Source: Candidatus Cloacimonadales bacterium
Lineage (GTDB): Bacteria > Cloacimonadota > Cloacimonadia > Cloacimonadales > JAFGVF01
Length of the DNA stretch: 64,000 nt
Assembly (NCBI GenBank): GCA_963663475.2
Contig: CAXXJV010000001.1
Location: 388,279 to 452,278, forward strand
Direction of reading: 5' to 3'
Positions 1-64,000 of this stretch are shown one piece after another. The translations under genes were made by a program, and so were the position numbers. The stretch's first letter is position 1, and the number at the start of each line of letters is the position of its first letter. The notes under the pieces are model-generated. The model did not search any database. It was not told where the DNA came from and was given only the letters and a program-made list of their open reading frames with translations.

Positions 1-372
1 ACGATATCTCCCCTTTTGAGGCCTATCATATCTAAACATAGGGCCAGTATAGAATAGTTTTTGAATTCCTGCTGCAGACCCTAAAGAATTCTCGACATAG
101 CTTCTAACGACAGGAGCTGTGCCTTCTGGTCTGAGGGCAAAAGTTCTTCCCTTCTTATCATTGAATTTATACATTTCTTTTTGCACTATGTCAGATGTTT
201 CACCTGATGATCTTTCAAAAAGGTCTGCATCTTCAAAGATAGGCGTAACTATTTCTTTATAATTAAATAATTTAGCTGTACTTTTAAATACATTTATTAT
301 ATATTCCCATTTATAGCTATCATCGGGCAAAATATCATAAGTCCCACGAGGGAGATTATATTTTGAACTCAC
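1..372 (-). CDS. hisS: Histidine--tRNA ligase, N-terminal part (gene runs off the left edge)
   Basis: Not in the ORF track. Reverse translation from GTG at 372 reads SSKYNLPRGTYDILPDDSYKWEYI...FALRPEGTAPVVRSY...YTGPMFRYDRPQKGRYR. These are class II HisRS N-terminal motifs. The frame stays open to position 1. Confidence 0.85.
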   Translation of the reverse strand, partial: MSSKYNLPRGTYDILPDDSYKWEYIINVFKSTAKLFNYKEIVTPIFEDADLFERSSGETSDIVQKEMYKFNDKKGRTFALRPEGTAPVVRSYVENSLGSAAGIQKLFYTGPMFRYDRPQKGRYR

Positions 373-571
373 TAAGATACCTCTTCTAGTATTTTTTTTG
401 TCATAATTTTTAGTTAAGATAAATCGTCAATTATTATTATATAGATCTAATAAAAATGATCATTTCCCTAATTAGTCCAATCGACTTTCTGTCAGTTAAG
501 AAATCCACTATATTCACAATGTAAATAAATATCATGGATAGCTGAAGCAGAAGCTTAGATTCCTAAAATAG

Positions 572-3178
572 CTATGATAATTTTCTAGCACTAGCAGCAA
601 TAAGAGCATTAACTAATTCTTCTAATTTCAGTGGTTTATAAATAATATAATAATCAAAATCTGTTAAGTTTTTGGTTAAGTCATCATCAATTATTGAGCG
701 TGTCATTAGAATAATAGTAACTTTAGCATCTTTGAGTATTTGCTTATTTTTAGAGAAGAAGTCTTTGAAACCAGATTCATAATCGAAAATAATTAAATCA
801 CACTGTTTATTTGAGTTAATATATTTTTCATAGAAATTGCCATGTGGCATAAGCCTAGAGGAGATATTATTTTTCATTAGGAGCTGACTTATAAACTTTT
901 GACTTCCTAAATCTTCATCAATAATGCAAATATGTCTAGCCTGTAATTGGCTAATTTCTTTGGGTCTCAAATGATTCTTAAAGTCTTTAAAAATACTCAT
1001 ATCAAAATCCAAATAGAAGTAAACAGTTGTTCCTTTACCTTCATTTGAAGTTAACCAAATAGAGCCACCCATTTTGCTGATAATATTTCTACATATTGCT
1101 AATCCTAAGCCCATTCCAGTCAAACTTGTTTTTAAATTGTTTTCTTGAGGATGATTGAATTTTTCGAAAGCATGATGTTCTTCTTCTTTAGTCATACCTA
1201 GGCCACTATCTTTAACATAGAAGATAATTTTTCCATCACTTGGGTGGGTATAACCACACTCAATAACTCCTTTTGGGGTAAATTTAACAGCATTTTCCAA
1301 AATTTCTCTAAAAACTAAACAGAAGTACTTTTTGTCATTGAAGAGAATATCTTTCTGATCAGATAAAGAAAAATAATTAACAATTTTAACCAACCTGCCA
1401 GATTTAACAGCTTCTTTCTGAATTTGTGCAATATTTTCCCTGATACATTCATTAACAGAAAACTCTTGATTGTTTATACTTCTAGTATTTTTATTAATCT
1501 CTGAATAGACTAAAATCTTTTCAATTAATCTGAGTAATTTATCTGAATTGCTTTTCACTATTTCATGATAATCATTTCTTTGCAAGTCAGGAAAAGTTTC
1601 TTTATCTAATAGTTCTTGGAAGCCATTTTTCACATTTAAGGGGTCTCTTATCTCTCTGATAAATCCTTCAATTAGGTTTTTAGATTCAAAAATTTGTTTT
1701 TCAGATTCTTCAATCTTTCTTTTAAGTTCTAGCATTTCATGTTTAACTTTTGAATTATTAAAAAACTCAACAATAACAAATTCATTCTGTCCATCTTGAT
1801 AATCAATTAGAGATATTATTACTGGGAAGGTTACTTTACCTGCCGTGAATTCTAAATCAAATAGCTTCCCCTGTCTATCCTTTCCCTTATTAATTATATC
1901 AAGAATTTCTTTAGGGAAAAAATCAAGCAACCTACTTTCCTTTTTCATTATCATATCAGCAAAATCAGATTGTGTTACTTTTAGGTTATAATCTACTATT
2001 AGCCCTGTATCCTTAGCAACTACAAAGATATACTGATAACTTTTATTAGATATCTGAGTTAGAATATTTTGGGATCTATTTAGTTCTTTCTTATATTTTT
2101 TTTGTCTTAAATAGTTGATTATCAATAAAATTATAAAGAGAATATAACTAATATAAAAGCTTAATCTGAGAGCTTTAATCATCACAGTTTTCGAGAGCTC
2201 ATCATTCTCTAGTACAAGAGCATTATCTCTATATGAGGCTATATCAATTTGGAAATTGTTTGCCACTTTATTATTCAGATAGAGCTGGTATTCTTCAATA
2301 TTAGAGAGGTCTATCTCATTTAAAGGCAGATTATTGAGGATAAGCATTATTTTTATAGAAAGATTTTTTGCAAAAGTATCCAAATTAGAATAATATCCTC
2401 CAAGGGCAATACCCTCATTCTTCTCATAGAATGTGTAGATAGGTAAGGCTAAGCTTTCATTCAAGAAATCTACTTGTTCAGGAAAATCCATATGAGCAAA
2501 ATCTTTATCTTGATAAGCTGAGAGAAGTAAGACAATACTATTTTTTTGAGAATAATACTCATATTTACTAATTTCTGAGAAAGCTAATTTACTGAAATCA
2601 ATATATAGAACCTTTTCTTGGAAACTTTTATCGCCAACAAGATAATTTTCTAAGTAAGTTTTCATTATCTGCCCTTTAAGAGACTTATCAGAAATTACTA
2701 GTAAGTGTTCTAAGTTTGGGTGTAGCTCTTTTATTAGCTCTAATTCTTTAATAATTGTGGTTTTGATAATGTTTTTATTATAGATATCTAAATTAAGAAT
2801 TTTAGTATTAGGGAAAATTACCTGACCAAAGTCTTCACAGAATTCAATAGCTTTAGAGTTATAGGCAACCACTATATCAAATTTATTAACACTGCCATAT
2901 TTTTCTTGGAAAAATCTAATAAATGTAGCTTTATCTCTTGTATATACACTATTATTATCACCAATATATTCAGCAAAAAGCTTGATATCACTTTCCCGTA
3001 GTTCATTATCAAGGGCTAAGAAAATCTGCCGGTTAATCAAATATTCATGAGAACCAGAAAATAGTAATAAAACTCGCTTATGCTCATCAGTTTTGTAGTC
3101 CTGTGACATTAGATTCAAGCTAAGAAATAATAGAAAAAGAAAAAAGACATTTTTTTTTATATTCATAATTTTCCTCAT
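572..3178 (-). CDS. Hybrid sensor histidine kinase / response regulator with a large N-terminal extracytoplasmic domain
   Basis: 868-aa ORF. It has a signal/TM start, a roughly 330-aa sensor domain and a TM segment (SFYISYILFIILLIINYL). It also has a kinase core with ATPase G-boxes (DSGLGM, GMGLGLAICR) and a C-terminal receiver (IIDED..DLIIFDY..ILMT..YKPL). ATG at 3166, preceded by GAGGAAA, may be the true start. Confidence 0.85.
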   Translation of the reverse strand: MRKIMNIKKNVFFLFLLFLSLNLMSQDYKTDEHKRVLLLFSGSHEYLINRQIFLALDNELRESDIKLFAEYIGDNNSVYTRDKATFIRFFQEKYGSVNKFDIVVAYNSKAIEFCEDFGQVIFPNTKILNLDIYNKNIIKTTIIKELELIKELHPNLEHLLVISDKSLKGQIMKTYLENYLVGDKSFQEKVLYIDFSKLAFSEISKYEYYSQKNSIVLLLSAYQDKDFAHMDFPEQVDFLNESLALPIYTFYEKNEGIALGGYYSNLDTFAKNLSIKIMLILNNLPLNEIDLSNIEEYQLYLNNKVANNFQIDIASYRDNALVLENDELSKTVMIKALRLSFYISYILFIILLIINYLRQKKYKKELNRSQNILTQISNKSYQYIFVVAKDTGLIVDYNLKVTQSDFADMIMKKESRLLDFFPKEILDIINKGKDRQGKLFDLEFTAGKVTFPVIISLIDYQDGQNEFVIVEFFNNSKVKHEMLELKRKIEESEKQIFESKNLIEGFIREIRDPLNVKNGFQELLDKETFPDLQRNDYHEIVKSNSDKLLRLIEKILVYSEINKNTRSINNQEFSVNECIRENIAQIQKEAVKSGRLVKIVNYFSLSDQKDILFNDKKYFCLVFREILENAVKFTPKGVIECGYTHPSDGKIIFYVKDSGLGMTKEEEHHAFEKFNHPQENNLKTSLTGMGLGLAICRNIISKMGGSIWLTSNEGKGTTVYFYLDFDMSIFKDFKNHLRPKEISQLQARHICIIDEDLGSQKFISQLLMKNNISSRLMPHGNFYEKYINSNKQCDLIIFDYESGFKDFFSKNKQILKDAKVTIILMTRSIIDDDLTKNLTDFDYYIIYKPLKLEELVNALIAASARKLS

Positions 3179-3305
3179 TTAAGCAAACTTAATACTTGAG
3201 CTTCTTTTTGTAAAGAATTTTCTTTCTTTCGTAAGAAAGTTACACTTCAAAGCTACTTGCTAATTAACAAGCTCTTCCGCCTTTTAGATAATTTAAAACT
3301 TTTCG

Positions 3306-3334
3306 TTGACATAAAAATCCACATTTTAAATTAT
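3306..3334 (+). promoter_or_regulatory. Possible sigma70-type promoter upstream of the dehydrogenase gene
   Basis: TTGACA at 3306-3311 is followed 17-19 nt later by AT-rich hexamers (AATTAT / TTATAT). The -10 box is ambiguous in this AT-rich context. Confidence 0.3.
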
Positions 3335-3369
3335 ATAGCCATATAAAATAAATAAAAAATTAGGAGTAC

Positions 3370-4299
3370 ATGATGTCCGTTAAAGTATTAGTTGCTACAG
3401 AAAAACCTTTCGCTCCAGCAGCAGTTAAAGGTATTCAAGAAGTATGTCAGGAAGCTGGTTATGAGTGTATTTTATTAGAAAAATATGCAGACCAAGCAGA
3501 TTTTGTTAATGCAGTCAAAGATGTTGATGCTGTAATTATCCGTAGTGATAAAGCTACTAAGGAAGTTATTGATAATGGCGATAACTTAAAAATTATCGTT
3601 AGAGCAGGTGCAGGTTATGACAATATTGACCTCCAGGCTGCTAGTGCAAAAAACGTAGTTGCTATGAATACCCCTGGTCAAAATTCTAATGCTGTTGCTG
3701 AATTAGCATTTGGTATGATGCTCTACAGTGCAAGAAACTTCTTCTCACCTAAAGCTGGAACAGAGTTAAGAGAAAAAACTATCGGTATCCATGCTTATGG
3801 TAATGTTGGCCGTTATGTTGCAAAAATTGCTCAAGGCTTCGGTATGACTGTTAAAGCATTTGATCCATTCATTTGCTCATGTAAAATGGAAGAAGATGGT
3901 GTTATCCCTGTGACTTCAGTAGAAGAATTATATTCAACTTGTGATTATATTTCTCTCCATATTCCTGCAAATGACAAAACAAAAAAATCAATTAATGCTT
4001 CATTATTTAATATTATGAAAGCTGATGCTGTTTTAGTTAATACTGCTCGTAAAGAAGTTATTGATGAAGACGATTTAAAGAAAGCTTTTGCTGAAAAAGC
4101 TAAATTCAAATACCTTACTGATATTGCACCTGTATGTGATGCAGAATTAAAAGCAGACTTCCCTGATAGGTATTTCGCAACTCCTAAGAAAATGGGAGCT
4201 CAAACTGGAGAAGCTAATGTAAATGCAGGTCTTGCTGCTATCAAACAAATTGTTGCCTTCTTAAAAGATGGTGATACAACTTTCCAAGTTAATAAATAA
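3370..4299 (+). CDS. serA: D-isomer-specific 2-hydroxyacid dehydrogenase, short (type III-like) D-3-phosphoglycerate dehydrogenase
   Basis: 309 aa with no regulatory domains. NAD fold GIHAYGNVGRYVAKIAQGFG..KAFD and catalytic Arg/Glu region NTARKEVIDEDDL. The usual TPH motif reads TPKKMG (Lys in place of His). SD AGGAG is upstream. Confidence 0.75.
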   Translation: MMSVKVLVATEKPFAPAAVKGIQEVCQEAGYECILLEKYADQADFVNAVKDVDAVIIRSDKATKEVIDNGDNLKIIVRAGAGYDNIDLQAASAKNVVAMNTPGQNSNAVAELAFGMMLYSARNFFSPKAGTELREKTIGIHAYGNVGRYVAKIAQGFGMTVKAFDPFICSCKMEEDGVIPVTSVEELYSTCDYISLHIPANDKTKKSINASLFNIMKADAVLVNTARKEVIDEDDLKKAFAEKAKFKYLTDIAPVCDAELKADFPDRYFATPKKMGAQTGEANVNAGLAAIKQIVAFLKDGDTTFQVNK

Positions 4300-4322
4300 T
4301 TTTATTAAGAAATTAATTAGAA

Positions 4323-4349
4323 AGAGGGATGATTCATCCCTCTTTTTTT
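4323..4349 (+). terminator. Rho-independent terminator after the dehydrogenase gene
   Basis: Stem AGAGGGA / TCCCTCT with a 7-nt loop, followed by a T7 run. Confidence 0.8.
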
Positions 4350-4351
4350 AT

Positions 4352-4400
4352 CCCGAATGGTGCAGTAGAACTTTGATAAAGAGTGATAGATTCTCTCTTT
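4352..4400 (+). mobile_element. Truncated MITE-like element (left arm only)
   Basis: CCCGAATGGTGCAGTAGAACTTTGATAAAGAGTGATAGATTCTC matches the left arm of the 26042 copy. There is no matching right end. It is fused to a GC-rich hairpin. Confidence 0.6.
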
Positions 4401-4404
4401 CTTT

Positions 4405-4519
4405 CTAACTGGGAATTCGGGCATCCCTGCCTGAGTCCAGCACGAAAGTGTTGGAATTGTTATGATTACCACACACTTTCGTGCGTGGTGCGGGCAAGGA
4501 TGCCCGCATTCCCAGTTAG
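4405..4519. repeat. GC-rich long imperfect hairpin (candidate structured RNA / repeat module)
   Basis: Outer arms CTAACTGGGAAT+TCGGGCATCC (4405-4426) pair with GGATGCCCG+ATTCCCAGTTAG (4498-4519). Inner arms GCACGAAAGTGT (4440-4451) pair with ACACTTTCGTGC (4473-4484). My hand count gives about 53% G+C, against much more AT-rich flanks. Confidence 0.6.
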
Positions 4520-4631
4520 CCCTGCCTTACTATCTGTTTGAGGGGTGATGGACGGTTTATCCACCTTCTTCTTTCTTTTTTGCTTTTAGCAAAAATAATT
4601 AGTGAAAATCGTTTTAATTTGTCTTAAGAAC

Positions 4632-5714
4632 CTAATACAAATAAATATATTTATTACCTGCTTGGGCCTGAATAACCCCTTTTAGTTCTAAGTTCATGAG
4701 TAAGGAAGACAATTTAGACATTTGAATTTTAGTATTGATAATAATTTCATCATAATATACTGATCTATTTTCTTGTTTGATATAATCATAAACTATCTTT
4801 TCATCTTTAGACAATTCTGGGAAAATAGTCAATTGCTCTACATAGTTAGTATTAATAAAAGATGCTAAGATATCATCAGCTTCAGTAACCATACAAGCCC
4901 CATTTTTGATAAGATAATTAGGGCCCTCTGATAGGATATTATTTATCTGCCCTGGCACAGCAAAAAGCTCTTTATTCTGATCTAGAGCATATTTAGCAGT
5001 TAGCATAGCCCCACTAGATTTCTTGCCTTGAATAACTAAAGTACCCATTGATAAGGCTGAAATTATTCTGTTTCTTTGTGGGAAAAAATAGCGTTCAGCT
5101 GGCATACCAGGAATATATTCAGAGAGAATTGCTCCATTTTCAATAATTTTCTCAGCTAAGTGCCTATTTTCAGGAGGATAGATTTGATCACAGCCAGTTG
5201 CCATTACTGCCAGAGTTTTACCTCCTGTAGCTAAAGTGGCCTTGTGGGCTATTGTATCAACTCCATAAGCTAAGCCTGAAACAATTATTACCCCCTTGCT
5301 GGCTAAGTCTCTGCTTAACTTATTAGCTATATATTTACCATAATTATCTACCCTTCTAGTACCCACAATTGCCAAAGTATTATTCCACGCATTTTGAGGT
5401 AATTCTCCCCTATAAAATATTATTAAAGGAGGTGAGAATATTGATTTCAAACATACTGGATAGTCCTTATCTAAACAAGTAAGATACTTGATATCATACT
5501 TTTCTATAAGCTTGCATACCTGGTCGAAATTACTAATTTTTTTATTTTCCTTTATCTTACTAAGAAGCTTTGAGGGAATTTCTGGAATATCCAAATCTTC
5601 CCCCATAAAATTTTTAGGTTCCCCATACTTCTCTAATAAAATCCTACTATAAACCCTTCCAATACCATCTGTCTGACGAAACCTTAACCAATAATCGAGA
5701 TGCTCAAAATCCAT
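4632..5714 (-). CDS. dprA: DNA-processing protein DprA (Smf)
   Basis: 360 aa. Rossmann-like core GLAYGVDTIAHKATL..GGKTLAVMATGCDQIYPPEN and a C-terminal winged-helix-like tail. Confidence 0.9.
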   Translation of the reverse strand: MDFEHLDYWLRFRQTDGIGRVYSRILLEKYGEPKNFMGEDLDIPEIPSKLLSKIKENKKISNFDQVCKLIEKYDIKYLTCLDKDYPVCLKSIFSPPLIIFYRGELPQNAWNNTLAIVGTRRVDNYGKYIANKLSRDLASKGVIIVSGLAYGVDTIAHKATLATGGKTLAVMATGCDQIYPPENRHLAEKIIENGAILSEYIPGMPAERYFFPQRNRIISALSMGTLVIQGKKSSGAMLTAKYALDQNKELFAVPGQINNILSEGPNYLIKNGACMVTEADDILASFINTNYVEQLTIFPELSKDEKIVYDYIKQENRSVYYDEIIINTKIQMSKLSSLLMNLELKGVIQAQAGNKYIYLY

Positions 5715-5717
5715 AAC

Positions 5718-6743
<1,026 letters not shown>

Positions 6744-6952
6744 TCATTTTTTCTTTAACCCGAATGGTTTAATTATATATTTTCTAATTATTTTTCTATA
6801 AATACCATATTCTCAAAGAACTAGATTGAGTCAAGAACATTATATGATGATTATTAAGTATCTAGGATAGTTAATTTTTAGCAAGTTTCCTGAAGACTAA
6901 TGTAGATTATAGCTTGAGAGAAGTGGGTGTTTAGTTTAAGCATGCTTAGTTC

Positions 6953-7007
6953 TTCCTTTACGGTCTTTCGATGAAAGTCCAGGTTTCATCGAAAGACTGT
7001 AAAGGAA
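6953..7007. repeat. Hairpin-family repeat, copy 1
   Basis: TTCCTTTACGGTCTTTCGATGAAA-GTCCAGG-TTTCATCGAAAGACTGTAAAGGAA. Related copies are at 25534 and 55185. Confidence 0.8.
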
Positions 7008-7055
7008 GGGTAAAAGATGAATAAGGGGTAGATAAGAGAAAATTATTCTTTTTAT

Positions 7056-7246
7056 CCCGAATAGTTGAGTAGAACTTTAGTAATACTTGACCAAAGCTTC
7101 GTATCACAGGTGAAGAGTGCTAGATTCTTTTAGCAAAATAGCTTACAGAATTCGCGCGCATATAACATATATATTCGGAAGGCTATGGATCTTACTTTTG
7201 CAAAAGAATATTCTGTTATTCTCAAAGGTCTAATGCATTATTTGGG
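7056..7246 (+). mobile_element. MITE-like palindromic element (191 bp, longest form)
   Basis: Ends are CCCGAATAGTTGAGTAGA ... TCTAATGCATTATTTGGG. It is flanked by the direct repeat TTTAT (7051-7055 and 7247-7251). Confidence 0.85.
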
Positions 7247-7430
7247 TTTATTGGCACTTAATTCTCAATAATGCACTAGACCTAGTGAAGAAGTTTAAAA
7301 AAAATTAAAGAAAATTCTTTACAGTTTTGAAATATTTTAAGTTAATGATAAAATAGAAAAATTAGAGATTCAAAACATTCTAAAATTAGGCTCTTTGAGG
7401 TGCTAACGAATTAATTATTAAAGGAGACAT

Positions 7431-9152
7431 ATGAATAATGTATGGGAAATAGGGGTTGAATTAACCCTTAAGCAGAAGAAACTTAGAAACAAAATTGCCA
7501 GTACTTTAAAATGTCCTCGTACGATAGCTACCCTCTTGATTAAAAAAGGGCTTGAGACACTAGAAGATATAGAGACTTTTCTAAATCCTAGTCTAGATCA
7601 GCTTCATGATCCCTATCTATTTAAGGATATGGATAAAGCTGTCACAAGAATCATTGATGCGATAGACAAGAATGAAAAAATAACAATTTATGGTGATTAT
7701 GATGTTGATGGTACAACCTCAACTTCAGTTCTTTTATTAGGTCTCACCAAGCTAGGCGCTATCATAGATTATTACATACCTCATAGAATGATAGATGGTT
7801 ATGGACTTTCCATTTCTGGTTTAGAGCAAATCAAAGAGAATGGAACCAAGCTGATTATTTCTGTTGATTGTGGGATAAATGCTATTGATGAAGTTGAGCA
7901 AATTCATGATTATGGTATGGAGATAATTATTACAGATCACCATAATCCTAAAGATGAGCTTCCCAAGGCATTAGCAGTTATCAATCCAAAGGTTGAGACT
8001 TCTGGTTACCCATTCCAAAAGTTAGCAGGTGTTGGGGTTGCTTATAAGCTATTAGTAGCAATTTATATGCGACTAGGCATAGCTAATGAAGAAAACGTTT
8101 CTAAATACCTAGATTTAGTAGCCCTAGGAACTATTGCTGATATAGTGCCATTAGAAGGAGAAAATAGAGTACTTTCTGCTCTTGGTCTGAATCACTTAAT
8201 TAAAAAGAACAATCTTGGGTTAAAAGCTCTGATTGAATTTTCTAATTTAAATCAAAAAACTTTAAATTCATCTGACATTGTTTTCGGTTTAGCTCCCCGA
8301 ATAAATGCTGCTGGAAGAATGGGATCTGCTGATGTAGCAGTTGAACTCTTAGTTTCAAATAATGAACAAGAAAGTAAAGAATTAGCAGAAAATATTGAGC
8401 ATCAGAATTCTTTAAGGCAGCGGGAAGACCAGAAAACTTACCAAGAAGCTATTGAGATCATAGAAAAGAAATATAAAAATTTAGATGATACTGTTCTAAT
8501 CATGCTATCTTCTGATTCTTGGCATCAAGGTGTGATTGGTATTGTAGCATCAAAACTAGTTGAACAGTTCAACAGACCAGTAATTATGATTTCGGTTAAA
8601 GATGGTATTGGCTCAGGCTCAGGAAGATCAATTCCTCAGTTAGACCTCTTTCAAGCTTTAACTGATAATGATGAAGATTTAATTAGTTTTGGTGGTCATA
8701 AGTATGCTGTTGGTATGACTCTTTATCAAGAGTACATAGATTTGTTTGAGAATAAATTATCTGATTATTTAAAGAATAAGCCTTACTCCCATGCTATTCA
8801 AAATACTATTTCCATAGACACCCATCTTGAGCTCTATGATATTAATAAGAATTTCTTAGCTTGGATAGAAAAGTTTTCTCCCTTTGGTTCAGGTAATAGG
8901 AGACCAGTATTCTACACTGAAAAAGTTAACGTCTCTACTTACCCCTATATTGTAGGAAGAAACCATCTCAAATTAAAAGTAATCAAAGACGGAGTTGAAC
9001 TTGATTTAATTGGTTATAACTTAGGAGACTATTTAACTTCACTAAAAAAGAATTCTTCTTTAGATATAGCTTATTCAGTAGAAATTAACACCTTTTTTAA
9101 AAAAATGACTATTCAGGGTAAGTTACTTGACCTGAAAGTTAATAAGAATTAG
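7431..9152 (+). CDS. recJ: Single-stranded-DNA-specific exonuclease RecJ
   Basis: 573 aa with DHH motifs (GDYDVDGTTS, IITDHHNP) and a DHHA1 region (GGHKYAVG). SD AGGAG is upstream. Confidence 0.93.
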   Translation: MNNVWEIGVELTLKQKKLRNKIASTLKCPRTIATLLIKKGLETLEDIETFLNPSLDQLHDPYLFKDMDKAVTRIIDAIDKNEKITIYGDYDVDGTTSTSVLLLGLTKLGAIIDYYIPHRMIDGYGLSISGLEQIKENGTKLIISVDCGINAIDEVEQIHDYGMEIIITDHHNPKDELPKALAVINPKVETSGYPFQKLAGVGVAYKLLVAIYMRLGIANEENVSKYLDLVALGTIADIVPLEGENRVLSALGLNHLIKKNNLGLKALIEFSNLNQKTLNSSDIVFGLAPRINAAGRMGSADVAVELLVSNNEQESKELAENIEHQNSLRQREDQKTYQEAIEIIEKKYKNLDDTVLIMLSSDSWHQGVIGIVASKLVEQFNRPVIMISVKDGIGSGSGRSIPQLDLFQALTDNDEDLISFGGHKYAVGMTLYQEYIDLFENKLSDYLKNKPYSHAIQNTISIDTHLELYDINKNFLAWIEKFSPFGSGNRRPVFYTEKVNVSTYPYIVGRNHLKLKVIKDGVELDLIGYNLGDYLTSLKKNSSLDIAYSVEINTFFKKMTIQGKLLDLKVNKN

Positions 9153-9158
9153 GGACTT

Positions 9159-9980
9159 ATGATAAGGAAAATCTCACTTATATTACTAGTTACTAGTCTT
9201 TTTCTCATTGCCTGTAGTCAAAATACGCAAGTGTATAGTCAGATAGTTGAAATTGAAAAGATTGGTAACATTAGTCTTAATTTTGATATCAAAGATGTGG
9301 CCTATGAAACTTCCAGCAAAATGCTTTATGTTGCCGAAGATTATAAAGATTTTGTTTGGATTTATCATAATTTTGACTTCCAGAACAAAATTGGAGGCAA
9401 GGGTAATAACACTAGGTCTTTCCAGTTACTTACCGATATTGAAGTTTCTGAAAATGGCAACCTACTTGCCTTGGATAATCTGCAAAAAAGAATAGCAATC
9501 TTTGATAAGGATGGTATTTATAAGAGTAGCCTTTCCTTGTCTCAATACTCTAACCCAAATAGATTTACCTTAGGAAGTGATGATTTAATCTACTTTTATG
9601 ATAGAGATGATCAAGAAGTAGTCCTGCTAAATCTCCTAACAAATCAAGAATTCATGAGATTTGGAAAATTTGAAATTACTCTTCCCAAAGCTATTAGATT
9701 CATGAATGATTATCTTTTAGTCACTACTGAAAACTACCAGACTGACATTTATTCTTCCTTAGGATCTTTTGTTGATAATTATCAACACTTAGCCCTTAAA
9801 GATAAATATCAAAACACTATTTCTCTTCATAATAACTTTATCTTTGTTAATGGCCAAGCACTCACAGCCCTTATCATGCAAAGTTCTCCGCAAGGAATCT
9901 TTCTAAAAGGTAAGACTTTAATCGTTTATAGCCAAAATGAAATTTCACTTTTTAATTTAAAATATAAGACTCTCAATTAA
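9159..9980 (+). CDS. Hypothetical lipoprotein (possibly beta-propeller/NHL-like)
   Basis: 273 aa with a lipobox-like LFLIAC|S after a hydrophobic leader. No confident family assignment. Confidence 0.45.
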   Translation: MIRKISLILLVTSLFLIACSQNTQVYSQIVEIEKIGNISLNFDIKDVAYETSSKMLYVAEDYKDFVWIYHNFDFQNKIGGKGNNTRSFQLLTDIEVSENGNLLALDNLQKRIAIFDKDGIYKSSLSLSQYSNPNRFTLGSDDLIYFYDRDDQEVVLLNLLTNQEFMRFGKFEITLPKAIRFMNDYLLVTTENYQTDIYSSLGSFVDNYQHLALKDKYQNTISLHNNFIFVNGQALTALIMQSSPQGIFLKGKTLIVYSQNEISLFNLKYKTLN

Positions 9981-9990
9981 TAGGACATTT

Positions 9991-11502
9991 ATGAATAAGA
10001 CAAAACAAAAACTTCCCGCATTATTTTTATTAATATTTTCAGCACTTATCTTAGGACTTAGTAGGTTTCCTGGATCTATGGGTATTTTTTCCTTCATTGG
10101 CTTTATACCTCTCTTTAGATATTTTGATAGTGAGAAAAAAACTCACAGTAAACTCTTGCTATCTGCCTTTGTTTTCTCTTTAGTTAATACCTTAGTTGCA
10201 TATCATTGGATTGGACTAGTCACTATTCCTGGTCTCATTGGTATGGTTTTTCTCTTTGCTTTCTATTATTGGGGAGTATTTATTTATCTAAATCAAGTAT
10301 GGAATAAGCAGGAATGGCTAAAATGGCTAGGCTTTATTTCTATTTGGTTAACCTTCGAACTCTTCTTATTTTATACAGAATTACGTTTCCCTTGGTTAAA
10401 TATTGGCTATGCTTTAAGTAATTTTAACCTTTTAACCCAAATAGCTGATATTGGAGGTATTCATCTCATTTCTGTTGCCATTATCATTTCAAACATCTTG
10501 CTATATCGCCTTCTATCTGGAGCTAAGACAGCCCTTTATCTGCTAATTATCTTCTTCTCACTTTGGTTAGGTTATGGATATGTAAGATACAATAGTATAA
10601 AGCTTGAACTAGCAGACTTAAAAATTAAGATGATGCAACCCTCAATTGATACTAATAAGTTTGATATCCCCACTGAAGATATCCTAGCTATTTATGAAAA
10701 ACAAGCTTACTACGCCTCTTTAGAAGATTTAGATTTATTTATCTGGCCTGAAGCAGCAGTAACAGACTTCCCGCTCAGGAAAAAAGATTTCGGAAGTGGT
10801 AAGAGAATTAGAGATCTAGCCAAGAAGTACAAGTTAAATATATTCTTTGGTACTACTGATGCAGTTGAAGCCCCTGAAGACCATCCAGAACCATTCTATT
10901 ACTACAATACTGCCACTCTTCTTAGATATCCTGAAGATGTCTTTGAAGACCCCTATTACAAAATGTACTTAGTCCCGGTAGGCGAAAGAATGCCCTATTT
11001 AAACCTCTTCCCTTTTCTCTGGAAACTACAGTTTGGTCAAGCCAACTGGGAATTTGGTAAAGAACTTAAATTCTATAAAATTAAAAATAAAAATGGCCAA
11101 GAATTCACTTTTTCACCCCAAATTTGTTATGAAATTATCTTTCCAGAAATTTCTAATAAGATGGTTAGACAAGGACTTGACTTTATTGTTAATCTAACTA
11201 ATGATGCCTGGTTTAAAAAATCAATTGGCACCTATCAACACGCAATGATGACCAGAATAAGAGCAATTGAGACAAGAACTCCCTTTATTCGTTGTGCTAA
11301 TACTGGCCATTCCTTAGCTGTATCACCAAATGGAAGGATAGAAACTTACACTAAACTCTATGATGTAGCTAATTTTCAAGCTCCTGTTTATACAACAAAG
11401 AGTAAATCTCTCTATGTTTTTTACTTGTTTTGGCTACCTTTCATCTTTCCTATTTCTGCTTTGGTGATTTTTTTCCTTGCCAAAATTAAATATAATAAAT
11501 GA
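9991..11502 (+). CDS. lnt: Apolipoprotein N-acyltransferase
   Basis: 503 aa. Multi-TM N-terminus plus a CN-hydrolase domain with FIWPEAAV and ICYEIIFPE (catalytic Glu/Cys). Confidence 0.9.
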   Translation: MNKTKQKLPALFLLIFSALILGLSRFPGSMGIFSFIGFIPLFRYFDSEKKTHSKLLLSAFVFSLVNTLVAYHWIGLVTIPGLIGMVFLFAFYYWGVFIYLNQVWNKQEWLKWLGFISIWLTFELFLFYTELRFPWLNIGYALSNFNLLTQIADIGGIHLISVAIIISNILLYRLLSGAKTALYLLIIFFSLWLGYGYVRYNSIKLELADLKIKMMQPSIDTNKFDIPTEDILAIYEKQAYYASLEDLDLFIWPEAAVTDFPLRKKDFGSGKRIRDLAKKYKLNIFFGTTDAVEAPEDHPEPFYYYNTATLLRYPEDVFEDPYYKMYLVPVGERMPYLNLFPFLWKLQFGQANWEFGKELKFYKIKNKNGQEFTFSPQICYEIIFPEISNKMVRQGLDFIVNLTNDAWFKKSIGTYQHAMMTRIRAIETRTPFIRCANTGHSLAVSPNGRIETYTKLYDVANFQAPVYTTKSKSLYVFYLFWLPFIFPISALVIFFLAKIKYNK

Positions 11503-11633
11503 AATAGTTCTAAGAATAGATATTAACCTTTGGATAAAGATTCACTTTGGATTAGATGATAATTAACTAAGCATGTCTCCGAGTGATAAAATAACTAAAC
11601 TTGATTATTAGACAGTCTTAATTTAAGGATAAA

Positions 11634-11984
11634 ATGGAAAAATTATATTATACTATTACAGAAGTTAGTAAACTTTTAGATATTAAACCTTATGTCATAA
11701 GATATTGGGAAACAGAGTTTCCTCAAATACGCAGGAGTAGGAAAAGTGGGCGTAACAGACGCTATAATCAAAAGGAATATGAGACTATATGTATTATTAA
11801 AGACCTGCTTTATGACAAAAAATATACAATTAAGGGAGCAAAACAAGCTCTCAAAGATAATGTAAATCCTCCAGTAAATGAGGCTGCTCCCAAAGAAATA
11901 ACAAGTCCACAACAAGAATTAAAAAACATAAAAGATTTACTAGGAAAGATTAAAAAAATAGTAGAAGAATTTAAACACGAATAG
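11634..11984 (+). CDS. MerR-family transcriptional regulator
   Basis: 116 aa with the N-terminal HTH YTITEVSKLLDIKPYVIRYWETEF. The last codons and the TAG stop lie inside the MITE copy at 11976. Confidence 0.8.
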   Translation: MEKLYYTITEVSKLLDIKPYVIRYWETEFPQIRRSRKSGRNRRYNQKEYETICIIKDLLYDKKYTIKGAKQALKDNVNPPVNEAAPKEITSPQQELKNIKDLLGKIKKIVEEFKHE

Positions 11985-12070
11985 TACATTTGAACTTTTG
12001 GTGAAGAGAGCTAGATTCTTTTAGCAAAATAAGATTCTGCTATTCTCAAAGATTTATTGCATTATTTTGG
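11976..12070 (+). mobile_element. MITE-like element, short form (95 bp)
   Basis: CACGAATAGTACATTTGAAC...TTATTGCATTATTTTGG, flanked by TTAAA (11971-11975 and 12071-12075). It overlaps the 3' end of the MerR CDS. Confidence 0.75.
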
Positions 12071-12075
12071 TTAAA

Positions 12076-12236
12076 CCCAGATAGTGTAGTAGAGCTTTAG
12101 TGAAGAGTGCAGATTATTCTAGCAAAATAGCTTACAGAATTTTGACGCATATATTTTATATATTCGGAGAAATTATGGATCTTACTTTTGCAGAAGAATA
12201 TAGTGCTGTTCACAAAGGTCTACTGCATTATTTGGG
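12076..12236 (+). mobile_element. MITE-like element (161 bp)
   Basis: CCCAGATAGTGTAGTAGA...TCTACTGCATTATTTGGG, flanked by TTAAA on both sides. It is 159/161 identical to the 25196-25356 copy. Confidence 0.9.
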
Positions 12237-12262
12237 TTAAATAGTATAGTAAGCTAAACTTA

Positions 12263-12877
12263 TTACTTAACAAGTCCTAATAAGGCAAGAACTGCCATTC
12301 CTATCATTAAGACTCCTGATGCCTTTCTAATGACTAATTGAAATTTATCAGAAACCAGTTTTTTAAAATGGCCTACTAGATAAGACATTGTTACCCACCA
12401 AGAAATTGATCCAAGCATAATCCCTCCTACAACTGTTGGGATATCAAAGCTTTTATTCTGGGGATCTACAATAATATGAAAGAGGATGAAGATTTGGAGA
12501 AAGACAAATATAGTAGGTGGATTAATGATTGCAATTAAAAAGGTGTTTCTAAATTCATGGTGTAATTTGGGTGGTTTCTTAGGTTGACCTAAAGATTTCT
12601 TTAAAAGTATCCTGAGGCCAAGCAGGATTAACACTGAAGCAGAAACTATCCTAACTACAAGATTATGTCTTGTTAAGAATTCATCAATTTGCATTACTCC
12701 AAGAGATGCTATCAAAGCAAAAATAGTATCAGCTGTAGCACTTCCTAAGCCTGCAGCTAAACCATTCTTTCTTCCCTTCTCTAGAATTCTATGAAGAGCA
12801 TAAAAAGTTATTGGTCCTGAAGGTAATGAAGTTATTACACCTGTAATAAATGCTTTTATAAATAGTAGTATGTTCAT
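12263..12877 (-). CDS. LysE/RhtB-family amino-acid exporter
   Basis: 204 aa with about 6 TM segments and an N-terminal motif typical of the LysE family (GVITSLPSGPITFYAL). Confidence 0.75.
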   Translation of the reverse strand: MNILLFIKAFITGVITSLPSGPITFYALHRILEKGRKNGLAAGLGSATADTIFALIASLGVMQIDEFLTRHNLVVRIVSASVLILLGLRILLKKSLGQPKKPPKLHHEFRNTFLIAIINPPTIFVFLQIFILFHIIVDPQNKSFDIPTVVGGIMLGSISWWVTMSYLVGHFKKLVSDKFQLVIRKASGVLMIGMAVLALLGLVK

Positions 12878-12992
12878 ATTATCTCTTGATTTCTTTCATA
12901 TTTTATTTGAATAACTAAAATGCTGATTGACAGATTCTGTAAAGTTTTTTTTTCTTAATGAATATAATAAAATAATGTAAGAGAAGAATAAA

Positions 12993-13265
12993 ATGATAGT
13001 TATAGGTATATTTTTTTTAGGTGTTTTACTAGGTTCAATTGGCAAAAAGTATCAAAGACTATTCTATTATAGTGAGATTTTAACATCTGTGAGTCTTTAT
13101 CTTTTGCTTCTTTTTTTAGGAATTTCAATAGGCAAGAATTCCGAAATTATTGATAATATGGCTTCAATTGGATTAAAGGGATTTTCTTTTGCAATAGCTT
13201 CCGCTTTGGGATCTATTATCTTAATTATCCCCCTCTACCTAATCTTCCCTAAAAAGGACAAATAA
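12993..13265 (+). CDS. LysO/YbjE-family (DUF340) membrane protein, N-terminal piece
   Basis: 90-aa polytopic protein. Its stop overlaps the next start (TAATG). Together the pair has the size and character of a single LysO protein. Confidence 0.6.
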   Translation: MIVIGIFFLGVLLGSIGKKYQRLFYYSEILTSVSLYLLLLFLGISIGKNSEIIDNMASIGLKGFSFAIASALGSIILIIPLYLIFPKKDK

Positions 13266-13870
13266 TGGGAAATTCTTTTAAACTATTATTGATCTTTTTA
13301 GCTGGCATTGGCCTAGGGCTAGTAAATATACTGCCAAGTAATCTTAATATTGATAAGATTTCAGAATATCTGCTTTATCTCCTAGTTTTGAGTATTGGGA
13401 TAAGTATAGCTAAATCAGAAGGAATTCTCAAAATAATCAAAACTTATCATTTAAAACTCTTCCTTCTTCCTCTTTTTATTACCATAGGTAGCCTGCTAGC
13501 AAGCCTTATATTAGGCTTTTTCTACTCTGATATATCTTTAAAAGACTCTTTAGGTCTAGGAGCAGGTTTGGGATATTACAGTTTATCTAGCCTCATGATC
13601 TCTCAATATGGCTTCAAAGAAATTGGAGCTATTGCTCTTATTAGCAATATTATTAGAGAAATCTCAACTTTAATCTTAGCCCCTCTCATGATAAAAGTAT
13701 TTGGACGATTCTCACCAATAGCAAGTGCAGGAGCTACTTCTATGGATACTACTCTAGCTGTTATTATGAAATATACAGACAAGGAAAATGCTATAATTTC
13801 TATGTTTAATGGGGTAACATTGAGTATTCTTGTACCTCTACTAATTACTTTAATCTACGAAATTTTATAA
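13265..13870 (+). CDS. LysO/YbjE-family (DUF340) membrane protein, C-terminal piece
   Basis: 201-aa polytopic protein, translationally coupled to 12993-13265. Confidence 0.6.
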   Translation: MGNSFKLLLIFLAGIGLGLVNILPSNLNIDKISEYLLYLLVLSIGISIAKSEGILKIIKTYHLKLFLLPLFITIGSLLASLILGFFYSDISLKDSLGLGAGLGYYSLSSLMISQYGFKEIGAIALISNIIREISTLILAPLMIKVFGRFSPIASAGATSMDTTLAVIMKYTDKENAIISMFNGVTLSILVPLLITLIYEIL

Positions 13871-13911
13871 AAGTAAAATCCAGATTAGCATAAAAAAGAC
13901 TGTTTCCTTTT

Positions 13912-13997
13912 GGCTCTTTCTCAAGTAGACTGGAATTCCTCAACCCTAGATAAGGACTTAGGACGGAGTCATTTCCCACTCTACTCGGGAGAGAGCC
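13912..13997 (+). repeat. GC-rich hairpin module carrying a shared roughly 34-nt core
   Basis: Arms GGCTCTTTCTCAAGTAGA / TCTACTCGGGAGAGAGCC. The core TTCCTCAACCCTAGATAAGGACTTAGGACGGAG (13936-13968) is related to 55020-55053 and to the reverse complement of 25455-25490. Confidence 0.65.
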
Positions 13998-14057
13998 TTA
14001 CTTGTTGATTATATTCTTTGCATAAAAACTAATATCTATTAACTTTTATTATATAAT

Positions 14058-14121
14058 CTCATTGATGCAGTAGAGCTAAAGAATATTCTGCTATTCTCAA
14101 AGATCTACTAACTTATTTGGG
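14058..14121 (+). mobile_element. MITE-like element, mini form (64 bp)
   Basis: CTCATTGATGCAGTAGAG...GATCTACTAACTTATTTGGG, flanked by ATAAT (14053-14057 and 14122-14126). Confidence 0.7.
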
Positions 14122-14142
14122 ATAATAAATAATGGAGTTTTA

Positions 14143-14769
14143 ATGAAAATAAAAAATATAATTTGGGATTTTGATGGAACTATAATGGATACTTATCCAG
14201 CTATTGCTACTGCAACTTACAATATAGCCAAGAAGAATAATATTGAAACTACTTATGACCAGATTCTTAAAATGACCAAAGTCACCCTTCGCTATGCTCT
14301 TGAGTTTATAGCTGATAAGACTTCTAAATCTTACCCTGACCTCTTCCAAGAATATCTACATGAATATGATAACTATGATATATCTAAACTACCTGTCTTT
14401 GATAAGGTTGTTGATATCCTAACTTTCATAAAAGATCAGGGAGGAAAAAACTATATTATTACTCACCGAGGAAAAGCTTCTCTTATTAAACATCTTCAGG
14501 AGAAAAAGCTTGATAACTTCTTTTCTTACTTGATAACTGGAGATTGTGATTTCCCTAGAAAACCTCAAGCTGATGCCTTTATCTTTCTGCGAGATAAGTA
14601 TCAATTAAGCAATAAAGATACTATTGTAGTTGGAGATAGGTTGCTAGATGTCCAAGCTGGATATGGGGCTGGTTTCAAAGGTATTCTCTATAAAAACCCT
14701 AGTGATTTCTCAGGTAAGCTAAAATCTATCGATGATTACAAAGAGCTATTAGACCTTGTTCAGAATTAG
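14143..14769 (+). CDS. HAD-family hydrolase (phosphatase, PGP-like)
   Basis: 208 aa. Motif I is IIWDFDGTIMDT and the C-terminal motif is VGDRLLDVQAG. Confidence 0.85.
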   Translation: MKIKNIIWDFDGTIMDTYPAIATATYNIAKKNNIETTYDQILKMTKVTLRYALEFIADKTSKSYPDLFQEYLHEYDNYDISKLPVFDKVVDILTFIKDQGGKNYIITHRGKASLIKHLQEKKLDNFFSYLITGDCDFPRKPQADAFIFLRDKYQLSNKDTIVVGDRLLDVQAGYGAGFKGILYKNPSDFSGKLKSIDDYKELLDLVQN

Positions 14770-14775
14770 TGAAAG

Positions 14776-15825
14776 TTAAGAAAAAAGACTCCTGAGGTAA
14801 TCATCATTTTGAGAACTTAGTTTAACTTTTAGAATATAATAAGGAAGTGAGAAGCTAGGTAAGGATTGTAGTTTTACGTAATCCTTTTCGGTAACTACTA
14901 AAGAATTTAACTTATATTTACTTATAGCTGCATTAATTCTCTCCCGGAAGTTGGGATCTTGGAAATCAAAATGATCTGAGAGTTTGAAGTGCATCTCATA
15001 AGTCAAGCCATATGTTCTAGCAGTCTTTTCAAAACCTTGAGGATAGCCTATACCTGATAAAAGAGCATTTCTCCCCTTATTAACTTCTGCTAAATCAACT
15101 TGATTATCATTACTATCATATAAGCCAATAGGCTGATAGTTAAACTTTAAAATCTCCTTACCTGAGTTAAGCAAGTTCAGGGGGATATGACTTTCATCTA
15201 ACTGATTCCAAATTATGGCAGTAACATATTGAAGAGACTTTAGTGATTCTCTTAATAAGCCAGCTGGTAGAACAAAACCATTTCCTAAAGCAAAACCAGA
15301 GTTAAAGACTACAAAATCATAATCATGTTCTACTCGCAGATGCTGAAAAGAATCATCTAGGATTACATAATCGGTATCTGGATATTCTGATTCTATAAGC
15401 TTTAAGGCTTGACTTCTATCTCTACCCACTACTATGGGGATACCTGGCAATTTCTTAGCAAGCAATAAGGGCTCATCTCCAGCTTTAAGGGCTAATTCAA
15501 AGATTTGTTGCTTATTAGAGATAAAAACTGTTTTATTCTCATATTCTCCTTTGTAGCCCCTATGTGATACTACCACCTTCTTACCTAAAGATTCTAGGAG
15601 ATTACAAAGATAAATAGTAAAAGGAGTTTTACCTGCTCCTCCCGAAACTATGTTACCAATACTAATAACTTTTAGCTTAGATTTATAGGCTTTTTTCAAC
15701 TTCTTTCGGTACAAGAAACGTCTTAAGCTTTGTATAGAAGCGTAAAGAAGACTAGGAGCTAAAAGTAGGTATGATAAAAGCGACCTTTTTCTGAGATGCT
15801 TATCAATAAAAGTCTGAATATCCAT
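14776..15825 (-). CDS. lpxK: Tetraacyldisaccharide 4'-kinase
   Basis: 349 aa. P-loop GNIVSGGAGKTP, DDSFQH motif and an N-terminal membrane anchor. Confidence 0.9.
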   Translation of the reverse strand: MDIQTFIDKHLRKRSLLSYLLLAPSLLYASIQSLRRFLYRKKLKKAYKSKLKVISIGNIVSGGAGKTPFTIYLCNLLESLGKKVVVSHRGYKGEYENKTVFISNKQQIFELALKAGDEPLLLAKKLPGIPIVVGRDRSQALKLIESEYPDTDYVILDDSFQHLRVEHDYDFVVFNSGFALGNGFVLPAGLLRESLKSLQYVTAIIWNQLDESHIPLNLLNSGKEILKFNYQPIGLYDSNDNQVDLAEVNKGRNALLSGIGYPQGFEKTARTYGLTYEMHFKLSDHFDFQDPNFRERINAAISKYKLNSLVVTEKDYVKLQSLPSFSLPYYILKVKLSSQNDDYLRSLFS

Positions 15826-15948
15826 TGCTTATCCTTTTACTAATTATATTTTATAAGTCACTATAAATAATCAGTCATTAATCTGTCAAATAATCAATGA
15901 AGAGAAATTATTCTTGCCAAAAAAATAGGATAAATAATCTAATACAAT

Positions 15949-18315
15949 ATGAAATATTATCAAATAGCCTTAAATATAGATATCGCAAATACATTTACTT
16001 ATGCAAGTAAAGAGAGTCAAGCTCTTAACCGAAGGTGCATTGTGCCTTTTGGAAAGACTATTCGAACAGGCATTATTGTAGATGAAGCTAAAGAGATTAA
16101 TCCCAAAATCAGTTACAAGGAAATCATTGAAGTAATTGATAAACAGAATATACTTGCTCCTGATCTATGGAGATTGAGTTTCTGGATGTCTGCTTATTAT
16201 CACTGTAGTCTCGGTAAGGCTATGTTTTCAATGCTCCCCAAGGGAATATCGGTAGAGATACAGACTGAAATCAGGGTAGTAGATGATAAGCTTTTAAAAG
16301 ACAAGGCAGGATTCCTATTTGATATAATAAAGAGTGGTTCTTGGTTTGATTTGAATGAAATCAGAAGTAATTTTTCATCCAAATTAACTTATGCTTTATT
16401 AGAGGATCTTGAGAGATTAGCCTGTATAGAGATTAAAAGAGTTTATGATAAAAAAGTTAAAGTTAAGAAAGCTAACTTTATTTTTTTAGAAGAAGTAGAT
16501 GAGCTACCAAAGCTTAGTAGTAAACAAGCAGCTGCTTATGATTTGATTAAGAATAGTGATAAAGTGATTGGTCTTTCACAAATAGCCAAAGACTATTCTT
16601 ATTCAATTATCAGAGCACTACAAGAAAAATCACTAATCAAAATTATTCCCCTAGAAGTAAGTGATAATATAGATTTATTGCCAGTTCGAAAAGAAAGAAA
16701 AATAGTAAAACTTACTAGTGAACAAGCTAGTGTTATTGATAATATTGAAAGAGAACTTGAGAAGTATCAAGTCCACCTCCTCTATGGAATTACTGGAAGC
16801 GGTAAAACAGAAGTCTATATAAGAATAATGGAAAAGATATTGAGTCTAGGTAAAAATGCCCTCTTATTAGTACCAGAAATATCTCTCACACCCCAAGCAG
16901 TTGACAGATTCTATAGTGCCTTTGGAGAAAAGATTGCAATTTTACACAGTCATCTAACTGATAGAGAAAGATTATATGAATGGAAAAGAATAAAGAATCA
17001 AGAATGTAGGATTATTATTGGTGCTAGGTCTGCTATCTTTGCTCCTTTAGAAGATATTGGTTTAATAATAGTTGATGAAGAACATGAAGGTTCATATAAG
17101 CAAGATAATAGTCCACGATATAATGCCCGTGATTTAGCTGTCATAAGAAGTAAAATCAACAATTGTCCTTTAATTTTAGGTTCAGCCACTCCCTCATTAG
17201 AATCTTGGAATAATGCTATTTCTGGTAAATATGTCCTCAACACGCTACTCAATCGCCCGCAAGGAATATATTTACCACAAGTCCATATAATTGATATGAA
17301 AAAGCAGGAGGGAGACTTCTTAATATCTCAAGAGTTAATAGAGGCAATTAAGGAAAATTTAGCAAGAAAAGAGCAAACTATTCTTTTCCAGAATAGGCGG
17401 GGTTATTCAACCTTCTTACAGTGCAAAAAGTGTGGAGAGTTAGTAACATGCCCTAATTGTGATATTAGCCTGCATTATCATAGTTATAGTGAAGAAGTAG
17501 TCTGCCATTATTGTGGCTATCGCAAGGCTGTTCCCAGAAAATGTGAGGCCTGTGGTAACTATTCTTTTATGTATGGAGCTGGAGGTACCCAAAAGCTGGA
17601 AGAGCAAATCAAGGCACTCTTTCCTTCTGCCAAGATATTAAGAATGGATTCTGATACGACCAGCAAAAAGAAATCTTATACTGATATGTATGAAATGATG
17701 TCAGATGGTTCTATAGACATTCTAATTGGCACCCAGATGATATCAAAAGGATTAGATTTCCCCAATGTTACCCTTGTTGGAGTTATTTTAGCTGATATAA
17801 GTTTGAATCTTCCAGATTTTAGAGCTTCAGAAAGAGCTTTCCAGTTATTAACTCAAGTAGCAGGACGAGCAGGCAGAGGAGATAAGGTTGGTCAAGTCTA
17901 TATCCAAACCTATCTTCCAAATCATTATGCAATTAAAAATTCAGCTAAACAAGATTTTTTAGCTATGGCAGAAATTGAGCTGCAAATGAGATATAATCTT
18001 TTCTATCCACCTCATTTCAGACTAGCCAGAATTCTCTTTTCCCATCAGAATGAAAGCACTATTACTAAGCTATTCAACAAACATCAAGGCTTTTTCGATT
18101 CCCTCTTTCATAACTATGATTTTCAAGAACTTAAAGTACTAGGACCTTGTCCTGCTCCTTTAGTTAAAATTAATAATAAATACCGTTATCATGTAATTTT
18201 TAAAGGAAAGGACGTAGCAATAATCTCTTCGGTGATTAAAGCTTTTAAAGAAGAATTTGCCAAAAAAACTAGTGTTAAAATCGACATAGATATAGACCCA
18301 TCTTCATTATTATAA
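15949..18315 (+). CDS. priA: Primosomal protein N' (replication restart helicase PriA)
   Basis: 788 aa. Walker A GITGSGKTEVY, DEEHE box and Cys-rich zinc region (CKKCGELVTCPNCDISLHYH..CHYCGY..CEACG). Confidence 0.95.
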   Translation: MKYYQIALNIDIANTFTYASKESQALNRRCIVPFGKTIRTGIIVDEAKEINPKISYKEIIEVIDKQNILAPDLWRLSFWMSAYYHCSLGKAMFSMLPKGISVEIQTEIRVVDDKLLKDKAGFLFDIIKSGSWFDLNEIRSNFSSKLTYALLEDLERLACIEIKRVYDKKVKVKKANFIFLEEVDELPKLSSKQAAAYDLIKNSDKVIGLSQIAKDYSYSIIRALQEKSLIKIIPLEVSDNIDLLPVRKERKIVKLTSEQASVIDNIERELEKYQVHLLYGITGSGKTEVYIRIMEKILSLGKNALLLVPEISLTPQAVDRFYSAFGEKIAILHSHLTDRERLYEWKRIKNQECRIIIGARSAIFAPLEDIGLIIVDEEHEGSYKQDNSPRYNARDLAVIRSKINNCPLILGSATPSLESWNNAISGKYVLNTLLNRPQGIYLPQVHIIDMKKQEGDFLISQELIEAIKENLARKEQTILFQNRRGYSTFLQCKKCGELVTCPNCDISLHYHSYSEEVVCHYCGYRKAVPRKCEACGNYSFMYGAGGTQKLEEQIKALFPSAKILRMDSDTTSKKKSYTDMYEMMSDGSIDILIGTQMISKGLDFPNVTLVGVILADISLNLPDFRASERAFQLLTQVAGRAGRGDKVGQVYIQTYLPNHYAIKNSAKQDFLAMAEIELQMRYNLFYPPHFRLARILFSHQNESTITKLFNKHQGFFDSLFHNYDFQELKVLGPCPAPLVKINNKYRYHVIFKGKDVAIISSVIKAFKEEFAKKTSVKIDIDIDPSSLL

Positions 18316-18380
18316 AAATATATCTTGCCATTATAATAAAGTAATGTTTACATGGCCTCATAACAATAAGTGAGGTAAAC

Positions 18381-20027
18381 ATGGTTTTTCTTATAATAGC
18401 ATTGTTAAGTTCTCCGCTATTTGTTCAAGCATATGAAATAGTTTGGAGAACAAATTTTGAGAATGAAGAAGGTTACGGTTATAACGGAGATAATTTATAC
18501 TTACCTACAGATGAGTGGAGTATTGATTTACGGGGAACATCTTTATCTAATCGCTATTACAAAGTAGAAAATGGTATTCTAGAAGGTAAAAGATTTTTAT
18601 GTTCATACCAACTTAATGACAATCTTGAAGGAGTAATCTGGCAGAGTCGAGAAATCTTGCTTAATGCAAATCAAGATTACTATTGTCTTTTTTCTTTAGG
18701 AACTTCTAGCAACTGGGATCAAGGTTATACTGGCTTATTATGTGATTTTATCAAGCTAGGTTATTATGATGATAATCAGAATTATCATCAAGTCTATTTA
18801 AAAGACGGTGTAACTAATCGGGGAAGAATAACTGGTATGATCAGGAATACAAGTTCATGTAAGCTAGTAGTTGAAGTAGATATGAATGCTTATGATGAAT
18901 TTTTTCATTTAATATCTGCAGGGATATATAAAGCTACTTCACTGGGTAATTCTTCCGACTTGATCATCAGCAAACTCTGTTCTCCTAGTTTTTTCGAAGG
19001 GGATGAAAGATATATCCAAATTACTAACATAGGAAGCCAACTTATCGATCTTTCCCACTACAGTCTAGAAGCAATACACAATAATAATGTACTTAAGACT
19101 TGGGATTTACAAGGACTGATTATCCCTAAAGAAAGTCTGGTAATTGGGGATACTGATGCAGATGATCTTTTCTGTGATATAGGAGACAATACTTGGTCTA
19201 GAAAGAATCTTTCTTGGCAAGGGATAACAACAGACAATGATGGAGCACAATTAGTTAGGGCAAACAGCAAAGAAATAACAGATAAGGTTGTAGGGGTAAA
19301 TTTCAATAATGGCTATGCAGTAAGAGATTATTCAGCTCTATTAGCTACTAATGAAACAGATCCTAGCTCTTGGAACTATTATGAGATTGATTCTGCTAGT
19401 CAATCATATCCAGGAGTATTTGATATTGATCAAAGTCTGCCTGTTGAACTTCTATCAACAAATTTTCAATTCACTGATGCTGGTTTTTCCTTTACTTGGA
19501 CAAGCCAACAGGAAACTAATCTTATAGGATATAACCTATATTATTGGTCAAGAGAAGACCTTGCTATGGCAATTAAAGTTAATTCTCACATGATATTTGC
19601 CAACAATTCAGTACAATTTAATTCTTATTCTTATCCTTTGACTGAACTTGCTAGTTCAGGTTATCTGTGGTTAGAAATAGTTTCCAGCAATCAGGCAAGT
19701 ATTTTTACTAAAGCCACTTATTACAATAAAGATAATTTAGCAGATAATCAAGATGCTCTAGAAATTATAGATTCAGAAATAATAGCAGTCTATCCAAATC
19801 CTTTTGGTTTGGGAGCTTTACTGGAAATTAAGCAAAAACAAGAGGAGATTGAGCAAATTTGCCTTTATAATATTAAAGGTCAATTAGTAGGAGAGGTTAC
19901 AGTTCAAAAATCTGTTGGTAAATATAAGCTTGATAAAGTAACCGCTAACCTAGCTAGTGGAATCTATTTTCTGCAAGTAAAATTTAAAAATTCAGTAATA
20001 AATAAGAAACTTATCTTGACTAAATAA
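18381..20027 (+). CDS. Secreted protein with a lamin-tail-like domain and a T9SS C-terminal sorting domain
   Basis: 548 aa with a signal peptide. LTD-like segment DLIISKLCSPSFFEGDERYIQITNIGSQLIDLSHYSL. C-terminal Por-type tail VYPNPF...GIYFLQVKF...KKLILTK. Confidence 0.6.
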   Translation: MVFLIIALLSSPLFVQAYEIVWRTNFENEEGYGYNGDNLYLPTDEWSIDLRGTSLSNRYYKVENGILEGKRFLCSYQLNDNLEGVIWQSREILLNANQDYYCLFSLGTSSNWDQGYTGLLCDFIKLGYYDDNQNYHQVYLKDGVTNRGRITGMIRNTSSCKLVVEVDMNAYDEFFHLISAGIYKATSLGNSSDLIISKLCSPSFFEGDERYIQITNIGSQLIDLSHYSLEAIHNNNVLKTWDLQGLIIPKESLVIGDTDADDLFCDIGDNTWSRKNLSWQGITTDNDGAQLVRANSKEITDKVVGVNFNNGYAVRDYSALLATNETDPSSWNYYEIDSASQSYPGVFDIDQSLPVELLSTNFQFTDAGFSFTWTSQQETNLIGYNLYYWSREDLAMAIKVNSHMIFANNSVQFNSYSYPLTELASSGYLWLEIVSSNQASIFTKATYYNKDNLADNQDALEIIDSEIIAVYPNPFGLGALLEIKQKQEEIEQICLYNIKGQLVGEVTVQKSVGKYKLDKVTANLASGIYFLQVKFKNSVINKKLILTK

Positions 20028-20189
20028 GATTTAATTATTGTATGTTATAAAAAGTGATTTATCTTGTTTTAAATGCTGTTAAATAAACAATAAGGGAAGA
20101 TAAAATAAATGAAAATTGTGTAAAATATTTATTCAGCTCAAGGATAATTGAGTTTATTTATATTTATCAAAAAAAAGAATGAGGGTAGA

Positions 20190-23100
20190 ATGAAAAAACT
20201 TATCTTTATAATGCTAATTATAGCCAATGTGTGGACACTCTTAGCAATAACTAAAGAGGTCATAGATAATGAGTCCCAGTTAATTATAGAAGTAACTAAC
20301 AATGATTTTAAGATTTCTGATGAAGGAGATTTTCTTAGTATAACTGCCCCCAATACCTCTTCTGGTGGCCAAGCTGGACAAGCTAATATTCCTTATTATG
20401 TCATGCAATTATCTACACCAGAGAACTTTACTCCGCAAGTAAGTATAAATGTTTTAGAATCCAAAACTATTTCTCTGAGCAAGGCAATTCAACCAATACC
20501 TGATGTTGTAAAAGGTAAATCTACAAACAGATATATTTATCAACTTAAAGAAGATAAATATAGAGAGAAATTACCTCAAATTCAGATTTCCCCAAATCAA
20601 AACTTTAGGTCTATATCTTTTACAGAAATCAGATTTAACCCTTTTCAATACAATTATGATAATAAAACTTTGGAAATCATAACAAAAGCTGAACTTATTA
20701 CTTGGATCCCTAAGTCTAAGACTAAAGGCAAGCAGTTAGATAGACTTGAAAATGATTTTGTTACTGGATTAATTCAACCTGAAGAATACCATGTAGCTAA
20801 AGTAAAATACCGTGATATAAACTTCAGTGATTTTTCTGTGGCTAATCACTGGTATAAAATTGAAGTTGACCAAGACGGTATCCAGGCTCTTACTTATAAT
20901 AAGCTCCAGGACCTACTTCCAGTTGATGATATTGACCCAAGGAACTTTAGAATATTTACCACTGGTGGACAGAAGATGTATGAAAAAGAAGCAGATGCTG
21001 GCAATCCTTTTAGGGAAATACCTCTCTTAATTGAAGGTGAAGCTGATGGCTCTTTTGATAATAATGATAGAATTATTTTCTATGCAAGAGATAGAAATGA
21101 TTATGATTACCTCAGTAAGTTAAGCGACTTCATGGCTATCAACCCCTATTCTGATAAGGGTATCTACTGGTTAACATTTGATGCTGTTTTAAGCTCCTTG
21201 CCCCTAAGAATGGACTATGAAACTGATTTAACTTCTCCAAACATTACAAGAAGTAATAATCCCCAATCAAGTAGATATGAAAGAGAGTTTTATAAAAGGC
21301 TTCAGACTAATCTTTACTGGTATTCAAATTTCTTAACAGGAAGCTCAACTACAACAAATTCCTTTGATTTATCTGTTTCTGATCTTGACCCTTCAGATAA
21401 TAACGCCAACAGTAGAGTTAAAGCTGTCTTAATCGAAGAGTATAACGGATCTTCCTATTCCTCTAAAAGACATGAAGCTTATCTGTCCCTTAACAACCTA
21501 AAAGTTTCTGATAATAATGTCTGGTATGGCTACACTTACAAAGAAATCATAGGTCAAGCTAACAATCTTACCAACGGTAATAATAGTGTTTCTGTTACTA
21601 TTGAAAGAAATAGATCTGATAATCTCTATCTTGATTATATAGAAATTCAATACATAATGAAAAATATAAAACACTCAGGCAAGCAATTAGGTATTAATTT
21701 TAGAGATGAAGATCTTGGCCAAACTATTAGATATTCTGTAGAAGGATCCTTTAGTTCAAATACAAGAATCTTCTCAACTAATGATATCTATGATGTGAAA
21801 ATGCTTAACTATTCTCTGCAAGGTAATTCCCTCAGATTCAATGGCTTTACCCCCTTTTCTAACCTTAATAAATCAGAATACTATGTGCCTAAATTCTACG
21901 TTACCAACAATGACTACCTTACACCTAATATTGAAGCTGTTGAACCTGTAGATATAATTTCTCAGTCCCTTAATAAAGAAAGTATCATTATTTATCCTAA
22001 TGACTTCTCTGAGCAAGCCTTGAGACTTAAAGCTATCTACGAAAATATTTATAATTCACCAACAGTAGCTCTTAACTTGACAGATATTTTCAACCAGTTC
22101 TCTGGTGGAATGGATGATCCTACTGCTATCAGAAACTTCCTTTCCCATCTCTATAGCTTAGAAGTTGGTAAAAACTTGCATTATGTAACTCTACTAGGTA
22201 TTGGTACTTATGATTGGAAAAACTATAAAGCCTTTTCTGCTGATAAAAATCAAATGATTATCTATCAACAAGGGAACTCCTCAACTAATGATGCTGTAAC
22301 TTCTGATGACTATTTTGCTTATCTTACTCAAAACAGATTCCCTGAACTTGCCATAGGTAGATATCCAGCTAAAAATCAAAATGAATTAAACATGATGCTG
22401 GATAAATTTGAAGTATATTCAAATAAAGACTTTACTATTGACTGGTGGAGAAATACAGGCCTCTTTGTAGCTGATGATTTGAAAAATGGTACTGCTACAA
22501 ATGAGACTAGTCATACTGTCCAGCTAAATCAAGCTATAGATAATGCTCCTCCGTCTCTCATTAATGAAAGAATTTATGCTTATCTCTATGAACCTGACGA
22601 GTTTGGTAAGAAACCAAATGCTCGTAAAGACTTTATTGACGCTATAAATCAAGGAGCGCTTTTAACTTATTACTCAGGACATGGATCTTATGACCAATTA
22701 GGTACTGAGGCTTATTTCCGCCAAGGTATTGACACTCCCCTCCTCACAAACGACCTAAAAAGAACTTTCTTTATATCAGCAGCTTGTGATGTTTCTCAGT
22801 TCGATAGTCCTGACTTTGATTGTTTATCTTCTGATCTACTCAAATATGATGCTGGCGGTGCTATTGCAACTTATGGATCTACCAGACTTTGTTACATTCC
22901 AAACAATAATATTATGGTAGGAAATCTCCTATATTTTGCTTTAGATAATAGACATGATATTGGTACTGCTATTATGCTATCAAAGACAAGAGAAACATCT
23001 TCAGATTCTAATACCATAAACCAATCTAAATATATACTCTTTGGAGATCCCCATCTGGAAATAACCCCTCCTGAAAGCAGAAATAATATTGTATTTGAAA

Positions 23101-24071
23101 ATAATACAAACTCTTTCAAAGCTAGAGAGACTGTTAAGTTCTCAGGGGAACTAGCTTCTACTAATATCCAACTAGCTAAAATCTTAGCTTTTCAATCTGA
23201 TACTTTTACCAGTTTGGGGGGTCGAGATATACTCCTACCTGGAAACTATATCTTTAATGGTCAAACAAGTTTAACTAATGGTCTATACTCTTCAGCCTTT
23301 GTTGTACCTGATGATATAACTGATGGAGAATTAGGTAAAATATTAGTTTATGGTATAGATGAATCTAGTAATCAAGAGTTTTTGGATTATTATTATCCGG
23401 TAGAATTTGCTGGTCAAAGCTCCAATATTGTAAATGATTCACCACCAGAAATATCACTTTGGTTAGAATCATACGACTTCAGAGAGGGAGATGTAGTTTC
23501 CCAAAATCCACTGCTCCTTGTTGAAATTAGTGATGAGAACGGAATTAATGTTTCTGGTGGTTCAGGACATCAACTACTCTTAATGATAGATAATGACTTC
23601 AATTCTTATGACATTACTCCATTTTTCAAATATGATATTGATTCTTATCAGTCTGGTAAATTAGAATATCTTATCAATGACCTTAATCCAGGTAACCACA
23701 TTCTTAAAATACTAGCTTTTGATAACCTTAATCAACCATCTGTAAAAACTACAAGCTTTAAAGTTAGTGATTCATCTGAAATTTCCATCTCAAACATCCT
23801 ACCTTACCCAAACCCTATGCCTAAAAGTGGAGGCGATTTTACCTTCATGCTTAGTAGTGATGCTGAGATAAATATTGATATCTATACCTTTACTGGTAAA
23901 AAAATTAATAGTCTCAAATCATTTGCCACTAAAGGCTTTAATACAGTTAGGTGGAATGGCAGAGATAAATCAGGGGACCAACTGGCTAATAATACTTATT
24001 TCTATATCATTAAAGCTACTGCTGAAGGGAAAAGTGTAAGTAAGAGAGAAAAATTTATAATACTAGATTAA
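20190..24071 (+). CDS. Peptidase C25 (gingipain-like cysteine protease) with a C-terminal T9SS/FlgD-Ig-like sorting domain
   Basis: His/Cys dyad context YYSGHGSY and FISAACDVSQF. C-terminal PYPNPM..NTYFYIIKA tail. I start at ATG 20190 (MKKLIFIML signal peptide, GAGGG SD) rather than the track start at 20148. Confidence 0.8.
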   Translation: MKKLIFIMLIIANVWTLLAITKEVIDNESQLIIEVTNNDFKISDEGDFLSITAPNTSSGGQAGQANIPYYVMQLSTPENFTPQVSINVLESKTISLSKAIQPIPDVVKGKSTNRYIYQLKEDKYREKLPQIQISPNQNFRSISFTEIRFNPFQYNYDNKTLEIITKAELITWIPKSKTKGKQLDRLENDFVTGLIQPEEYHVAKVKYRDINFSDFSVANHWYKIEVDQDGIQALTYNKLQDLLPVDDIDPRNFRIFTTGGQKMYEKEADAGNPFREIPLLIEGEADGSFDNNDRIIFYARDRNDYDYLSKLSDFMAINPYSDKGIYWLTFDAVLSSLPLRMDYETDLTSPNITRSNNPQSSRYEREFYKRLQTNLYWYSNFLTGSSTTTNSFDLSVSDLDPSDNNANSRVKAVLIEEYNGSSYSSKRHEAYLSLNNLKVSDNNVWYGYTYKEIIGQANNLTNGNNSVSVTIERNRSDNLYLDYIEIQYIMKNIKHSGKQLGINFRDEDLGQTIRYSVEGSFSSNTRIFSTNDIYDVKMLNYSLQGNSLRFNGFTPFSNLNKSEYYVPKFYVTNNDYLTPNIEAVEPVDIISQSLNKESIIIYPNDFSEQALRLKAIYENIYNSPTVALNLTDIFNQFSGGMDDPTAIRNFLSHLYSLEVGKNLHYVTLLGIGTYDWKNYKAFSADKNQMIIYQQGNSSTNDAVTSDDYFAYLTQNRFPELAIGRYPAKNQNELNMMLDKFEVYSNKDFTIDWWRNTGLFVADDLKNGTATNETSHTVQLNQAIDNAPPSLINERIYAYLYEPDEFGKKPNARKDFIDAINQGALLTYYSGHGSYDQLGTEAYFRQGIDTPLLTNDLKRTFFISAACDVSQFDSPDFDCLSSDLLKYDAGGAIATYGSTRLCYIPNNNIMVGNLLYFALDNRHDIGTAIMLSKTRETSSDSNTINQSKYILFGDPHLEITPPESRNNIVFENNTNSFKARETVKFSGELASTNIQLAKILAFQSDTFTSLGGRDILLPGNYIFNGQTSLTNGLYSSAFVVPDDITDGELGKILVYGIDESSNQEFLDYYYPVEFAGQSSNIVNDSPPEISLWLESYDFREGDVVSQNPLLLVEISDENGINVSGGSGHQLLLMIDNDFNSYDITPFFKYDIDSYQSGKLEYLINDLNPGNHILKILAFDNLNQPSVKTTSFKVSDSSEISISNILPYPNPMPKSGGDFTFMLSSDAEINIDIYTFTGKKINSLKSFATKGFNTVRWNGRDKSGDQLANNTYFYIIKATAEGKSVSKREKFIILD

Positions 24072-24081
24072 TAGAGGAAAA

Positions 24082-25101
24082 ATGCTAAAACAAAATAAAA
24101 GAGTAATAGAAAAAAATCTATCTCTTAAGAAGATTAATAACCTAATCTTAGGAAACACATCACGTCTTATTTCTAATTTTACTCATAAGAGCCATATTTG
24201 GGGTTATCCGACCGCTGTAATGATTGAACCGACCAATATATGCAATTTGAAATGCCCTCTTTGTCCATCTGGAAATGGGACTCTTAAGCGAGCTAAAGGA
24301 TATATGAAATTATCACTCTTTAAAAAAGTGATAGATGAAATTAAAGATTACTCAACTATGGTTATTCTGTGGAATCAAGGAGAACCTTACCTCAATCCAG
24401 AGATTAACCAAATGATTAAGTATGCAACTGATGCGGGACTATTCACCTTAATTTCTACAAACCTTAATGCTGATATGGATGCTGAAGCAGTAGTTAAATC
24501 AGGTATCGACAGTATGATTGTTTCTCTTGATGGAGCCACTCAGGAAACTTATAATCAATATAGGGTTAATGGAGAATTGGATAAAGTGCTAGCTAATGTA
24601 AAAGCCCTTGTGCAAGCAAAAAAGAAACTTAATTCTCCAAGTCCAATAATTAGATGGCAATTCCTTGTCATGAAACATAATGAGCATGAAATTGAACAAA
24701 TAAAGCAGATGGCTAAAGAACTTGAAGTTGATCAACTCAGCTTTAAAACAATCCAAATCTATACTAAGGAAGATATTAAATTCTTACCTGATAATCCTAA
24801 GTATAGACGCTACAATATCTCAGGAAATGATTTTGAAATTAAGTTTAAAATGGAAAATAAGTGCCGAAGAATGTGGCAACAACCAGTTGTAAATTGGAAT
24901 GGTGATGTTGCTATTTGCTGCTTTGATAAAGATATTGATTTCCCTGTAGGCAATGTAAGAGACCAATCATTACTATCAATCTGGCATGGGAAAGATTTTC
25001 AAAAGATGAGAAATGCAATTCTTACAAATAGGAAAGCCTTTGAAATCTGTAGAAATTGTGGAGAAGGTGTAAAGTTAAGAATTCAAGAAAAGAATAACTA
25101 A
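24082..25101 (+). CDS. Radical SAM / SPASM-domain protein
   Basis: 339 aa. CNLKCPLC (CxxxCxxC) cluster and a C-terminal Cys-rich SPASM-like region (CRRMW..VAICCFD..CRNCGEG). It starts 10 nt after the C25 stop. Confidence 0.85.
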   Translation: MLKQNKRVIEKNLSLKKINNLILGNTSRLISNFTHKSHIWGYPTAVMIEPTNICNLKCPLCPSGNGTLKRAKGYMKLSLFKKVIDEIKDYSTMVILWNQGEPYLNPEINQMIKYATDAGLFTLISTNLNADMDAEAVVKSGIDSMIVSLDGATQETYNQYRVNGELDKVLANVKALVQAKKKLNSPSPIIRWQFLVMKHNEHEIEQIKQMAKELEVDQLSFKTIQIYTKEDIKFLPDNPKYRRYNISGNDFEIKFKMENKCRRMWQQPVVNWNGDVAICCFDKDIDFPVGNVRDQSLLSIWHGKDFQKMRNAILTNRKAFEICRNCGEGVKLRIQEKNN

Positions 25102-25105
25102 CTAA

Positions 25106-25191
25106 TCCCAGCTAGTGTAGTAGAACTTTAGTAATACTTGGCTAAAGCTACGTATCACAGGTGAAGAGTGCAGATTATTCTTCTGCAAAAT
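25106..25191 (+). mobile_element. Truncated MITE-like element (left half of the long form)
   Basis: It matches 7056-7140, including the 30-nt segment TAATACTTG.CTAAAGCT.CGTATCACAGGT. It ends abruptly at the TTAAA preceding the next copy. Confidence 0.7.
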
Positions 25192-25195
25192 TAAA

Positions 25196-25356
25196 CCCAG
25201 ATAGTGTAGTAGAGCTTTAGTGAAGAGTGCAGATTATTCTAGCAAAATAGCTTACAGAATTTTGACGCATATATTTTATATATTCGGAGAAATTATGGAA
25301 GTTACTTTTGCAGAAGAATATAGTGCTGTTCACAAAGGTCTACTGCATTATTTGGG
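25196..25356 (+). mobile_element. MITE-like element (161 bp)
   Basis: Two differences from 12076-12236 (GGATCTTAC vs GGAAGTTAC). Flanked by TTAAA (25191-25195 and 25357-25361). Confidence 0.9.
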
Positions 25357-25374
25357 TTAAAACTCCTATAAGGG

Positions 25375-25520
25375 GTGCAGGCTACTGGCAAAGTCAAATT
25401 CTCTGAGCCCTGGAAGGACGACATTATTATTGCATTCTCAGATGTTAACAGAATCACCGTTCGAAGTCCCTTACCTAGCATTGAGAATGGTCAACTTTTG
25501 TTTAGCAATTGGCCTTTCCT
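25375..25520 (-). repeat. GC-rich module, inverted relative to the 13912 and 55020 copies
   Basis: The reverse complement of 25455-25490 reads ATTCTCAATGCTAGGTAAGGGACTTCGAACGGTG, matching the shared core. Confidence 0.55.
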
Positions 25521-25533
25521 TGCTTATTCCTTT

Positions 25534-25582
25534 CTTTACACTCTTTCGATGAAAGTCCAGATTTCATCGAAAGAGTGTAAAG
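25534..25582. repeat. Hairpin-family repeat, copy 2
   Basis: CTTTACACTCTTTCGATGAAA-GTCCAGA-TTTCATCGAAAGAGTGTAAAG. A compensatory C-G pair replaces the G-C pair of the other copies. Confidence 0.8.
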
Positions 25583-25622
25583 GAAGGATTAGGGATGCAA
25601 TAGTCTATTTTTATAAATTTAT

Positions 25623-25680
25623 CCCGAATAGTGCAGGAGAGCTTTAGAGAAGATTTCAATAATTTTCTGCAAAAGTAAGC
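25623..25680 (+). mobile_element. Partial MITE-like element (left arm)
   Basis: CCCGAATAGTGCAGGAGAGCTTTAGAGAAG..., preceded by TTTAT. No right end is present. Confidence 0.55.
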
Positions 25681-26041
25681 TAGGTAAATTGGCTCAAGTT
25701 CAAGTCTGGTGGCAATAATATAGGAAAATGAGAATATTCATTACTATATTGATTCATCAAAAATCCCTGAAAGGGATAAAAAATAATTTAGCCCAGGGTA
25801 AGATGCTGACTTATGAAGGCGTAGCTTTAGCGAAGATTCAAAGTATCGCAACCCTGGATAATGATGGCAACCCAAAGATATTACTCTGTAAGGGTTTAAT
25901 AAAAGGATAAATAATGTAAAAAAAAAGCCAACATCTTACATAGGTTTATTTTCCTAAACAAGTGTTGGCTATATATTTATTAAATCTTAAATTTATAGAT
26001 TGAGCTAGTAAATACTAAGCAAATCTAAAAATTTCAATTAA

Positions 26042-26203
26042 CCCGAATGGTGCAGTAGAACTTTGATGAAGAGTGCTAGATTCTTTTAGCAAAATAAGTT
26101 ACAGAATTTGAAGGCATATAATATATATATTCCTGAAAATTATGTAGCTTACTTTTGCAAAAGAAGATAGTGCTATTCGCAAAGGTCTACTGCATTATTT
26201 GGG
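26042..26203 (+). mobile_element. MITE-like element (162 bp)
   Basis: CCCGAATGGTGCAGTAGA...TCTACTGCATTATTTGGG, flanked by ATTAA (26037-26041 and 26204-26208). It abuts the ackA stop codon. Confidence 0.9.
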
Positions 26204-26204
26204 A

Positions 26205-27431
26205 TTAATCTTCTTTTTCTAAATCTAAACGACTTTTAATGATTTTTTCTGTTTCTATAGCAATCATTAACTCTTCATTAGTTTGAACTTTTAAAACTTT
26301 CACCTTACTATCTTCTGCTGAAATATCTAAAGTTCCACCAACCCACTGATTGTTGTTCTTTTTATCAATCTTAACACCTAGATAATCCATATCTTCACAA
26401 ACTAACTCACGTAAGATTGGCATATTTTCACCAACACCACCTGTAAAGACTATTACATCTACACCATTCATTGCTGCAGCATAAGCTCCAATATATTTTT
26501 TGATTCTGTAAGCATAAACATCATGAGCTCTAATTGCTCTATGATCATGGTCTTTAAGAATTCCATCTTCAATAGTTCTCATATCATTAGATAATTGAGA
26601 CAAGCCTAACATACCAGATTTTTTATTGAGAAGATTATTAACTTCTGCAGAAGACATATCTAAATTTTCTTGTAAAAATAATGGAATAGCAGGATCTAAA
26701 TCTCCACAACGTGTTCCCATTACAAGTCCTTCAAGAGGAGTTAATCCCATTGAAGTATCTACAGAATCTCCATTCATAACTGCAGTAATAGAAGCACCAT
26801 TTCCAACATGACAAGTAATTATTTTTAAATCTGTAACAGCTTTACCTAAAAATTCAGCAGCTTTTAAAGAAACATACTTATGAGAAGTCCCATGGAATCC
26901 ATATCTTCTTATTTTATGTTCAACATAAAGTTCGTAAGGAATTGCATATAAATAAGCTTTTTCAGGCATTGTTTGGTGGAAAGCAGTATCAAAAACACCA
27001 CATTGAGGTGTTCCTGGAAGATATTTATAAACAGCTTCAATACCTTTGATATTGGCAGGGTTATGTAAAGGAGCTAAATGAGTGCATTCTTTTAAAGCAT
27101 GAACAACAGCATCATCAATATAAACTGATCCTGAGAAATATTCACCAGCATGAACAACCCTATGTCCTACAGCATCAATTTCTGCTGGAGAACTTATACA
27201 ACCTTTGTTTTTATCTAATAAAAGATCTATGATATCTTTTAATCCTTGTTCATGATTAGCTATAACCATTTCTTTCTTTTTGAAAGTATGTCTTTCACTT
27301 TTATAAGTAAAAAGAGAAGTTTCATCGCCAATATTTTCAACAATACCTTCAGCTAAAAGTTGCTCATTTTCTTTGTTAATCAATTGATATTTGATTGATG
27401 AGCTACCACAATTTAATACTAATATCTTCAT
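26205..27431 (-). CDS. ackA: Acetate kinase
   Basis: MKILVLNCGSSSIKYQL start and full-length AckA motifs. The track start at 27449 is a TTG codon. ATG 27431 has an AGGAGA SD upstream. Confidence 0.95.
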   Translation of the reverse strand: MKILVLNCGSSSIKYQLINKENEQLLAEGIVENIGDETSLFTYKSERHTFKKKEMVIANHEQGLKDIIDLLLDKNKGCISSPAEIDAVGHRVVHAGEYFSGSVYIDDAVVHALKECTHLAPLHNPANIKGIEAVYKYLPGTPQCGVFDTAFHQTMPEKAYLYAIPYELYVEHKIRRYGFHGTSHKYVSLKAAEFLGKAVTDLKIITCHVGNGASITAVMNGDSVDTSMGLTPLEGLVMGTRCGDLDPAIPLFLQENLDMSSAEVNNLLNKKSGMLGLSQLSNDMRTIEDGILKDHDHRAIRAHDVYAYRIKKYIGAYAAAMNGVDVIVFTGGVGENMPILRELVCEDMDYLGVKIDKKNNNQWVGGTLDISAEDSKVKVLKVQTNEELMIAIETEKIIKSRLDLEKED

Positions 27432-27514
27432 TATGTCTCCTATTCTCAATATAATTTATAATTATGGGTTCAGGATTTAAAATATTGGGATAGTGTCAAA
27501 TAAAATTTGCTGAT

Positions 27515-27549
27515 AAAAAAGAAAAAGAGTAAGATAAATATCCTACTCT
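27515..27549 (-). terminator. Rho-independent terminator after the Ton-like operon
   Basis: On the minus strand, a 10-bp stem (AGAGTAGGAT / ATCTTACTCT, one G-U pair) with a 4-nt loop is followed by TTTTCTTTTTT. Confidence 0.7.
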
Positions 27550-27571
27550 TTATAATTTATTCTTAGCTAGA

Positions 27572-29041
27572 TTACTCGAATCTCTGACTAATATTTATTG
27601 TATAAGTTCCAATATCAACTAAAGCTCGACCTTCAATAATTTTTTGTAGATTTGCAATAAAAGTCTTATCATTAATTGAACCTTGTCCTCTTATGATAGC
27701 CTTGATTATCTTATCATCTTTAAAAATTAGACGAAAATCTAACTTACCTCTGATAGTTTTACGTAGTTTATAGCTATTGAATTCTTGATTAATTCTAGGA
27801 AGAATAGCACTAGTAAACCACTCTCGAATCTGAGTCTCTTTTTCATTATCTGTAAGATCTCTTCTTTCGCGTTTAGTTCTTTCTATTTGCCTTTTCTCTA
27901 GTTCTGTATCATCAATTTCTGTAGATTCAATAGTTTCTACTTTTTCAAATCCATCACCTAGATTACTATTTAAAGTTCCAATATCAGCTGTTTCTCCAGA
28001 ACCAATTCTGGCAGTTCTTCTACCTCGAACATCACTAGCTCTAACACCTCTAGCAGACACAACTGCAGTATTTATTTGACTATCAGCTTGTCTTCCTAAG
28101 GCTTCAGCAATTCCACCGTAATCTGAATCTGTATCAACATCGATATCAAAGGATGAGCTAGCCCTTGATGTACCTCTAAGTCCTCTAACTCTACTTCTAA
28201 CCGCTAAGGCTGTACCTGTACCAGCTTGATCACCTCCACCTTCACCAACATTTTGATATCTTTCCTGTGAGTTAGCTTGAGCTGATCGTCTTCTCTGAGC
28301 AATTCTATCTTGAATTCTTTGAGCATCTGCTGCTCTTTGCTCAGCTTCTTCCTGAGCCTTGGCTTCAGCTTCTCCATCTCCCTCTTCTATAATTTCAGGT
28401 TCTTCATAAAATTCAGTAGTTTCCTGACTAATTTCAATTGGAGACTCAACTTGCATACTAACCATAATATTCTCTTCAGTTCTATCAAAGATTGTTTTTG
28501 CTCGGGAAGGAGTATAGGTCCATCCCACAATTGAAGCAAAAATTATTATGGCTAAAATTACAGAGATAACAGTAAAGCGAGTTACTTTTTGCTGAGTAGA
28601 TATAGCTGGCCAACGATTAAGGAGACTAACCAATTTCTTTTGTTCAGCAGTTAGCGGAGCAGGCTTTGGTATGGCTCTGAAGGAAATAGTAGTATTTTCA
28701 TCAATTACTACTTCTCCTTCATAATCTTCATTAAGATATAAACGATTATCTTTGAGCAGGCCTAGACTTTTAATTTCATCAAGAGATAAGTCTTTATCTC
28801 CCTTCTTAACACTAATAGAAAATGATTTTAATAAATTAAAATAGTATTTCCCATTCTCATTTATTATTAAATCATGTTTCTTAGGGAATGAGGGATTGTA
28901 TATCTGCCATAATAGACTTGGGTCCGAACCAATAGTCAGCTTTTTACCAATTAAAAAGTGTTTATTAGTTGTACCTTCAGAAAATGCGACAGAGAATTGC
29001 TTTCCCTTATACAGATATTTTATTAGGAATCTTTTATTCAT
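27572..29041 (-). CDS. TonB-like membrane protein (N-terminal cytoplasmic domain, single TM, charged linker, TonB-C-like end)
   Basis: 489 aa. It is the last gene after ExbB-ExbD-ExbD, with a 1-nt stop/start overlap with the upstream ExbD. TM segment FTVISVILAIIIFASIVGW, acidic/Arg-rich linker and a small C-terminal alpha/beta domain. The assignment is by context and architecture. Confidence 0.45.
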   Translation of the reverse strand: MNKRFLIKYLYKGKQFSVAFSEGTTNKHFLIGKKLTIGSDPSLLWQIYNPSFPKKHDLIINENGKYYFNLLKSFSISVKKGDKDLSLDEIKSLGLLKDNRLYLNEDYEGEVVIDENTTISFRAIPKPAPLTAEQKKLVSLLNRWPAISTQQKVTRFTVISVILAIIIFASIVGWTYTPSRAKTIFDRTEENIMVSMQVESPIEISQETTEFYEEPEIIEEGDGEAEAKAQEEAEQRAADAQRIQDRIAQRRRSAQANSQERYQNVGEGGGDQAGTGTALAVRSRVRGLRGTSRASSSFDIDVDTDSDYGGIAEALGRQADSQINTAVVSARGVRASDVRGRRTARIGSGETADIGTLNSNLGDGFEKVETIESTEIDDTELEKRQIERTKRERRDLTDNEKETQIREWFTSAILPRINQEFNSYKLRKTIRGKLDFRLIFKDDKIIKAIIRGQGSINDKTFIANLQKIIEGRALVDIGTYTINISQRFE

Positions 29042-29637
29042 TATAAACCTCCTAAGCCGTAAGCTGATAGAAGTCTATAATAATCATCAGTTTCTCTTTT
29101 AACAAAATCTGTAGCAAAATAGAGTTTAAACTCTTTAGATTTTGATAGAGTTGTAACTGATGAGTTCTCATCATTCCAAATATCTATAAGCATTGATTTA
29201 ATTGTGTTGATATATTTAAAAGGAGTGTTTCGGTGAGCTTTAACTCTCACTACAACAGGCTTATTGCCAATATTATCTCCAAGTATAGAATGAATAGTAA
29301 CATCTAAAGCGCGAGTTTTAGCTGTCATCACTTCACTTGTAGTATTATTAATGTCTTCAAGCTTTGCTATAGCAATTTGCTCAGTTGAATTTTCACTCTT
29401 ATAAGTTATTACACCTGAATCTCTTCCAGTATAACTTACATTAAGAGATATGATTTTACTATTATCTGCAATCTGTTCTTCAAAGAGTGCTTCTTCAAGT
29501 TCTACACCTTCAGGGACCAAATCAGGGTCGGATGAAACATTGACCATAACAAATAATAACAAAATTGTTAAAATATCAATTAAAGAAGTAATACTCATCT
29601 GCGTAGTTTTTTTTGTTCTGTGTGCTACTGGGCTCAT
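29041..29637 (-). CDS. exbD: ExbD/TolR-family protein (paralog 2)
   Basis: 198 aa with the N-terminal signature ITSLIDILTILLLFVMV and a periplasmic domain. Confidence 0.75.
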   Translation of the reverse strand: MSPVAHRTKKTTQMSITSLIDILTILLLFVMVNVSSDPDLVPEGVELEEALFEEQIADNSKIISLNVSYTGRDSGVITYKSENSTEQIAIAKLEDINNTTSEVMTAKTRALDVTIHSILGDNIGNKPVVVRVKAHRNTPFKYINTIKSMLIDIWNDENSSVTTLSKSKEFKLYFATDFVKRETDDYYRLLSAYGLGGL

Positions 29638-29648
29638 AGTTTACTTCC

Positions 29649-30224
29649 TTATTCGACTTCACCGATCATAATATCGGAAAATTTCATCTTTTTACATAAG
29701 TCCATTGTTTTTACAAAAACACCAAACTTAACATAGTCTTTCGGTATTATAATAATAGGTAAGGACCTATTATCACCTTCAGAGATATTAGAATCACCAT
29801 ATTTATCTTCAAGCATAATTGTACGGTAAGATTTCAAAGCCTCAGATAACTTACTAAAATCAGAAGAAAGAATTTGAGCATACTTTACATCAATTGTATC
29901 ATTTTTACTGAAGGAGAATATTTCTCCCTCTTCATCAACATTGATAGTAAGTTCTAATTTTTTAATTCTTGCCTGATCTTTATCCTTTTTTTTATCTTCA
30001 GATGAAGCAGCTCCACCTGATGCGTTTGGATTAGTCAAATCCAAAGAAATATAAGCAATTGAGACTAAGACCACCATACTCAAGAGCATTGGAATCAGAG
30101 TCACGAATAAGTTCATAATCGGGACTAAATCCACTTCTTGGTGACCAGTGCTTCTATTGGCGTTTCTTCCCTGTGAAGGACTATAGATTTTATTTTTCTT
30201 TCCAACAGCAGGATTAATTCTCAT
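29649..30224 (-). CDS. exbD: ExbD/TolR-family protein (paralog 1)
   Basis: 191 aa with VDLVPIMNLFVTLIPMLL TM signature and a periplasmic domain. Confidence 0.75.
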   Translation of the reverse strand: MRINPAVGKKNKIYSPSQGRNANRSTGHQEVDLVPIMNLFVTLIPMLLSMVVLVSIAYISLDLTNPNASGGAASSEDKKKDKDQARIKKLELTINVDEEGEIFSFSKNDTIDVKYAQILSSDFSKLSEALKSYRTIMLEDKYGDSNISEGDNRSLPIIIIPKDYVKFGVFVKTMDLCKKMKFSDIMIGEVE

Positions 30225-30228
30225 GATA

Positions 30229-31050
30229 TTAGTCCTGTACTTGGTTATTGATCACATTCATTATTTTTACACTGTTAGCATCTAATTCATTAATAATCTT
30301 CTCAGCTCTAGTAGATAAGAAACCTTTAATAAATTGTATAGCGATAGCACCAATAAGTCCTAAAGCTGTAGTACCCATCGCTTGTTTAATACCACCCATA
30401 AGAACTTCAGTTTCTGAGATACCAGAGAAAGCCTGGATAAGACCCATGATAGTACCGAGAAGTCCTAGATAAGTTGATGATTGAGCAAGAAGGTCAAACC
30501 AGTGAAGACCTCTATCGATTTCAGGAATTGTTTGGTAAGCAGCTTCGTTAAAAGCATTTTGAACTTCTTCCTTTAAGCTGTCACCAGTTTTGCCTGAATT
30601 TTTAGCATCTTTATATGCTAATAAACCGATACGATAAATCTGTCCCATTGTAGTTCTTTGAACAAGTTCAGCAGCAGCGATAGCTTCTTTAAGACTACCA
30701 GACTTGACTAAACCTTTAATTTTTAAATGGAATTTGTTACTATCAATTTTCTCTTTAACCATTAACTGGTAAAAGCGAATAAGTGCATAGAATACTGAAA
30801 TTAAAAAGATACCTAGAATAACCCAGGCAAAAACTCCAGATTCTGCAAAAACTCTGATTAAATTTGTTGGCCCAAGTTTTGCAATCCAATCTTCTGAATC
30901 TTCTTCAACTTCGGCTGGAACAGATTCTTCGTTAGCATTTTCTTGAGTTACTTGATTTTCATTGACGGCTACATCTCCGTTATCTTGGGCGAATAAAAAC
31001 CCAAAACAAACAACTAAAAGTAACATAACTAATAATGCAATCTTTCTCAT
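30229..31050 (-). CDS. exbB: MotA/TolQ/ExbB proton-channel protein with an acidic N-terminal extension
   Basis: 273 aa. Signal peptide, acidic stretch of about 40 aa, then the ExbB core (STYLGLLGTIMGLIQAF, TTALGLIGAIAIQF). Confidence 0.85.
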   Translation of the reverse strand: MRKIALLVMLLLVVCFGFLFAQDNGDVAVNENQVTQENANEESVPAEVEEDSEDWIAKLGPTNLIRVFAESGVFAWVILGIFLISVFYALIRFYQLMVKEKIDSNKFHLKIKGLVKSGSLKEAIAAAELVQRTTMGQIYRIGLLAYKDAKNSGKTGDSLKEEVQNAFNEAAYQTIPEIDRGLHWFDLLAQSSTYLGLLGTIMGLIQAFSGISETEVLMGGIKQAMGTTALGLIGAIAIQFIKGFLSTRAEKIINELDANSVKIMNVINNQVQD

Positions 31051-31078
31051 ACGATCTCCTATTTGGTTTTTATATAAT

Positions 31079-31354
31079 TTAGTATAAAACTCTATTAGAT
31101 TTTAATAATTTTTCCATTATGTAGGTTTTAAAGATGAATTCTTCATCTGTTGACATTCTTGAACGAGTAATATCTATGTCAGGTAATCCAGAAGCAAATC
31201 TAGTAACTTGCTTAATTTCGATAGAATCATAGATAGTTTCAACATTACCCTCAACCTCTATATAAACTGCATCATCATCTTGATTAGTCTGTGCATTACA
31301 AAGGTTAAAAGCAGAAACCAGAATAATTACTAATATCAATATTACCTTTTTCAT
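31079..31354 (-). CDS. Small secreted hypothetical protein
   Basis: 91 aa with a signal peptide. It lies 2 nt downstream of the giant TPR gene (stop at 31357) and 28 nt upstream of exbB. Confidence 0.5.
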   Translation of the reverse strand: MKKVILILVIILVSAFNLCNAQTNQDDDAVYIEVEGNVETIYDSIEIKQVTRFASGLPDIDITRSRMSTDEEFIFKTYIMEKLLKSNRVLY

Positions 31355-31356
31355 AA

Positions 31357-34300
31357 TTATCTCCTTTCATTTAGGGTTCGGATTTGTAGATCTATTAACA
31401 ATCCGTTATCTTGCTTAGGGCTATTGACCTCAAAAATAATCACATTTTTACCTTGGACATAGTAGTCTGGACTAATGTCTAGATATGGGGCATCAGGTGG
31501 AGCAAAGTAGTAATATTCTTCGAATCCAACCTGTTGACCGTTTAGATAGATATTAACAGTTTCATTAGCTAAGAAATATATAATACTATCAATAACTTGT
31601 CCAGTGACCTCAAATTCTTTAACAAAGTATTTTACAGTTGGCTGATCTTCTATTACTTCTTCCTCAAGCATAGTTGAATCAGCTAGAGAAGCCACGTTAA
31701 GGGAATCAAGTCCTGTATTTGCCAACATAAGAGAATCTTCTAGTACTTGTGCAGATAAAGTATCTTGGATATTAAGGTCTGTTAGTAGATTATTTGTATC
31801 AACTTGCTTTGTTTCTTCTTGAAGGAGGTCTGTGTTTCTGTACCAAATTGGTATAGCCACAGAATTCTTGAATGCATCTAATTGGTAATAGTCCTCATCA
31901 ATAGTGCCATAACTAACTTGACCCCAGTTAGGATCATCAATTGTTAAAGTTTCTAATGAATCAGCCCCTAACCAAGTATTATCAGTGACAAGATTAAACT
32001 TAACAGCATTGTTGTGAATAAAGAGTTTTTCCTTATCATAAATCATAGCAAAGTTAAAACCGATATTGATATCATCAAATGACTTATTTACTACTTGCAA
32101 TGAGATGGTATTTTGTCCCTTAGAGTAGTTCAAAGATGCAAGATTATTATCATTACTTAAACCACGATAAAGATATGGGAAAGCTGATAGAGAATCTTCA
32201 ATTATCCCATCTGGTAAATATAAATTACTAATATCAACTAAATTATCATTAGCTTTGAAGCTGATAGAAACTTGATCATTGAACCAAAAATCTCCTTCCT
32301 CGACAAATCTGATTCTAGATGCCATAGGTAAGATAGGACATTCGAAGCTAGTTTCAATATGCAAAGAATCACCAGAAGGAATTGTGTAAATCATGAAATC
32401 TCTATATCCATCATTTATCTCACTTTCTTGGATGGCAGAAAAATCTTTACGCATTGAAGCTAAGAAGGGAATTTCTATCTCCTCTTTAGCTACTACTTCT
32501 GAAACACCAACCTTTTGTAAGAAAGCTACAATTTCATCTGTCCCAGGTAGAGGATTTGTTATTCCATCGATATATGTTTCATAAATTGATTTTGCATACC
32601 CAATACCGATATTATCAAATTCAGTAGCATACTGGCCTCTAACTAGATAGATTTCATCTTCATAAGCATAAAGAATCTCATCTTGTTCCTCATAGGTTAA
32701 ATCAGTTCTGCCATAGATGATATTTTGATAATTGACATATTGTCCATTTGGTAAGGTAAGGAATTTAGTAATTTGATTATAAATTAAATCACCACTATAT
32801 TTAGCAATTTTAAATTTAGCATAATCCAACTTATAAATTTCTTCTCTCTTTTCATCAACAGTTAATAAATCACTATCAAAAACTCTTTGGGCATCTTGGT
32901 CTATCAGAGCAAATTGATTTTTCACTAATTCAACAAAGTTATTAATTCTCTTATTTTCACCATATAGGTGAGTATTCCATGTAGTAGCATTGTTAACCTT
33001 AATTCTTTCATTAACTTCTGCAGGAACATCTATAAATTCCATAAATTTGTTGTATCTAATTTCAAGATCAGCTAAGAATGCTTTCTTTTCTTGTTCTCTT
33101 TCATAATCAAGAGTGTATTTATCATAGCGTTCAAGTGATGAAGGTATAGCAATTGTCTCAGCAGGAATACCATTTGCAGTAAAGGTTTCTGCTTGAGCTT
33201 TAAAGTCTTCGATTAGAGATAGCATTCTATCCCATTCTTTATTGCGATAGGCCTTTTTAATCTCCTCATCAATAGGAGATAATTGTTCAACTGCATATCT
33301 AGGATATCTTACTGATGTATTATCCGTTGCGTAAAGTATCTTAATGTATTCAAGATAGTTTTCATCATCTTCTAGTTCTTCATAAAGACTACAAATAAGG
33401 TTGAGGATGTAAATTCTCTCATAGTCAGGGAACTTCAAGTTAAAAGCAACCCATTCTTGGACTTCATCTTCTTTAGATAAAGTTCTACATTTCATCTCAA
33501 TAGCATTGAAATAATAATCTTCAGCCTTTAAGTCTAGAGAAGAAATATCTAATTTATCTCCTTCTTGGCTAGCTCTTTCATAGATTTCCAGCATCTTTTC
33601 AGAAGCTAATAAAGGATCATATGTAGTAAGAGTTGAATCTTGGACAACACCTAATCTGCTTATTAAAATAACAAATGTCTGCTGGTCATTAGGGAATCTT
33701 CCCATAAATGTATCTTCAATTTCTTGTGTTCTTTCTTTATAACCAAGAGAATCTGTTATCGAGATAGCAGCACTATAGTTGTTCCATGCTTCTTCAATTG
33801 TTTTACTTGCATCACCTTGTTCAAGTAAACGACTAACAGCAGTATCGTAATCACCACCAGCAGCATAGAGAGCTATTGCATTTCTACGTAATTCAGCTTT
33901 CTTAGCTTCATCAATAACTGAAGACTGAAGAACTTTTTCCATTTCTTGAGCAGCTTTTACCTTATCTTCCTGGTTATCTGTGCTTTGAAGCTGGCTAATT
34001 TTGGCTGATCTATTATTAAAGATTTCTTTTTCATACTCTGTTTTTTTCTCATCATCAACAAACTCTTTAGCCTTAGCGAAATACTCAATGGAAGAATCAA
34101 TATCACCGTCAGCTTTATATAATTCAGCAAGATTACGGAAGATACTTTCTTTATATTCATCTGAGATATTTAAGTCATTACAAGCTAAGAAGTCTGCTTT
34201 AGCTCCATCATTATCCCCCATTCTCCTCTTAGTTAAACCTCTATAATATAAAAGTTTATAAATAGTTTGGTCTTTATCGGGTATATCTGATGTGGATAGG

Positions 34301-37300
34301 AAATCATAGAATCTATTTGCAATACTTATGTACTGGCTCCTTCTTTCACTTTTAATATCTTCAATTTCTTGAGTACTATAGTTTAAGGTATCAAAATTAG
34401 TAGTATCTGTTATTACAGAAACATTATAAGCCCAACTGTAAGCATTTTGCTCTAAATCAGTCCTAATGTCAGTTTCAGGATTTCTATCAATGAAGTTATA
34501 AACCTTTTCTATACCATAATTATAAGCAGTAGTATCCTGTTGAGATCTCACATATTTCACAATAGCACTAATATTATTTTGATCATATATTTTAAGACGT
34601 TGAGCCCTAATTTCTTCATCAAATCCAACATAATTGGCATATTCCTCTGTTGCATTAGTGAAGGACATTATATTTTCCATGTTAGGATTTGCATCTACTT
34701 TACTATATAAGTCTGGTAAGATGAAATCATCAAAACCTTTTTGAATAACCTTAACATATGGACTTAAATCTTGATTCTTATTGTACTCATACCAATCACT
34801 AGTATAGCCATATCTTGCAATAGCTTTTCGATATTCTCTTTCACCTCTGATATCTAAAGAGTCTCCTAGTTCAAGAGAATAACGACTCATAGTTGTAATG
34901 ATTGAATCTGTATAGACAGGGTTTGTAATAGCATATAAATCTACTCTAGACCTAGCGTCATAAAGAGTAATAATATCCTCAAATTCATCAAAGATTCTTT
35001 TCTTCTCTAATAGTTTTTGAAAAATATTATTAGCAGTGGATTCATCATAGAGGGTGAAGAGCTTATTCATAACATAATCTTTTGACTTCAGTTCAACATT
35101 TGGCAAGTAGTCAACTTCATTTAATGAATAAACGATTATGTCTTCAGCAGCACTATACTTATTCTTTTGATATTCAGTAAACATATCCTTATCTGCAAGC
35201 AAGATTTCTAAATCTGCAATAGCTGCTTCATAGTTTTGAATAGCCATTTTGTGCCATGCTCTTTGGAATAAAGCTTCATACTTTTGATCAAGACTACCAA
35301 GTGCATATATTTGGTCATAAACTTTGATAGAAATACCGACATACTTTGCTGGGTCATCAGCATCAACAGCAATATCAAAATATAATTTAGCAAGACGTAA
35401 CATTGATTCAATTTGATACTTACTGTTAACATCCTTACTAAGTTCTAAGTAGTTATCAATTACTTCTCTATATTTACTTACTGATTTTGTGACAGATTCT
35501 GGTCGAGGTTGGTAGAAATAGTTTTCATCTTTCATTTTTTCTTCACGAAGATTAGCTATTTCTAAATCTAAAATTTGATTTTTATAATAAGCCAAATTGT
35601 AGAGGACCACATCTTTCTGTGGGAAATCAGGGTTTAATTCAAGAACCTTTTGATAGTTATTATAGATTAAATTATAGTTGTTACTATATATAATAGTAGC
35701 AATTTCAGCTAAATTAAAGTATAGTTTAAAATTATTATTGAAGTTATTATTCTTGAAGATAAAAGCATTTGTTCTATTATATATGCTTTCATACTGGTCT
35801 TCATATTGGCCATATTCAGCCTCAGAAAGAGCTAAAGAATCACGATCTGCTTCTTCTAAACGACTTTTATAATTCTCGTTTAATTTGCGGAAATCTAAAT
35901 CTAAAGCTATGAAATCAACATAAGTTTGTTGTTCATTTTTTATTTGATTAAATTTATTAAAAGAGTTAGAGTAAATTGATATTTTACCATCTAACTCTTT
36001 AAATTTATCCTTAACTTCTGCTTCAGCTTTAGCTGCAACAGTCTCATAATATGTATCTATAACTTTTCTTCTTTTAACTTCTAACTTACTTTCTTGAGCT
36101 AAAAATTCTTCTACTTTCTCTTCAGCTAATTCTTGTTTTTCAGATAAGTTTGGGAACTCAGCTAAATCAAACTTAGCCTTAACTCTTATCTCATCTAAAT
36201 TCTCTTGTTCATCCTTAAGAAGCTGGCGTAGTTCGCTATTTTTTTGAGGATAAGATCTTGTTTTATCTACTAAATTAGAAAGATTAACAATATATTTCTT
36301 CTTGAGATAGAGTTGATTAGCATACCAATAGGCTCTCAAGAATTGATCATCATTAGGACTTTCGATATCACTAAGAAGTTCTTCAGTAATATCAAGTAGG
36401 TAATCTTCCTCTTTATTTGCCCTGTCTCGATTTGCGATAGCGATTAATTCGTCTTTAGGTCTATTTCTATATTGATCAATAAGATCAAGTTCAACAAAAT
36501 AGGTTTCAGTTCTTTCAATGAAGGTTAGTTCGAGTTCTTTGATAAGCTGAACAGATCTAGGATCTAAGAAAGAAATCTTTTCTTCTAAAACTAATTGGTT
36601 TGCAAGAACTGCTTCTTCCTTACTAGTTATTTGCTCTCTTAAAATATTTTTTCTAGTTTCTTCAGTTTCCATTAAGAGGTTATTTCTTAAAGATCTAATT
36701 TCATTCATGAGATTTCTATTCTGAAGTAAACTAGTAAAATAATCATCTACTCTTGCTTGGTAACTAGTCATTAAGTTTGAAGCACTATCTCCATTATTAA
36801 GTTCATGGTCAATCAGTATTAAGTTGTAAAGAGTCTGAACATAGAAATCATTAGCATTTTTTGATTCAAGTAATCTTTCAAAAGTGGTTTTTGCCTTTTG
36901 GAGATTACCCGCTTTTCTGTGAGCAATACCTATTTCATAGATAACTTCACTTATGTTATCATTGTTCAATTGGCTATATGCTTGATAATAAGAAACAGCT
37001 GTTTCGGGATCTCCGTAATGAGAAAACAATCTTGCAATAGAGAGTAGAACAAAGTCATAGTAAGGTGTATCTGGCGAAAAGTTGTTTTGTAAAACATCAA
37101 AAATAGCTGTAGCTTCCTCAATTCTTCCTTCAGAAAGAGAAATGAGAGCTAAAGTCGCAGTTGATCTGAGCGTATATTCAGTATCAATAGCAGCTTCTTC
37201 CAGATATTTTTGAGCATCATTAAATCTACCGATGTTGTAGAGAGATTGTCCATATCTGAACTTTTGTGATGCTAATTCAAATTCAGGATACTCTTCAACT

Positions 37301-37800
37301 AATTCCACATATTCTTGATCTTTTCCTGATTTAAATAGAGCTAATTTCCAGTAACGAATGGTTACGTTTTTACGGTTACTGTCTGGATATCTTCTTACTA
37401 AATCATTTGCTTTGAGAGTTACCATATCCCAATCTTGAGAATAAACAGCTTTTTTGCAATCGAGAAATAGCAAATCGTCTTGTAGGCTTGCTACATTACG
37501 ATAGGCCTTAAACATCATACTTCTGATGAAATTAGAATATTCTCGATCATTCTCTTTTATAAGAGTGAAGTAGGCTTCTTCATCTTCGGCAAATTTATCT
37601 TCTATTCCAGATATATTATTAGCTCTAAGCAAGTCATTTACTTGAGTAATTCTCTCTTCTTCAATAGCATTACGAATCTCGTCTAAACTGGCAACATCTC
37701 CCCCATTATCTGCAGGAGAAGTTTGAGAGTAAAGAGTTAGTAATGATAAGTTTATAAGAAGAAGGATCAACAACATCTTCTTTATACACATACTACCCAC
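31357..37800 (-). CDS. Giant (2147 aa) TPR-repeat protein with a non-TPR C-terminal region
   Basis: An uninterrupted ORF with a signal-like N-terminus. TPR-like helical repeats run through most of the length, and the last roughly 400 aa look beta-rich. The track start is GTG; ATG alternatives are at 37791 and 37776. Confidence 0.8.
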   Translation of the reverse strand: MGSMCIKKMLLILLLINLSLLTLYSQTSPADNGGDVASLDEIRNAIEEERITQVNDLLRANNISGIEDKFAEDEEAYFTLIKENDREYSNFIRSMMFKAYRNVASLQDDLLFLDCKKAVYSQDWDMVTLKANDLVRRYPDSNRKNVTIRYWKLALFKSGKDQEYVELVEEYPEFELASQKFRYGQSLYNIGRFNDAQKYLEEAAIDTEYTLRSTATLALISLSEGRIEEATAIFDVLQNNFSPDTPYYDFVLLSIARLFSHYGDPETAVSYYQAYSQLNNDNISEVIYEIGIAHRKAGNLQKAKTTFERLLESKNANDFYVQTLYNLILIDHELNNGDSASNLMTSYQARVDDYFTSLLQNRNLMNEIRSLRNNLLMETEETRKNILREQITSKEEAVLANQLVLEEKISFLDPRSVQLIKELELTFIERTETYFVELDLIDQYRNRPKDELIAIANRDRANKEEDYLLDITEELLSDIESPNDDQFLRAYWYANQLYLKKKYIVNLSNLVDKTRSYPQKNSELRQLLKDEQENLDEIRVKAKFDLAEFPNLSEKQELAEEKVEEFLAQESKLEVKRRKVIDTYYETVAAKAEAEVKDKFKELDGKISIYSNSFNKFNQIKNEQQTYVDFIALDLDFRKLNENYKSRLEEADRDSLALSEAEYGQYEDQYESIYNRTNAFIFKNNNFNNNFKLYFNLAEIATIIYSNNYNLIYNNYQKVLELNPDFPQKDVVLYNLAYYKNQILDLEIANLREEKMKDENYFYQPRPESVTKSVSKYREVIDNYLELSKDVNSKYQIESMLRLAKLYFDIAVDADDPAKYVGISIKVYDQIYALGSLDQKYEALFQRAWHKMAIQNYEAAIADLEILLADKDMFTEYQKNKYSAAEDIIVYSLNEVDYLPNVELKSKDYVMNKLFTLYDESTANNIFQKLLEKKRIFDEFEDIITLYDARSRVDLYAITNPVYTDSIITTMSRYSLELGDSLDIRGEREYRKAIARYGYTSDWYEYNKNQDLSPYVKVIQKGFDDFILPDLYSKVDANPNMENIMSFTNATEEYANYVGFDEEIRAQRLKIYDQNNISAIVKYVRSQQDTTAYNYGIEKVYNFIDRNPETDIRTDLEQNAYSWAYNVSVITDTTNFDTLNYSTQEIEDIKSERRSQYISIANRFYDFLSTSDIPDKDQTIYKLLYYRGLTKRRMGDNDGAKADFLACNDLNISDEYKESIFRNLAELYKADGDIDSSIEYFAKAKEFVDDEKKTEYEKEIFNNRSAKISQLQSTDNQEDKVKAAQEMEKVLQSSVIDEAKKAELRRNAIALYAAGGDYDTAVSRLLEQGDASKTIEEAWNNYSAAISITDSLGYKERTQEIEDTFMGRFPNDQQTFVILISRLGVVQDSTLTTYDPLLASEKMLEIYERASQEGDKLDISSLDLKAEDYYFNAIEMKCRTLSKEDEVQEWVAFNLKFPDYERIYILNLICSLYEELEDDENYLEYIKILYATDNTSVRYPRYAVEQLSPIDEEIKKAYRNKEWDRMLSLIEDFKAQAETFTANGIPAETIAIPSSLERYDKYTLDYEREQEKKAFLADLEIRYNKFMEFIDVPAEVNERIKVNNATTWNTHLYGENKRINNFVELVKNQFALIDQDAQRVFDSDLLTVDEKREEIYKLDYAKFKIAKYSGDLIYNQITKFLTLPNGQYVNYQNIIYGRTDLTYEEQDEILYAYEDEIYLVRGQYATEFDNIGIGYAKSIYETYIDGITNPLPGTDEIVAFLQKVGVSEVVAKEEIEIPFLASMRKDFSAIQESEINDGYRDFMIYTIPSGDSLHIETSFECPILPMASRIRFVEEGDFWFNDQVSISFKANDNLVDISNLYLPDGIIEDSLSAFPYLYRGLSNDNNLASLNYSKGQNTISLQVVNKSFDDINIGFNFAMIYDKEKLFIHNNAVKFNLVTDNTWLGADSLETLTIDDPNWGQVSYGTIDEDYYQLDAFKNSVAIPIWYRNTDLLQEETKQVDTNNLLTDLNIQDTLSAQVLEDSLMLANTGLDSLNVASLADSTMLEEEVIEDQPTVKYFVKEFEVTGQVIDSIIYFLANETVNIYLNGQQVGFEEYYYFAPPDAPYLDISPDYYVQGKNVIIFEVNSPKQDNGLLIDLQIRTLNERR

Positions 37801-37825
37801 TTATCAAATTATTAAGTTAATTAAT

Positions 37826-38827
37826 TTACTCTAATTCTTCTAACTCATCAATTAGGTTATCTAACTCTGACTGTTTTTTCAATTCAGCTTCTCTTAATGC
37901 TCTAATTTGTTCTAAGATACTAGAACCAGTACCTTGGTTTGTATTAGTTTCAAGGTTCTGTCTTTGGGTTCTAACTCTTTCAGGATTTGCTTCAAAAACA
38001 CCTTGTTTAGTAGCTTTAGAGTCTGCCCAACGTGTAATTCTGTATTGGATATTGAAAGCCATTTTTAGGTTGTCTTGATTTTCCTTAATAAACTCTTCAA
38101 TTTCAATAATAGAGTATTGAAGGGCTAGGTTATTCCAGTTATATTTAGCACCGAAGTTAATGGCATGACCACTTTGTTCAGCGAAAACACTGAAATTGTT
38201 CTTAGGGAAAAGAGCAGTTGGATAGTATTCAAAAGTTCCAAAGAGTCCGTTAAAGTCTTGAGCAAGATCTCTTTGTCCTACGAAACGATTAGTTCCGAGT
38301 CCAACGGTAACATATAGTTGCATATCTCCTAAAATGTTAACATCTCTAAGAGCCCATGATTTAGTTGCAGCAACGTAGAAAGAGTTCTTTTCATAAGTAG
38401 TTGCTTGTGGGATATCTGCCCAATCTTCAAAGTCTTCGTCTTCATAATCAACAGCGTCAGTACCAACTTTTGAGAAGAGGTTATCGACACCTAGGGTAAT
38501 ACCTGGGTATTCAAAAGTTTCTTGAACTAATTGATATTTGAAGTTAGCATAAAAAACTTCATCTCCTGTATATACAAAACCTAATTCTGCTCTATCGAAA
38601 AGTCCGTATTTAGCTTGAATAACGTAATTGTATTCATAATCAGCAGGGTCAGTAGATCCTTGTTCTAAACCGTCTCTTAAATATGATGCAAAATTGACTG
38701 AGATTTGATTTGCAGGCATAACAAAACCGTCAGGCACATCAATATTGCCTAGGGTTCCAAATGGAACAGCTACAAGAGCATTAATACAAAGTAAAACACT
38801 CATAATAAGTAAAATTTTTTCTCTCAT
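37826..38827 (-). CDS. Putative outer-membrane beta-barrel protein with a C-terminal coiled-coil tail
   Basis: Signal peptide, alternating beta-strand pattern with aromatic girdles, and a C-terminal EQIRALREAELKKQSELDNLIDELEELE. ATG 38827 with an AAGGAG SD is preferred over GTG 38830. Confidence 0.5.
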   Translation of the reverse strand: MREKILLIMSVLLCINALVAVPFGTLGNIDVPDGFVMPANQISVNFASYLRDGLEQGSTDPADYEYNYVIQAKYGLFDRAELGFVYTGDEVFYANFKYQLVQETFEYPGITLGVDNLFSKVGTDAVDYEDEDFEDWADIPQATTYEKNSFYVAATKSWALRDVNILGDMQLYVTVGLGTNRFVGQRDLAQDFNGLFGTFEYYPTALFPKNNFSVFAEQSGHAINFGAKYNWNNLALQYSIIEIEEFIKENQDNLKMAFNIQYRITRWADSKATKQGVFEANPERVRTQRQNLETNTNQGTGSSILEQIRALREAELKKQSELDNLIDELEELE

Positions 38828-38957
38828 CACAATTTCTCCTTTATGTACACTTAATCGTTAATAATCAAGTTTTTTTGAATTTTCTTTTTTTAGTCATTTT
38901 CACTCATCTCTAATTAAATGAATTGACAAAATAGAGTCAAGCTTTTTTTTTCATTTT

Positions 38958-39350
38958 ATGAATAAATCTAACAAGAACAAAATATTTGGTAAATTAGGTG
39001 AAAGTTTAGCAAGTAGTTATTTAGCAAAAAATGGCTTTGTAATAGTAGAGAAGAACTTTCGTTGTTTTTCTGGCGAGATAGATATTATTGCACAAAAAGA
39101 AGATTTATTAATAATTGTTGAGGTCAAATCTAGAAAAAATATTGATAGTGATGAGACCATGCTATCTATTACAAAGTCTAAGCAAAGAAAAATAAGCCGA
39201 GCTACTGCTGATTTCATAGATAAGAACCAGCAGTATTCGGACAATTTTATCAGGTTTGATATAATAACAGTTATCAAGCATCCTTACTTGGATGAGTATT
39301 CAATCAATCATTATGAAGATGCTTTCTCTTATATTGCAGATGAAAGGTAA
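38958..39350 (+). CDS. yraN: YraN-family (UPF0102) endonuclease-like protein
   Basis: 130 aa with YLAKNGFVIVEKNFRCFSGEIDIIAQKEDLLIIVEVKSR, the family core. Confidence 0.85.
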   Translation: MNKSNKNKIFGKLGESLASSYLAKNGFVIVEKNFRCFSGEIDIIAQKEDLLIIVEVKSRKNIDSDETMLSITKSKQRKISRATADFIDKNQQYSDNFIRFDIITVIKHPYLDEYSINHYEDAFSYIADER

Positions 39351-39447
39351 GCAGGAATCCATAATTATTCTTGGTAAAAACACAGAATTATGAATGATTT
39401 ATTTTTTCCTATCTTAAAAAATCTTCATCCAGCAGTGTGTAATTCTT

Positions 39448-40836
39448 TTATTTAAGTCTTTCTACATCAAAATCTTGACCGAGGTAGAATTTATAATCTG
39501 CAGAGACATTAATATCGTTATCATTATAAACATATATTAACTTATGCCCGTTGTTCATATTTACATCAAAGAAGGTGTAGCTAGCTAATTTTTTTGTAGC
39601 ATATCTCCAGATTTCGTATTCCTTATCATTGAAAACAGCTCTTCTTTCCAATAGAGCGTCAGCATCATACTTATCAGTTGCATCTAACTCGCCAACCATA
39701 AATTTTTCAATATCATCAGGAGGACCGTACAAGATATAAATTTTGCCTCTATCAGAAGCCCAGCCTGGTTTATGATGGGAGAATTTTTGATTTGAGTAAT
39801 CAATTCTTTCTTTTAGGGTAGAGATAAGCATTTCAGGGGTGATAGCCTGGGAATTAGCATATCTTTCCCAGAATTTATTTATTTCTTGTCTTTTCCTAGA
39901 GGAAGTGAAGGCATCCCAAGAACTTTGAGTATTAGAATAGCCAAAATATCTCATAAGCTTAAATTCATCATCGCGATTATCAAATATGTAATAAGTTTCA
40001 CCAGGGTAATCTGAGATTGAGAAATCAGTATAAGTCCTATTGTTTTCAACTTGGTTAAGTGATTTTACGGTAACATAATAGATGCCTTTAGGTAACTTTT
40101 GAATGTTAATAGCTTGGGTAATGTTAGCTGTTTCTGAATTACTTAATCCACTTTTCTGCATAAAATCGACTTGCTGATCAAAAGAATCTTTTACTTCAAT
40201 TATGTAGTCATATTTCCACTGAGATTTGGAGTGTCTTGTTAGACCTTGTAATTGAAAGTAGGCATAAAGACTATCAATAGTCTCTTTATAAAATATTCTT
40301 GAAGGGTTGGATTTATAAAGTTTTTTACCTCTATACATATATTTAAACTTATCATTAACTTGTGTGCTGACATAGTCATTTAGTTCAACATCACTAATAT
40401 AGCGGTCATTAATTAGCTTAAGGTCTTTTTGGAAGATATAGGTATCTTTACTTACCATATCAATAAATTTCATTTCCAAGGTATTGCCCGAGCTGGGGTA
40501 ATCAAAGCTATATCTATCGATATGTTCACGAGTTTTGGATTCAATATCTTTTAGATCAGAGACAATAATTTGTTCAGCAAAAGCCTCCTGGTGGAGTATT
40601 TTATTACTATTGTATATTTTAACTTCAATTCTTAACCCTGCAATAGCTCCACTCTTATCTTCGTTAATTTTAAAAGTAAGGTCTTGATATTTCACAGAAT
40701 AGTTAACATCAATAATGGTGCGTTGATTTGCATCAAAAAAGTTAAGACCTTCAACACTAATATTCAAGTTCTTTGCCCAAGACATTGCTATCATTGATAA
40801 TAGCACTAATAAAATGAATGTTTTTTTAGAAATCAT
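39448..40836 (-). CDS. GWxTD-domain protein (paralog B)
   Basis: C-terminal HKPGWASDRGKIYILYGPPDDIE. Signal peptide from MISKKTFILLVLL. I place the start at ATG 40836 rather than 40887. Confidence 0.75.
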   Translation of the reverse strand: MISKKTFILLVLLSMIAMSWAKNLNISVEGLNFFDANQRTIIDVNYSVKYQDLTFKINEDKSGAIAGLRIEVKIYNSNKILHQEAFAEQIIVSDLKDIESKTREHIDRYSFDYPSSGNTLEMKFIDMVSKDTYIFQKDLKLINDRYISDVELNDYVSTQVNDKFKYMYRGKKLYKSNPSRIFYKETIDSLYAYFQLQGLTRHSKSQWKYDYIIEVKDSFDQQVDFMQKSGLSNSETANITQAINIQKLPKGIYYVTVKSLNQVENNRTYTDFSISDYPGETYYIFDNRDDEFKLMRYFGYSNTQSSWDAFTSSRKRQEINKFWERYANSQAITPEMLISTLKERIDYSNQKFSHHKPGWASDRGKIYILYGPPDDIEKFMVGELDATDKYDADALLERRAVFNDKEYEIWRYATKKLASYTFFDVNMNNGHKLIYVYNDNDINVSADYKFYLGQDFDVERLK

Positions 40837-41935
40837 ACTCTTCTTCTTTGTTGTATAGTTTGTAGTCTTCGATTCTAGATCGATCATAAAAAATGAAAGT
40901 TTTATTTAACCGATAATAGTGCCAGGTTTGCGTTGGATATCTCCCTACAGGATTATTATCAACACTTATTTCATCAGGTTCACCAAACTTTATATAAATC
41001 CTACCACGATCAGTTTGCCAACCTTGCTTATAACGGTGAACTGAGAACTTTCTGTCTGCCTGTAAAATCCTATTATAGAAAAGATCTTGCAAACTAGAAT
41101 TCTGAGATTCTTTAGGATTGTTAGAAGCCCAAAATTGCAATACTTTCTCAGAATCGGTCCAATTCTTATTACGATTAATTTCCTTCCAAGTTTTATCATT
41201 AACAATATATTTTATTTGACTGAGTTGGTCTTCCCAGCTGTATTTCTTCTGAAAACTATTAAGATATTTTTCCAGTTTAAGTTCTGATTGATATAGGTCA
41301 TTAGCCAGTTTAAACTCAATATAATTGTTAGTAAAATCTTCTATAAGGTAGTCAGCTTTAAGTTTTGTTAAGAGTTCCTTACTTGTAGGAAGTTCACTTA
41401 CCTTTCTGTTATTTTTAGATTCACTAACAAATTTTAATGTCTGAGTTTCAGTTTCATACAACTGGTAGAGATAGATATTATTGGAAGTTTCAATATCTTC
41501 CCAAGAAAGGACTTCCATATAGATATTTTCCATTTTTTTCACTAAGTACAAAGCTGAAAAGTGTTGATTTTTTTCTACAAAAAACTCAAATTTTTCTTCT
41601 TTTTTATCATTTCTTAGCTTGTTGTTTAATTTTAGAAAAGCTGTATATTGGCCAGGTTCTACTTGTGTTTTCAAGAAGAATATCAAACGTTGGTTATTCT
41701 CAAGTTTATCAGACTTTAATTCAATATCTTCTTTTGCTAAATAGACTGATTTATTATTCTCATCAAAGAGCTCGAAAATCATCCGATAAGCAATTTCACC
41801 TTTCTTACTAAAAAGATCATTGCTGTCTATTCTCAGAGTAAGAAGAGTCTCATCACCTACCAATTGCGGGCTAAGATCAGCTGCAAATAAGAGATTGACT
41901 AGCAAGAAAAAGATTATCATCAAAGCTACTTTCAT
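40826..41935 (-). CDS. GWxTD-domain protein (paralog A)
   Basis: C-terminal YKQGWQTDRGRIYIKFGEPDEIS and a signal peptide. Its start overlaps the dnaE stop (ATGA). Confidence 0.75.
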   Translation of the reverse strand: MKVALMIIFFLLVNLLFAADLSPQLVGDETLLTLRIDSNDLFSKKGEIAYRMIFELFDENNKSVYLAKEDIELKSDKLENNQRLIFFLKTQVEPGQYTAFLKLNNKLRNDKKEEKFEFFVEKNQHFSALYLVKKMENIYMEVLSWEDIETSNNIYLYQLYETETQTLKFVSESKNNRKVSELPTSKELLTKLKADYLIEDFTNNYIEFKLANDLYQSELKLEKYLNSFQKKYSWEDQLSQIKYIVNDKTWKEINRNKNWTDSEKVLQFWASNNPKESQNSSLQDLFYNRILQADRKFSVHRYKQGWQTDRGRIYIKFGEPDEISVDNNPVGRYPTQTWHYYRLNKTFIFYDRSRIEDYKLYNKEEEYDF

Positions 41936-44900
41936 TCAAGACTTCCTTGGATAGAGTAAGGAATATTCTTTTTACTCCAGAAATTACAAAAATCAGAACA
42001 AGGATCAACAGTAAATTCCTGAGACAAGAGGACAACATCATCCCATTCTTCAGTTTCAACAATGAACTTTAAGTAGTGTTTGCCTTTATAAGTCTTGATA
42101 ACATCTAAATAGTTACTTTTAACTATATTAGCTAGCCCTTCACGAGATATATTGATAGTAATTTCACCACCAATTTCCTGTCTAAATTCTTGATATGGCT
42201 TGATAACATTGGGATTTAACTTTAATAGAACATCATCATTGTTAAAGTTACTTTGACTGCCAATAATAGCGTAGATTTCACCTTCAATAAGTTTATCATA
42301 ATATTCATTAAATCTCTCTTTATAAAGGGTAATTTCGAATTTACCTTTGAGGTCTTCAAAACTAATAACTCCATAGTAATCTCCACTTTTGGCTTTCTTC
42401 TTGATTTTATTAGTCATAATCCCTACAATTATAGCTTTACTAGGAACTCCCATCTTTTGAGCTGGATATTGAGAATCTACATTAACTATACTTTCAATAA
42501 TAGCTCTCTTTTCTTGTAGGGGATGGCCAGAAACATAGAAACCAAGAACTTCTTTTTCTCTTCTTAATTTCTCTTTCTGATTCCATTCAGCTACTTTTTT
42601 TAGCTGAGGATAATAATCTGTTGCCTCCTCTTCATTGTCCATTAAGTCAAAAAGAGTCATCTGATCTTTACTCTTTTGGCAAGAAGTAGAATAATCTAAG
42701 GCATCAGCAATAGCTAACCATTTCTGAGCTCTATTACCTTCTAAGGAATCAGCTGCCCCTGAAGCAATCAGACTTTCAAGAGTTGTCTTATTTACTGCAC
42801 TACTATTCAACCTACTACTTAGGTCAAATAAGGATGAAAAAGGACCATCAAGTGATCTATTTTCTAGAATCTCTTTAATAGCTGCTGCCCCAACATTCTT
42901 AATACCTCTTAAGCCAAACTGAATTTTGTTACCTTTTACAGTAAACTCTTCTTCCGAATTATTTATATCTGGAGGATCTACCTCAATATTCATTTTCTTA
43001 CATTCTTCAATAAAATAAGGTATTTTAGCTGGGTCTTCTTCCAATGAAAGAATAGCAGCCATAAATTCAACAGGATAATGAGCTTTAAGATAGGCTGTTT
43101 GAAAAGATATAAAAGCATAACAAGCAGCGTGACTTTTATTAAAAGCGTAATTCGCAAATTCTAACCAGTTATCCCAAATTTTCTTTATTGTAGCCTCAGG
43201 AACTCCATTCTTAAGAGAGCCTTCCTGGAATTTGATAAACATTTCAGCCATCATATCCAATTTTTTCTTACTAATAGCCTTTCTTAAAACACCTGCTTCA
43301 GCACTGGTGAAGTTACCCATCACCTTAGAAATCTGCATGACCTGCTCTTGATAAACAGTAACTCCATAGGTTTCTTCTAATGAAGAACGGGTTAACTCGT
43401 GGTCATAAACTATATCTTCTTTGCCATGTTTTCTATTAATATAGGTATCAATAAACTGCATTGGACCAGGTCTATATAGGGCAACCATGGCAATTAAATC
43501 TTCAAATTTATTCGGCTTGAGTTTTGAAAGATATTTCTTCATTCCTGGAGATTCAAACTGAAAAACACCATCAGTTAAACCTTTAGAAAGAAGCTTGAAA
43601 GTTTCCTTATCCGTGATATCAACATTCTCAATATCTATATCAATTGCTTGAGACTCTTTTACATACTCTTTAGCTTTCTGAATTATAGTTAGAGTTTTCA
43701 AACCTAAGAAGTCCATCTTGAGAAGCTTCAAATCATCTAACCATTTTCCTTCATACTGCACTAAAACAGCATTCTCCCCTGTCTTTTGAGAAGATACTGC
43801 TAAAGGAACATAATTGCTTAAATCATCAGGACCAATCACAACCCCTGCGGCATGAATACCAGTCTGCCTTATCAAGCCTTCTAAAACTTTACTATCTCTT
43901 AAGATTCTCTTATAGGTTTCATTACTCTCCATGAGATACCTAAAATCATCAGACTCCTTCACAGCCTTATCAAGAGTCATCTTAGGATTACTAGGTATCA
44001 GCTTAGTCATTTTAGCAGCATCTTGTGGACTAACATCCATTACTCGAGCTACATCCTTGATAATTGATTTTGCTCCAAGTTTTCCAAATGTAATAATTTG
44101 AGTAACACTCTCTCGTCCATACTTTTCCACAACATAATCTATGACTTTACTTCTGCCTTTAGCACAAAAATCTATATCAATATCGGGCATTCCTACACGT
44201 TTTAAATCAAGAAATCTTTCAAAGAGAAGCCCATACCTTAATGGATCAAGCTGAGTAATATCTAGGGTATAAGCAACAATTGAACCTGCAGCTGAACCAC
44301 GACCTGGTCCAACTGGTATACCCATTTCCCTAGCCTTATCCATGAAATCTTTAACAACTAGGAAATAACCATCATACCCCATCTTATTGATAATACCTAA
44401 TTCAAAATTAATCCTTTCCTCAATTTCAGGTGTAATTTCAGGATACTTCCTTTTAGCACCTTCATAACATAAACCCCGCATATAATCAGCCATATCCTTG
44501 TATTGTTCAGGAACATCAATCTTAGGGAAAAGAAAATTATCATAGTTTAACTGAAGATCTATCATATCTGCAATCTTCTGAGTATTATCATAGGCTTCAG
44601 GCAGATTAGGAAACAAGACCCTCATCTCTGCTTCACTTTTAAAATAGAGATCCTGAGTTTCATATTTCATTCTATCAGGATCATCAAACTTTTTACCAGT
44701 CTGGATGCATAGCAAAACATCATGAGCTTCAGCATCTTCCTTATCCAGATAATGGCAATCATTAGTTACAACTAATGGAGTATCTGTCTCTTGTGCTAAT
44801 TCAATCAGCTGTGGCATCACCTTTCTTTCTAATTCAAGTCCATGATCTTGCAGTTCTAAATAAAATCTTCCTGGAAAAATATCTTTGTATTCTTGTAAGG

Positions 44901-45366
44901 CTTCTAGAGCTCCTTCATAATCTTCATCAAGTAATTTGCGAGGAACTTCCCCTTGAATACAAGCTGAAAGAGCTATTATACCTTCATTGTACTTTTGCAG
45001 GTCTGCTTTTATCATTCTAGGTTTGTAATATAGGCCCTCAGTAAAGGAATGGGATGATAGCTTAATCAAATTCTTATAACCTTGTAGGTTCATAGCAAGT
45101 AGGACTAGATGATAACGTTTTTTATGCTTGCTATCACTGTCATCATAATTGCCATTTATCACATAGGCTTCAGTACCAATTATTGGTTTAATGCCTGCAG
45201 CCTTTGCCTTGTTGTAAAATTCAATAGTCCCAAACATGTTACCATGATCTGTCATTGCTACTGCATTCATTCCTAGCTTAACAGCTTTATTAATCATTCT
45301 ATCTATTCTACATGCACCATCTAGCAAGCTATATTGCGTATGGTTGTGTAGATGTACAAAAGACAT
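41932..45366 (-). CDS. dnaE: DNA polymerase III alpha subunit
   Basis: 1144 aa with the PHP domain FVHLHNHTQYSLLDG, polymerase core and OB fold. SD GAGGGAG is upstream. Confidence 0.97.
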   Translation of the reverse strand: MSFVHLHNHTQYSLLDGACRIDRMINKAVKLGMNAVAMTDHGNMFGTIEFYNKAKAAGIKPIIGTEAYVINGNYDDSDSKHKKRYHLVLLAMNLQGYKNLIKLSSHSFTEGLYYKPRMIKADLQKYNEGIIALSACIQGEVPRKLLDEDYEGALEALQEYKDIFPGRFYLELQDHGLELERKVMPQLIELAQETDTPLVVTNDCHYLDKEDAEAHDVLLCIQTGKKFDDPDRMKYETQDLYFKSEAEMRVLFPNLPEAYDNTQKIADMIDLQLNYDNFLFPKIDVPEQYKDMADYMRGLCYEGAKRKYPEITPEIEERINFELGIINKMGYDGYFLVVKDFMDKAREMGIPVGPGRGSAAGSIVAYTLDITQLDPLRYGLLFERFLDLKRVGMPDIDIDFCAKGRSKVIDYVVEKYGRESVTQIITFGKLGAKSIIKDVARVMDVSPQDAAKMTKLIPSNPKMTLDKAVKESDDFRYLMESNETYKRILRDSKVLEGLIRQTGIHAAGVVIGPDDLSNYVPLAVSSQKTGENAVLVQYEGKWLDDLKLLKMDFLGLKTLTIIQKAKEYVKESQAIDIDIENVDITDKETFKLLSKGLTDGVFQFESPGMKKYLSKLKPNKFEDLIAMVALYRPGPMQFIDTYINRKHGKEDIVYDHELTRSSLEETYGVTVYQEQVMQISKVMGNFTSAEAGVLRKAISKKKLDMMAEMFIKFQEGSLKNGVPEATIKKIWDNWLEFANYAFNKSHAACYAFISFQTAYLKAHYPVEFMAAILSLEEDPAKIPYFIEECKKMNIEVDPPDINNSEEEFTVKGNKIQFGLRGIKNVGAAAIKEILENRSLDGPFSSLFDLSSRLNSSAVNKTTLESLIASGAADSLEGNRAQKWLAIADALDYSTSCQKSKDQMTLFDLMDNEEEATDYYPQLKKVAEWNQKEKLRREKEVLGFYVSGHPLQEKRAIIESIVNVDSQYPAQKMGVPSKAIIVGIMTNKIKKKAKSGDYYGVISFEDLKGKFEITLYKERFNEYYDKLIEGEIYAIIGSQSNFNNDDVLLKLNPNVIKPYQEFRQEIGGEITINISREGLANIVKSNYLDVIKTYKGKHYLKFIVETEEWDDVVLLSQEFTVDPCSDFCNFWSKKNIPYSIQGSLE

Positions 45367-45392
45367 AAATTCTCCCTCATCTTTTTTATATA

Positions 45393-45422
45393 ATATTAAA
45401 ATTGCTCTTGCTTTACTGTCAA
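45393..45422 (-). promoter_or_regulatory. Possible sigma70-type promoter for dnaE
   Basis: On the minus strand: TTGACA (45417-45422), an 18-nt spacer, then TAATAT (45393-45398). Confidence 0.4.
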
Positions 45423-45554
45423 TAAAATTTATCTTTTTCTCTTTTTTATAAGCTAAGCTTACTCTTAACAGGTATTTTTTAAGTATTACTTAATTTTTCT
45501 TGACAAATTATTACTGGCAGGTATTTTTTACTTATTAACTTTAAGGGAGATAAT

Positions 45555-46034
45555 ATGGAAGCAAAAATTGTTGAATTACCTAAACTCTATTTTATTGGCT
45601 TAAAAGCACAACTAACTATGAAAGAAACAGACACTATTTGCCCTGCACTCTGGAGTGATTTAATGTCTCAATCCCAAGATTTAGATGGGAATGAGGAATT
45701 AATGTGCATAGCTGCTTGCCTAGCACCAGAGAATTGTGGAGAAAACGATACCTTTACTTATATGGCTGGTTTTGCTTCTGATAAAGCTATTCCTCCTCGC
45801 CCAGGCTTTATTTCTCATGAGATTTCTGCCTGTACTTATGCTGTTTTTACCCATAAAGGTTCTGTTATGAACATGGGTGAAACTTATGATTATGCCTATA
45901 AAACATGGCTACCTAATAGTAAATACCAAGTTAAGTGGCATGAAGATTTAGAACATTATGATAGCAGATTTAACCCTGAAAATAGTGAAAAATCTGAAAT
46001 GGATATTTATATCCCAATTCAAGAAAAGAAATAA
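45555..46034 (+). CDS. GyrI-like / AraC effector-binding-domain protein
   Basis: 159 aa. The size and pattern (LYFIGLK..., YAVFTHKG, EMDIYIPI) are typical of GyrI-like small-molecule-binding domains. Confidence 0.6.
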   Translation: MEAKIVELPKLYFIGLKAQLTMKETDTICPALWSDLMSQSQDLDGNEELMCIAACLAPENCGENDTFTYMAGFASDKAIPPRPGFISHEISACTYAVFTHKGSVMNMGETYDYAYKTWLPNSKYQVKWHEDLEHYDSRFNPENSEKSEMDIYIPIQEKK

Positions 46035-46079
46035 TATTTGGATCAAATCCAATAAAATACTAGATTTTTCCAACTCCAA

Positions 46080-46159
46080 CCCCTTCATCTACTAAAAGAG
46101 AAATGTGCATTTCTTACTTAGTGGATTTAGTCCTCCTCCTCCCGAGGAGGATTAAGGGG
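46080..46159 (+). repeat. GC-rich structured element (multi-stem)
   Basis: CCCCTT...AAGGGG closing stem. It encloses the stems ATCTACTAA/TTAGTGGAT, AGAAATG/CATTTCT and TCCTCCTC/GAGGAGGA. Confidence 0.45.
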
Positions 46160-46370
46160 TGATTAAAGCTTTAACAACTAACACAGAGTTAACTTCCCTT
46201 TAAGAAGTGATGCCCATAGCAATCTATTTATTCTTATCTAGTCAAGAATGAAAAGCTAAAAATTTCCCCAAAATTATCAAATTGTCATTATGCTAATTAT
46301 GAGCATGATTTTCTCTTGACACTATTCTCCTTAATTTTAAGCTAAAGAAAATTATTAAATAGAGGTAATA

Positions 46371-47597
46371 ATGATAGAATATTTAGAATCACTAGTACCA
46401 GCAAACTCTTTTTTACCTGGATTAGTCAGAGCTTTTATTATCTTAATCTTAGCAGGTGTAATTTATCTATTTTCTAGATTAGCAATGAAGATTGTCCATA
46501 AGATTATTATAAAGAGTAAGGTAACTTGGGACGACTACATGATCAAGAGAAATGTCATTTCAAGCTTAGTTCCCATTCCTGCCCTTCTCTTTCTTTATCA
46601 ATTTACTTCTTATTTTCACTATAGTGGTAAGTTCCTAGCTAAGTTAGTGTCTTCCTTAGTTATCGTTGTAATGCTAATCTTCTTCAATAACCTGTTAACA
46701 GCTCTAAATGATATTTATAAAAGACTAGAGATCTCTCGAGGAAAATCTATCAAAGGCTTCATTCAAGTCTTCATGATAATTCTTTATATACTAGGTTTTC
46801 TAATAATCGTATCAATTTTCATAAACACTAATCCTCTTGTTTTAATTAGTGGTTTAGGAGCTATGACAGCTGTATTAATGTTAATTTTTAAAGACACTAT
46901 TCTCTCCTTTGTTGCCAGTGTGAGAATTACGACTAGTGATATTATTAAAATAGGTGATTGGTTAGAAGTACCAAAATTTGGAGCAGATGGTGATGTTGTC
47001 GACATATCACTCTATAATATCCAGATCCAGAATTGGGATAAAACTATTACTAACATACCTACCTATAAGTTAATTGATGATTCTTTTAAGAACTGGCGAG
47101 GTATGCAGGAAGCTGGTGGCCGTAGAATCATGAGAAAGATTGTCTTAGATATTTCAAGTGTTAAATTCTGTGATGACCAAATGCTTGCTAAATTCGAGAA
47201 AATTAACTATCTCAAGGATTATATTGAGCAAAAGAAAAAAGAATTAGCAGACTATAATCAGAAGCATAATATAGATGATTCTGTCCTTGTAAATGGTAGA
47301 AGAATGACTAATCTAGGTACTTTTAGAGCATATGTGGCTAACTACCTAAAACACCATCCATATGTCCATAAAGATCTGATCTTTCTAATCAGACAATTAG
47401 AAGCTGAAAAAGATGGTATCCCTCTCCAGATCTATGTCTTTGTTAATCAAACTGCCTGGGTTAAATATGAAGATATTCAGTCTGATATCTTTGACCATTT
47501 ACTAGCTGTTGTTCCTGAGTTTGGACTTAGAATCTTCCAAAACCCTTCTAGCTATAATTTTGAAAAGATAGCAGAAAATCTCATTAAGGATAAATAA
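46371..47597 (+). CDS. Mechanosensitive ion channel, MscS family (YbdG-like)
   Basis: 408 aa. TM segments plus the beta-domain IKIGDWLEVPKFGADGDVVDISLYNIQIQNWDKTITNIPTYKL. Confidence 0.85.
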   Translation: MIEYLESLVPANSFLPGLVRAFIILILAGVIYLFSRLAMKIVHKIIIKSKVTWDDYMIKRNVISSLVPIPALLFLYQFTSYFHYSGKFLAKLVSSLVIVVMLIFFNNLLTALNDIYKRLEISRGKSIKGFIQVFMIILYILGFLIIVSIFINTNPLVLISGLGAMTAVLMLIFKDTILSFVASVRITTSDIIKIGDWLEVPKFGADGDVVDISLYNIQIQNWDKTITNIPTYKLIDDSFKNWRGMQEAGGRRIMRKIVLDISSVKFCDDQMLAKFEKINYLKDYIEQKKKELADYNQKHNIDDSVLVNGRRMTNLGTFRAYVANYLKHHPYVHKDLIFLIRQLEAEKDGIPLQIYVFVNQTAWVKYEDIQSDIFDHLLAVVPEFGLRIFQNPSSYNFEKIAENLIKDK

Positions 47598-48424
47598 TGA
47601 AGTTAAAAATCTTACTCCAAAAAGGTCAAGCTCAACTAGCAGACCATAAAATAGAAAATCCTGGTTTAAACATTGGACTTATCTTGCAGGAAGTTACTGG
47701 GATTAAAAGACTATCTATCCCCCTCCACTATGAGGATGAAGTCAACCCCAACCAGATAAAAACTATCACCGAGATGCTAGACAGAAGATGTAAGAATGAA
47801 CCTTTGCAATATATCTTTGGCTATACTGAATTTTACGGACATAAGATTCTTCTCAATCCCCAGGTTTTAATTCCCAGACCAGAAACTGAATACCTAATAG
47901 AAATAATTAAAAATACTCAGCTAAATCCCCAAAGAATATTAGATATTGGAACAGGTTCAGGAGCAATAGCCATTTCTTTGAAAGCCATCTTCCCCCATGC
48001 TCAGGTTGTGGGACTAGATATTTCACTGGAAGCCCTTAAATTAGCTAGAAAGAATGCTCAATTAAATGATCTAGAAATAGATTTTATCCAAGCTGATATC
48101 TATAAAGCTCAATTAGGAAAATTTGATTTGCTTGTCTCTAATCCCCCCTATATCTCTCAAGAAGATTATGCAATTCTACCTGACGAAGTTAAAAGATTTG
48201 AACCTCAATTAGCCCTAGTTGGCCTAGAATCTGGTCTTTATTTTTACAGAAAGATTATCGAAATGAGCCATCTAATCCTAACTGATCAAGGACATATATT
48301 CTTTGAGATTGGTGAAAAACAAGGACTTGAAATTACTAATCTTGCCCAGAAATATAATTTTAAGCAAGTCAACATTATCCCAGATTTAGTTGGTAGAGAC
48401 AGAATTATTAGCATGACAAACTAG
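47597..48424 (+). CDS. prmC: Release-factor glutamine N5-methyltransferase
   Basis: 275 aa with DIGTGSGAIA and the NPPY motif (VSNPPYI). It has a 1-nt overlap with the upstream stop (TAATG). Confidence 0.9.
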   Translation: MKLKILLQKGQAQLADHKIENPGLNIGLILQEVTGIKRLSIPLHYEDEVNPNQIKTITEMLDRRCKNEPLQYIFGYTEFYGHKILLNPQVLIPRPETEYLIEIIKNTQLNPQRILDIGTGSGAIAISLKAIFPHAQVVGLDISLEALKLARKNAQLNDLEIDFIQADIYKAQLGKFDLLVSNPPYISQEDYAILPDEVKRFEPQLALVGLESGLYFYRKIIEMSHLILTDQGHIFFEIGEKQGLEITNLAQKYNFKQVNIIPDLVGRDRIISMTN

Positions 48425-48643
48425 TTGTTCACTATGCAATTCGTGAAATATGGGGATAGACTTCTTTGGCAAGTGACTACCTCTTGTAGTGGTTTGTCTC
48501 AGACAGTTTTAAAAAACTGCCTGTTGCGGACAAGCTAGTCGCATTCCCAGTTAAATTATTGAACTATTCTCAAAAGCCTACTCTACTGTTTGCGATAATT
48601 CTTAACCAAATTTCAATTGACGTAATTTGCCTATATTTATGAA

Positions 48644-50905
48644 ATGACATTGGGAGAAAAAATGAAAACATCACACATAAATATCTGGATATTTGTCTTT
48701 TTAATAATATTTGGTTTATCAGTTCTATCAGCAGAAGAAATAGAAACATTGATAAATACAGGGGAAAAGGAGATTGAAAACTTAGCCCAGCTTAAGGAAA
48801 TACTTTCAATAAATGCAAGTCTTGATGAAAATTTAAAGCAAGTGATTAATTTTGCCGACTCCCTTCTCTTTGACCAAAAAGCAGAAGAATCCCTTAATTT
48901 GCTAAAGGTTGCTCTTGCTGATTCAATATTTGCAGACTATTCTAGCCAAAGGGAGCTTAAGTTTAAAATCTATGATATTTATTCCTACCAGTGGGATTTT
49001 TCTCAATCAATACCCAAAGTACTAGAAATCTTTAAGGCAGATTCTCTCCACAATGATCTAGGCAGTATGGCCCACTCATCTCTCTGGGTAGCAACTACCT
49101 ATTTAGATAATTACGACAATGATAACTGTTTAAAATGGATTAACAAGAGCAAGTACTATGCAAGTCAAGCTGATTCTACTAGAATTTTAGCTTATCTAGC
49201 TATGTTAGAAGGTGATATTGCCTTAGTTAACAATAATACAAGCTTAGCTTTTGAACTCTACAAGCAAGCTGAAGCCTATACCCCTTCTTTTCCAGTTTCC
49301 AACACTGCTGCCCTAATTTACCTTAGTTTAGCTTCAATTTACACTAGTTTAGATCAACAAGATGCTACTGTTGAATATTATTCAAAAACAGCTGAAGTAT
49401 ATAATTCTTTAGAAGATTATGCAGGTGTTTCACTTGCCTATTATAATTTAGCTATTACTTATGGTAATATGAATAATTACCAAAAAGCCTTACATTACTC
49501 CCTGAAAAGTATTGATGTTTGCCTGCAAGAAGAAAACAAATTTGCAATTTCTGATATGCTAGTTTCCTGTTATGCTTTAACTTCACAGCTTTATGAAAGA
49601 TTAGAAGATTGGGAAAACTCTCTCAAATATCTTAAATTATCAGATGAGATAGTTGAAGACAATACTGCTGTTAGTACTAGGATTGAAAAAACAAATCAAT
49701 ACATTCGTTTCTATACTAAATTAGATAATTATGACCAAGCCCTCCACTATGTAAAACTTGGAGATAGCTTAAAAACACAGCAACTTACCCCGTCTAATGA
49801 AAATGATTATCTGATAGCTAGACTTAATTTTTATGAGACTTTTGGAGATTATGAAAAAGCAACTAGTATATCTAAACAGTTAATTACTAACATTAGAAAG
49901 ACAAGCTCTCAAAAAATTTCAGACCTTATTGCTGAACATGAGGCTGATAGGAACATTGACAAAATTAACCAAGAAAAACAAAAATTACTGCTGGATAATA
50001 CTAAGAAAAATCTTACAATAGCTAATCAGTACAAGACTATTTACCTTGTTTTATCACTTATCTTATTAATCTCAACCCTAGCAATTATTATCTATCAAAG
50101 ATATAAATCAAAGACTAAATTAGCAAGTTTACTTAATACAAAAGTTGAAGAGAGAACCAAAGAACTCAAGGAAGCTAATAGCAAACTCTTAGCTGAAATT
50201 GAAGACCACAGAGCAACTACTAATCAGCTCGTCTTTGCTCAAAGACTTACAGGAGTTGGTGAAATAGCTTCTGGCTTAGCCCATGAAATCCGCAATCCAT
50301 TAACTAATATCTTGGCTTCTATTCAGATTCTTAAAACAAAATATGATATTGAAAATGATGAATTTACCAACATAATTATTAGAAATACTCAAAATGCTAA
50401 TACTAGAGTCAATGAACTCCTCAATTACAGTCAGCCTATCGATTTTCATAAAGAAACTATTTCGCTTCACAGACTTATCAACGAAGTAATTAATCTTGCT
50501 AAGGGAAAACTAAATAAAGAAAATATCAAGCTAAACTATTGCAATAATAGCAAGCAAGATCTTGTTTCAGTTGATAAAAAACAAATTTCTACCGTCTTTT
50601 TAAACTTAATATTAAATTCCATAGATGCTATAAAATCGACTGATAAAGAAGGTTTAATTGAAATCACAAGCAGAGATGAATTCAACTTTGTTGTAGTTGA
50701 ATTTACTGATAATGGTTGCGGAATTAAAGCAAATATCATTTCTAAAATTTTCCAGCCTTTCTTCTCTAATAAAAAGGGTGGAACTGGCTTAGGGCTAAAC
50801 TTGGCTCACAAAATCATCCATCAACATGGTGGTCTTATTAGCGTTAATAGTGAAGTTGAAGTAGCAACTACTTTTACTGTGAAATTACTAAATATTAAAT
50901 CCTAA
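48644..50905 (+). CDS. TPR-containing sensor histidine kinase
   Basis: N-terminal TM, TPR-like sensor region, second TM (IYLVLSLILLISTLAIIIY), H-box LAHEIRNPL and ATPase boxes. ATG 48662, preceded by GGGAG, is the likelier start. Confidence 0.85.
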   Translation: MTLGEKMKTSHINIWIFVFLIIFGLSVLSAEEIETLINTGEKEIENLAQLKEILSINASLDENLKQVINFADSLLFDQKAEESLNLLKVALADSIFADYSSQRELKFKIYDIYSYQWDFSQSIPKVLEIFKADSLHNDLGSMAHSSLWVATTYLDNYDNDNCLKWINKSKYYASQADSTRILAYLAMLEGDIALVNNNTSLAFELYKQAEAYTPSFPVSNTAALIYLSLASIYTSLDQQDATVEYYSKTAEVYNSLEDYAGVSLAYYNLAITYGNMNNYQKALHYSLKSIDVCLQEENKFAISDMLVSCYALTSQLYERLEDWENSLKYLKLSDEIVEDNTAVSTRIEKTNQYIRFYTKLDNYDQALHYVKLGDSLKTQQLTPSNENDYLIARLNFYETFGDYEKATSISKQLITNIRKTSSQKISDLIAEHEADRNIDKINQEKQKLLLDNTKKNLTIANQYKTIYLVLSLILLISTLAIIIYQRYKSKTKLASLLNTKVEERTKELKEANSKLLAEIEDHRATTNQLVFAQRLTGVGEIASGLAHEIRNPLTNILASIQILKTKYDIENDEFTNIIIRNTQNANTRVNELLNYSQPIDFHKETISLHRLINEVINLAKGKLNKENIKLNYCNNSKQDLVSVDKKQISTVFLNLILNSIDAIKSTDKEGLIEITSRDEFNFVVVEFTDNGCGIKANIISKIFQPFFSNKKGGTGLGLNLAHKIIHQHGGLISVNSEVEVATTFTVKLLNIKS

Positions 50906-50910
50906 AAAAA

Positions 50911-50929
50911 GAGCCTAAATACTAGGCTC
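50911..50929. terminator. Bidirectional rho-independent terminator between convergent genes
   Basis: GAGCCTA-AATAC-TAGGCTC stem-loop. It is preceded by an A7 run and followed by a T-rich stretch. Confidence 0.6.
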
Positions 50930-50979
50930 TCAAATTTATCTAAATAGTGCAGATTCTGCTACTAGCAAAGGCCTACGCC

Positions 50980-51582
50980 TTATTTAGCTTGTATTTTTAC
51001 TACATAATTTAACATTTGTTTATCTGATTTATGAATATCAGGGCACATCCATTCTTCCAGAATTTCAAACCTAGGCTTGAGTAGTTTAACAATCTGTCTA
51101 TGTTTGTAATAGCTAGAGAATAAGCCCTTATCATCAAAGTCCTGACCACTTCCCTCATATAAAGAGAAAAAGAAAACACCAGTAAATTGAATATTATCAA
51201 TGAATTCCTGTAACTGTTCAAAAGTAAGATGTTGCATTGCTAGATTACAGAAGAGGTGTTTAATCTCATAATCTCTAATAAAAGAATTTACAAAATCAAC
51301 ATCAGAAAAATCTATATAAGCAAAAGGACAGGCAAACCTGCTCCCTATCCATTCATAAAATCCTAGGACATTATCAGAACCTTGAATGCTTCTACCCTGT
51401 CCAAAAATGTAAGTGAGATTATTTCCAGAACCAGATCCAAGCTCCAATATCTTTTCCTTACCATCTACATATTTGAGAAATTTCTCTACCCCTTCCTGAT
51501 GATAATTATTAAAAGTTTGGGCAATATAATCTACACATATTTCATCATATATTTCCATATTTTTATCAATATTTTTTCTCAT
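50980..51582 (-). CDS. Class I SAM-dependent methyltransferase
   Basis: 200 aa with motif I ILELGSGSGNN. Confidence 0.7.
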   Translation of the reverse strand: MRKNIDKNMEIYDEICVDYIAQTFNNYHQEGVEKFLKYVDGKEKILELGSGSGNNLTYIFGQGRSIQGSDNVLGFYEWIGSRFACPFAYIDFSDVDFVNSFIRDYEIKHLFCNLAMQHLTFEQLQEFIDNIQFTGVFFFSLYEGSGQDFDDKGLFSSYYKHRQIVKLLKPRFEILEEWMCPDIHKSDKQMLNYVVKIQAK

Positions 51583-51627
51583 TTTTTATCCTTATTTTTG
51601 CCTGCCAAGATAAGTCTTACTTAACAG

Positions 51628-52872
51628 CTATTTTTTTCCTATGATATCTCTAAAATTAAGAAGTAGATTTAGAACCATTCCTACAAGAGCCGCCAATCCT
51701 AAGCCTTCTAATTCAAAACTTCCATAGGCAAATTTAGCATTTCCTAAACCAATTACTAGCATTGAAGCTGAAATTATTAGTATCTTAGGATTAGAAAAAT
51801 CAACTTTCGCATCAATCATATTTTTGATACCAATTGAAGAAATCATCCCAAATAGTAAGATAGAAATACCACCAATTACTGGTCCTGGTATTACCTTGAT
51901 TAGCTCTGTAAATTTAGGGATGAAAGCTAAGATAATCGCAAACATGGCAGCAAATCTCATAATAATTGGATTGGTATTACCTGTGAGGGCTACAGCTCCA
52001 GTATTTTCACTATAAGTTGTTAAAACAGGTCCCCCCATGGCAGAAGATACACAACTTGCTACACCATCTCCAAATAAAGTTCTGTGAATACCTGGTTTGG
52101 TAAGAAAATCTTTCCCCGCAACATTACCAATAGCCAAAACATCGCCAAAATGCTCAACAATTGCAACTAAAGCAATTGGAACTGTTATTGATAAAGCATT
52201 AATGGAAAATTTTGGACTTGTTAAAGTAGGTAAACCAAACCAGTTAGCTTGCTGAACTGCTGACCAATCTATTAATCCAAAAATAGATGATACAAGAAAA
52301 CCAAAAATTAAGGAAATTAAAACTGGTAGCATGGATAAAAACTTCAAACCAATCTTTTCAAAATAAATTTTAACAAAGACTGATACAGCAAAAGTTGATA
52401 GAGCTAAAAGCCAGCAACCATTGGTTCCGATAGAGCTTTGTAAGTCAGGAGAATTACTTCCATTAGCATTTGCTATGGCAACTGGAGCTAAGATTAAGCC
52501 TATTAAGACAATCATCGGACCAGTTACCCAAGCAGGTAAGATTTTATGTAGAGATTCAATACTAATGAAATTTAATAATAAGCCAACTAACATAAACATA
52601 ACCCCTGCTCCAAAAATACCTCCTAGAGCATAAGCCATTCCACTATTGGCTGAGATGGAAGTTATGGCTGCGATAAAGGCAAAAGAAGATCCTAAATATA
52701 TTGGTACCATATTTTTGGTAATCAGGTGAAAAAGTAAGGTTCCAATACCTGTCGCTAAAAGGGTAGCCCCTATATCCAATCCTGTTAACATTGGCACTAA
52801 AACAGTTGCTCCAAACATAACAAAGGTATGCTGTAAGCCCATTATTACATTTCTACTATTGATGTCTTTCAT
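51628..52872 (-). CDS. Uracil/xanthine permease (NCS2 family)
   Basis: Polytopic protein of about 414 aa with NCS2-like segments. The track start at 52884 is TTG. ATG 52872 follows a GGGAG SD. Confidence 0.8.
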   Translation of the reverse strand: MKDINSRNVIMGLQHTFVMFGATVLVPMLTGLDIGATLLATGIGTLLFHLITKNMVPIYLGSSFAFIAAITSISANSGMAYALGGIFGAGVMFMLVGLLLNFISIESLHKILPAWVTGPMIVLIGLILAPVAIANANGSNSPDLQSSIGTNGCWLLALSTFAVSVFVKIYFEKIGLKFLSMLPVLISLIFGFLVSSIFGLIDWSAVQQANWFGLPTLTSPKFSINALSITVPIALVAIVEHFGDVLAIGNVAGKDFLTKPGIHRTLFGDGVASCVSSAMGGPVLTTYSENTGAVALTGNTNPIIMRFAAMFAIILAFIPKFTELIKVIPGPVIGGISILLFGMISSIGIKNMIDAKVDFSNPKILIISASMLVIGLGNAKFAYGSFELEGLGLAALVGMVLNLLLNFRDIIGKK

Positions 52873-53125
52873 TATTGCTCCCAAATATTTTGTTTTTTAT
52901 TTTTTTGGAATATCTGGAATTCTGTCAATTATTTTCGCTAAAAACTTATGCAAAAATGTGAAAACACCTTACAGGCAAGTCTGAAAAGAAGACTCTTATT
53001 TCTTTACGGTCTATTGGGATTATATTAGGCCTTCATTAGCTTTTCATTAGCTTTAGCCCCAATAAGTCACATGATAGAGACCTTATACAAGGCCATTATA
53101 CATTAGATTGTCAAAGGTCTATTAT

Positions 53126-53213
53126 CCCGAATAGTGCAGTAGAGCTTTAGAGAAGAGTGCCTATTCTTTCAGCAAAATAGTGGTATTCTCAAAGATCTAC
53201 TCCATTATTTGGG
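53126..53213 (+). mobile_element. MITE-like element, short form (88 bp)
   Basis: CCCGAATAGTGCAGTAGAGC...GATCTACTCCATTATTTGGG, flanked by ATTAT (53121-53125 and 53214-53218). Confidence 0.85.
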
Positions 53214-53223
53214 ATTATTAACT

Positions 53224-53685
53224 CTAGTCATCCTTGAACAAAGTTTGTAGCTTCTGGATAATCTGATTATAATGACTTCCTTGCCAATAGACTCTTCCGC
53301 ACTTATGACAAATTTTAAAATCATCATATATTTCAGCTACCTTTGCTGGGATTAGGTGGAGAATCTTAGCCTTGTCAATATCACTTAAAGGGTCATTATC
53401 TTCAGGGCATCTAGCGAATACAGACTCTTGGTCTAAGCTTAGGAAACTTTTTATTTCTGCTAATTGTTGGTCAAGCTGATTACTATGAATATAAATTCTA
53501 GCAAACTCCACAGGATGATTTAGAATTTCTTTACTTCTACTTACCACTATCCTATTTTCTTTCTTAGCCAGTCTTATCAAGTTCAAGAGAGAAATTGATT
53601 TTATTACTTTGGTATCATAACCCAATAATCTTAGCCATTTAGCTAATTTTTGAGCATCAACTGTTAGGATAAATTTCTTTTTCAT
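53224..53685 (-). CDS. Mut7-C RNase-domain (DUF82, PIN-like) protein
   Basis: 153 aa with FILTVDAQKLAKWLRLLGYDT and a C-terminal zinc ribbon (RCPEDN...CHKCGRVYWQGSH). Confidence 0.8.
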   Translation of the reverse strand: MKKKFILTVDAQKLAKWLRLLGYDTKVIKSISLLNLIRLAKKENRIVVSRSKEILNHPVEFARIYIHSNQLDQQLAEIKSFLSLDQESVFARCPEDNDPLSDIDKAKILHLIPAKVAEIYDDFKICHKCGRVYWQGSHYNQIIQKLQTLFKDD

Positions 53686-53691
53686 TTTTGA

Positions 53692-54378
53692 TTAGTCTCT
53701 AGCATTTCTCAAAACAAGTAATCTTACCACCTGCAATAATGCCATTAAAGCAGCAGCAACATAAGTAAGGGCAGCAGCCTTAAGCACCTTCTTAATTCCT
53801 GCCATTTCACTTTCTTCAACGACTAATCCATCACCAAGTTGCTGAAATGCTCTTTGGGAAGCGTTAAATTCAACTGGTAATGTAGCCAATTGGAATAAAA
53901 AAGCTGCCAGAAAAAAGATGATTCCCAGATTCATGAGCATAGGAGTATTGAAAAGAAATCCAATGAAAAATAAAGGTAAAGCTGCACTTGAACCAAACCT
54001 AGCCATTGGGAATATTGAGTGTCTTATCTTAAGAGGAAGATATCCATGGGCATGCTGAATAGCATGACCAACTTCATGAGCAGCGATAGCTAACGCTGAG
54101 ATAGTTTGCCCGTAATAAATATCACTTGAAAGCTTAACTTCTTTTTTTCTAGGGTCATAGTGGTCTGTTAATTCTCCCTCAAGAGCTAAAACTTGCACAT
54201 CATAAATACCATTCTTTTGTAGGATATGCTGAGCAACTTCAGCACCTGTCATACCAATATTGTTTGGTATTTTTTTATATTTACTGTAATTACTTTTTAC
54301 TAAAGAATTAGCCCATAAAGCTAATATTATAGCTGGAATGATTATTATTATGCTAGGATCATAAAAGAACATAATCAT
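53692..54378 (-). CDS. Membrane zinc metallopeptidase (Zn_peptidase_2 family)
   Basis: 228 aa with HEVGHAIQH and flanking TM segments. The start may be the third codon (ATG 54372). Confidence 0.85.
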   Translation of the reverse strand: MIMFFYDPSIIIIIPAIILALWANSLVKSNYSKYKKIPNNIGMTGAEVAQHILQKNGIYDVQVLALEGELTDHYDPRKKEVKLSSDIYYGQTISALAIAAHEVGHAIQHAHGYLPLKIRHSIFPMARFGSSAALPLFFIGFLFNTPMLMNLGIIFFLAAFLFQLATLPVEFNASQRAFQQLGDGLVVEESEMAGIKKVLKAAALTYVAAALMALLQVVRLLVLRNARD

Positions 54379-54402
54379 TTCTCCTTTTTTGTTTTTTTAG
54401 CA

Positions 54403-54431
54403 ATCATAAGAATGCCTTGCTAATTTGTCAA
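54403..54431 (-). promoter_or_regulatory. Sigma70-type promoter of the zinc-metallopeptidase gene
   Basis: On the minus strand: TTGACA (54426-54431), a 17-nt spacer, then TATGAT (54403-54408). This lies about 25 nt upstream of the AAGGAGA SD. Confidence 0.6.
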
Positions 54432-54579
54432 TATATTTTTTTATTTAAACCTAGAAGAGCAGTAGAGACTCTTCAACCATCAAGCCACCTTCTTCAATAG
54501 TTTATCCTTAAAGAAGTCAACAATATTGCCCTTCTTTAGGTTTTCTTGACATTTTATCAGGATTGCTTTTAGTTAAGAT

Positions 54580-54745
54580 TGCCACTTCAGTCGGACGGTG
54601 GAGATTCTCTTCCCACTAAGCCGTAAGCTTAAATCCCAGAGTGATGAAAATATTATAGGCAGTCGTCGCAAGACACTGTTGTTACGGAGACCAATGAAAT
54701 CTTAGTCCTAGAGGAGCGACAATATTCATTTCGCATTTTTATTTA
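54580..54745 (+). ncRNA. Candidate small RNA (unclassified)
   Basis: TTGACA at 54546 lies upstream. The segment is G+C-enriched and contains a bulged GNRA hairpin CAGTCGTC-GCAA-GACACTG (54660-54678). It ends in a weak stem (GCGA..TCGC) plus a T-rich tract. There is no downstream plus-strand gene. Confidence 0.25.
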
Positions 54746-54849
54746 TTTCTATTATGTCTATTATTAGGTGTCTAAAAACTGGCAAAATAAGCTTTAAGCT
54801 AAACCCTCTTTTTATTTTTTTGCTTATAGTAAACATTCGACAAGATCAA

Positions 54850-55170
54850 ATAGAAGTAGCCAGCAGGTTCACTGGCTAGGCCCCGTAACCACTTGGCATC
54901 TGCGTAACCGCGGGCTGGAATCCCGCGACCCAAAGACGGGTATGGCTTCCACTCCATAAAAAAGGTCTCAGAGGAAGAATGGGCAAGTAAGAATGCTTAT
55001 CGACTGGAGCAGACCAGAGTTCCTCAACCGTAGGTAAGGGACTTCGGACTGAGTGTGATGGCATCTTGCCATCAGATTTGTGGAAGCAGGGATGCTTATG
55101 GACTGATGGCATCTTGCCATCAGATTTGTGGAAGCAGGGATGCTTCCACTCCATAGGCCCCGTCTCTCTC
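54850..55170. repeat. GC-rich, highly structured non-coding locus (candidate large ncRNA or mosaic repeat)
   Basis: Local stems at 54859-54876, 54909-54927 (CGCGGG-CTGGAAT-CCCGCG) and 55130-55147 (GGAAGCA-GGGA-TGCTTCC). Shared core at 55020-55053, an internal 48-bp tandem duplication, and repeated 9- and 13-mers. Confidence 0.6.
55057..55152 (+). repeat. Tandem duplication, 2 x 48 bp
   Basis: The first 41 nt of each unit are identical (GATGGCATCTTGCCATCAGATTTGTGGAAGCAGGGATGCTT). Each unit contains the hairpin GATGGCA-TCT-TGCCATC. Confidence 0.9.
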
Positions 55171-55258
55171 TTACCATCCTTAATCCTTCCTTTACAGTCT
55201 TTCGATGAAAGTCCCAGTTTCATCGAAAGACTGTAAAGGAAGGGTAATGGATGGTAAG
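55170..55258. repeat. Hairpin-family repeat, copy 3 (extended)
   Basis: Perfect 26-bp stem 55185-55210 / 55218-55243 with the loop GTCCCAG. It is extended by CTTACCATCC (55170-55179) pairing with GGATGGTAAG (55249-55258). Confidence 0.85.
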
Positions 55259-55270
55259 GGTATTGATAAG

Positions 55271-55328
55271 CCCAAATAATGCAGTAGAAGGTTGAGCTAT
55301 TGCATAAATTCTACTGCACTATTTAGCC
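55271..55328 (-). mobile_element. MITE-like element, mini form, opposite orientation
   Basis: CCCAAATAATGCAGTAGA...TCTACTGCACTATTTAGCC. The termini are the reverse complements of the family ends. One end is degenerate and no clear TSD is visible. Confidence 0.6.
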
Positions 55329-55383
55329 TAAAATTATAAGCTGGCAGAGCCAGCTCACAATTCAAGTATTTTAAAGATGCATA

Positions 55384-58300
55384 TTATTTATCTAAGAGAT
55401 ATTGAATAGCTGTTTTCAACTGCCTATCATTATCATTAATCATATCTTCAGGTGTAAGTTCTACTCTGATATCAGGTTGAACTCCATTACCTTCCATATT
55501 AGTTCCACTTAAAGTCCACCAACCTGATCTAGGTAATCTTAGAGATGAACCATCAAAGAGGTCAATATCAAAGGTACCGATTACTGATCCACTTGTTGGC
55601 ATACCAATAATAGTCCCTAGCTTTTGTTCCTGCATTAGGTGAGGAAATACCTCAGCATCTGAGAAGGAATCTTCATCAATTAGAACAACAATGGGTTTGT
55701 CATAGTAACGAGCGGGAGTTTTCATTTTCCTAAATCCCCAACCCCTATAGGAAGAAATTGAGAGAGGTCTTTTGCGAATAGCTTCAACAAGTTCTTCACT
55801 AATATTACCACCACCATTACCTCTAACATCGATAATAAAACCATCTTTCTTAATATTATCGTTCCAAAAGTCTTCTAAGAATTTTTTATAAGCAGTATTA
55901 TTCATACGTCTGATATGCAAGTAAGCTAGCTTGCCATCACTAATTTCATTAACTATTTCCCTACGTCTGTTAACCCAGTCATTATACTCTAGGTCATAAT
56001 TACGACTCCAATCAAAGCCTTCAATCCAAACATCAAAGGCTTCCTCTTTTTGCTTTTTAACCCTAAGTTTTACCTTGCGATTAACGATATTAAAGAAAAG
56101 AGGATAAATATCGACATCAGGAGTAATTTCTTGGTCATTAATTGCTAGAATCAAATCTCCTTCTTCTAGTTTATAATAATCTTTTAGACTTGTCCCATCA
56201 TAAAGTCTTCTAAGTTTGACACCTTTATTGAGTCTTTCTGAAAGGTCAAATTCAACTCCAATATAGCCAATCTGATAAGAGAATCTTGAATCATAGTATT
56301 TAGGAGAAAATCCTGTATGGGAAGCATTTACTTCGCCAATCATTTCATCAACGATATTGGATAAAACTTCTTCATCATAACAGTATTGTAGGTAAGGTTC
56401 ATACTTTTCATAAAGTTCATCCCAGTCAACCCCATGCATTTGAGGATCGTAGAAGCTTAAGCCAAAGACTCCCCAGACTTCTTTGAAAACTTGTTGTCTA
56501 AGATTTTTTAAATCAAATTCATAGAAGAAGCTATTTTTAATTTCTCCACTAGCTCTAGTTTTTAAGTTATAAGAGTTAAGTTTACTTCCATCATTATAGT
56601 AATAAGTAGAGGATTTATCATTATAAGAGAAGTAAGTTCTATCGTTAATAGTGGTTAGCTTTTCTTCATTTTGTCCTTGATAATTAGACTTATAAAGATT
56701 TGTAGAACCATTTGAATTAGCATAATAAATAGTTGAGTCATTAACTACCGATAGAATATAGTTATATCCTGGATGAGAAACAATTGTAGTTATTCTGGAT
56801 TCAACACCTGGAAGGTCAATATCCAATTCAGGATAATCTTTAGGGAGCTTATCTCCTGTCTCTTTCTTTTCTTCTACTTGGTCTGAACTATTGAGCAGTT
56901 TTTCCCAAGGATCCTGATAATCTGCAAGTTTATCAAAAGGCCTTAAATCTATCCGTCTAATATCTCCTGATTCGGTAAAGAATAATGATTTATCGTCTTT
57001 ACCCCAAGTTAGATTATAGATAGATTTATAGGAGTTATAAAGTAGATAGGATTCTTGAATAATTGTATCTCTAAGATAAAGATAGGTTACTCTTTTCTCC
57101 ATATCAAATTCAACATAAGCAATATAACGTGAATTTATCCTATCTGCATATTCAGTAACATCATACTTATTAAAATCAATTGGAGTAAAATAAGTAAAAG
57201 TTGAATCAGCTATAGCAATATGACGTCTATCTCTATCAATGTAATAATCAATAATGTAGTTTCCAGCTGGACTTTTACTAATTCCCGAGATAGAATAATC
57301 TTCACTCCAAGCTATCTTCTCTATTTCCTGAGGATTATCTATAGTAAATTTAAAGATTTTACCTTCTCCTCTTTCTCTGCCATTAACCACAACAGTCTTG
57401 TTATCGCTTAATATTCTAATACCTTCATAAGGAACCTGATTGTAAGTAATCTGTTTAACTGGTCCGCCAGCTGCTGGCATCATAAAGAGGTCATATTCAT
57501 AATTGAAAATAACAAAATCATCATTAGGAGATACTTCAAAATCAGCAAAACCGTTTGTAACATATCTGCGTATCATGCTATTAACATCTTGGTTCTCTCT
57601 AATATCGATATCTAATTTTCTTAATTTATCTCCTCTTTCAGGCTTATCATCATAAATCCAGATTTCATCAAACTTCTCAAAAGCAATAATATCCTTTACC
57701 TGAGCAATAGAAATATCTCTAACAGACCATGTTGGAAAATCAGTAAGTTGTTCTTCATTATTAAAATCGAAATTATTTACCCTGAATAACTGAAAAACTT
57801 GGCCATCAGATTTAGCGTAATATAGTCTTTCTGGATAAACCTTTGATAATTCTGGATATCTTTCTGTCAACTCATTATCAGTCAACTTCTCATACTTATC
57901 TTGCTTGATATCATACTTCCATAATTCTCCATCAGTTGAGCCACGATAAGCTTCCCTATAAGGATCACCTCTATCAGAATATATAATTGAATTACCATCT
58001 TGACTAATAGAAGGGAAGGAACCACCTATTGGAGTAATTTCCACGTCTCTTGACTCATCAAGACTAACCTTATAAAAAGCAGAACCTAATCTGGGAGAAT
58101 ATTTATTAGCTAGGATATTTTCCCCATCTGGGAACCAAGTTAAGAGTCCCAATCCAGCTCCACTCACCTTAGTAATTTCACCACCTATTGCAGGAATAGT
58201 ATATACAGCGTTATAGCCATCTTTGTAATAATTGAATGCTATTGTTTGCCCGTCAGGAGAATACTTAGGACTACTTATACCTGAATCGGTATCAGTTAAT

Positions 58301-58470
58301 CTACTGGCGAGACCACCCTCAATAGCTACTTTCCATAAATCTCCTCGATAAACAAAAGTTACTTCACTTGCATCTGGTGATACAGCTGGGTCTTTTACGA
58401 AATGTGGTTCAAATGCCGCAACATAAATACTCATGATTAGCAAAAACCCTACAATTAAAATCTTCTTCAT
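55384..58470 (-). CDS. Tricorn-like S41-family protease (beta-propellers + PDZ + peptidase)
   Basis: 1028 aa. N-terminal TolB-like repeats (SPDASEVTFVYRGDLW, SPDGQTIAF), a PDZ-like segment and the S41 core DVRGNGGGN..DEDSFSDAE. Confidence 0.85.
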   Translation of the reverse strand: MKKILIVGFLLIMSIYVAAFEPHFVKDPAVSPDASEVTFVYRGDLWKVAIEGGLASRLTDTDSGISSPKYSPDGQTIAFNYYKDGYNAVYTIPAIGGEITKVSGAGLGLLTWFPDGENILANKYSPRLGSAFYKVSLDESRDVEITPIGGSFPSISQDGNSIIYSDRGDPYREAYRGSTDGELWKYDIKQDKYEKLTDNELTERYPELSKVYPERLYYAKSDGQVFQLFRVNNFDFNNEEQLTDFPTWSVRDISIAQVKDIIAFEKFDEIWIYDDKPERGDKLRKLDIDIRENQDVNSMIRRYVTNGFADFEVSPNDDFVIFNYEYDLFMMPAAGGPVKQITYNQVPYEGIRILSDNKTVVVNGRERGEGKIFKFTIDNPQEIEKIAWSEDYSISGISKSPAGNYIIDYYIDRDRRHIAIADSTFTYFTPIDFNKYDVTEYADRINSRYIAYVEFDMEKRVTYLYLRDTIIQESYLLYNSYKSIYNLTWGKDDKSLFFTESGDIRRIDLRPFDKLADYQDPWEKLLNSSDQVEEKKETGDKLPKDYPELDIDLPGVESRITTIVSHPGYNYILSVVNDSTIYYANSNGSTNLYKSNYQGQNEEKLTTINDRTYFSYNDKSSTYYYNDGSKLNSYNLKTRASGEIKNSFFYEFDLKNLRQQVFKEVWGVFGLSFYDPQMHGVDWDELYEKYEPYLQYCYDEEVLSNIVDEMIGEVNASHTGFSPKYYDSRFSYQIGYIGVEFDLSERLNKGVKLRRLYDGTSLKDYYKLEEGDLILAINDQEITPDVDIYPLFFNIVNRKVKLRVKKQKEEAFDVWIEGFDWSRNYDLEYNDWVNRRREIVNEISDGKLAYLHIRRMNNTAYKKFLEDFWNDNIKKDGFIIDVRGNGGGNISEELVEAIRKRPLSISSYRGWGFRKMKTPARYYDKPIVVLIDEDSFSDAEVFPHLMQEQKLGTIIGMPTSGSVIGTFDIDLFDGSSLRLPRSGWWTLSGTNMEGNGVQPDIRVELTPEDMINDNDRQLKTAIQYLLDK

Positions 58471-58477
58471 TTTATCC

Positions 58478-59749
58478 TCATCTTAAGTTTATTATTTCTT
58501 TATTATCATAAAAAGTATCTGAAACAATTAATGATTCTTTTAATATTTTAAGTCTTACACCATTGCCCAGTTTTCCCTTGCTTTTAATCATTAAAGCATC
58601 TCTATTATCAAGATCTATAGCCTCTTCAACCTTGTTTGATAAAAGTTCTTCTAGCTGTTTAATCTCTTTTTTTATTATAGCAACTTTCTCATTCTGACTA
58701 TCATTTTCATTAAAATATACCAGCTCTCGAGTTAAAATCATTAATTGTTGTTTGGTATATGGACTTACACTTATTTCAAGTTCTGAACAAGTATCACCTT
58801 CATTTCTTACATCATAGACTTGAATAAATCTAGAACTTTGAAGGTTGGAAGCAATAACTTTAGCCTCTTTTATTAAGCTAATAGATATTTCTCCTACTAG
58901 GCTTGAGTAAAAAACATCACCTGAAACGGTTAAGTCTTTTCCTGAAAAAACTTTTGAACTTTTTATCTGGCCACATTCAATAGATTGAGGACAAGTAACA
59001 CCTGCCCCATTACAGTTTTCAAGACTACCATTGATACTAATGCCATGCTCTCCATAAAGATTACTTTTGAAGACATTACCATTAATTGTTAGCTGCCCAA
59101 TTACCCTTATATGGCGAACATTACTAACATTACCATTAATAGTAAGATTACCTAAAACATAGATATTACCGTAATCCCTATCAATATCATGTTCTATGTA
59201 TAAATGATTTGTTATATTATACTTACCATCACTAGATAAAGACAAGTAGCCACTCTTGCTGGCAATAAATTCTCGAGATTCTAAGTTAAAATCAAGATTA
59301 TCACCCCGATACTTATCTATTAGTTTTTTCCTACCTTCAAGGGTTAAGAGGTAGTTTCCATAAACATCTTTTCGAGAAAACATATCTTCATCGTAAGATA
59401 ATTTCCCTATTGCTGATCCTTTTTGGACATAGACTAACTTGAAAATATTTGCCTCGTTAATAGGTGTCTTAGCATATAAGAGTTCTTCACTGTCATAATA
59501 GAGATCTAGCCTAACCTCTTGATCAATTGCTGGAACTTCTGCAATTTTAAAAGGATGATATAATTCTTTCTCTCCTTCTTGATCAATACTAGGAATAAAT
59601 CCATTGCTTATACCAGCTTTAGCAATTAAGTCTAAAATCTCATCTTGAGTAATAAAACCATTATCACGCTTAATTGTCATTGTAGCACATAAATGATTTT
59701 CAGTAACTTCTATTAAAATATCTTCTCGATTATTAGTGTATTTTTCCAT
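58478..59749 (-). CDS. FapA/DUF342-like protein (beta-helix repeats plus C-terminal coiled coil)
   Basis: 423 aa with repetitive VLGNLTINGNVSNV..VIGQLTINGNVFKSN and a coiled coil KKEIKQLEELLSNKVEE. Confidence 0.5.
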   Translation of the reverse strand: MEKYTNNREDILIEVTENHLCATMTIKRDNGFITQDEILDLIAKAGISNGFIPSIDQEGEKELYHPFKIAEVPAIDQEVRLDLYYDSEELLYAKTPINEANIFKLVYVQKGSAIGKLSYDEDMFSRKDVYGNYLLTLEGRKKLIDKYRGDNLDFNLESREFIASKSGYLSLSSDGKYNITNHLYIEHDIDRDYGNIYVLGNLTINGNVSNVRHIRVIGQLTINGNVFKSNLYGEHGISINGSLENCNGAGVTCPQSIECGQIKSSKVFSGKDLTVSGDVFYSSLVGEISISLIKEAKVIASNLQSSRFIQVYDVRNEGDTCSELEISVSPYTKQQLMILTRELVYFNENDSQNEKVAIIKKEIKQLEELLSNKVEEAIDLDNRDALMIKSKGKLGNGVRLKILKESLIVSDTFYDNKEIINLR

Positions 59750-60488
59750 CTACTATTCCTATTATTGCTATTTGCCTTTCAGCTGTCTTATCCCTTCTAT
59801 AAGAATTATAAGAAGTGTTTTCATAAGTGCAAACATTACTAGCTATTATATTATTTGCTAAAACTCCACTTTGAACAAGATCTCTTATAATTACCTTCTG
59901 CATATCTATATGACGATATTCTTGGTCTAATTTTGTTATTCTTAGAAAATCACTATAGATTTCTGGTGATACTTGATAGTTAGGTCCACTTATGGCAGGA
60001 CCTATCATAACTACTAAATCAGAAGCTAAAACATCATAGTCTTTTATCATAGTCTCCACTAGAACTTTGACAATTCCATTCTTGCTCCCTTGTCTTCCTG
60101 AATGGCAACCACCAATAAGATTCTTCTCTTTAGCATAAACTAAAATAGGACTACAATCAGCTGCTTTGATAACAATAAAAACATTGCATTTATCAGTAAT
60201 AAAACCATCAACATGACTTACTTCAGCTTTATTATTTGCAAATCCAGCTCCCAAATCTTCATCTGTAATAATTTTTATATCTGTAGAATGAGTCTGCTCT
60301 GCCATAACTAATCTGTCATGTGGAATAATCTTGTTTCCTAAAAGTATCTGTCTCTTTCCCTCTTTGAGTAAGGAAAGACTGTCTGTTTTATCACCAAAAG
60401 AGTAAAAGATGTTTTGATTTAATGATTTATTTAACTTCATGATAATAAACAAAAAAGAATCTCTTTTTTTGTCAATTTTTTTTATCAT
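59733..60488 (-). CDS. pgeF: Peptidoglycan editing factor PgeF / YfiH (DUF152 laccase-domain protein)
   Basis: Motifs AEQTHS, KAADCSPILVY, GGCHSGRQG and CTYE..SYRRD. It overlaps the next gene by 17 nt. The start may be the internal ATG at 60440. Confidence 0.85.
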   Translation of the reverse strand: MIKKIDKKRDSFLFIIMKLNKSLNQNIFYSFGDKTDSLSLLKEGKRQILLGNKIIPHDRLVMAEQTHSTDIKIITDEDLGAGFANNKAEVSHVDGFITDKCNVFIVIKAADCSPILVYAKEKNLIGGCHSGRQGSKNGIVKVLVETMIKDYDVLASDLVVMIGPAISGPNYQVSPEIYSDFLRITKLDQEYRHIDMQKVIIRDLVQSGVLANNIIASNVCTYENTSYNSYRRDKTAERQIAIIGIVDGKIH

Positions 60489-60531
60489 CTATTAGGCTAA
60501 AATGCAGAATGTAAGCCCTAAAATGCTTTAA

Positions 60532-60636
60532 TCCGAATGGTGGAAAAGAGCTTTAGAGAAGAGTGGAGATTCTTTTTAGCAAAATAGCTTGCAAAAGAAT
60601 ATGGTGCTATTCTCAAAGATCTATTGCATTATTGGG
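60532..60636 (+). mobile_element. MITE-like element (105 bp, diverged)
   Basis: TCCGAATGGTGGAAAAGAGC...GATCTATTGCATTATTGGG, flanked by TTTAA (60527-60531 and 60637-60641). Confidence 0.75.
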
Positions 60637-60677
60637 TTTAAGGATTCAAGAGGAGAAAAAAACTAAGCTAAGAAGTT

Positions 60678-61052
60678 TTATTTACTAATCCACATTCCAC
60701 ATTGGTTAAATTTAAAGCCACACTTTTCATAGAAGGCTCTTTTACCCTCAGTATGAGTTAGAAAGAAGTAGGTTCCTTTATACTTTTCTAAAATTCTTAA
60801 GATTAGTTGTTTACCAATACCCTGTTTTTGGTAGTGAGGATGAACAATAACATCAAAGATATTAGTATAGTAATAATCATCACTTATAGCTCTAGCAAAT
60901 GCTATTAATTTATCTTTATCATAACAAGTCACATAGTGAGACTTATTAAAAGCAGGGATAATATCATCAGGATTCTTATTCCAACCTACTGATTTAAAAA
61001 GACTTATAACTTCTTCTTTTGTTAATTGATTATTTTCAAAATAGTGGTACAT
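60678..61052 (-). CDS. GNAT-family N-acetyltransferase
   Basis: 124 aa with the acetyl-CoA motif HPHYQKQGIGKQL. SD AAGGAG is upstream. Confidence 0.85.
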   Translation of the reverse strand: MYHYFENNQLTKEEVISLFKSVGWNKNPDDIIPAFNKSHYVTCYDKDKLIAFARAISDDYYYTNIFDVIVHPHYQKQGIGKQLILRILEKYKGTYFFLTHTEGKRAFYEKCGFKFNQCGMWISK

Positions 61053-61123
61053 AATAACTCCTTATGAATAAAAAGTACAATTTTGTTGACTAAATGAAGT
61101 AAATTTTCCAAGCTGTAAAAAGG

Positions 61124-61200
<77 letters not shown>

Positions 61201-61267
61201 GATTTGCTTAGAATGAACAAAACAGATAGTTATAAAATTTGTCAAGAAAAAATAAAAAGGAGATAGT

Positions 61268-61816
61268 ATGGAAGTCTATATGACCTTCGTGAAAGAGAAT
61301 GTTATCTTATCTGCTATCATTCACTTCGCTATATTAGGTACCTTTGGGGAGATTCTCTCTAAATGGGTTGTAAATAAGAGTGTTAAGTATCCATTTGCTT
61401 TCTTTATGACCATCAAGAAAATGGTAATTTGGGCTCTTTTAGGTGTTGCTATAAAATACACATTTGTTGGTTTTGCTGGTAATGCAGGCCATAATGATGG
61501 CTTTGTAAATGCTTTAATGAATCATAACTTTTTGCCTAAACTAGGGCATGATTCATTTTTGTTTGCTTTCTTTGTATCAGCATTTATGAACTTACAGTTT
61601 GGACCATTTTTAGTAATAGTTCACCGTGTTTTAGATAATCTAGCAGCTGGAGAGAGTAATTGGAAAGGAATAAACAAAGGCTTATATTGTTTATTATGGT
61701 TCTGGATTCCAGCCCATACAGTTACTTTCTTGATGCCAACAGATCTTCGTATTTTAATGGCAGCTGTCTGGTCTTTAGCCTTAGGAATATTGTTAGGCTA
61801 TTTTAATCGTAAATAA
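61268..61816 (+). CDS. Hypothetical integral membrane protein (possibly Mpv17/PMP22-like)
   Basis: 182 aa with 4-5 TM segments and a good AGGAG SD. The C-terminal WFWIPAHTVTFLMPTDLRILMAAVWS loosely resembles the Mpv17/PMP22 signature. Confidence 0.5.
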   Translation: MEVYMTFVKENVILSAIIHFAILGTFGEILSKWVVNKSVKYPFAFFMTIKKMVIWALLGVAIKYTFVGFAGNAGHNDGFVNALMNHNFLPKLGHDSFLFAFFVSAFMNLQFGPFLVIVHRVLDNLAAGESNWKGINKGLYCLLWFWIPAHTVTFLMPTDLRILMAAVWSLALGILLGYFNRK

Positions 61817-61830
61817 ATAAAGAAGGAAGA

Positions 61831-63912
61831 ATGGTTAGTATAGAGGGAGAAATAAAATTTCTGAAAGGGGTTGGTGAATATAGGGCAAAATTACTTAAGA
61901 AAGTGGGGGTTGAAACACTGTTAGATATGATGGAGTACTTTCCCCGAGCCTATATTGACAGAAATGCTGATGTTAAAATTGCTGAGATTGAAAATGATAC
62001 TAATATAGCCTTAGTTGGTAAAATAGTTGATGTCTATGAACAAGCTTACGGCAATAATAAGAAAAAATTACATGCAGTTATTTCAGATAATTCTGATTCC
62101 TTAATGCTAACCTGGTTCCGTTATCACAAGTGGTTAAGTGATAAACTAAAGATTGGTAAAGAAGTATGGATTAGTGGGAGAGTATCTATCTTCATGAATT
62201 CCTTAAATATTGTCCATCCAGAAATAGAGTTTATTGATGGAGAAGGTGGTGAAGATGATTTTTGGAAGAAGAGACCTCTCCTACCTATTTATAGATTAAC
62301 AGGTAATTTAACAAATAAAGCTTTAAGGAAAATAGTATTAAACTGTTTCTCTGAGTATTCCGACTTAATAAGAGAGAATCTTCCACCAAGAATTATTAAA
62401 GAGCTTGGCTTAAAAGATAGAAGATCAGCCTTACAGATTATGCACTTTGCTACTAATGAAGCCTTAGCTTTGCAAACTAGAAAGAGATTTGCCTTTGAAG
62501 AACTCTTCTATACCCAAATATTACTAGCTAGAACAAAATTCAGACATAAAAAAATTGTGCAAGGTCTTGAATTTAAACTTTTCCATACCTATACCACAAA
62601 ACTTAAAGAATCTCTCCCATATGAACTTACTGGTGCCCAAAAAAGGGTTATTAATGAAATAGTCCAAGATATGACTTCTAAGAAACAAATGAATAGGTTA
62701 ATTCAGGGAGATGTAGGCTCAGGAAAGACAATAGTTACTCTCTTTTGTATGCTTTTAGCAGTTGAGAATAGCTATCAAGCTATCATGATGGTACCAACTG
62801 AGATTTTAGCCCAACAGCACTTTCAGACTATTTCAGGATATTTAAGTAACCAGCCAGAACTCAAAATAGCTCTTCTTAAAGGTGGTGTGTATAAGGGTAA
62901 AAGTCAGATAAAAGAAGGAATTAAAGAAGGTAAATTTAACATAATTATTGGGACTCATGCTCTTATTCAAGATGATATTCAATTCTATAAAGCAGGTTTC
63001 CTAGTAGTTGATGAACAGCATAGATTTGGAGTTGAACAAAGAGCTAAGTTATCTCAGAAAATGAACTTTCCTGATATGCTTTATCTCTCAGCAACGCCTA
63101 TTCCCCGTTCTTTAGCCCTAACAGTTTATGGAGACTTAGATGTTTCTCAAATTGACGAATTACCACCCACAAGAAAGCAAGTCAAAACTATCTGGCATGG
63201 TCAAGCTAAAAAGAAACACGTTTATCAAGAAATTGAGAATGAGTTAAAAAAAGGTAGACAGGCTTATGTAGTCTGCCCCCTCGTTGAAGAATCAGAAAAA
63301 ATGGACTTACAAGATGCTGAAACTGTTTTTCAAAGACTTTCACAGGTAGAATTCCCTAACTATAGAGTAGCTCTTTTGCATGGCAGAATGAAAAGTAGTG
63401 AGAAAGATGAGATTATGCTGGCTTTCAAAAATTATGACTATGATATTTTGGTTTCAACAACAGTAATCGAAGTAGGATTAGATGTTCCTAATGCCTCAGT
63501 AATGATGATTGAGCATGCAGAAAGATTTGGATTAAGCCAAATCCACCAGCTTAGAGGCAGAGTTGGTCGGGGTTCAGACCAAGCCTTTTGCTATCTGATA
63601 AGTTATCCTCCTATCAGTTCTGAAGGCAGAGAAAGACTACAAACAATGACAGCCACTAATGATGGATTCTTGATTGCAGAGAAGGATCTAGAATTGCGAG
63701 GACCAGGAGACTTCTTTGGAAAAGAGCAATCAGGAATGCCTCGCTTTAAATTTGCCTCCATAGTAAACGATCAAAAAATCTTACTAGTTGCTAGAGATTT
63801 AGCCTTTCAATTAATTAAAGATGATCCACATCTAGAAAAAGAAGAAAATAGAATTATCAAAGACTATTATTTTAAAGCATTCTTTGAAAAAGAAAAATTG
63901 ATAAGATACTAG
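61831..63912 (+). CDS. recG: ATP-dependent DNA helicase RecG
   Basis: 693 aa. Wedge domain, GDVGSGKT, DEQHRFGV, TVIEVGLDVPNA and QLRGRVGRG. Confidence 0.95.
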   Translation: MVSIEGEIKFLKGVGEYRAKLLKKVGVETLLDMMEYFPRAYIDRNADVKIAEIENDTNIALVGKIVDVYEQAYGNNKKKLHAVISDNSDSLMLTWFRYHKWLSDKLKIGKEVWISGRVSIFMNSLNIVHPEIEFIDGEGGEDDFWKKRPLLPIYRLTGNLTNKALRKIVLNCFSEYSDLIRENLPPRIIKELGLKDRRSALQIMHFATNEALALQTRKRFAFEELFYTQILLARTKFRHKKIVQGLEFKLFHTYTTKLKESLPYELTGAQKRVINEIVQDMTSKKQMNRLIQGDVGSGKTIVTLFCMLLAVENSYQAIMMVPTEILAQQHFQTISGYLSNQPELKIALLKGGVYKGKSQIKEGIKEGKFNIIIGTHALIQDDIQFYKAGFLVVDEQHRFGVEQRAKLSQKMNFPDMLYLSATPIPRSLALTVYGDLDVSQIDELPPTRKQVKTIWHGQAKKKHVYQEIENELKKGRQAYVVCPLVEESEKMDLQDAETVFQRLSQVEFPNYRVALLHGRMKSSEKDEIMLAFKNYDYDILVSTTVIEVGLDVPNASVMMIEHAERFGLSQIHQLRGRVGRGSDQAFCYLISYPPISSEGRERLQTMTATNDGFLIAEKDLELRGPGDFFGKEQSGMPRFKFASIVNDQKILLVARDLAFQLIKDDPHLEKEENRIIKDYYFKAFFEKEKLIRY

Positions 63913-64000
63913 GAAACTTAAGCAATATTTTATTGACAAAATACCCTTGATTTACAAGCTTATGCTATCTTACTAAAAAAGCAGGAAATCTATGAAAGAG

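Follow-up and report, generated by a model that had tools for sequence, protein, structure and literature searches.

Classical bacterial MITEs include the Correia elements of Neisseria, RUP of Streptococcus pneumoniae, and Nezha and other cyanobacterial MITEs; the duplicated target of Correia and RUP is TA. Insertion sequences (ISs) of the IS1380 family are about 1.55-2 kb in length and carry a single ORF, inverted repeats (IRs) beginning with CC, and a direct repeat of 4-5 bp. The ends of the piggyBac element are CCC...GGG and its target is TTAA. The transposases of Tn5 and piggyBat act by cut-and-paste via hairpin intermediates. Among the members of the IS1380 family, IS1247 is 1672 bp in length, with 16/13-bp IRs and a 5-bp direct repeat (PMC3281130, Table 2), and ISEcp1 and ISPme1 have transposases that act on any sequence resembling an IR and accept imperfect ends (PMC9330008). 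piggyBac has been paired with IS1380-like prokaryotic transposases (PMC5718144), and IS1380 has been taken as the outgroup to piggyBac (PMC10140906, PMC10813416). No report of Cloacimonadota MITEs or of MITEs originating from an IS1380 element was found in full-text searches of the literature.

The repeats described here are very probably a non-coding MITE family of Cloacimonadota that is mobilised by an IS1380-family transposase with the same ends. They resembled classical bacterial MITEs in being short, non-coding, high-copy, and intergenic, in having terminal inverted repeats (TIRs) with a fixed duplication, a long hairpin, and size variants, and in breaking assemblies. They differed from them in sequence, being unrelated, in the duplicated target, which was a 5-bp TTWAA, and in partner family and host phylum. 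MITEs are well understood as a kind, and the value of the present family is mainly descriptive.

The window, that is, the whole 64-kb stretch of DNA that was analysed, was bacterial with a G+C content of about 32%, and contained the housekeeping genes obg, dprA, recJ, lnt, lpxK, priA, ackA, dnaE, recG, and tRNA-Val. A sequence-only reading of this window had proposed a palindromic repeat family with shared termini, and the coordinates of its complete copies were confirmed. The left terminal 18-mer (CCCGAATAGTGCAGTAGA) had 14 matches in the window with up to three mismatches, compared with 0.04 expected from dinucleotide-preserving shuffles, and the right terminal 18-mer (TCTACTGCATTATTTGGG) had 16 matches, compared with 0.07 expected. 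These ends formed TIRs of about 18 bp, CCCRAATRRTGCAGTAGA ... TCTACTGCATTATTTGGG, in which the right end is the complement of the left. The copies and fragments in the window are listed below (window coordinates, strand, description).

4352..4394, plus strand: left-end MITE fragment, between the convergent 2-hydroxyacid dehydrogenase and dprA genes.
7051..7251, plus strand: 191-bp MITE copy 7056-7246, of the 161-type with an additional 30-nt internal block, between the divergent obg and recJ; TTTAT at 7051-7055 and 7247-7251; profile score 117.5, E = 3e-34.
11971..12075, plus strand: 95-bp short MITE copy 11976-12070, with TTAAA on each side.
12071..12241, plus strand: 161-bp MITE copy 12076-12236, in the TTAAA bordering the older 95-bp copy; profile score 181.
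14053..14126, plus strand: 64-bp internally deleted MITE copy 14058-14121, with ATAAT on each side, 22 nt upstream of a HAD-hydrolase ORF.
25106..25190, plus strand: left-hand portion of a 191-type copy, cut off at the TTAAA of the next copy, 88% identical to 7054-7120.
25191..25361, plus strand: 161-bp MITE copy 25196-25356, with TTAAA on each side; profile score 180.
25623..25690, plus strand (ambiguous): terminal MITE fragment, preceded by TTTAT and without a second end.
26037..26208, plus strand: 162-bp MITE copy 26042-26203, with ATTAA on each side; profile score 164.
53121..53218, plus strand: 88-bp internally deleted MITE copy 53126-53213, with ATTAT on each side, 10 nt downstream of a Mut7-C ORF.
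55271..55327, no strand assigned: 57-bp degenerate element with two facing termini, without a target-site duplication; E = 0.02.
60527..60641, plus strand: 105-bp MITE copy 60532-60636, with TTTAA on each side.

A profile HMM was made from the three 161/162-bp copies of the window. Its search of the window identified 11 significant copies or fragments (4352, 7056, 11978, 12076, 14075, 25107, 25196, 25623, 26042, 53126, and 60533), and the element at 55271-55327 was borderline (E = 0.02); with the latter included, the total was about 12, in line with the at least 12 copies counted in the sequence-only reading. The truncated copies that it had placed at 4352, 25106, and 25623 were each significant in this search. 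In contrast, the degenerate traces that it had reported near 48563 and 50940 (E = 6 and 0.15, respectively) were without statistical support. The density of the family was about one copy per 5 kb, and all copies in the window were intergenic. The lengths of the MITEs in the window and in other genomes ranged from 57 to 316 bp with a mode of 161 bp, and the master form was about 161 bp. In the ORF list of the window, no ORF of at least 80 aa was present inside any copy.

The description of the whole element as one long imperfect hairpin also held. The folding energy of a 161-nt copy as RNA was -64 kcal/mol (z = -9.6), and that of the 162-nt copy as DNA was -42.8 kcal/mol (z = -11). The strand of the 25623 fragment was ambiguous because the element is nearly palindromic, and 10 of the 11 window copies shared one orientation. 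Copies 12076 and 25196 were 99% identical to each other, and for that reason their insertion is regarded as recent. Each of the two had landed at a TTAAA bordering an older copy, which gave rise to the tandem arrangements. In an Rfam scan of the window, the gathering score was reached by tRNA-Val only, and no family was found for the MITE.

Each locus in the window was printed with 12 nt of flank, and the flanking 5-mers were identical at all eight complete plus-oriented copies, exactly as had been claimed for each of them; the 55271 copy, claimed to be degenerate and without a clear duplication, was likewise found to have none. The duplication was further tested on 60 complete copies with enough flank, taken from the window and the loci of other genomes, six genomes in all. 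The 5-bp flanking repeats were perfect in 42 of the 60 copies, carried one mismatch in 12, and two mismatches in 5. When the right-hand 5-mer was shifted by 1-8 nt as a control, 0-2 of the 60 were perfect. Other duplication lengths were tested on the same 60 copies, and none fitted; a 4-bp model fitted three. The perfect 5-mers were TTAAA (17), TTTAA (12), ATTAT (4), TTTAT (3), ATAAA (2), ATAAT (2), TTAAT (1), and ATTAA (1). Counted by position, the target contained T48/A12, T55, A31/T27, A59, and A48/T11, resulting in the palindromic consensus TTWAA, of which positions 2 and 4 were nearly invariant. No target preference was visible outside these 5 bp.

The sequence-only reading had interpreted the repeats as non-autonomous transposons, for which empty sites carrying the 5-mer once would be expected, and such sites were found. 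In the chromosome OY782499.1, two paralogous stretches were 97% identical over 389 nt, one filled (L101) and the other empty (L097). L101 reads ...AAGAC-ATAAT-[161-bp MITE]-ATAAT-CCTGAAAGG, and L097 reads ...AAGAC-ATAAT-CCTGAAAGG. In another locus (L043), a 161-bp copy was nested in a longer variant of the same MITE family with ATTAT on both sides, and uninterrupted homologues of the outer element carried a single ATTAT at the insertion point. In addition, for a copy in the MAG JAEKNW01 (L025, 7292-7401), the orthologous empty site was present in OY829950.1 (L092), with a flank identity of 79%.

Closer to the window, two strain contigs encoding identical LysE (L117 and L118) read ...TATTCTCAAAGATCTATTGCATTATTTGGG-TTAAA-TAGTATAG. 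Their 30 MITE nucleotides differed from the 11976-12070 copy at two positions and from the 161-bp copy at four, and 255 nt of flank were essentially identical to the window. On these comparisons, the two strains probably lack the 161-bp insertion at 12076-12236; the absence is called probable because the contigs end there. Orthologous comparison of the window with L082 and L070 (70-80% identity) gave no clean empty site, and synteny broke beside the MITEs. When metagenome contigs were searched with the acetate kinase, the best match was 66% identical and none of the loci carried the MITE. An exact-protein look-up for three MITE-adjoining ORFs of the window found no record.

To describe the spread of the family, CCCRAATRRTGCAGTAGA was scanned across one genome per GTDB species. 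At least 109 loci were obtained, most of them from Candidatus Cloacimonadota MAGs, and three complete Cloacimonadales chromosomes (OY782499.1, OY829950.1, and OY782831.1) were among the matches listed. The window shared 70-80% nucleotide identity with such Cloacimonadota loci over housekeeping genes and therefore represents a further species of Cloacimonadota. Among the matches listed, an interior-aware profile had at least 117 matches, spread over 78 loci labelled Cloacimonadota (five genomes besides that of the window), and no match in the 22 loci labelled as other phyla. Of the latter, 20 were chance 18-mer matches; the remaining two were a 1595-bp IS (L087) and a 272-bp element with the same termini (L063). 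Viral contigs contained six exact 18-mer matches, none of which was a real copy by profile search, and a profile search of 80 unrelated metagenome loci gave no match. The family was present in at least six species-level genomes, including that of the window. In the fragmented MAG JAEKNW01, 49 of 81 matches touched a contig end, as is typical of a high-copy repeat that breaks short-read assemblies. For Cloacimonadota from anaerobic digesters and sediments, knowledge of the family is useful in assembling and binning genomes and in tracking strains.

No transposase was found in the window, as had been noted from the sequence alone. A tblastn search of the window with the partner transposase described below gave no match, and Pfam scans of the large window ORFs up to 55223 detected no transposase domain. 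The ORFs from 55384 on were judged by their counterparts in strain L119, which carry precomputed non-transposase Pfam families. A longer element with the same termini and a transposase, which the sequence-only reading had proposed to look for, was found outside the window and belonged to the IS1380 family. For its detection, outward-facing termini were paired up to 3 kb apart among the listed loci. The pairing gave one 1595-bp element (L087, 1314-2908), which starts with CCCAGATAATGCAGTAGAG, ends with TTCTACTGCATTATTTGGG, and contains a 484-aa ORF. The encoded protein matched Pfam PF13701 DDE_Tnp_1_4 (E = 1e-26, 93.6 bits), PF01609, and NCBIfam NF033539 'IS1380 family transposase' (191.2 bits, with a cut-off of 180). 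Contig ends of the Cloacimonadota MAG CAYXFD01 matched the ends of the L087 IS exactly over 49-53 nt; therefore, the L087-type IS is multi-copy in a Cloacimonadota genome.

A protein search with this transposase retrieved 607 relatives. One of them, P0008 (469 aa, 62% identical to the L087 protein), was encoded by six or more identical genes in the chromosome OY829950.1, where MITEs are also present. P0008 passed PF13701, and its NF033539 score (175.8 bits) was just under the cut-off. Alignment of the six OY829950.1 loci delimited a 1694-bp IS, CCCAAATAATGCAGTAAAAAAC...CCTAATGCATTATTTGGG, with perfect TTAAA or TTTAA duplications at five of the six copies. At the sixth copy, a group II intron abutted the left end, and a MITE followed the right-hand TTAAA. 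Four further ISs with the same 18-bp ends were 1618, 1784, 1619, and 1593 bp in length, and their transposases were 62-66% identical to that of L087. The 1618-bp IS had a perfect GTAAA duplication, and the 1784-, 1619-, and 1593-bp ISs had TTWAA-type flanks. Several IS copies on short metagenome contigs had unequal left and right 5-mers, which may result from chimeric assembly of a multi-copy element.

Altogether, six distinct IS1380-family ISs shared the ends CCCAAATAATGCAGTAGA...GGG; they were 1593-1784 bp in length, with one ORF each of 469-484 aa. Their transposase profile, size, single ORF, CCC...GGG ends, and 5-bp duplications place them in the IS1380 family, and like known members they had a single PF13701/NF033539 ORF, a length of 1.6-1.8 kb, IRs beginning with CC, and 5-bp repeats. 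The window elements, unlike these ISs, were 57-191 bp in length and non-coding, and had the IRs alone in common with them. Within the partner-IS clade, the proteins were 45-66% identical among themselves, and the clade combined a tight TTWAA target with CCC...GGG ends. In the literature searched, no such TTWAA/CCC...GGG description was found for named IS1380 members.

In the alignment of the transposases, D152, D229, and E353 were invariant. The AlphaFold model of the transposase had a mean pLDDT of 65, with the core above 85. In the model, D152 was predicted at the end of a β-strand, D229 just after another β-strand, and E353 at the start of a helix, with a β-rich insertion between the second D and the E. 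A fold search with this model gave the Tn5 transposase as the best match (E = 5e-8), followed by the piggyBat transposase (E = 1.6e-4). A sequence search of the PDB with the transposase gave nothing useful.

The window elements are short and non-coding, carry TIRs and a fixed-length target-site duplication, are polymorphic for presence and absence, and have a matching autonomous IS; they are MITEs. The interpretation of the repeats as non-autonomous transposons was thus borne out by the duplications, the empty sites, and the ISs with the same termini. The origin of the size variants, which had been attributed to internal deletion, was upheld with one refinement: the shorter variants mostly kept both ends and had lost the central sequence, but the 161-bp MITE itself was not such a derivative of any IS found. 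Similarity between the MITE and the six ISs was confined to the terminal 18-25 nt. The interior of the MITE showed no similarity to the six ISs examined, and none of them had a matching sub-terminal sequence.

We propose that the TIRs of about 18 bp would serve as the binding and cleavage sites of a DDE transposase from the IS1380-family clade with the same ends, which would be supplied in trans by a full-length IS elsewhere in the genome. The transposase would bind and synapse the ends of the MITE, the element ends would be joined to a target cut at TTWAA with a 5-nt stagger, and gap repair would then produce the 5-bp duplication. The putative link between MITE and IS rests on the 18-25 or so terminal nucleotides together with the identical duplication length and target, and these features suggest that the IS1380-type transposase moves the MITEs in trans. 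Such trans-mobilisation is plausible because IS1380-family transposases act on imperfect IR-like ends (PMC9330008). From the fold matches, the chemistry is likely to be cut-and-paste of the Tn5/piggyBac type. It also appears that the genome of the window carries, or once carried, a full-length IS outside the 64 kb; co-residence of IS and MITEs was observed in OY829950.1, which belongs to a related species and not to the species of the window. A candidate phylum without cultured genetics would thereby gain a recently active mobile pair, a MITE and its IS1380-type driver.

The MITEs might instead be moved by a transposase of another family (e.g., IS4, IS5, or ISL3), with the resemblance to IS1380-type ends being convergent or secondary. 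The interior of the MITE, unrelated to that of the ISs with which it has 18-25 terminal nt in common, would fit this, as would the fact that the window covers only 64 kb of its own genome. However, the same 18-bp ends occur on six distinct IS1380-family ISs, most of which also show 5-bp TTWAA duplications, and the terminus-selected loci (at least 109) contained no other transposase with such ends. We consider mobilisation by another family very unlikely, and mobilisation by the IS1380-type transposase remains the preferred explanation.

A similarly small probability is assigned to the explanation that the repeats mainly serve the host, for example as hairpins that terminate or attenuate transcription or stabilise mRNA, or as small RNA genes, and that selection has spread and kept them. 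The hairpin is very stable (z of about -10), copies are located at the 3' ends of genes and in between convergent ones, and those in the window nearly all have one orientation. Nevertheless, the repeats have spread by transposition, as is seen from their duplications, empty sites, and nested insertions; the copies decay by deletion and truncation, and their orientation was mixed in other genomes. Moreover, no Rfam family matched, and a promoter/terminator consensus scan of 25000-26300, which contains three complete or partial copies, found nothing above the shuffled expectation inside the copies. Any role of the long hairpin in the host is hypothetical, and individual copies may have been secondarily exapted. 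With regard to the shared orientation of 10 of the 11 window copies, insertion orientation may be coupled to the direction of replication; comparison of copy orientation with local GC skew gave p = 0.26 by Fisher's test and p = 0.04 by the Mann-Whitney test.

REP/BIME-like palindromes disseminated by a RAYT (Y1, IS200/IS605-like), or repeats that have multiplied through recombination or segmental duplication, would account for the palindromic structure, the intergenic location, and a GTAG-like motif in the element (CAGTAGA), but have next to no probability. REPs lack the fixed-length target duplications that were exactly 5 bp in 42 of the 60 copies here, empty sites carry the 5-mer once, the scanned ORFs of the window included no Y1 transposase, and the ends recur on a DDE-type IS; the flanks of different copies are unrelated, which speaks against segmental duplication. 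CRISPR-like and satellite repeats, like REP/RAYT elements and segmental duplication, were rejected as incompatible with exact duplications of 5 bp and with the empty sites.

The IS1380-type ISs and the MITEs that they probably mobilise also invite comparison with piggyBac. The ends are likewise CCC...GGG, the target, TTWAA, is built around TTAA, and piggyBat was among the structural matches. The differences are the duplication of 5 bp instead of 4, the better fit of Tn5 than of piggyBat to the model, and the protein length of about 470 aa. Membership of the piggyBac superfamily was rejected in view of the 5-bp TTWAA duplication, with the 4-bp model fitting as few as three of the 60 copies. We tentatively raise the idea, which we regard as rather doubtful, that the Cloacimonadota IS1380 clade and its MITEs form a prokaryotic system whose ends and target follow rules like those of piggyBac, with TTWAA corresponding to TTAA plus a central base. 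If so, the TTAA specificity of piggyBac would be ancestral to the IS1380/piggyBac lineage, and the clade would offer a transposase that is compact (about 470 aa) and has a short, defined target, together with a natural minimal substrate of 161 bp. The strict TTWAA target and CCC...GGG ends themselves connect the IS1380 elements of bacteria with piggyBac of eukaryotes.

The insertions also reshaped gene ends and marked sites of recent polymorphism among strains. In the MerR-family ORF (11634-11984), the last two codons and the TAG stop were supplied by the first 9 nt of the 11976 copy; before the insertion, the ORF would have ended in ...TTT AAA TAG, with a stop of its own. The TAA stop of ackA (acetate kinase, 26205-27449, minus strand) formed part of the ATTAA duplication to the right of the 26042 copy, so that this stop was duplicated. 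Both TTAAA and TTTAA include TAA, which is why copies often lie precisely at a stop codon. At the site 60532, the window and two strains with flanks of about 99% identity carried structurally different versions of the element, and therefore these loci keep rearranging. Samples containing strains 99% identical to the window are JGI 3300042257, SRR28369932, SRR28093312, and SRR35194510. Separately, the FapA protein differed by one residue in a 99%-identical strain.

Ten of the 11 significant profile matches to the MITE in the window (4352-60636) were in the same orientation, irrespective of the direction of flanking genes. Copies in both orientations were found at loci from the complete Cloacimonadales chromosomes OY782499.1, OY829950.1, and OY782831.1, and any association of MITE orientation in other genomes with the GC skew of the surrounding DNA was weak (p = 0.04 by Mann-Whitney test and 0.26 by Fisher test). 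It is possible that MITE orientation is coupled to replication direction.

At two window sites, MITE insertions were associated with the ends of neighboring genes: the last two codons and stop of a MerR-family ORF were supplied by the MITE (11976-11984), and the duplicated ATTAA at 26204-26208 included the ackA stop codon. No MITE copies were detected by the profile search in the approximately 14 kb at 27572-41935, a minus-strand block encoding a 2147-aa TPR protein, ExbB/ExbD-type proteins, and two GWxTD-domain proteins. Strain variation was observed at 60527-60641, where the strain contigs L119 (3375-3625) and L120, with flanks ~99% identical to those in the window, carried an element of greater length that differed in part from the window copy. 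One end was common to the window and strain versions and the other half was replaced, a pattern suggestive of inter-copy recombination or secondary events.

The window also contained a second repeat family of ~106 nt, unrelated to the MITE, with the following three copies:
6941-7046, ~106-nt hairpin repeat
25519-25624, ~106-nt hairpin repeat
55175-55280, ~106-nt hairpin repeat
The core of this repeat was a perfect hairpin with a 27-bp stem, TTTCGATGAAA-N7-TTTCATCGAAA, with a folding energy of -44 kcal/mol (z = -7.7). Compared with the three copies in the window, none was found among the 200 loci examined. A MITE terminus followed every copy in the window at a distance of ~43-62 nt (3/3), suggesting that the MITE favors the flank of this repeat, or vice versa. 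In addition, a perfect 42-nt direct repeat (55056-55097 and 55104-55145; start-to-start spacing, 48 nt) was present within an unannotated 115-aa ORF (54876-55223), directly upstream of a hairpin of the ~106-nt family.

A third small repeat consisted of three short conserved hairpins, ATCCCTnAAGGGAT, CCCAGGG...CCCTGGG, and CCCTGTAAGGG, and was common to the window and chromosome OY782499.1, the latter harboring three copies:
window 25730-25900, three-hairpin repeat
L097 3835-4000 (OY782499.1), three-hairpin repeat
L101 2520-2685 (OY782499.1), three-hairpin repeat
L101 6900-7075 (OY782499.1), three-hairpin repeat
The MITE insertion point in L101 corresponded to the exact edge of this repeat, which may represent a further mobile element or a small RNA.

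Elements of 272 bp with MITE-type termini and TTAAA-type flanks were identified at two loci from other genomes:
L010 1319-1590, 272-bp element
L063 521-792, 272-bp element
Neither matched the 161-bp MITE profile, and the two appear to belong to a second MITE family using the same transposase ends. Further, the IS and a MITE-like element also occurred on contigs of 2-3 kb that had been assigned to bins of other phyla:
L087 (PXAI01000308.1), labeled Balneolia, carrying the IS
L063 (JAUWNO010000453.1), labeled Armatimonadota, carrying the MITE-like element
Because short repeat-rich contigs are easily mis-binned, these phylum labels may reflect binning error rather than horizontal transfer.

In OY829950.1, a group II intron (L114 593-2500), with reverse-transcriptase ORFs containing RVT_1 and GIIM domains, directly adjoined one of the IS copies at its left terminus. 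The intron occupied the expected place of the left 5-bp duplication of this copy, and the right end was followed by TTAAA and then by a MITE.

Follow-up and report, generated by a model that had tools for sequence, protein, structure and literature searches.

Described systems of related architecture

The core of the Agl-Glt system consists of aglR, aglQ/aglS, gltG (whose product combines an FHA domain, a transmembrane helix, and a TonB_C domain) and the TPR genes gltD, gltE, and gltC, which are clustered in nongliding bacteria; GltF and the Glt barrels are listed as confined to Myxococcales and Bdellovibrionales (Luciano 2011; PMC3169522). A structural model joins AglR5 to an AglQ/AglS heterodimer, with the C-terminal domain (CTD) of GltG predicted to contact GltD (PMC11761067), and the Asp has been reported in both AglQ and AglS (PMC9389320). 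Luciano also lists an Agl-Glt "core complex" for Fibrobacter, Fisuc_1892-1897, which includes TPR proteins of 746 and 1292 aa, an ExbB of 212 aa, an ExbD of 164 aa, and a TonB of 308 aa (PMC3169522, Table S3). With their neighbors, these genes correspond to FSU_2396-2403 of F. succinogenes S85: OmpA (FSU_2396), two TPR proteins (FSU_2397, 2398), ExbB (FSU_2400), two ExbD (FSU_2401, 2402), and TonB (FSU_2403). The proteins of this cluster increase in abundance on cellulose, and a multi-protein complex of vesicles, which includes cellulases, contains the OmpA and one of the TPR proteins (PMC6851124). Finally, clusters encoding a TPR protein, a TolQ-like protein, two heterologous TolR-like proteins, and a vWA "force transducer" have been proposed as new systems driven by the proton motive force (PMF) (Williams-Jones et al. 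2025; PMC12204202).

The operon described here lies in a stretch of 64,000 nucleotides (hereafter, the window) from a Candidatus Cloacimonadales bacterium. Fibrobacterota and Cloacimonadota are related phyla of the FCB group. The FSU_2396-2403 cluster shares its gene order with the operon: an outer-membrane (OM) protein, TPR proteins, ExbB, two ExbD, and a TonB-family protein. The sequence-only reading of the window had mentioned a Fibrobacter cluster of TPR, OmpA-like, and ExbBD genes, and such a cluster does exist (PMC6851124). The cellulose and vesicle-complex data pertain to Fibrobacter. The two differ in that the Fibrobacter TonB is short (308 aa) and recognized as a TonB family member, whereas the Cloacimonadota transducer is longer (489 aa) and unrecognized, and in that the Fibrobacter OM protein is annotated as OmpA family.

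Organization and conservation of the operon

Seven ORFs follow each other on the minus strand, at the coordinates claimed in the sequence-only reading. In order of transcription, they encode an OM barrel (334 aa, 38830-37826), a giant TPR protein (2147 aa, 37800-31357), a small secreted protein (91 aa, 31354-31079), an ExbB-like protein (273 aa, 31050-30229), two ExbD paralogs (ExbD1, 191 aa, 30224-29649; ExbD2, 198 aa, 29637-29041), and a transducer (489 aa, 29041-27572). The ORF listing also reproduces the claimed spacing, with gaps of 25, 2, 28, 4, and 11 nt and one overlap of 1 nt. Just 3' of the transducer gene, an intrinsic-terminator-like hairpin on the minus strand (27524..27551; 12-bp stem and 4-nt loop, then the T-run TTCTTTTTTA) agrees with the single terminator placed there previously, and an operon end at this point fits the observation that the downstream neighbor differs among related loci. 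Two further terminator-like sites fall within the block (30829-30810 and 31936-31919), and these are no excess over chance (five such sites found versus 5.2 expected). The promoter of the operon presumably lies in the divergent intergenic region of 127 nt between the barrel gene and a UPF0102 gene (38831..38957), which matches no Rfam family.

Synteny with other genomes was where the proposed association could have failed. The barrel, the giant, and the exbB-exbD-exbD-transducer genes proved syntenic across divergent Cloacimonadota, among orthologs that diverge to 22% identity for the giant and 32% for the barrel. The order barrel, TPR gene or genes, small protein, ExbB, ExbD with Asn, ExbD with Asp, and transducer is found in Cloacimonadales (loci L001-L007), in the distant Cloacimonadota L008 and L015, and also on a contig of candidate division WOR-3 (L016). 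In Fermentibacteraceae (L012), the barrel is followed by a TPR gene that the contig end cuts off after 1335 aa or more. Among metagenome loci with adequate flanks, the block is complete in 18 of 19. The operon occurs in every sampled Cloacimonadota lineage, each time at a housekeeping locus next to dnaE.

Of 25 window ORFs scanned, none was recognized as a TonB-dependent receptor, TolB, or Pal, as had been claimed; the scan took in all ORFs of 400 aa or more and left out about 13 smaller ones (at least 150 aa), where a short Pal-like lipoprotein could sit.

Components of the motor, transducer, and envelope

The three motor proteins match Pfam families: MotA_ExbB for the ExbB/TolQ-like proton-channel subunit (1.7e-21) and ExbD for ExbD1 (2.4e-9) and ExbD2 (3e-6). 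The ExbB-like protein starts with a signal peptide and extends into the periplasm with an acidic segment. Its best PDB match is TolQ, as is its best NCBIfam model (1.6e-16), at 60.7 bits against a cut-off of 221; the NCBIfam equivalog scores of the operon proteins are all far under the cut-offs. It retains the channel residues Thr200 and Thr227/228, but the Glu of the third transmembrane helix (TM3; E176 in ExbB, E173 in TolQ) is absent, its site being occupied by Gln223 in the alignment with PDB TolQ and ExbB chains (GIKQAMGTT versus GIAEAL(L/I)ATA). Relatives carry Q, M, L, I, K, T, or V at this site, and only one of 76 has Glu. ExbD1 has Asn38 (nt 30111-30113) at the site of the essential Asp (D25 of ExbD, D23 of TolR), as judged by alignment to E. 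coli reference sequences; its motif, VPIMNLF (TVLNLF in WOR-3), is invariant in all independently found orthologs, including those of L008, L015, and WOR-3. ExbD2 retains the Asp (D21, nt 29575-29577, motif SLIDIL), as do all aligned orthologs and 61 of 61 metagenome sequences with a readable motif.

Pfam assigned no family to the 489-aa, 334-aa, and 91-aa proteins; the labels "TonB-like" and "OM barrel" were therefore tested by structure prediction. The transducer is predicted to be bitopic. Its cytoplasmic part has 155 residues, with a beta-rich domain (aa 1 to ~130) modeled by AlphaFold2 (AF2) at low confidence, and is followed by a transmembrane (TM) helix (aa 156-176, nt 28514-28576), a charged linker of 209 residues with a helix at 223-263 and only two Pro, and a TonB-CTD-like domain (aa 395-489, nt 27575-27859). 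The latter is modeled with a pLDDT of ~90 as alpha-beta-beta-alpha-beta, and the five best Foldseek matches in PDB are all TonB-family CTDs (H. pylori TonB in two entries, HasB, FusB, and TbpA-bound TonB), at weak E-values (0.07-0.6). Thus, the last 95 residues appear to fold like a TonB CTD, which agrees with the "TonB-like" label. Neither TonB_C nor FHA was matched in Pfam by the window protein or by any of 12 orthologs. The last gene of the WOR-3 locus, in contrast, does match TonB_C above the gathering score (1.3e-5, 26.0 bits), and its N terminus has weak FHA/YscD matches. BLAST detects no similarity between the window and WOR-3 transducers, and hhalign gives a probability of just 6% for their N-terminal domains. 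The TM helix lacks His in 66 of 66 relatives. The CTD also occurs, at 66-67% identity, in separate VWA lipoproteins encoded elsewhere.

The motor is atypical, with Asn in ExbD1, an ExbB without the TM3 Glu, and a transducer helix without His. It shares with canonical Ton and Tol the MotA_ExbB and ExbD families, the channel Thr residues, and a C-terminal fold like TonB or TolA domain III, and with Tol also a TPR partner (CpoB there). Unlike them, the operon has a heteromeric ExbD pair with one Asp, an ExbB without that Glu, and a transducer that lacks the SHLS/His motif and carries a cytoplasmic domain; TolB, Pal, and a TonB-dependent receptor are missing from it. The vWA clusters differ in another way: their transducers end in vWA and keep the SHLS/His motor-binding motif (PMC12204202), whereas the Cloacimonadota transducer has a TonB-CTD-like end and a TM helix without His.

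In the 334-aa protein, a signal peptide precedes a 12-stranded beta-barrel (aa 43-265, nt 38036-38704), which a disordered linker connects to helices at the C terminus (aa 283-297 and 304-333, nt 37832-37984). AF2 modeled it confidently from a 50-sequence alignment (mean pLDDT 84.5, pTM 0.74), and its top Foldseek matches in PDB are OM barrels, namely FapF, KdgM, Omp33, and a designed barrel of 12 strands (E-values from 1.6e-5 to 5e-4), in line with the OM barrel with a coiled-coil tail described from the sequence. The tail is expected to be periplasmic, because homologs carry OmpA_C, LysM, or TPR domains C-terminal to the barrel. Pfam YjbH (PF06082) is matched by 19 of 52 homologs (best 1.6e-9), but the window barrel itself has no Pfam match and stays below the threshold of this YjbH/GfcD family, whose model spans 658 positions versus its ~334 aa. 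More distant relatives are solitary (L017, L098) or adjoin Wza- and Wzc-like genes in polysaccharide loci (L013, L014), whereas the window barrel is tied to a motor operon.

The TPR giant is secreted, with a signal peptide; its start is uncertain by eight codons (2139 aa in the JGI gene call). It matches TPR_2 (1.3e-9), TPR_12 (1.1e-8), and further TPR families of Pfam; the repeats lie around aa 184-331 (nt 36808-37251) and around aa 1187-1244. Elsewhere the protein is helical over long stretches, and it becomes beta-rich toward the C terminus, from about aa 1790. All 13 orthologs with at least 40% identity come from Cloacimonadales; other lineages have a single gene of ~1950 aa or two genes (663+1717 or 673+1462; 514+968 in WOR-3). 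The C-terminal ~105 aa (31360..31674) have no Pfam match, and a profile of this segment matches the galactose-binding-like beta-sandwich of carbohydrate-active enzymes in PDB: carbohydrate esterase FI8 (4.2e-4), sialate O-acetylesterase (2.3e-3), the sugar-binding domain of GH2 (7e-3), and also beta-galactosidase, rhamnosidase, and mannosidase. The similarity is borderline (4e-4) yet consistent across matches, and the domain is possibly a carbohydrate-binding module.

The 91-aa protein begins with a signal peptide, carries a conserved motif at its C terminus (KLLKSNRVLY), and matched no Pfam or NCBIfam family. It is kept in the same slot, between the TPR and motor genes, in Cloacimonadota loci (49 metagenome loci); in WOR-3, a 137-aa ORF fills this slot.

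Proposed machine, alternatives, and neighboring genes

We suggest, with a probability of roughly 0.6, that the operon builds a proton-powered machine joining the inner membrane to an OM barrel, in the architectural class of Agl-Glt and FSU_2396-2403. By analogy with ExbB5D2-TonB, TolQ5R2-TolA, and AglR5QS-GltG, a pentamer of ExbB would enclose an ExbD1/ExbD2 heterodimer, proton flow via the single Asp would power this motor, and the TM helix of the transducer would dock onto the pentamer. The linker would span the periplasm and the CTD engage the TPR giant, as predicted for the GltG CTD and GltD; the giant would be a scaffold joining the periplasmic tail of the barrel, and the 91-aa protein, in a GltF-like position, may be an adaptor. 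The output would be mechanical work on an OM or surface assembly rather than the opening of a TonB-dependent receptor. A glycan may be the partner (peptidoglycan, or a polysaccharide that is exported or lies at the surface), as suggested by the glycan-binding-like domain of the giant and by the relation of the barrel to YjbH.

The likeness to Agl-Glt extends to one TolQ/ExbB-like gene with two differing TolR/ExbD-like genes; to the layout of GltG (cytoplasmic beta-rich domain, TM helix, long disordered linker, TonB-CTD-like domain); to large secreted TPR proteins (GltD/E/C), an adjoining small secreted protein, and OM barrels; and to the single cluster seen in nongliding bacteria. To our knowledge, no gliding is known in Cloacimonadota. 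Unlike in Agl-Glt, the N-terminal domain of the transducer is not recognizable as FHA, one 2147-aa fusion with a glycan-binding-like end replaces the several TPR proteins, the YjbH-related barrel with its helical tail is not GltA/B/H, and GltI/GltJ, AglZ, and MglA partners are absent from the block; AglQ and AglS are both reported to have the Asp (PMC9389320), whereas ExbD1 has Asn. Homology to Glt components is putative, with architecture and gene order as its basis.

A clearly less probable alternative is that the operon substitutes for Tol-Pal in a lineage supposed to lack tolB-pal: a TolA-like transducer, together with the motor, would exert a pull on the barrel as an anchor via a CpoB-like TPR protein, and so stabilize or constrict the OM at division. 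The presence of the operon beside dnaE in all sampled lineages would suit such a role, as would the TolQ best matches of ExbB, the charged, partly helical, and Pro-poor linker, resembling TolA domain II, and the peptidoglycan-binding OmpA_C or LysM tails of barrel relatives; the glycan-binding-like domain of the giant could also bind peptidoglycan. Moreover, tol-pal loci are not identifiable in Bacteroidetes, and CpoB is a TPR protein (PMC12204202, whose coverage does not extend to Cloacimonadota). However, the block has no TolB or Pal homolog, the TolQ score is far under its cut-off, TolA has no counterpart of the 155-residue cytoplasmic domain, and both copies in the TolR homodimer have the Asp.

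It is more doubtful still that the barrel is an energized conduit, i.e., a gated channel for glycan or polymer export or import opened by the TonB-like domain, with the giant as periplasmic chaperone or substrate binder; the barrel would then be either a TonB-dependent transporter of an atypical kind or a secretion pore like YjbH/FapF. Its homologs match an exopolysaccharide family with distant members in Wza/Wzc-type loci, its best structural matches include a secretion channel (FapF) and an oligogalacturonate porin (KdgM), the giant bears a galactose-binding-like domain, and the FSU_2400-2403 motor was proposed to serve cellodextrin uptake through an unidentified barrel (Raut 2019; PMC6851124). 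Yet we identified no plug domain or TonB box in the barrel, which is itself below a YjbH match; Foldseek likeness among 12-strand barrels reflects fold, not function; and glycosyltransferase, Wza/Wzc, and polymer-synthesis genes are absent in or beside the block in all Cloacimonadota loci examined.

That the operon is an ordinary Ton system, energizing receptors encoded elsewhere, with merely co-located TPR and barrel genes, is very improbable: exbB-exbD-exbD-tonB sets with two ExbD and a nearby TPR gene are common in the FCB group, the motor genes belong to standard Pfam families, and the WOR-3 counterpart passes the TonB_C threshold, but in 18 of 19 loci the motor comes with the barrel and giant, a grouping that also extends across phyla and has gaps of 2-28 nt, the transducer has a large cytoplasmic domain and neither a TM His nor a Pro-rich spacer, ExbD1 and ExbB lack the Asp and the TM3 Glu, and the 25 ORFs scanned in the 64-kb window include no TonB-dependent receptor. 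Canonical TonB-dependent uptake by the operon is unlikely. The earlier suggestion, a dedicated machine that spans the envelope and is driven by the PMF, as opposed to canonical uptake of siderophores, is supported by synteny, by the Fibrobacter cluster, and by the noncanonical transducer, with its 155-residue cytoplasmic domain, TM helix without His, and two Pro in a 209-residue linker.

Upstream of the operon, and separated from it by the opposite-strand UPF0102 gene, lie two GWxTD-domain genes on the minus strand (39448..41935; Pfam GWxTD_dom 3e-15 and 1.3e-14). They are conserved neighbors and candidate members of the system: of 19 metagenome loci, 15 have a GWxTD gene upstream of the barrel and 18 have UPF0102 there, and the same neighborhood is seen in L001, L002, L008, and L015.

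Gene order and conservation of the operon

The seven-gene operon at 27572-38830 is a variant of a known, functionally unsolved type of system, and it stands out by its phylum-wide fixation, its single-Asp stator and its newly defined outer-membrane (OM) and glycan-binding-like parts. The ORF listing returned seven minus-strand genes at exactly the coordinates assigned in the sequence-only reading: an OM barrel (38830-37826, 334 aa), a giant TPR protein (37800-31357, 2147 aa), a small protein (31354-31079, 91 aa), ExbB (31050-30229, 273 aa), the ExbD paralogs ExbD1 (30224-29649, 191 aa) and ExbD2 (29637-29041, 198 aa), and a transducer (29041-27572, 489 aa). The reported spacing was also reproduced, with gaps of 25, 2, 28, 4 and 11 nt and a 1-nt overlap, and the terminator placed 3' of the last gene was recovered as a 12-bp hairpin with a T-run at 27551-27524. 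Within the block, terminator-like and promoter-like matches were no more numerous than in shuffled sequence, and an Rfam scan in and ahead of it gave no family, and no riboswitch or other RNA element. The operon has the same G+C (0.30-0.34) as the remaining window. Its downstream neighbors differ between metagenome loci, which fits an operon ending at the terminator. The upstream neighbors are conserved: dnaE (41932-45366, minus strand), one or two GWxTD genes (here 40826-41935 and 39448-40887, both minus) and a UPF0102 gene on the opposite strand (38958-39350, plus). In 19 Cloacimonadota metagenome loci, UPF0102 lies upstream in 18 and GWxTD in 15. The two GWxTD ORFs as listed share 62 nt (40826-40887), with a similar overlap among the gene calls of L002, another Cloacimonadales locus; the downstream GWxTD gene probably has a later start codon. 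Literature searches on GWxTD and on Cloacimonadota TonB yielded nothing relevant.

The association of barrel and giant with exbBD, which the sequence-only reading expected to recur in other genomes, extends well beyond close orthologs, with the whole gene order kept. Orthologs of the giant at 40% identity or more number only 13, all from Cloacimonadales. The order is nevertheless kept in two distant Cloacimonadota loci: L008, where the barrel is 32% and the giant 22% identical, and L015, where the giant is encoded by two genes (663 and 1717 aa), as it also is in the WOR-3 locus L016 and others. The 80 metagenome loci found via ExbD1 have the components on the same strand and in the same order, and barrel, giant, ExbB, ExbD1, ExbD2 and transducer are complete in 18 of the 19 with enough flanking sequence. 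In L016, the order is barrel (308 aa), two TPR proteins (514 and 968 aa), small protein (137 aa), ExbB (207 aa), an ExbD-like protein with Asn (225 aa), an ExbD with Asp (203 aa) and finally a 617-aa protein that matches Pfam TonB_C (1.3e-5) and, weakly at its N-terminus, FHA/YscD (E 0.02-0.04). This locus also has a LysM-NlpC/P60 peptidoglycan hydrolase gene immediately upstream of the barrel and, sharing 4 nt with the end of the transducer gene, an additional gene (334 aa; 19623-20627, plus strand) that Pfam does not match; both are absent from the Cloacimonadota loci. On a Fermentibacteraceae contig, the barrel is followed by a TPR gene that runs for at least 1335 aa up to the contig end. 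More distant barrel relatives are solitary (L017, L098) or belong to Wza/Wzc-type polysaccharide loci (L013, L014). In the latter, which are export loci of other phyla, the barrel homologs (L013 6824-8431; L014 10001-11635 and 17934-19577) are fused to CarboxypepD_reg+OmpA_C or CarboxypepD_reg+TPR and adjoin SLBB (Wza-like) and Wzz/GNVR/AAA_31 (Wzc-like) genes.

An atypical motor and its transducer

ExbB matches Pfam MotA_ExbB (1.7e-21), and the adjoining genes for ExbD1 and ExbD2 encode two separate conserved families that both match Pfam ExbD (2.4e-9 and 3e-6, respectively). Asn38 of ExbD1 aligns with ExbD D25 and TolR D23, positions numbered on what we take to be the E. coli reference sequences, and this Asn is present in every independently recovered ortholog, including that of WOR-3. 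The same count in the metagenome loci (80/80) is circular, as the search pattern contained NLF, and we do not count it as evidence. ExbD2 keeps its Asp (D21) in every independently recovered ortholog, again including WOR-3. Both channel Thr residues are kept in ExbB, and alignment checked against PDB chains places its Gln223 at ExbB E176 and TolQ E173, a position occupied in relatives by Q, M, L, I, K, T or V. The motor is thus atypical in three respects: an Asn in ExbD1, no TM3 Glu in ExbB, and no His in the transducer helix, the last in 66/66 transducer relatives.

We modeled the transducer with AlphaFold2 (AF2) from 12 orthologs. Residues 395-489 form a domain with a pLDDT of about 90 and an alpha-beta-beta-alpha-beta topology. 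Its top five matches by fold in the PDB are without exception C-terminal domains of the TonB family (two entries of H. pylori TonB, HasB, FusB, and TonB bound to TbpA), with further TonB and TolA domains lower in the list. The E-values are weak (0.07-0.6) and of the same order as those given for GltG/GltJ (PMC11761067). The protein had been called TonB-like, and the TonB-CTD-like fold of this domain bears the label out. The remainder begins with a beta-rich domain, modeled at low confidence, and a TM helix at 156-176. The linker spans 209 residues, among which Glu, Arg, Ala and Gly are frequent and Pro occurs just twice; a single helix is predicted in it. The N-terminal pattern IGSD...FPKKHDLII...G.YY.NL is FHA-like to the eye. 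The searches gave this resemblance no support: neither Pfam (12 full-length and 15 N-terminal sequences) nor a profile search of the PDB detected FHA, and an hhalign comparison with the N-terminus of the WOR-3 protein did not either. PDB sequence searches with ExbD1, ExbD2 or the full transducer profile returned nothing useful.

The transducer C-terminal domain (27575-27859, minus strand) shares 66-67% identity with the last ~90 aa of VWA lipoproteins of 727 and 731 aa, one encoded in the same genome as the window (P0026) and one in locus L011 (P0027). This identity suggests a docking partner shared by the transducer and the lipoproteins. L011 carries tandem VWA genes (837-3032 and 3054-5288), of which only the first has the domain. 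We do not regard the VWA lipoproteins as members of the operon locus, as they lie at a separate locus beside oxidative-stress genes.

Barrel, giant and small protein

Pfam has no family for the transducer, the barrel or the small protein, and a PDB sequence search with the barrel profile was uninformative. The AF2 model of the barrel, built from 50 homologs (pLDDT 84.5, pTM 0.74), shows a 12-stranded region (residues 43-265) and, after a disordered linker, helices at 283-297 and 304-333, in agreement with the earlier description of an OM barrel with a coiled-coil tail. Its PDB fold neighbors are all OM barrels, the best 12-stranded ones being FapF, KdgM and a designed 12-strand barrel. The protein has a signal peptide, a closed antiparallel barrel and an aromatic-ended last strand (...AFNIQYRI; AFAISYLF in relatives). 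The window barrel itself does not match YjbH (PF06082) at E <= 0.1. A profile run against 1.84 billion representative proteins gave 216 relatives, however, and 19 of 52 sampled match Pfam YjbH, so that by this transitive link through homologs the barrel classifies as a remote YjbH relative. In many relatives the barrel is followed by CarboxypepD_reg+OmpA_C, CarboxypepD_reg+TPR, LysM or caspase domains, which places the tail in the periplasm. A concatenated barrel, small protein and ExbB query returned only 3 protein matches, all of them distant barrels.

The giant has a signal peptide and matches only TPR families in Pfam; Pfam searches with the C-terminal 300-470 aa from three lineages gave nothing significant. 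A narrower profile of its last ~105 residues matched, in the PDB, the galactose-binding-like domain of carbohydrate-active enzymes, with carbohydrate esterase FI8 (4.2e-4), sialate O-acetylesterase (2.3e-3) and a GH2 sugar-binding domain (7e-3) as best matches and more glycosidases below them. The match is borderline, yet the top matches are all of one domain type, and we consider that the giant probably ends in a glycan-binding-like domain. Together with the YjbH kinship, this suggests that the machine's partner may be peptidoglycan or a surface polysaccharide.

Cleavage of the predicted signal peptides of ExbB (31050-30985), the small protein (31354-31290) and the giant (37800-37720), all on the minus strand, would leave an N-terminal Gln (FA/QDN, NA/QTN and YS/QTS, with the slash at the cleavage site). 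This recalls the 'Q-rule' for Bacteroidetes (PMC5837995).

Relation to the Agl-Glt core complex and possible roles

The Myxococcus gliding machine evolved from a 'core complex' whose role in non-gliding bacteria has stayed unsolved since 2011. This Agl-Glt core comprises aglR, aglQ, aglS, gltG (FHA+TM+TonB_C) and the TPR genes gltD/E/C, and its genes form clusters of unsolved function in Geobacter, in Fibrobacter and in Gamma- and Betaproteobacteria (Luciano 2011, PMC3169522). Like it, the operon has one TolQ/ExbB-like gene (corresponding to AglR) and two distinct TolR/ExbD-like genes (AglQ and AglS). Its transducer has a TM helix and a TonB-CTD-like fold, and no FHA domain was detected in it, so that its match to GltG is partial at most; its TPR giant with a signal peptide may correspond to the secreted TPR proteins GltD, GltE and GltC. 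Unlike AglQ and AglS, both reported with a conserved Asp (PMC9389320), ExbD1 has Asn38. We therefore treat the operon as a variant of the same architectural class, likened to the Agl-Glt core by architecture and gene order and not as a demonstrated member, because one TolR-like subunit has no Asp, FHA was not detected and the likeness to the Glt proteins is architectural.

In Fibrobacter, Table S3 of PMC3169522 lists Fisuc_1892 (TPR, 746 aa), 1893 (TPR, 1292 aa), 1894 (ExbB, 212 aa), 1896 (ExbD, 164 aa) and 1897 (TonB family, 308 aa), and Raut 2019 (PMC6851124) reports FSU_2396 (OmpA), 2397/2398 (TPR), 2400 (ExbB), 2401/2402 (ExbD) and 2403 (TonB). Judging from gene order and annotations, the two lists appear to describe one cluster. 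The TPR, OmpA and ExbBD cluster mentioned for Fibrobacter in the sequence-only reading exists. Its FSU_ proteins are more abundant on cellulose, and the OmpA protein and the TPR protein FSU_2397 were found in a vesicle multi-protein complex (PMC6851124). Fibrobacter, WOR-3 and Cloacimonadota share the order OM protein, TPR protein(s), motor with two ExbD genes, transducer. Elsewhere, TPR-tolQ-tolR-tolR-vWA 'force transducer' clusters occur in other phyla (Williams-Jones 2025, PMC12204202), whereas the VWA lipoproteins of the window genome are encoded separately and share their C-terminus with the transducer. The cataloguing of 5:2-type motor systems with paired unlike TolR/ExbD subunits is only now under way.

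In the structural model of Agl-Glt (PMC11761067), the motor is a heteromeric AglR5-AglQ/AglS; GltG docks on AglR by its TM helix and the domain next to it, and wraps GltD with its linker and CTD; GltF is an adaptor, and the TPR protein GltC lies beneath the OM barrels. Every element of this model has a positional counterpart in the operon. By analogy, an ExbB pentamer would enclose a heterodimer of ExbD1 and ExbD2 in which a single Asp can be protonated. The transducer would dock via its TM helix, span the periplasm with its linker and contact the giant TPR scaffold through its CTD; the scaffold would be tied to the periplasmic helical tail of the barrel, with the small protein as a putative adaptor. 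Whether a 5:2 motor can run on one protonatable Asp is a question for which this operon, with its invariant Asn in one of the stator subunits, offers a natural experiment.

We give about one chance in four to the full reading, in which the operon would be an ancient FCB-group system related to the core of the myxobacterial gliding motor, would run on a single-Asp heteromeric stator (ExbD-Asn/ExbD-Asp, ExbB without TM3 Glu) and would serve Cloacimonadota and WOR-3 as an essential envelope machine, acting as a Tol-Pal replacement or as a PMF-gated glycan conduit via its YjbH-type barrel, with the VWA lipoproteins that carry the same docking domain as exchangeable clients. The system is fixed phylum-wide in the uncultured Cloacimonadota, which are important in anaerobic digesters, and occurs also in WOR-3. 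The two physiological roles compete, and both are possible. No tolB or pal was found in the block or in the 25 window ORFs scanned, which include all of at least 400 aa (about 13 smaller ones lie outside the scan), nor in the gene calls of the related loci that were examined; a Tol-Pal substitute, if real, would bear on OM stabilization in the FCB group. By tying the motor to a defined OM partner (the YjbH-related barrel with its 12 strands) as well as to a glycan-binding-like domain, the operon yields testable hypotheses on the output.

An ordinary Ton system is unlikely: the TM helix has no His, the linker has only two Pro, Pfam TonB_C matched none of 12 transducer orthologs, and ExbB scores 40.5 bits against the cut-off of 206 for the NCBIfam ExbB equivalog (TIGR02797). 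The proposal of a dedicated PMF-driven envelope-spanning machine rather than canonical siderophore uptake is supported. Membership in a canonical Tol-Pal system was rejected, given that neither tolB nor pal was found in the block or the 25 scanned window ORFs and that scores lie far below the NCBIfam cut-offs for the TolQ (60.7 versus 221 bits) and TolR (15.8 versus 127 bits) equivalogs. Zorya or another anti-phage defense system was dismissed, as the only PADLOC match among the seven proteins was a generic, MotA-level one of ExbB to ZorA (E 0.0036), and a chromosomal position fixed across the phylum argues against a defense island.

Elsewhere in the window, which has no flagellar genes, a 423-aa protein (58478-59749, minus strand) carries a FapA (flagellar assembly protein A) beta-solenoid domain. 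Two plus-strand genes are predicted to encode cargo of type IX secretion. The product of one (18381-20027) combines an LTD domain with Por_Secre_tail; that of the other (20148-24071) is a gingipain-like C25 peptidase of 1307 aa whose C-terminal domain is of the CHU_C type. The gene next after the peptidase is a radical SAM/SPASM gene (24082-25101), and the C25/radical-SAM pair also adjoins in the Cloacimonadales loci L001 and L002.

Follow-up and report, generated by a model that had tools for sequence, protein, structure and literature searches.

A probable cluster of REP/BIME-like palindromic repeats in a gene-free interval of a Cloacimonadales chromosome and its relatives at other intergenic sites

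The window that we analysed, a chromosomal and Cloacimonadales-like stretch of 64 kb with a G+C content of 32.8%, carries housekeeping genes only. None of its 43 ORFs of at least 100 amino acids codes for a RAYT or any other transposase, for a reverse transcriptase or for a Cas protein. Two minus-strand genes, which encode a Zn-peptidase and a tricorn-like protease, enclose the gap of 1005 nt (54379-55383) on which this study is focused (Table 1). The Zn-peptidase flanking the gap exhibits 73-83% identity to its counterparts in Cloacimonadales MAGs. The promoter of its gene, which a consensus scan recognised with 11 of 12 matching positions, is located outside of the repeat cluster described below and downstream of it. 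At the opposite end of the gap, a GCTGGC-TCT-GCCAGC hairpin (55340-55354) followed by a T-rich tail probably serves the tricorn-like protease gene as its terminator; we read this signal from the sequence itself, and it escaped the consensus scan. With the protease terminator to the right of the repeats and the peptidase promoter to their left, the whole repeat assembly would consequently be placed past the terminator of one gene and ahead of the promoter of the following one. In total, the scan reported four promoter-like matches in comparison with 3.2 expected from shuffled sequences, and this corresponds to the background rate.

Table 1. Position and make-up of the genes, signals and repeats at the studied gap, and of the second family site in the window
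Feature	Position	Strand	Remarks
Zn_peptidase_2 gene	53692-54378	-	Left neighbour of gap
Sigma-70-like promoter of Zn-peptidase gene, TTGACA-17-TATGAT	54403-54431	-	11/12 matches; consensus scan
Strain-specific segment, 549 nt	54614-55162	.	AT-rich left part (54614-54856) and GC-rich repeat cluster; L081 comparison
Hairpin S1, TAGCCAG-CAGGTTCA-CTGGCTA	54857-54878	.	Sequence; terminator-like scan match
Short unit 1	54878-54958	+	Start motif AGGCCCCGTAACC; GC hairpin 54909-54927; solo right-end motif GCTTCCACTCCATA (54945-54958)
Degenerate hairpin-module copy, GGGCAAGTAAGAATGCTT-ATCGACTG	54981-55006	+	78% identity to 55079-55105
Dispersed 'core A' repeat copy, ~47 nt	55007-55053	+	Three copies in window; others ~13923-13970 (+), ~25493-25449 (-)
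Two exact 42-nt units, 48 nt apart	55056-55145	+	Each with P and H hairpin
P hairpin, CTGATGGCA-TCT-TGCCATCAG	55103-55123	+	
H hairpins	55080-55097 (truncated), 55128-55149 (complete)	+	
Conserved family terminus, hairpin GTGGAAGCA-GGGA-TGCTTCCAC and tail TCCATAG	55128-55156	+	
10-nt direct repeat TAGGCCCCGT, second copy	55154-55163	+	First copy 54877-54886
89-nt palindrome, dispersed repeat	55170-55258	.	41-nt arms, 93% complementary; copies 6941-7036, 25514-25597
Short hairpin, terminal inverted repeats (CCCAAATAATGCAGTAGA) of ~170-nt MITE family	55269-55329	.	
Probable intrinsic terminator of tricorn-like protease gene, GCTGGC-TCT-GCCAGC then TTATAATTTT	55330-55354	-	Read from sequence
Tricorn/S41 protease gene	55384-58470	-	Right neighbour of gap
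FapA-domain protein gene, 423-aa ORF	58478-59749		Next to tricorn protease in kept gene order
Doublet hairpin, 115 nt, two inverted left modules	4405-4519		Between convergent genes

The original prediction for this locus had described a gene-free interval with a G+C-rich right half, and both statements are borne out. The G+C content reaches 0.46-0.515 in the region 54800-55200, in comparison with 0.33 for the whole window and 0.27-0.40 for the flanks, and no credible ORF is present across the gap. Those ORFs that had been listed there by a program read through repeats, as had been suspected: the longest of them (115 amino acids; 54876-55223, minus strand) crosses the repeats, found no homologue in a word-indexed protein search, and obtained a single match (P0121) in an exhaustive one, which is itself a spurious ORF running through the repeat array of another locus, L091. 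The further sequence features that had been listed are confirmed as well, in that all of them are present and above chance. The three local stems can be read directly in the sequence: TAGCCAG pairs with CTGGCTA in hairpin S1, CGCGGG-CTGGAAT-CCCGCG forms the hairpin at 54909-54927, and the third stem is that of the complete H hairpin. The 48-bp tandem duplication, which TRF missed, comprises two 42-nt copies with 100% identity (55056-55097 and 55104-55145). Two motifs are arranged in the order A...B...BA, with (T)AGGCCCCGT at 54877/8 and 55154/5 enclosing GCTTCCACTCCATA at 54945 and 55142. When one of the duplicate copies was masked, the repeat of 14 nt surpassed all 500 dinucleotide shuffles (maximum 11), and a repeat of at least 10 nt was encountered in 14 of these 500 shuffles. 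The core shared with two other positions in the window is real, and at ~47 nt it is wider than originally described; the corresponding alignments score 45-60 in comparison with shuffle means of 17-20 (sd ~3.5). The proposed head-to-tail junction at 55143-55163 also holds, as CCATAG...CCCCGTCT recurs at every unit boundary in the 252-nt array of the related locus L006. The fold energy of the block is significant (z = -4.5 for the plus strand and -4.2 for the minus strand), with values that are inflated by the exact duplication. Since both strands fold alike, the z-score is uninformative on the strand.

Several parts of the block have counterparts elsewhere. Short unit 1 aligns to the right part of an element at the locus L093 with a score of 41 in comparison with 19.4 +/- 3.5 for shuffles, and CCGTAACC also starts the L006 array. 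The terminus of the family can be described by the consensus GTGGAAGCA-NNNN-TGCTTCCAC-TCCATA(G/C), a 29-nt hairpin with its tail, and it is found five times in L006/L088, 12 times in L091 and, with respect to the tail only, in L093. In the window, it ends at most 7 nt from the boundary of the strain polymorphism outlined below. The second copy of TAGGCCCCGT corresponds to a unit junction or to the start of a truncated next unit; the unit junctions in L006 read CCATAG-N9-CCCCGTCT. At the left border, hairpin S1 is followed on the minus strand by CTTCTATTTG, hence its resemblance to a terminator. The right flank of the GC-rich block consists of three dispersed repeat families, and that of the ~170-nt MITEs is represented in the window by at least eight copies.

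The original prediction had matched the locus to none of RNase P, tmRNA, SRP, 6S and the riboswitch classes, and Rfam 15 provided no credible match. At gathering thresholds, the whole window yielded only a tRNA-Val away from the locus. When matches up to E = 10 were considered, most of those at the locus, and all with E < 0.05, were microRNA models placed on 55170-55258 that scored far below the thresholds; these spurious matches are caused by the 89-nt palindrome. The few weak and scattered matches elsewhere in the gap (E 0.12-6.7) were also far below the gathering scores. Rfam found nothing in the L006 array, and across the eight loci searched, nothing further was matched other than a tRNA (L003) and a group II intron (L002). 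An origin of the block from a group II intron was considered and rejected: the intron of L002 is a genuine one and occupies the corresponding gap, yet the window is matched by none of the intron models. A tRNA or tmRNA was likewise dismissed: ARAGORN found nothing at the locus, and the T-arm likeness of the hairpin at 54909-54927 is superficial, with no tRNA-like fold. The ORF of the L006 unit gave no result in a protein search, BLAST of the locus against phages and plasmids gave no match, and a search of the literature for repeats or structured RNAs of Cloacimonadota retrieved nothing relevant.

The locus L081 stems from the same species as the window, with 97-99% nucleotide identity over 10 kb. 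It aligns through 54613, resumes at 55163, and possesses ~90 unrelated bases instead of the 549-nt strain-specific segment. As this segment is absent from a conspecific strain, the GC-rich block represents a strain-level polymorphism. Neither a target-site duplication nor a clean empty site was found for the GC-rich cluster; L081 contains unrelated sequence and no simple excision scar, and the similarity of the ~90-base replacement to the repeat family does not rise above that of shuffles. Elsewhere in its gap, L081 carries two extra MITE insertions. A TTTATC duplication flanks the insertion site of the L081 copy of the ~170-nt MITE family. The contig L082 terminates within the same gap. Beyond the species, the order of the genes for the FapA-domain protein, the tricorn protease, the peptidase and Mut7-C is kept in L001, L002, L004, L005 and L006. 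In L001, L004, L005 and L006, the gap measures 140-355 nt and is free of the element, and the gap of L002, with its group II intron, extends over 2.4 kb. The promoter-proximal ~90-130 nt are common to these gaps, and 54379-54512 is the sole part of the gap that is conserved in other species. The comparison with related genomes for which the original prediction had called therefore did not reveal a conserved syntenic locus: the block is not syntenic, and it is absent from the conspecific L081.

The same modules are found at five other, non-syntenic intergenic sites that are distributed, when the species of the window is counted, over four species. These sites were detected within ~240 kb of sequence from several Cloacimonadales genomes; two family sites are present in the 64-kb window, and elsewhere they amount to ~1 per 50 kb, a figure that is an extrapolation only. 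At most sites, the modules are repeated in tandem, the period being 47, 50, 67 or 252 nt. When the gap was compared by BLAST with related loci, its hairpin and tail matched L006 five times. In L006, a non-coding unit of 252 nt is repeated 4.1 times in tandem with 98% identity; each copy carries the hairpin with its tail and the CCCCGTCT junction, and this array is situated in a different gap, between the genes for Mut7-C and a GyrI-like protein. The grammar of its unit is colinear with that of the window: CCGTAACC ... GCTTCCACTCCATA ... AAAGGTCT ... GTGGAAGCAG ... CCATAG ... CCCCGTCT. In L088, which belongs to the species of L006, the array comprises just ~1.7 units, and a DDE_5 insertion sequence is located inside it. 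In L091, which derives from the same genome as L002, three units of 47 nt and five units of 50 nt lie between clpX and a phosphatase gene and match the 48-nt unit of the window almost module for module; a second array of five 67-nt units is present 8 kb away. L093, from the fourth species, harbours a single element of ~190 nt immediately past a gene terminator. Its left module is that of L091 (AACTGGGA followed by a GCGGGCA...TGCCCG hairpin), and its right end is also the same. In the form AACTGGGA-N-GCGGGYA-NNN-TGCCCGY, this left module occurs in L091 (twice), in L093 and at position 4405 of the window. The doublet at 4405-4519 folds with -45 kcal/mol (z = -12.9) and possesses 10-nt terminal inverted repeats; AACTGGGA and TCCCAGTT bound both this element and the L091 composite.

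All six sites are intergenic, and in this small sample four of them are flanked by convergent genes and none by divergent ones. The orientation of the cluster relative to the flanking genes varies, since it is opposite to both genes in the window and co-directional in L093. Units are near-identical within an array and differ between arrays, a pattern that points to local amplification. An exact-pattern scan for the hairpin motif obtained no match in viral or metagenome contigs, the latter being a set that evidently does not include these genomes. A scan with a 19-mer of core A returned three chance matches in unrelated contigs, two of which have 63% GC.

At the level of the individual hairpins, an inner GCA-loop-TGC is common to the P, H and S units, and the hairpin at 54909-54927 does not have this core. 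The stems of the P and H units comprise 9 bp with loops of 3-4 nt, and that at 54909-54927 comprises 6 bp with a 7-nt loop. The outer stems differ between units yet stay complementary, which is a descriptive statement given that the units were chosen as hairpins; the pairs were counted by script in isolated palindromic units. Between the window and L091, two pairs of the P helix are changed on both sides (U-A to C-G and G-C to A-U), and 96% of the cells are paired; the homology of this 9-bp hairpin was set by its flanking sequence, and the comparison covers two species only. Since P is in essence the terminal hairpin H in inverted form, the units alternate in orientation. The H loop occurs in the variants GGGA, AGGA, GTGA and AGAGAC, and three of the four fit GNRA (GGGA, GTGA and GAGA). 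GGA and TCC are counted 10 and 6 times in the locus of the window, 21 and 22 times in L091, and 17 and 24 times in L006, and hence show no strand bias.

Collectively, these data lead us to assign a probability of about 0.7 to the view that extragenic repeats, short and palindromic, are clustered at 54878-55163, that they are similar to REP, BIME and tandem REPIN elements, and that they belong to a modular family of the Cloacimonadales. The comparisons demonstrate the family relationship of the modules, their non-syntenic distribution, the polymorphism in both their presence and their copy number, and the maintained complementarity of their hairpins. The family is a new one in terms of its sequence, previously undescribed in Cloacimonadota, and is of a known kind. 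According to PMC3337134, REPs are by definition short, extragenic and imperfectly palindromic, and P. fluorescens and E. coli possess REPIN repeats in a highly ordered tandem arrangement. The repeats studied here behave like a REP-type family and probably constitute one, a likeness that we judged independently of genome-wide abundance and of a RAYT gene. REP and REPIN families are generally present in tens to hundreds of copies per genome and possess a cognate RAYT (Y1 transposase) gene that is flanked by units. The REP-like reading pertains to the GC-rich cluster and does not extend to the AT-rich left part (54614-54856). From the alternatives offered by the original prediction, a large ncRNA or a repeat nest, the latter is upheld by the dispersed families in the flank and by the occurrence of the block modules at other intergenic sites. 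A large ncRNA gene is not, as the block is not syntenic, is absent in L081, has no Rfam match, and is represented outside this genome only by dispersed or tandem modules.

A REP-like nature of the cluster lends itself to the following model. The cluster is made up of a short unit, a long one in which the copy of core A is embedded, and the opening bases of another; the units are set in both orientations with short linkers between them, and the conserved 29-nt hairpin with its tail closes the assembly. Its recent lengthening by the exact 48-bp tandem duplication presumably occurred through slippage or unequal recombination between hairpin repeats. The site that it occupies would be a transcriptionally quiet gap, reaching from a terminator to a promoter, beside the 89-nt palindrome and a MITE stub. 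The family may have been spread by a transposase acting in trans, either RAYT/IS200-like or of another type, in combination with the local expansion of arrays. If there is an effect on the host at all, it might be the generic one of REP and BIME elements, in that additional hairpins would halt read-through transcripts or render them more stable.

Among the competing explanations, we consider it unlikely that the arrays constitute a family of structured ncRNAs built from multiple hairpins, which would serve as protein-sequestering or regulatory sRNAs, be tandemly amplified and move between intergenic sites. The fold z-score of -4.5 and the GC enrichment within an AT-rich genome are in line with this proposal, yet the two strands do not differ in how well they fold. 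On the minus strand, the block is enclosed by a hairpin resembling a terminator and a site resembling a promoter, but with four promoter-like matches against 3.2 in shuffles no framing signals rise above background. The conservation of the 29-nt hairpin and its single-stranded tail in at least three species, together with the compensatory pairs in the P hairpin, has to be set against the absence of the block from a conspecific strain, its lack of synteny, its variable orientation relative to the flanking genes, and a copy number that varies between strains (4.1 versus ~1.7 units) in an array that tolerates an insertion sequence. The loops GGGA, GTGA and GAGA, with their fit to GNRA, could hint at a role on the RNA level, and two loop variants read GCA-RGGA-UGC, which may resemble the consensus of CsrA-binding hairpins. 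However, the GGA of the loop is not conserved (GTGA, AGAGAC), its density is without strand bias, and no CsrA homologue is present in the sequence examined, the latter being a weak test. A sponge of the CsrB/RsmZ type was rejected on account of this loop variability and the unbiased GGA counts.

A discrete non-autonomous transposon, either a MITE or an IS200/IS605-derived (PATE-like) element that inserted beside the 89-nt palindrome, appears to us as a rather unlikely explanation. Its proposed ends would be AACTGGGA with a hairpin or, alternatively, CCGTAACC on the left, and the hairpin with TCCATA[C/G] on the right. The right terminus of the family indeed ends no more than 7 nt from the polymorphism boundary, but L081 offers no clean empty site. 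The left module AACTGGGA-N-GCGGGYA-NNN-TGCCCGY is conserved in L091 (twice), in L093 and at 4405, and AACTGGGA and TCCCAGTT bracket both the L091 composite and 4405-4519, yet the copy at the studied locus is devoid of the AACTGGGA left end. Subterminal hairpins at both ends have GCA-loop-TGC in common, and the 10-nt direct repeat TAGGCCCCGT flanks 54887-55153; across the sites, however, there is neither a consistent target sequence nor a consistent duplication. No cognate transposase was identified, and tandem arrays of identical units are better explained by local amplification than by repeated insertion. The transposon proposal overlaps to a large extent with the REP reading, since REPINs are in turn regarded as non-autonomous elements. 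We attach next to no probability to a degenerate or orphan CRISPR array or to the decayed remains of foreign or coding DNA. The 29-nt hairpin repeat with its short tail and the regular spacing of 47-67 nt in L091 are reminiscent of CRISPR, but the sequences between the repeats are identical within each array, so that there are no unique spacers, and this excludes a CRISPR array; moreover, the window has no cas genes, and its faint Cas3-like_C_2 match (E = 1e-5, below the Pfam cut-off) falls inside a RecG helicase. A GC content above that of the host genome would suit foreign DNA, yet the phage and plasmid collections contain no match, and the longest ORF (115 amino acids) has no protein homology that would argue for a coding fragment.

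A more speculative thought, which we hold to be improbable, is that the conserved hairpin with its tail (GTGGAAGCA-GNRA-like loop-TGCTTCCAC-UCCAUA) acts, like its partner hairpins, as a functional RNA module, or that these hairpins are the ends of a new kind of mobile element that recognises hairpins. If they were RNA modules, transcription of the arrays would yield RNAs with multiple hairpins, which would either bind or titrate a protein or be cut into RNAs of unit length, and the arrays would represent a new mobile and tandemly amplifying class of ncRNAs in Cloacimonadota. In AT-rich genomes, intergenic stretches that are GC-rich and fold well are classically a sign of new structured RNAs; at the locus studied here, clusters of palindromic repeats give this signature, and recognising them removes a false lead. 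The Cloacimonadota are an uncultivated phylum of importance in anaerobic digesters. Strains differ in whether they possess the repeats and in how many copies; such repeats could be of use as strain markers, and the contig that ends inside the gap indicates that they probably break short-read assemblies. Should a cognate transposase be found, systems of the REPIN/RAYT type would be extended beyond the Proteobacteria.

The family can be compared with four kinds of known elements. With the CsrB/RsmZ sRNAs, it shares several similar hairpins in a row and the two loop variants GCA-RGGA-UGC, but its GGA is neither conserved in the loop nor biased in strand, its array is not framed by a promoter and a terminator, and the locus is dispensable within the species. 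Like MITEs, including the ~170-nt family of the window, it is small, non-coding, dispersed and variable between strains, and the element at 4405-4519 has terminal inverted repeats of 10 nt; the GC-rich cluster differs from them in that it has no terminal inverted repeats and that no target-site duplication was seen, the 10-nt direct repeat being the sole candidate, and tandem arrays are atypical of MITEs. The BOX elements of Streptococcus pneumoniae follow the modular scheme boxA-boxB(n)-boxC. Resembling them, the family is modular, intergenic, non-coding and strongly folding, with conserved ends and a middle module in variable tandem number, yet there is no sequence relation, the middle units are hairpin pairs, and the end modules are only partly conserved between subfamilies. 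From the REP/BIME elements of E. coli and the tandem REPINs of Pseudomonas fluorescens (PMC3337134, PMC3116915), the family is set apart by its unrelated sequence, its occurrence in another phylum, the Cloacimonadota, its periods of up to 252 nt, and its extra non-palindromic modules. It has in common with them that the units are short, imperfectly palindromic, GC-rich and exclusively extragenic, that they are found in both orientations with short linkers and in ordered tandem repeats of a few units, that doublets form a long hairpin (4405-4519 of the window), that most of them reside at the 3' ends of genes, and that they are turned over between strains while their complementarity is kept.

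In the related genome L002, the gap between the tricorn protease and Zn-peptidase genes, which houses the GC-rich palindromic repeat cluster in the window, is filled by a group II intron whose Rfam D1-D4 and D5-D6 models exceed their gathering thresholds. Because this intron occupies the same gap, the locus is one where mobile DNA lands repeatedly. L082, a public contig of the window's species assembled from short reads, terminates within the repeat-rich gap, 160 nt upstream of the peptidase, as would be expected if repeats interrupt assemblies at this point. Each of this species' four public contigs carries an inserted element of ~500 nt with inverted ends GGCTCAAGTTCAAGTCTGGTGG immediately upstream of the peptidase promoter; the window does not carry it at this site.

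At least eight full or partial copies of a MITE family (~170 nt, inverted ends CCCAAATAATGCAGTAGA) lie within the 64-kb window, and related copies are also carried by L002, L003 and L005. One copy in L081, a public contig of the window's species, is flanked by a TTTATC duplication, and the corresponding site of the window is empty. Another gene-free interval of the window, ~1.1 kb in length, is densely packed with the same repeat families: ~2.5 MITE copies, the 89-nt palindrome, the ~47-nt dispersed repeat core A and the ~500-nt element.

Positions of repeats and mobile elements in the window and in related loci
Feature	Sequence	Positions
~170-nt MITE	window	7054-7250
~170-nt MITE	window	11974-12242
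~170-nt MITE	window	14075-14125
~170-nt MITE	window	25105-25367
~170-nt MITE	window	26036-26214
~170-nt MITE	window	53122-53221
~170-nt MITE	window	60528-60641
~170-nt MITE	L081	4177-4338
~500-nt element	window	~25689-25918
~500-nt element	L081	4461-4966
Second repeat-packed interval	window	25101-26205
Hairpin	window	4405-4519
GGAATCACCCCCTGTRTCCCCCTCA repeat	L001	7268-7375
GGAATCACCCCCTGTRTCCCCCTCA repeat	L006	316-411, 7255-7295
252-nt array	L006	7322-8348
252-nt array	L088	7332-7477, 9130-9421
Group II intron	L002	3993-5873

In the relatives L089 and L093, a GyrI-like gene, dnaE and GWxTD genes directly follow Mut7-C, whereas in the window (region compared, 39448-53224) they lie 7-14 kb from it. 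Since a block encoding an MscS-like channel, PrmC, a histidine kinase and a uracil permease (46371-53224) separates these neighbors, gene order indicates a rearrangement or insertion. Between Mut7-C and the GyrI-like gene, the related locus L006 harbors 4.1 tandem copies (98% identity) of a non-coding 252-nt unit. Its conspecific L088 has only ~1.7 units, with a 477-aa DDE_5 transposase gene inside the array; the flanks of this insertion overlap by 7 nt, suggesting a target-site duplication.

A further short palindromic repeat (GGAATCACCCCCTGTRTCCCCCTCA...) occurs as tandem pairs in two species, and a copy in L006 adjoins the end of the 252-nt array. Between convergent genes of the window lies a near-perfect 115-nt hairpin with a DNA folding energy of -45 kcal/mol (z = -12.9), composed of two mutually inverted AACTGGGA-GCGGGCA modules. 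It is a member of the same family as the GC-rich cluster, and it resembles a REPIN doublet.
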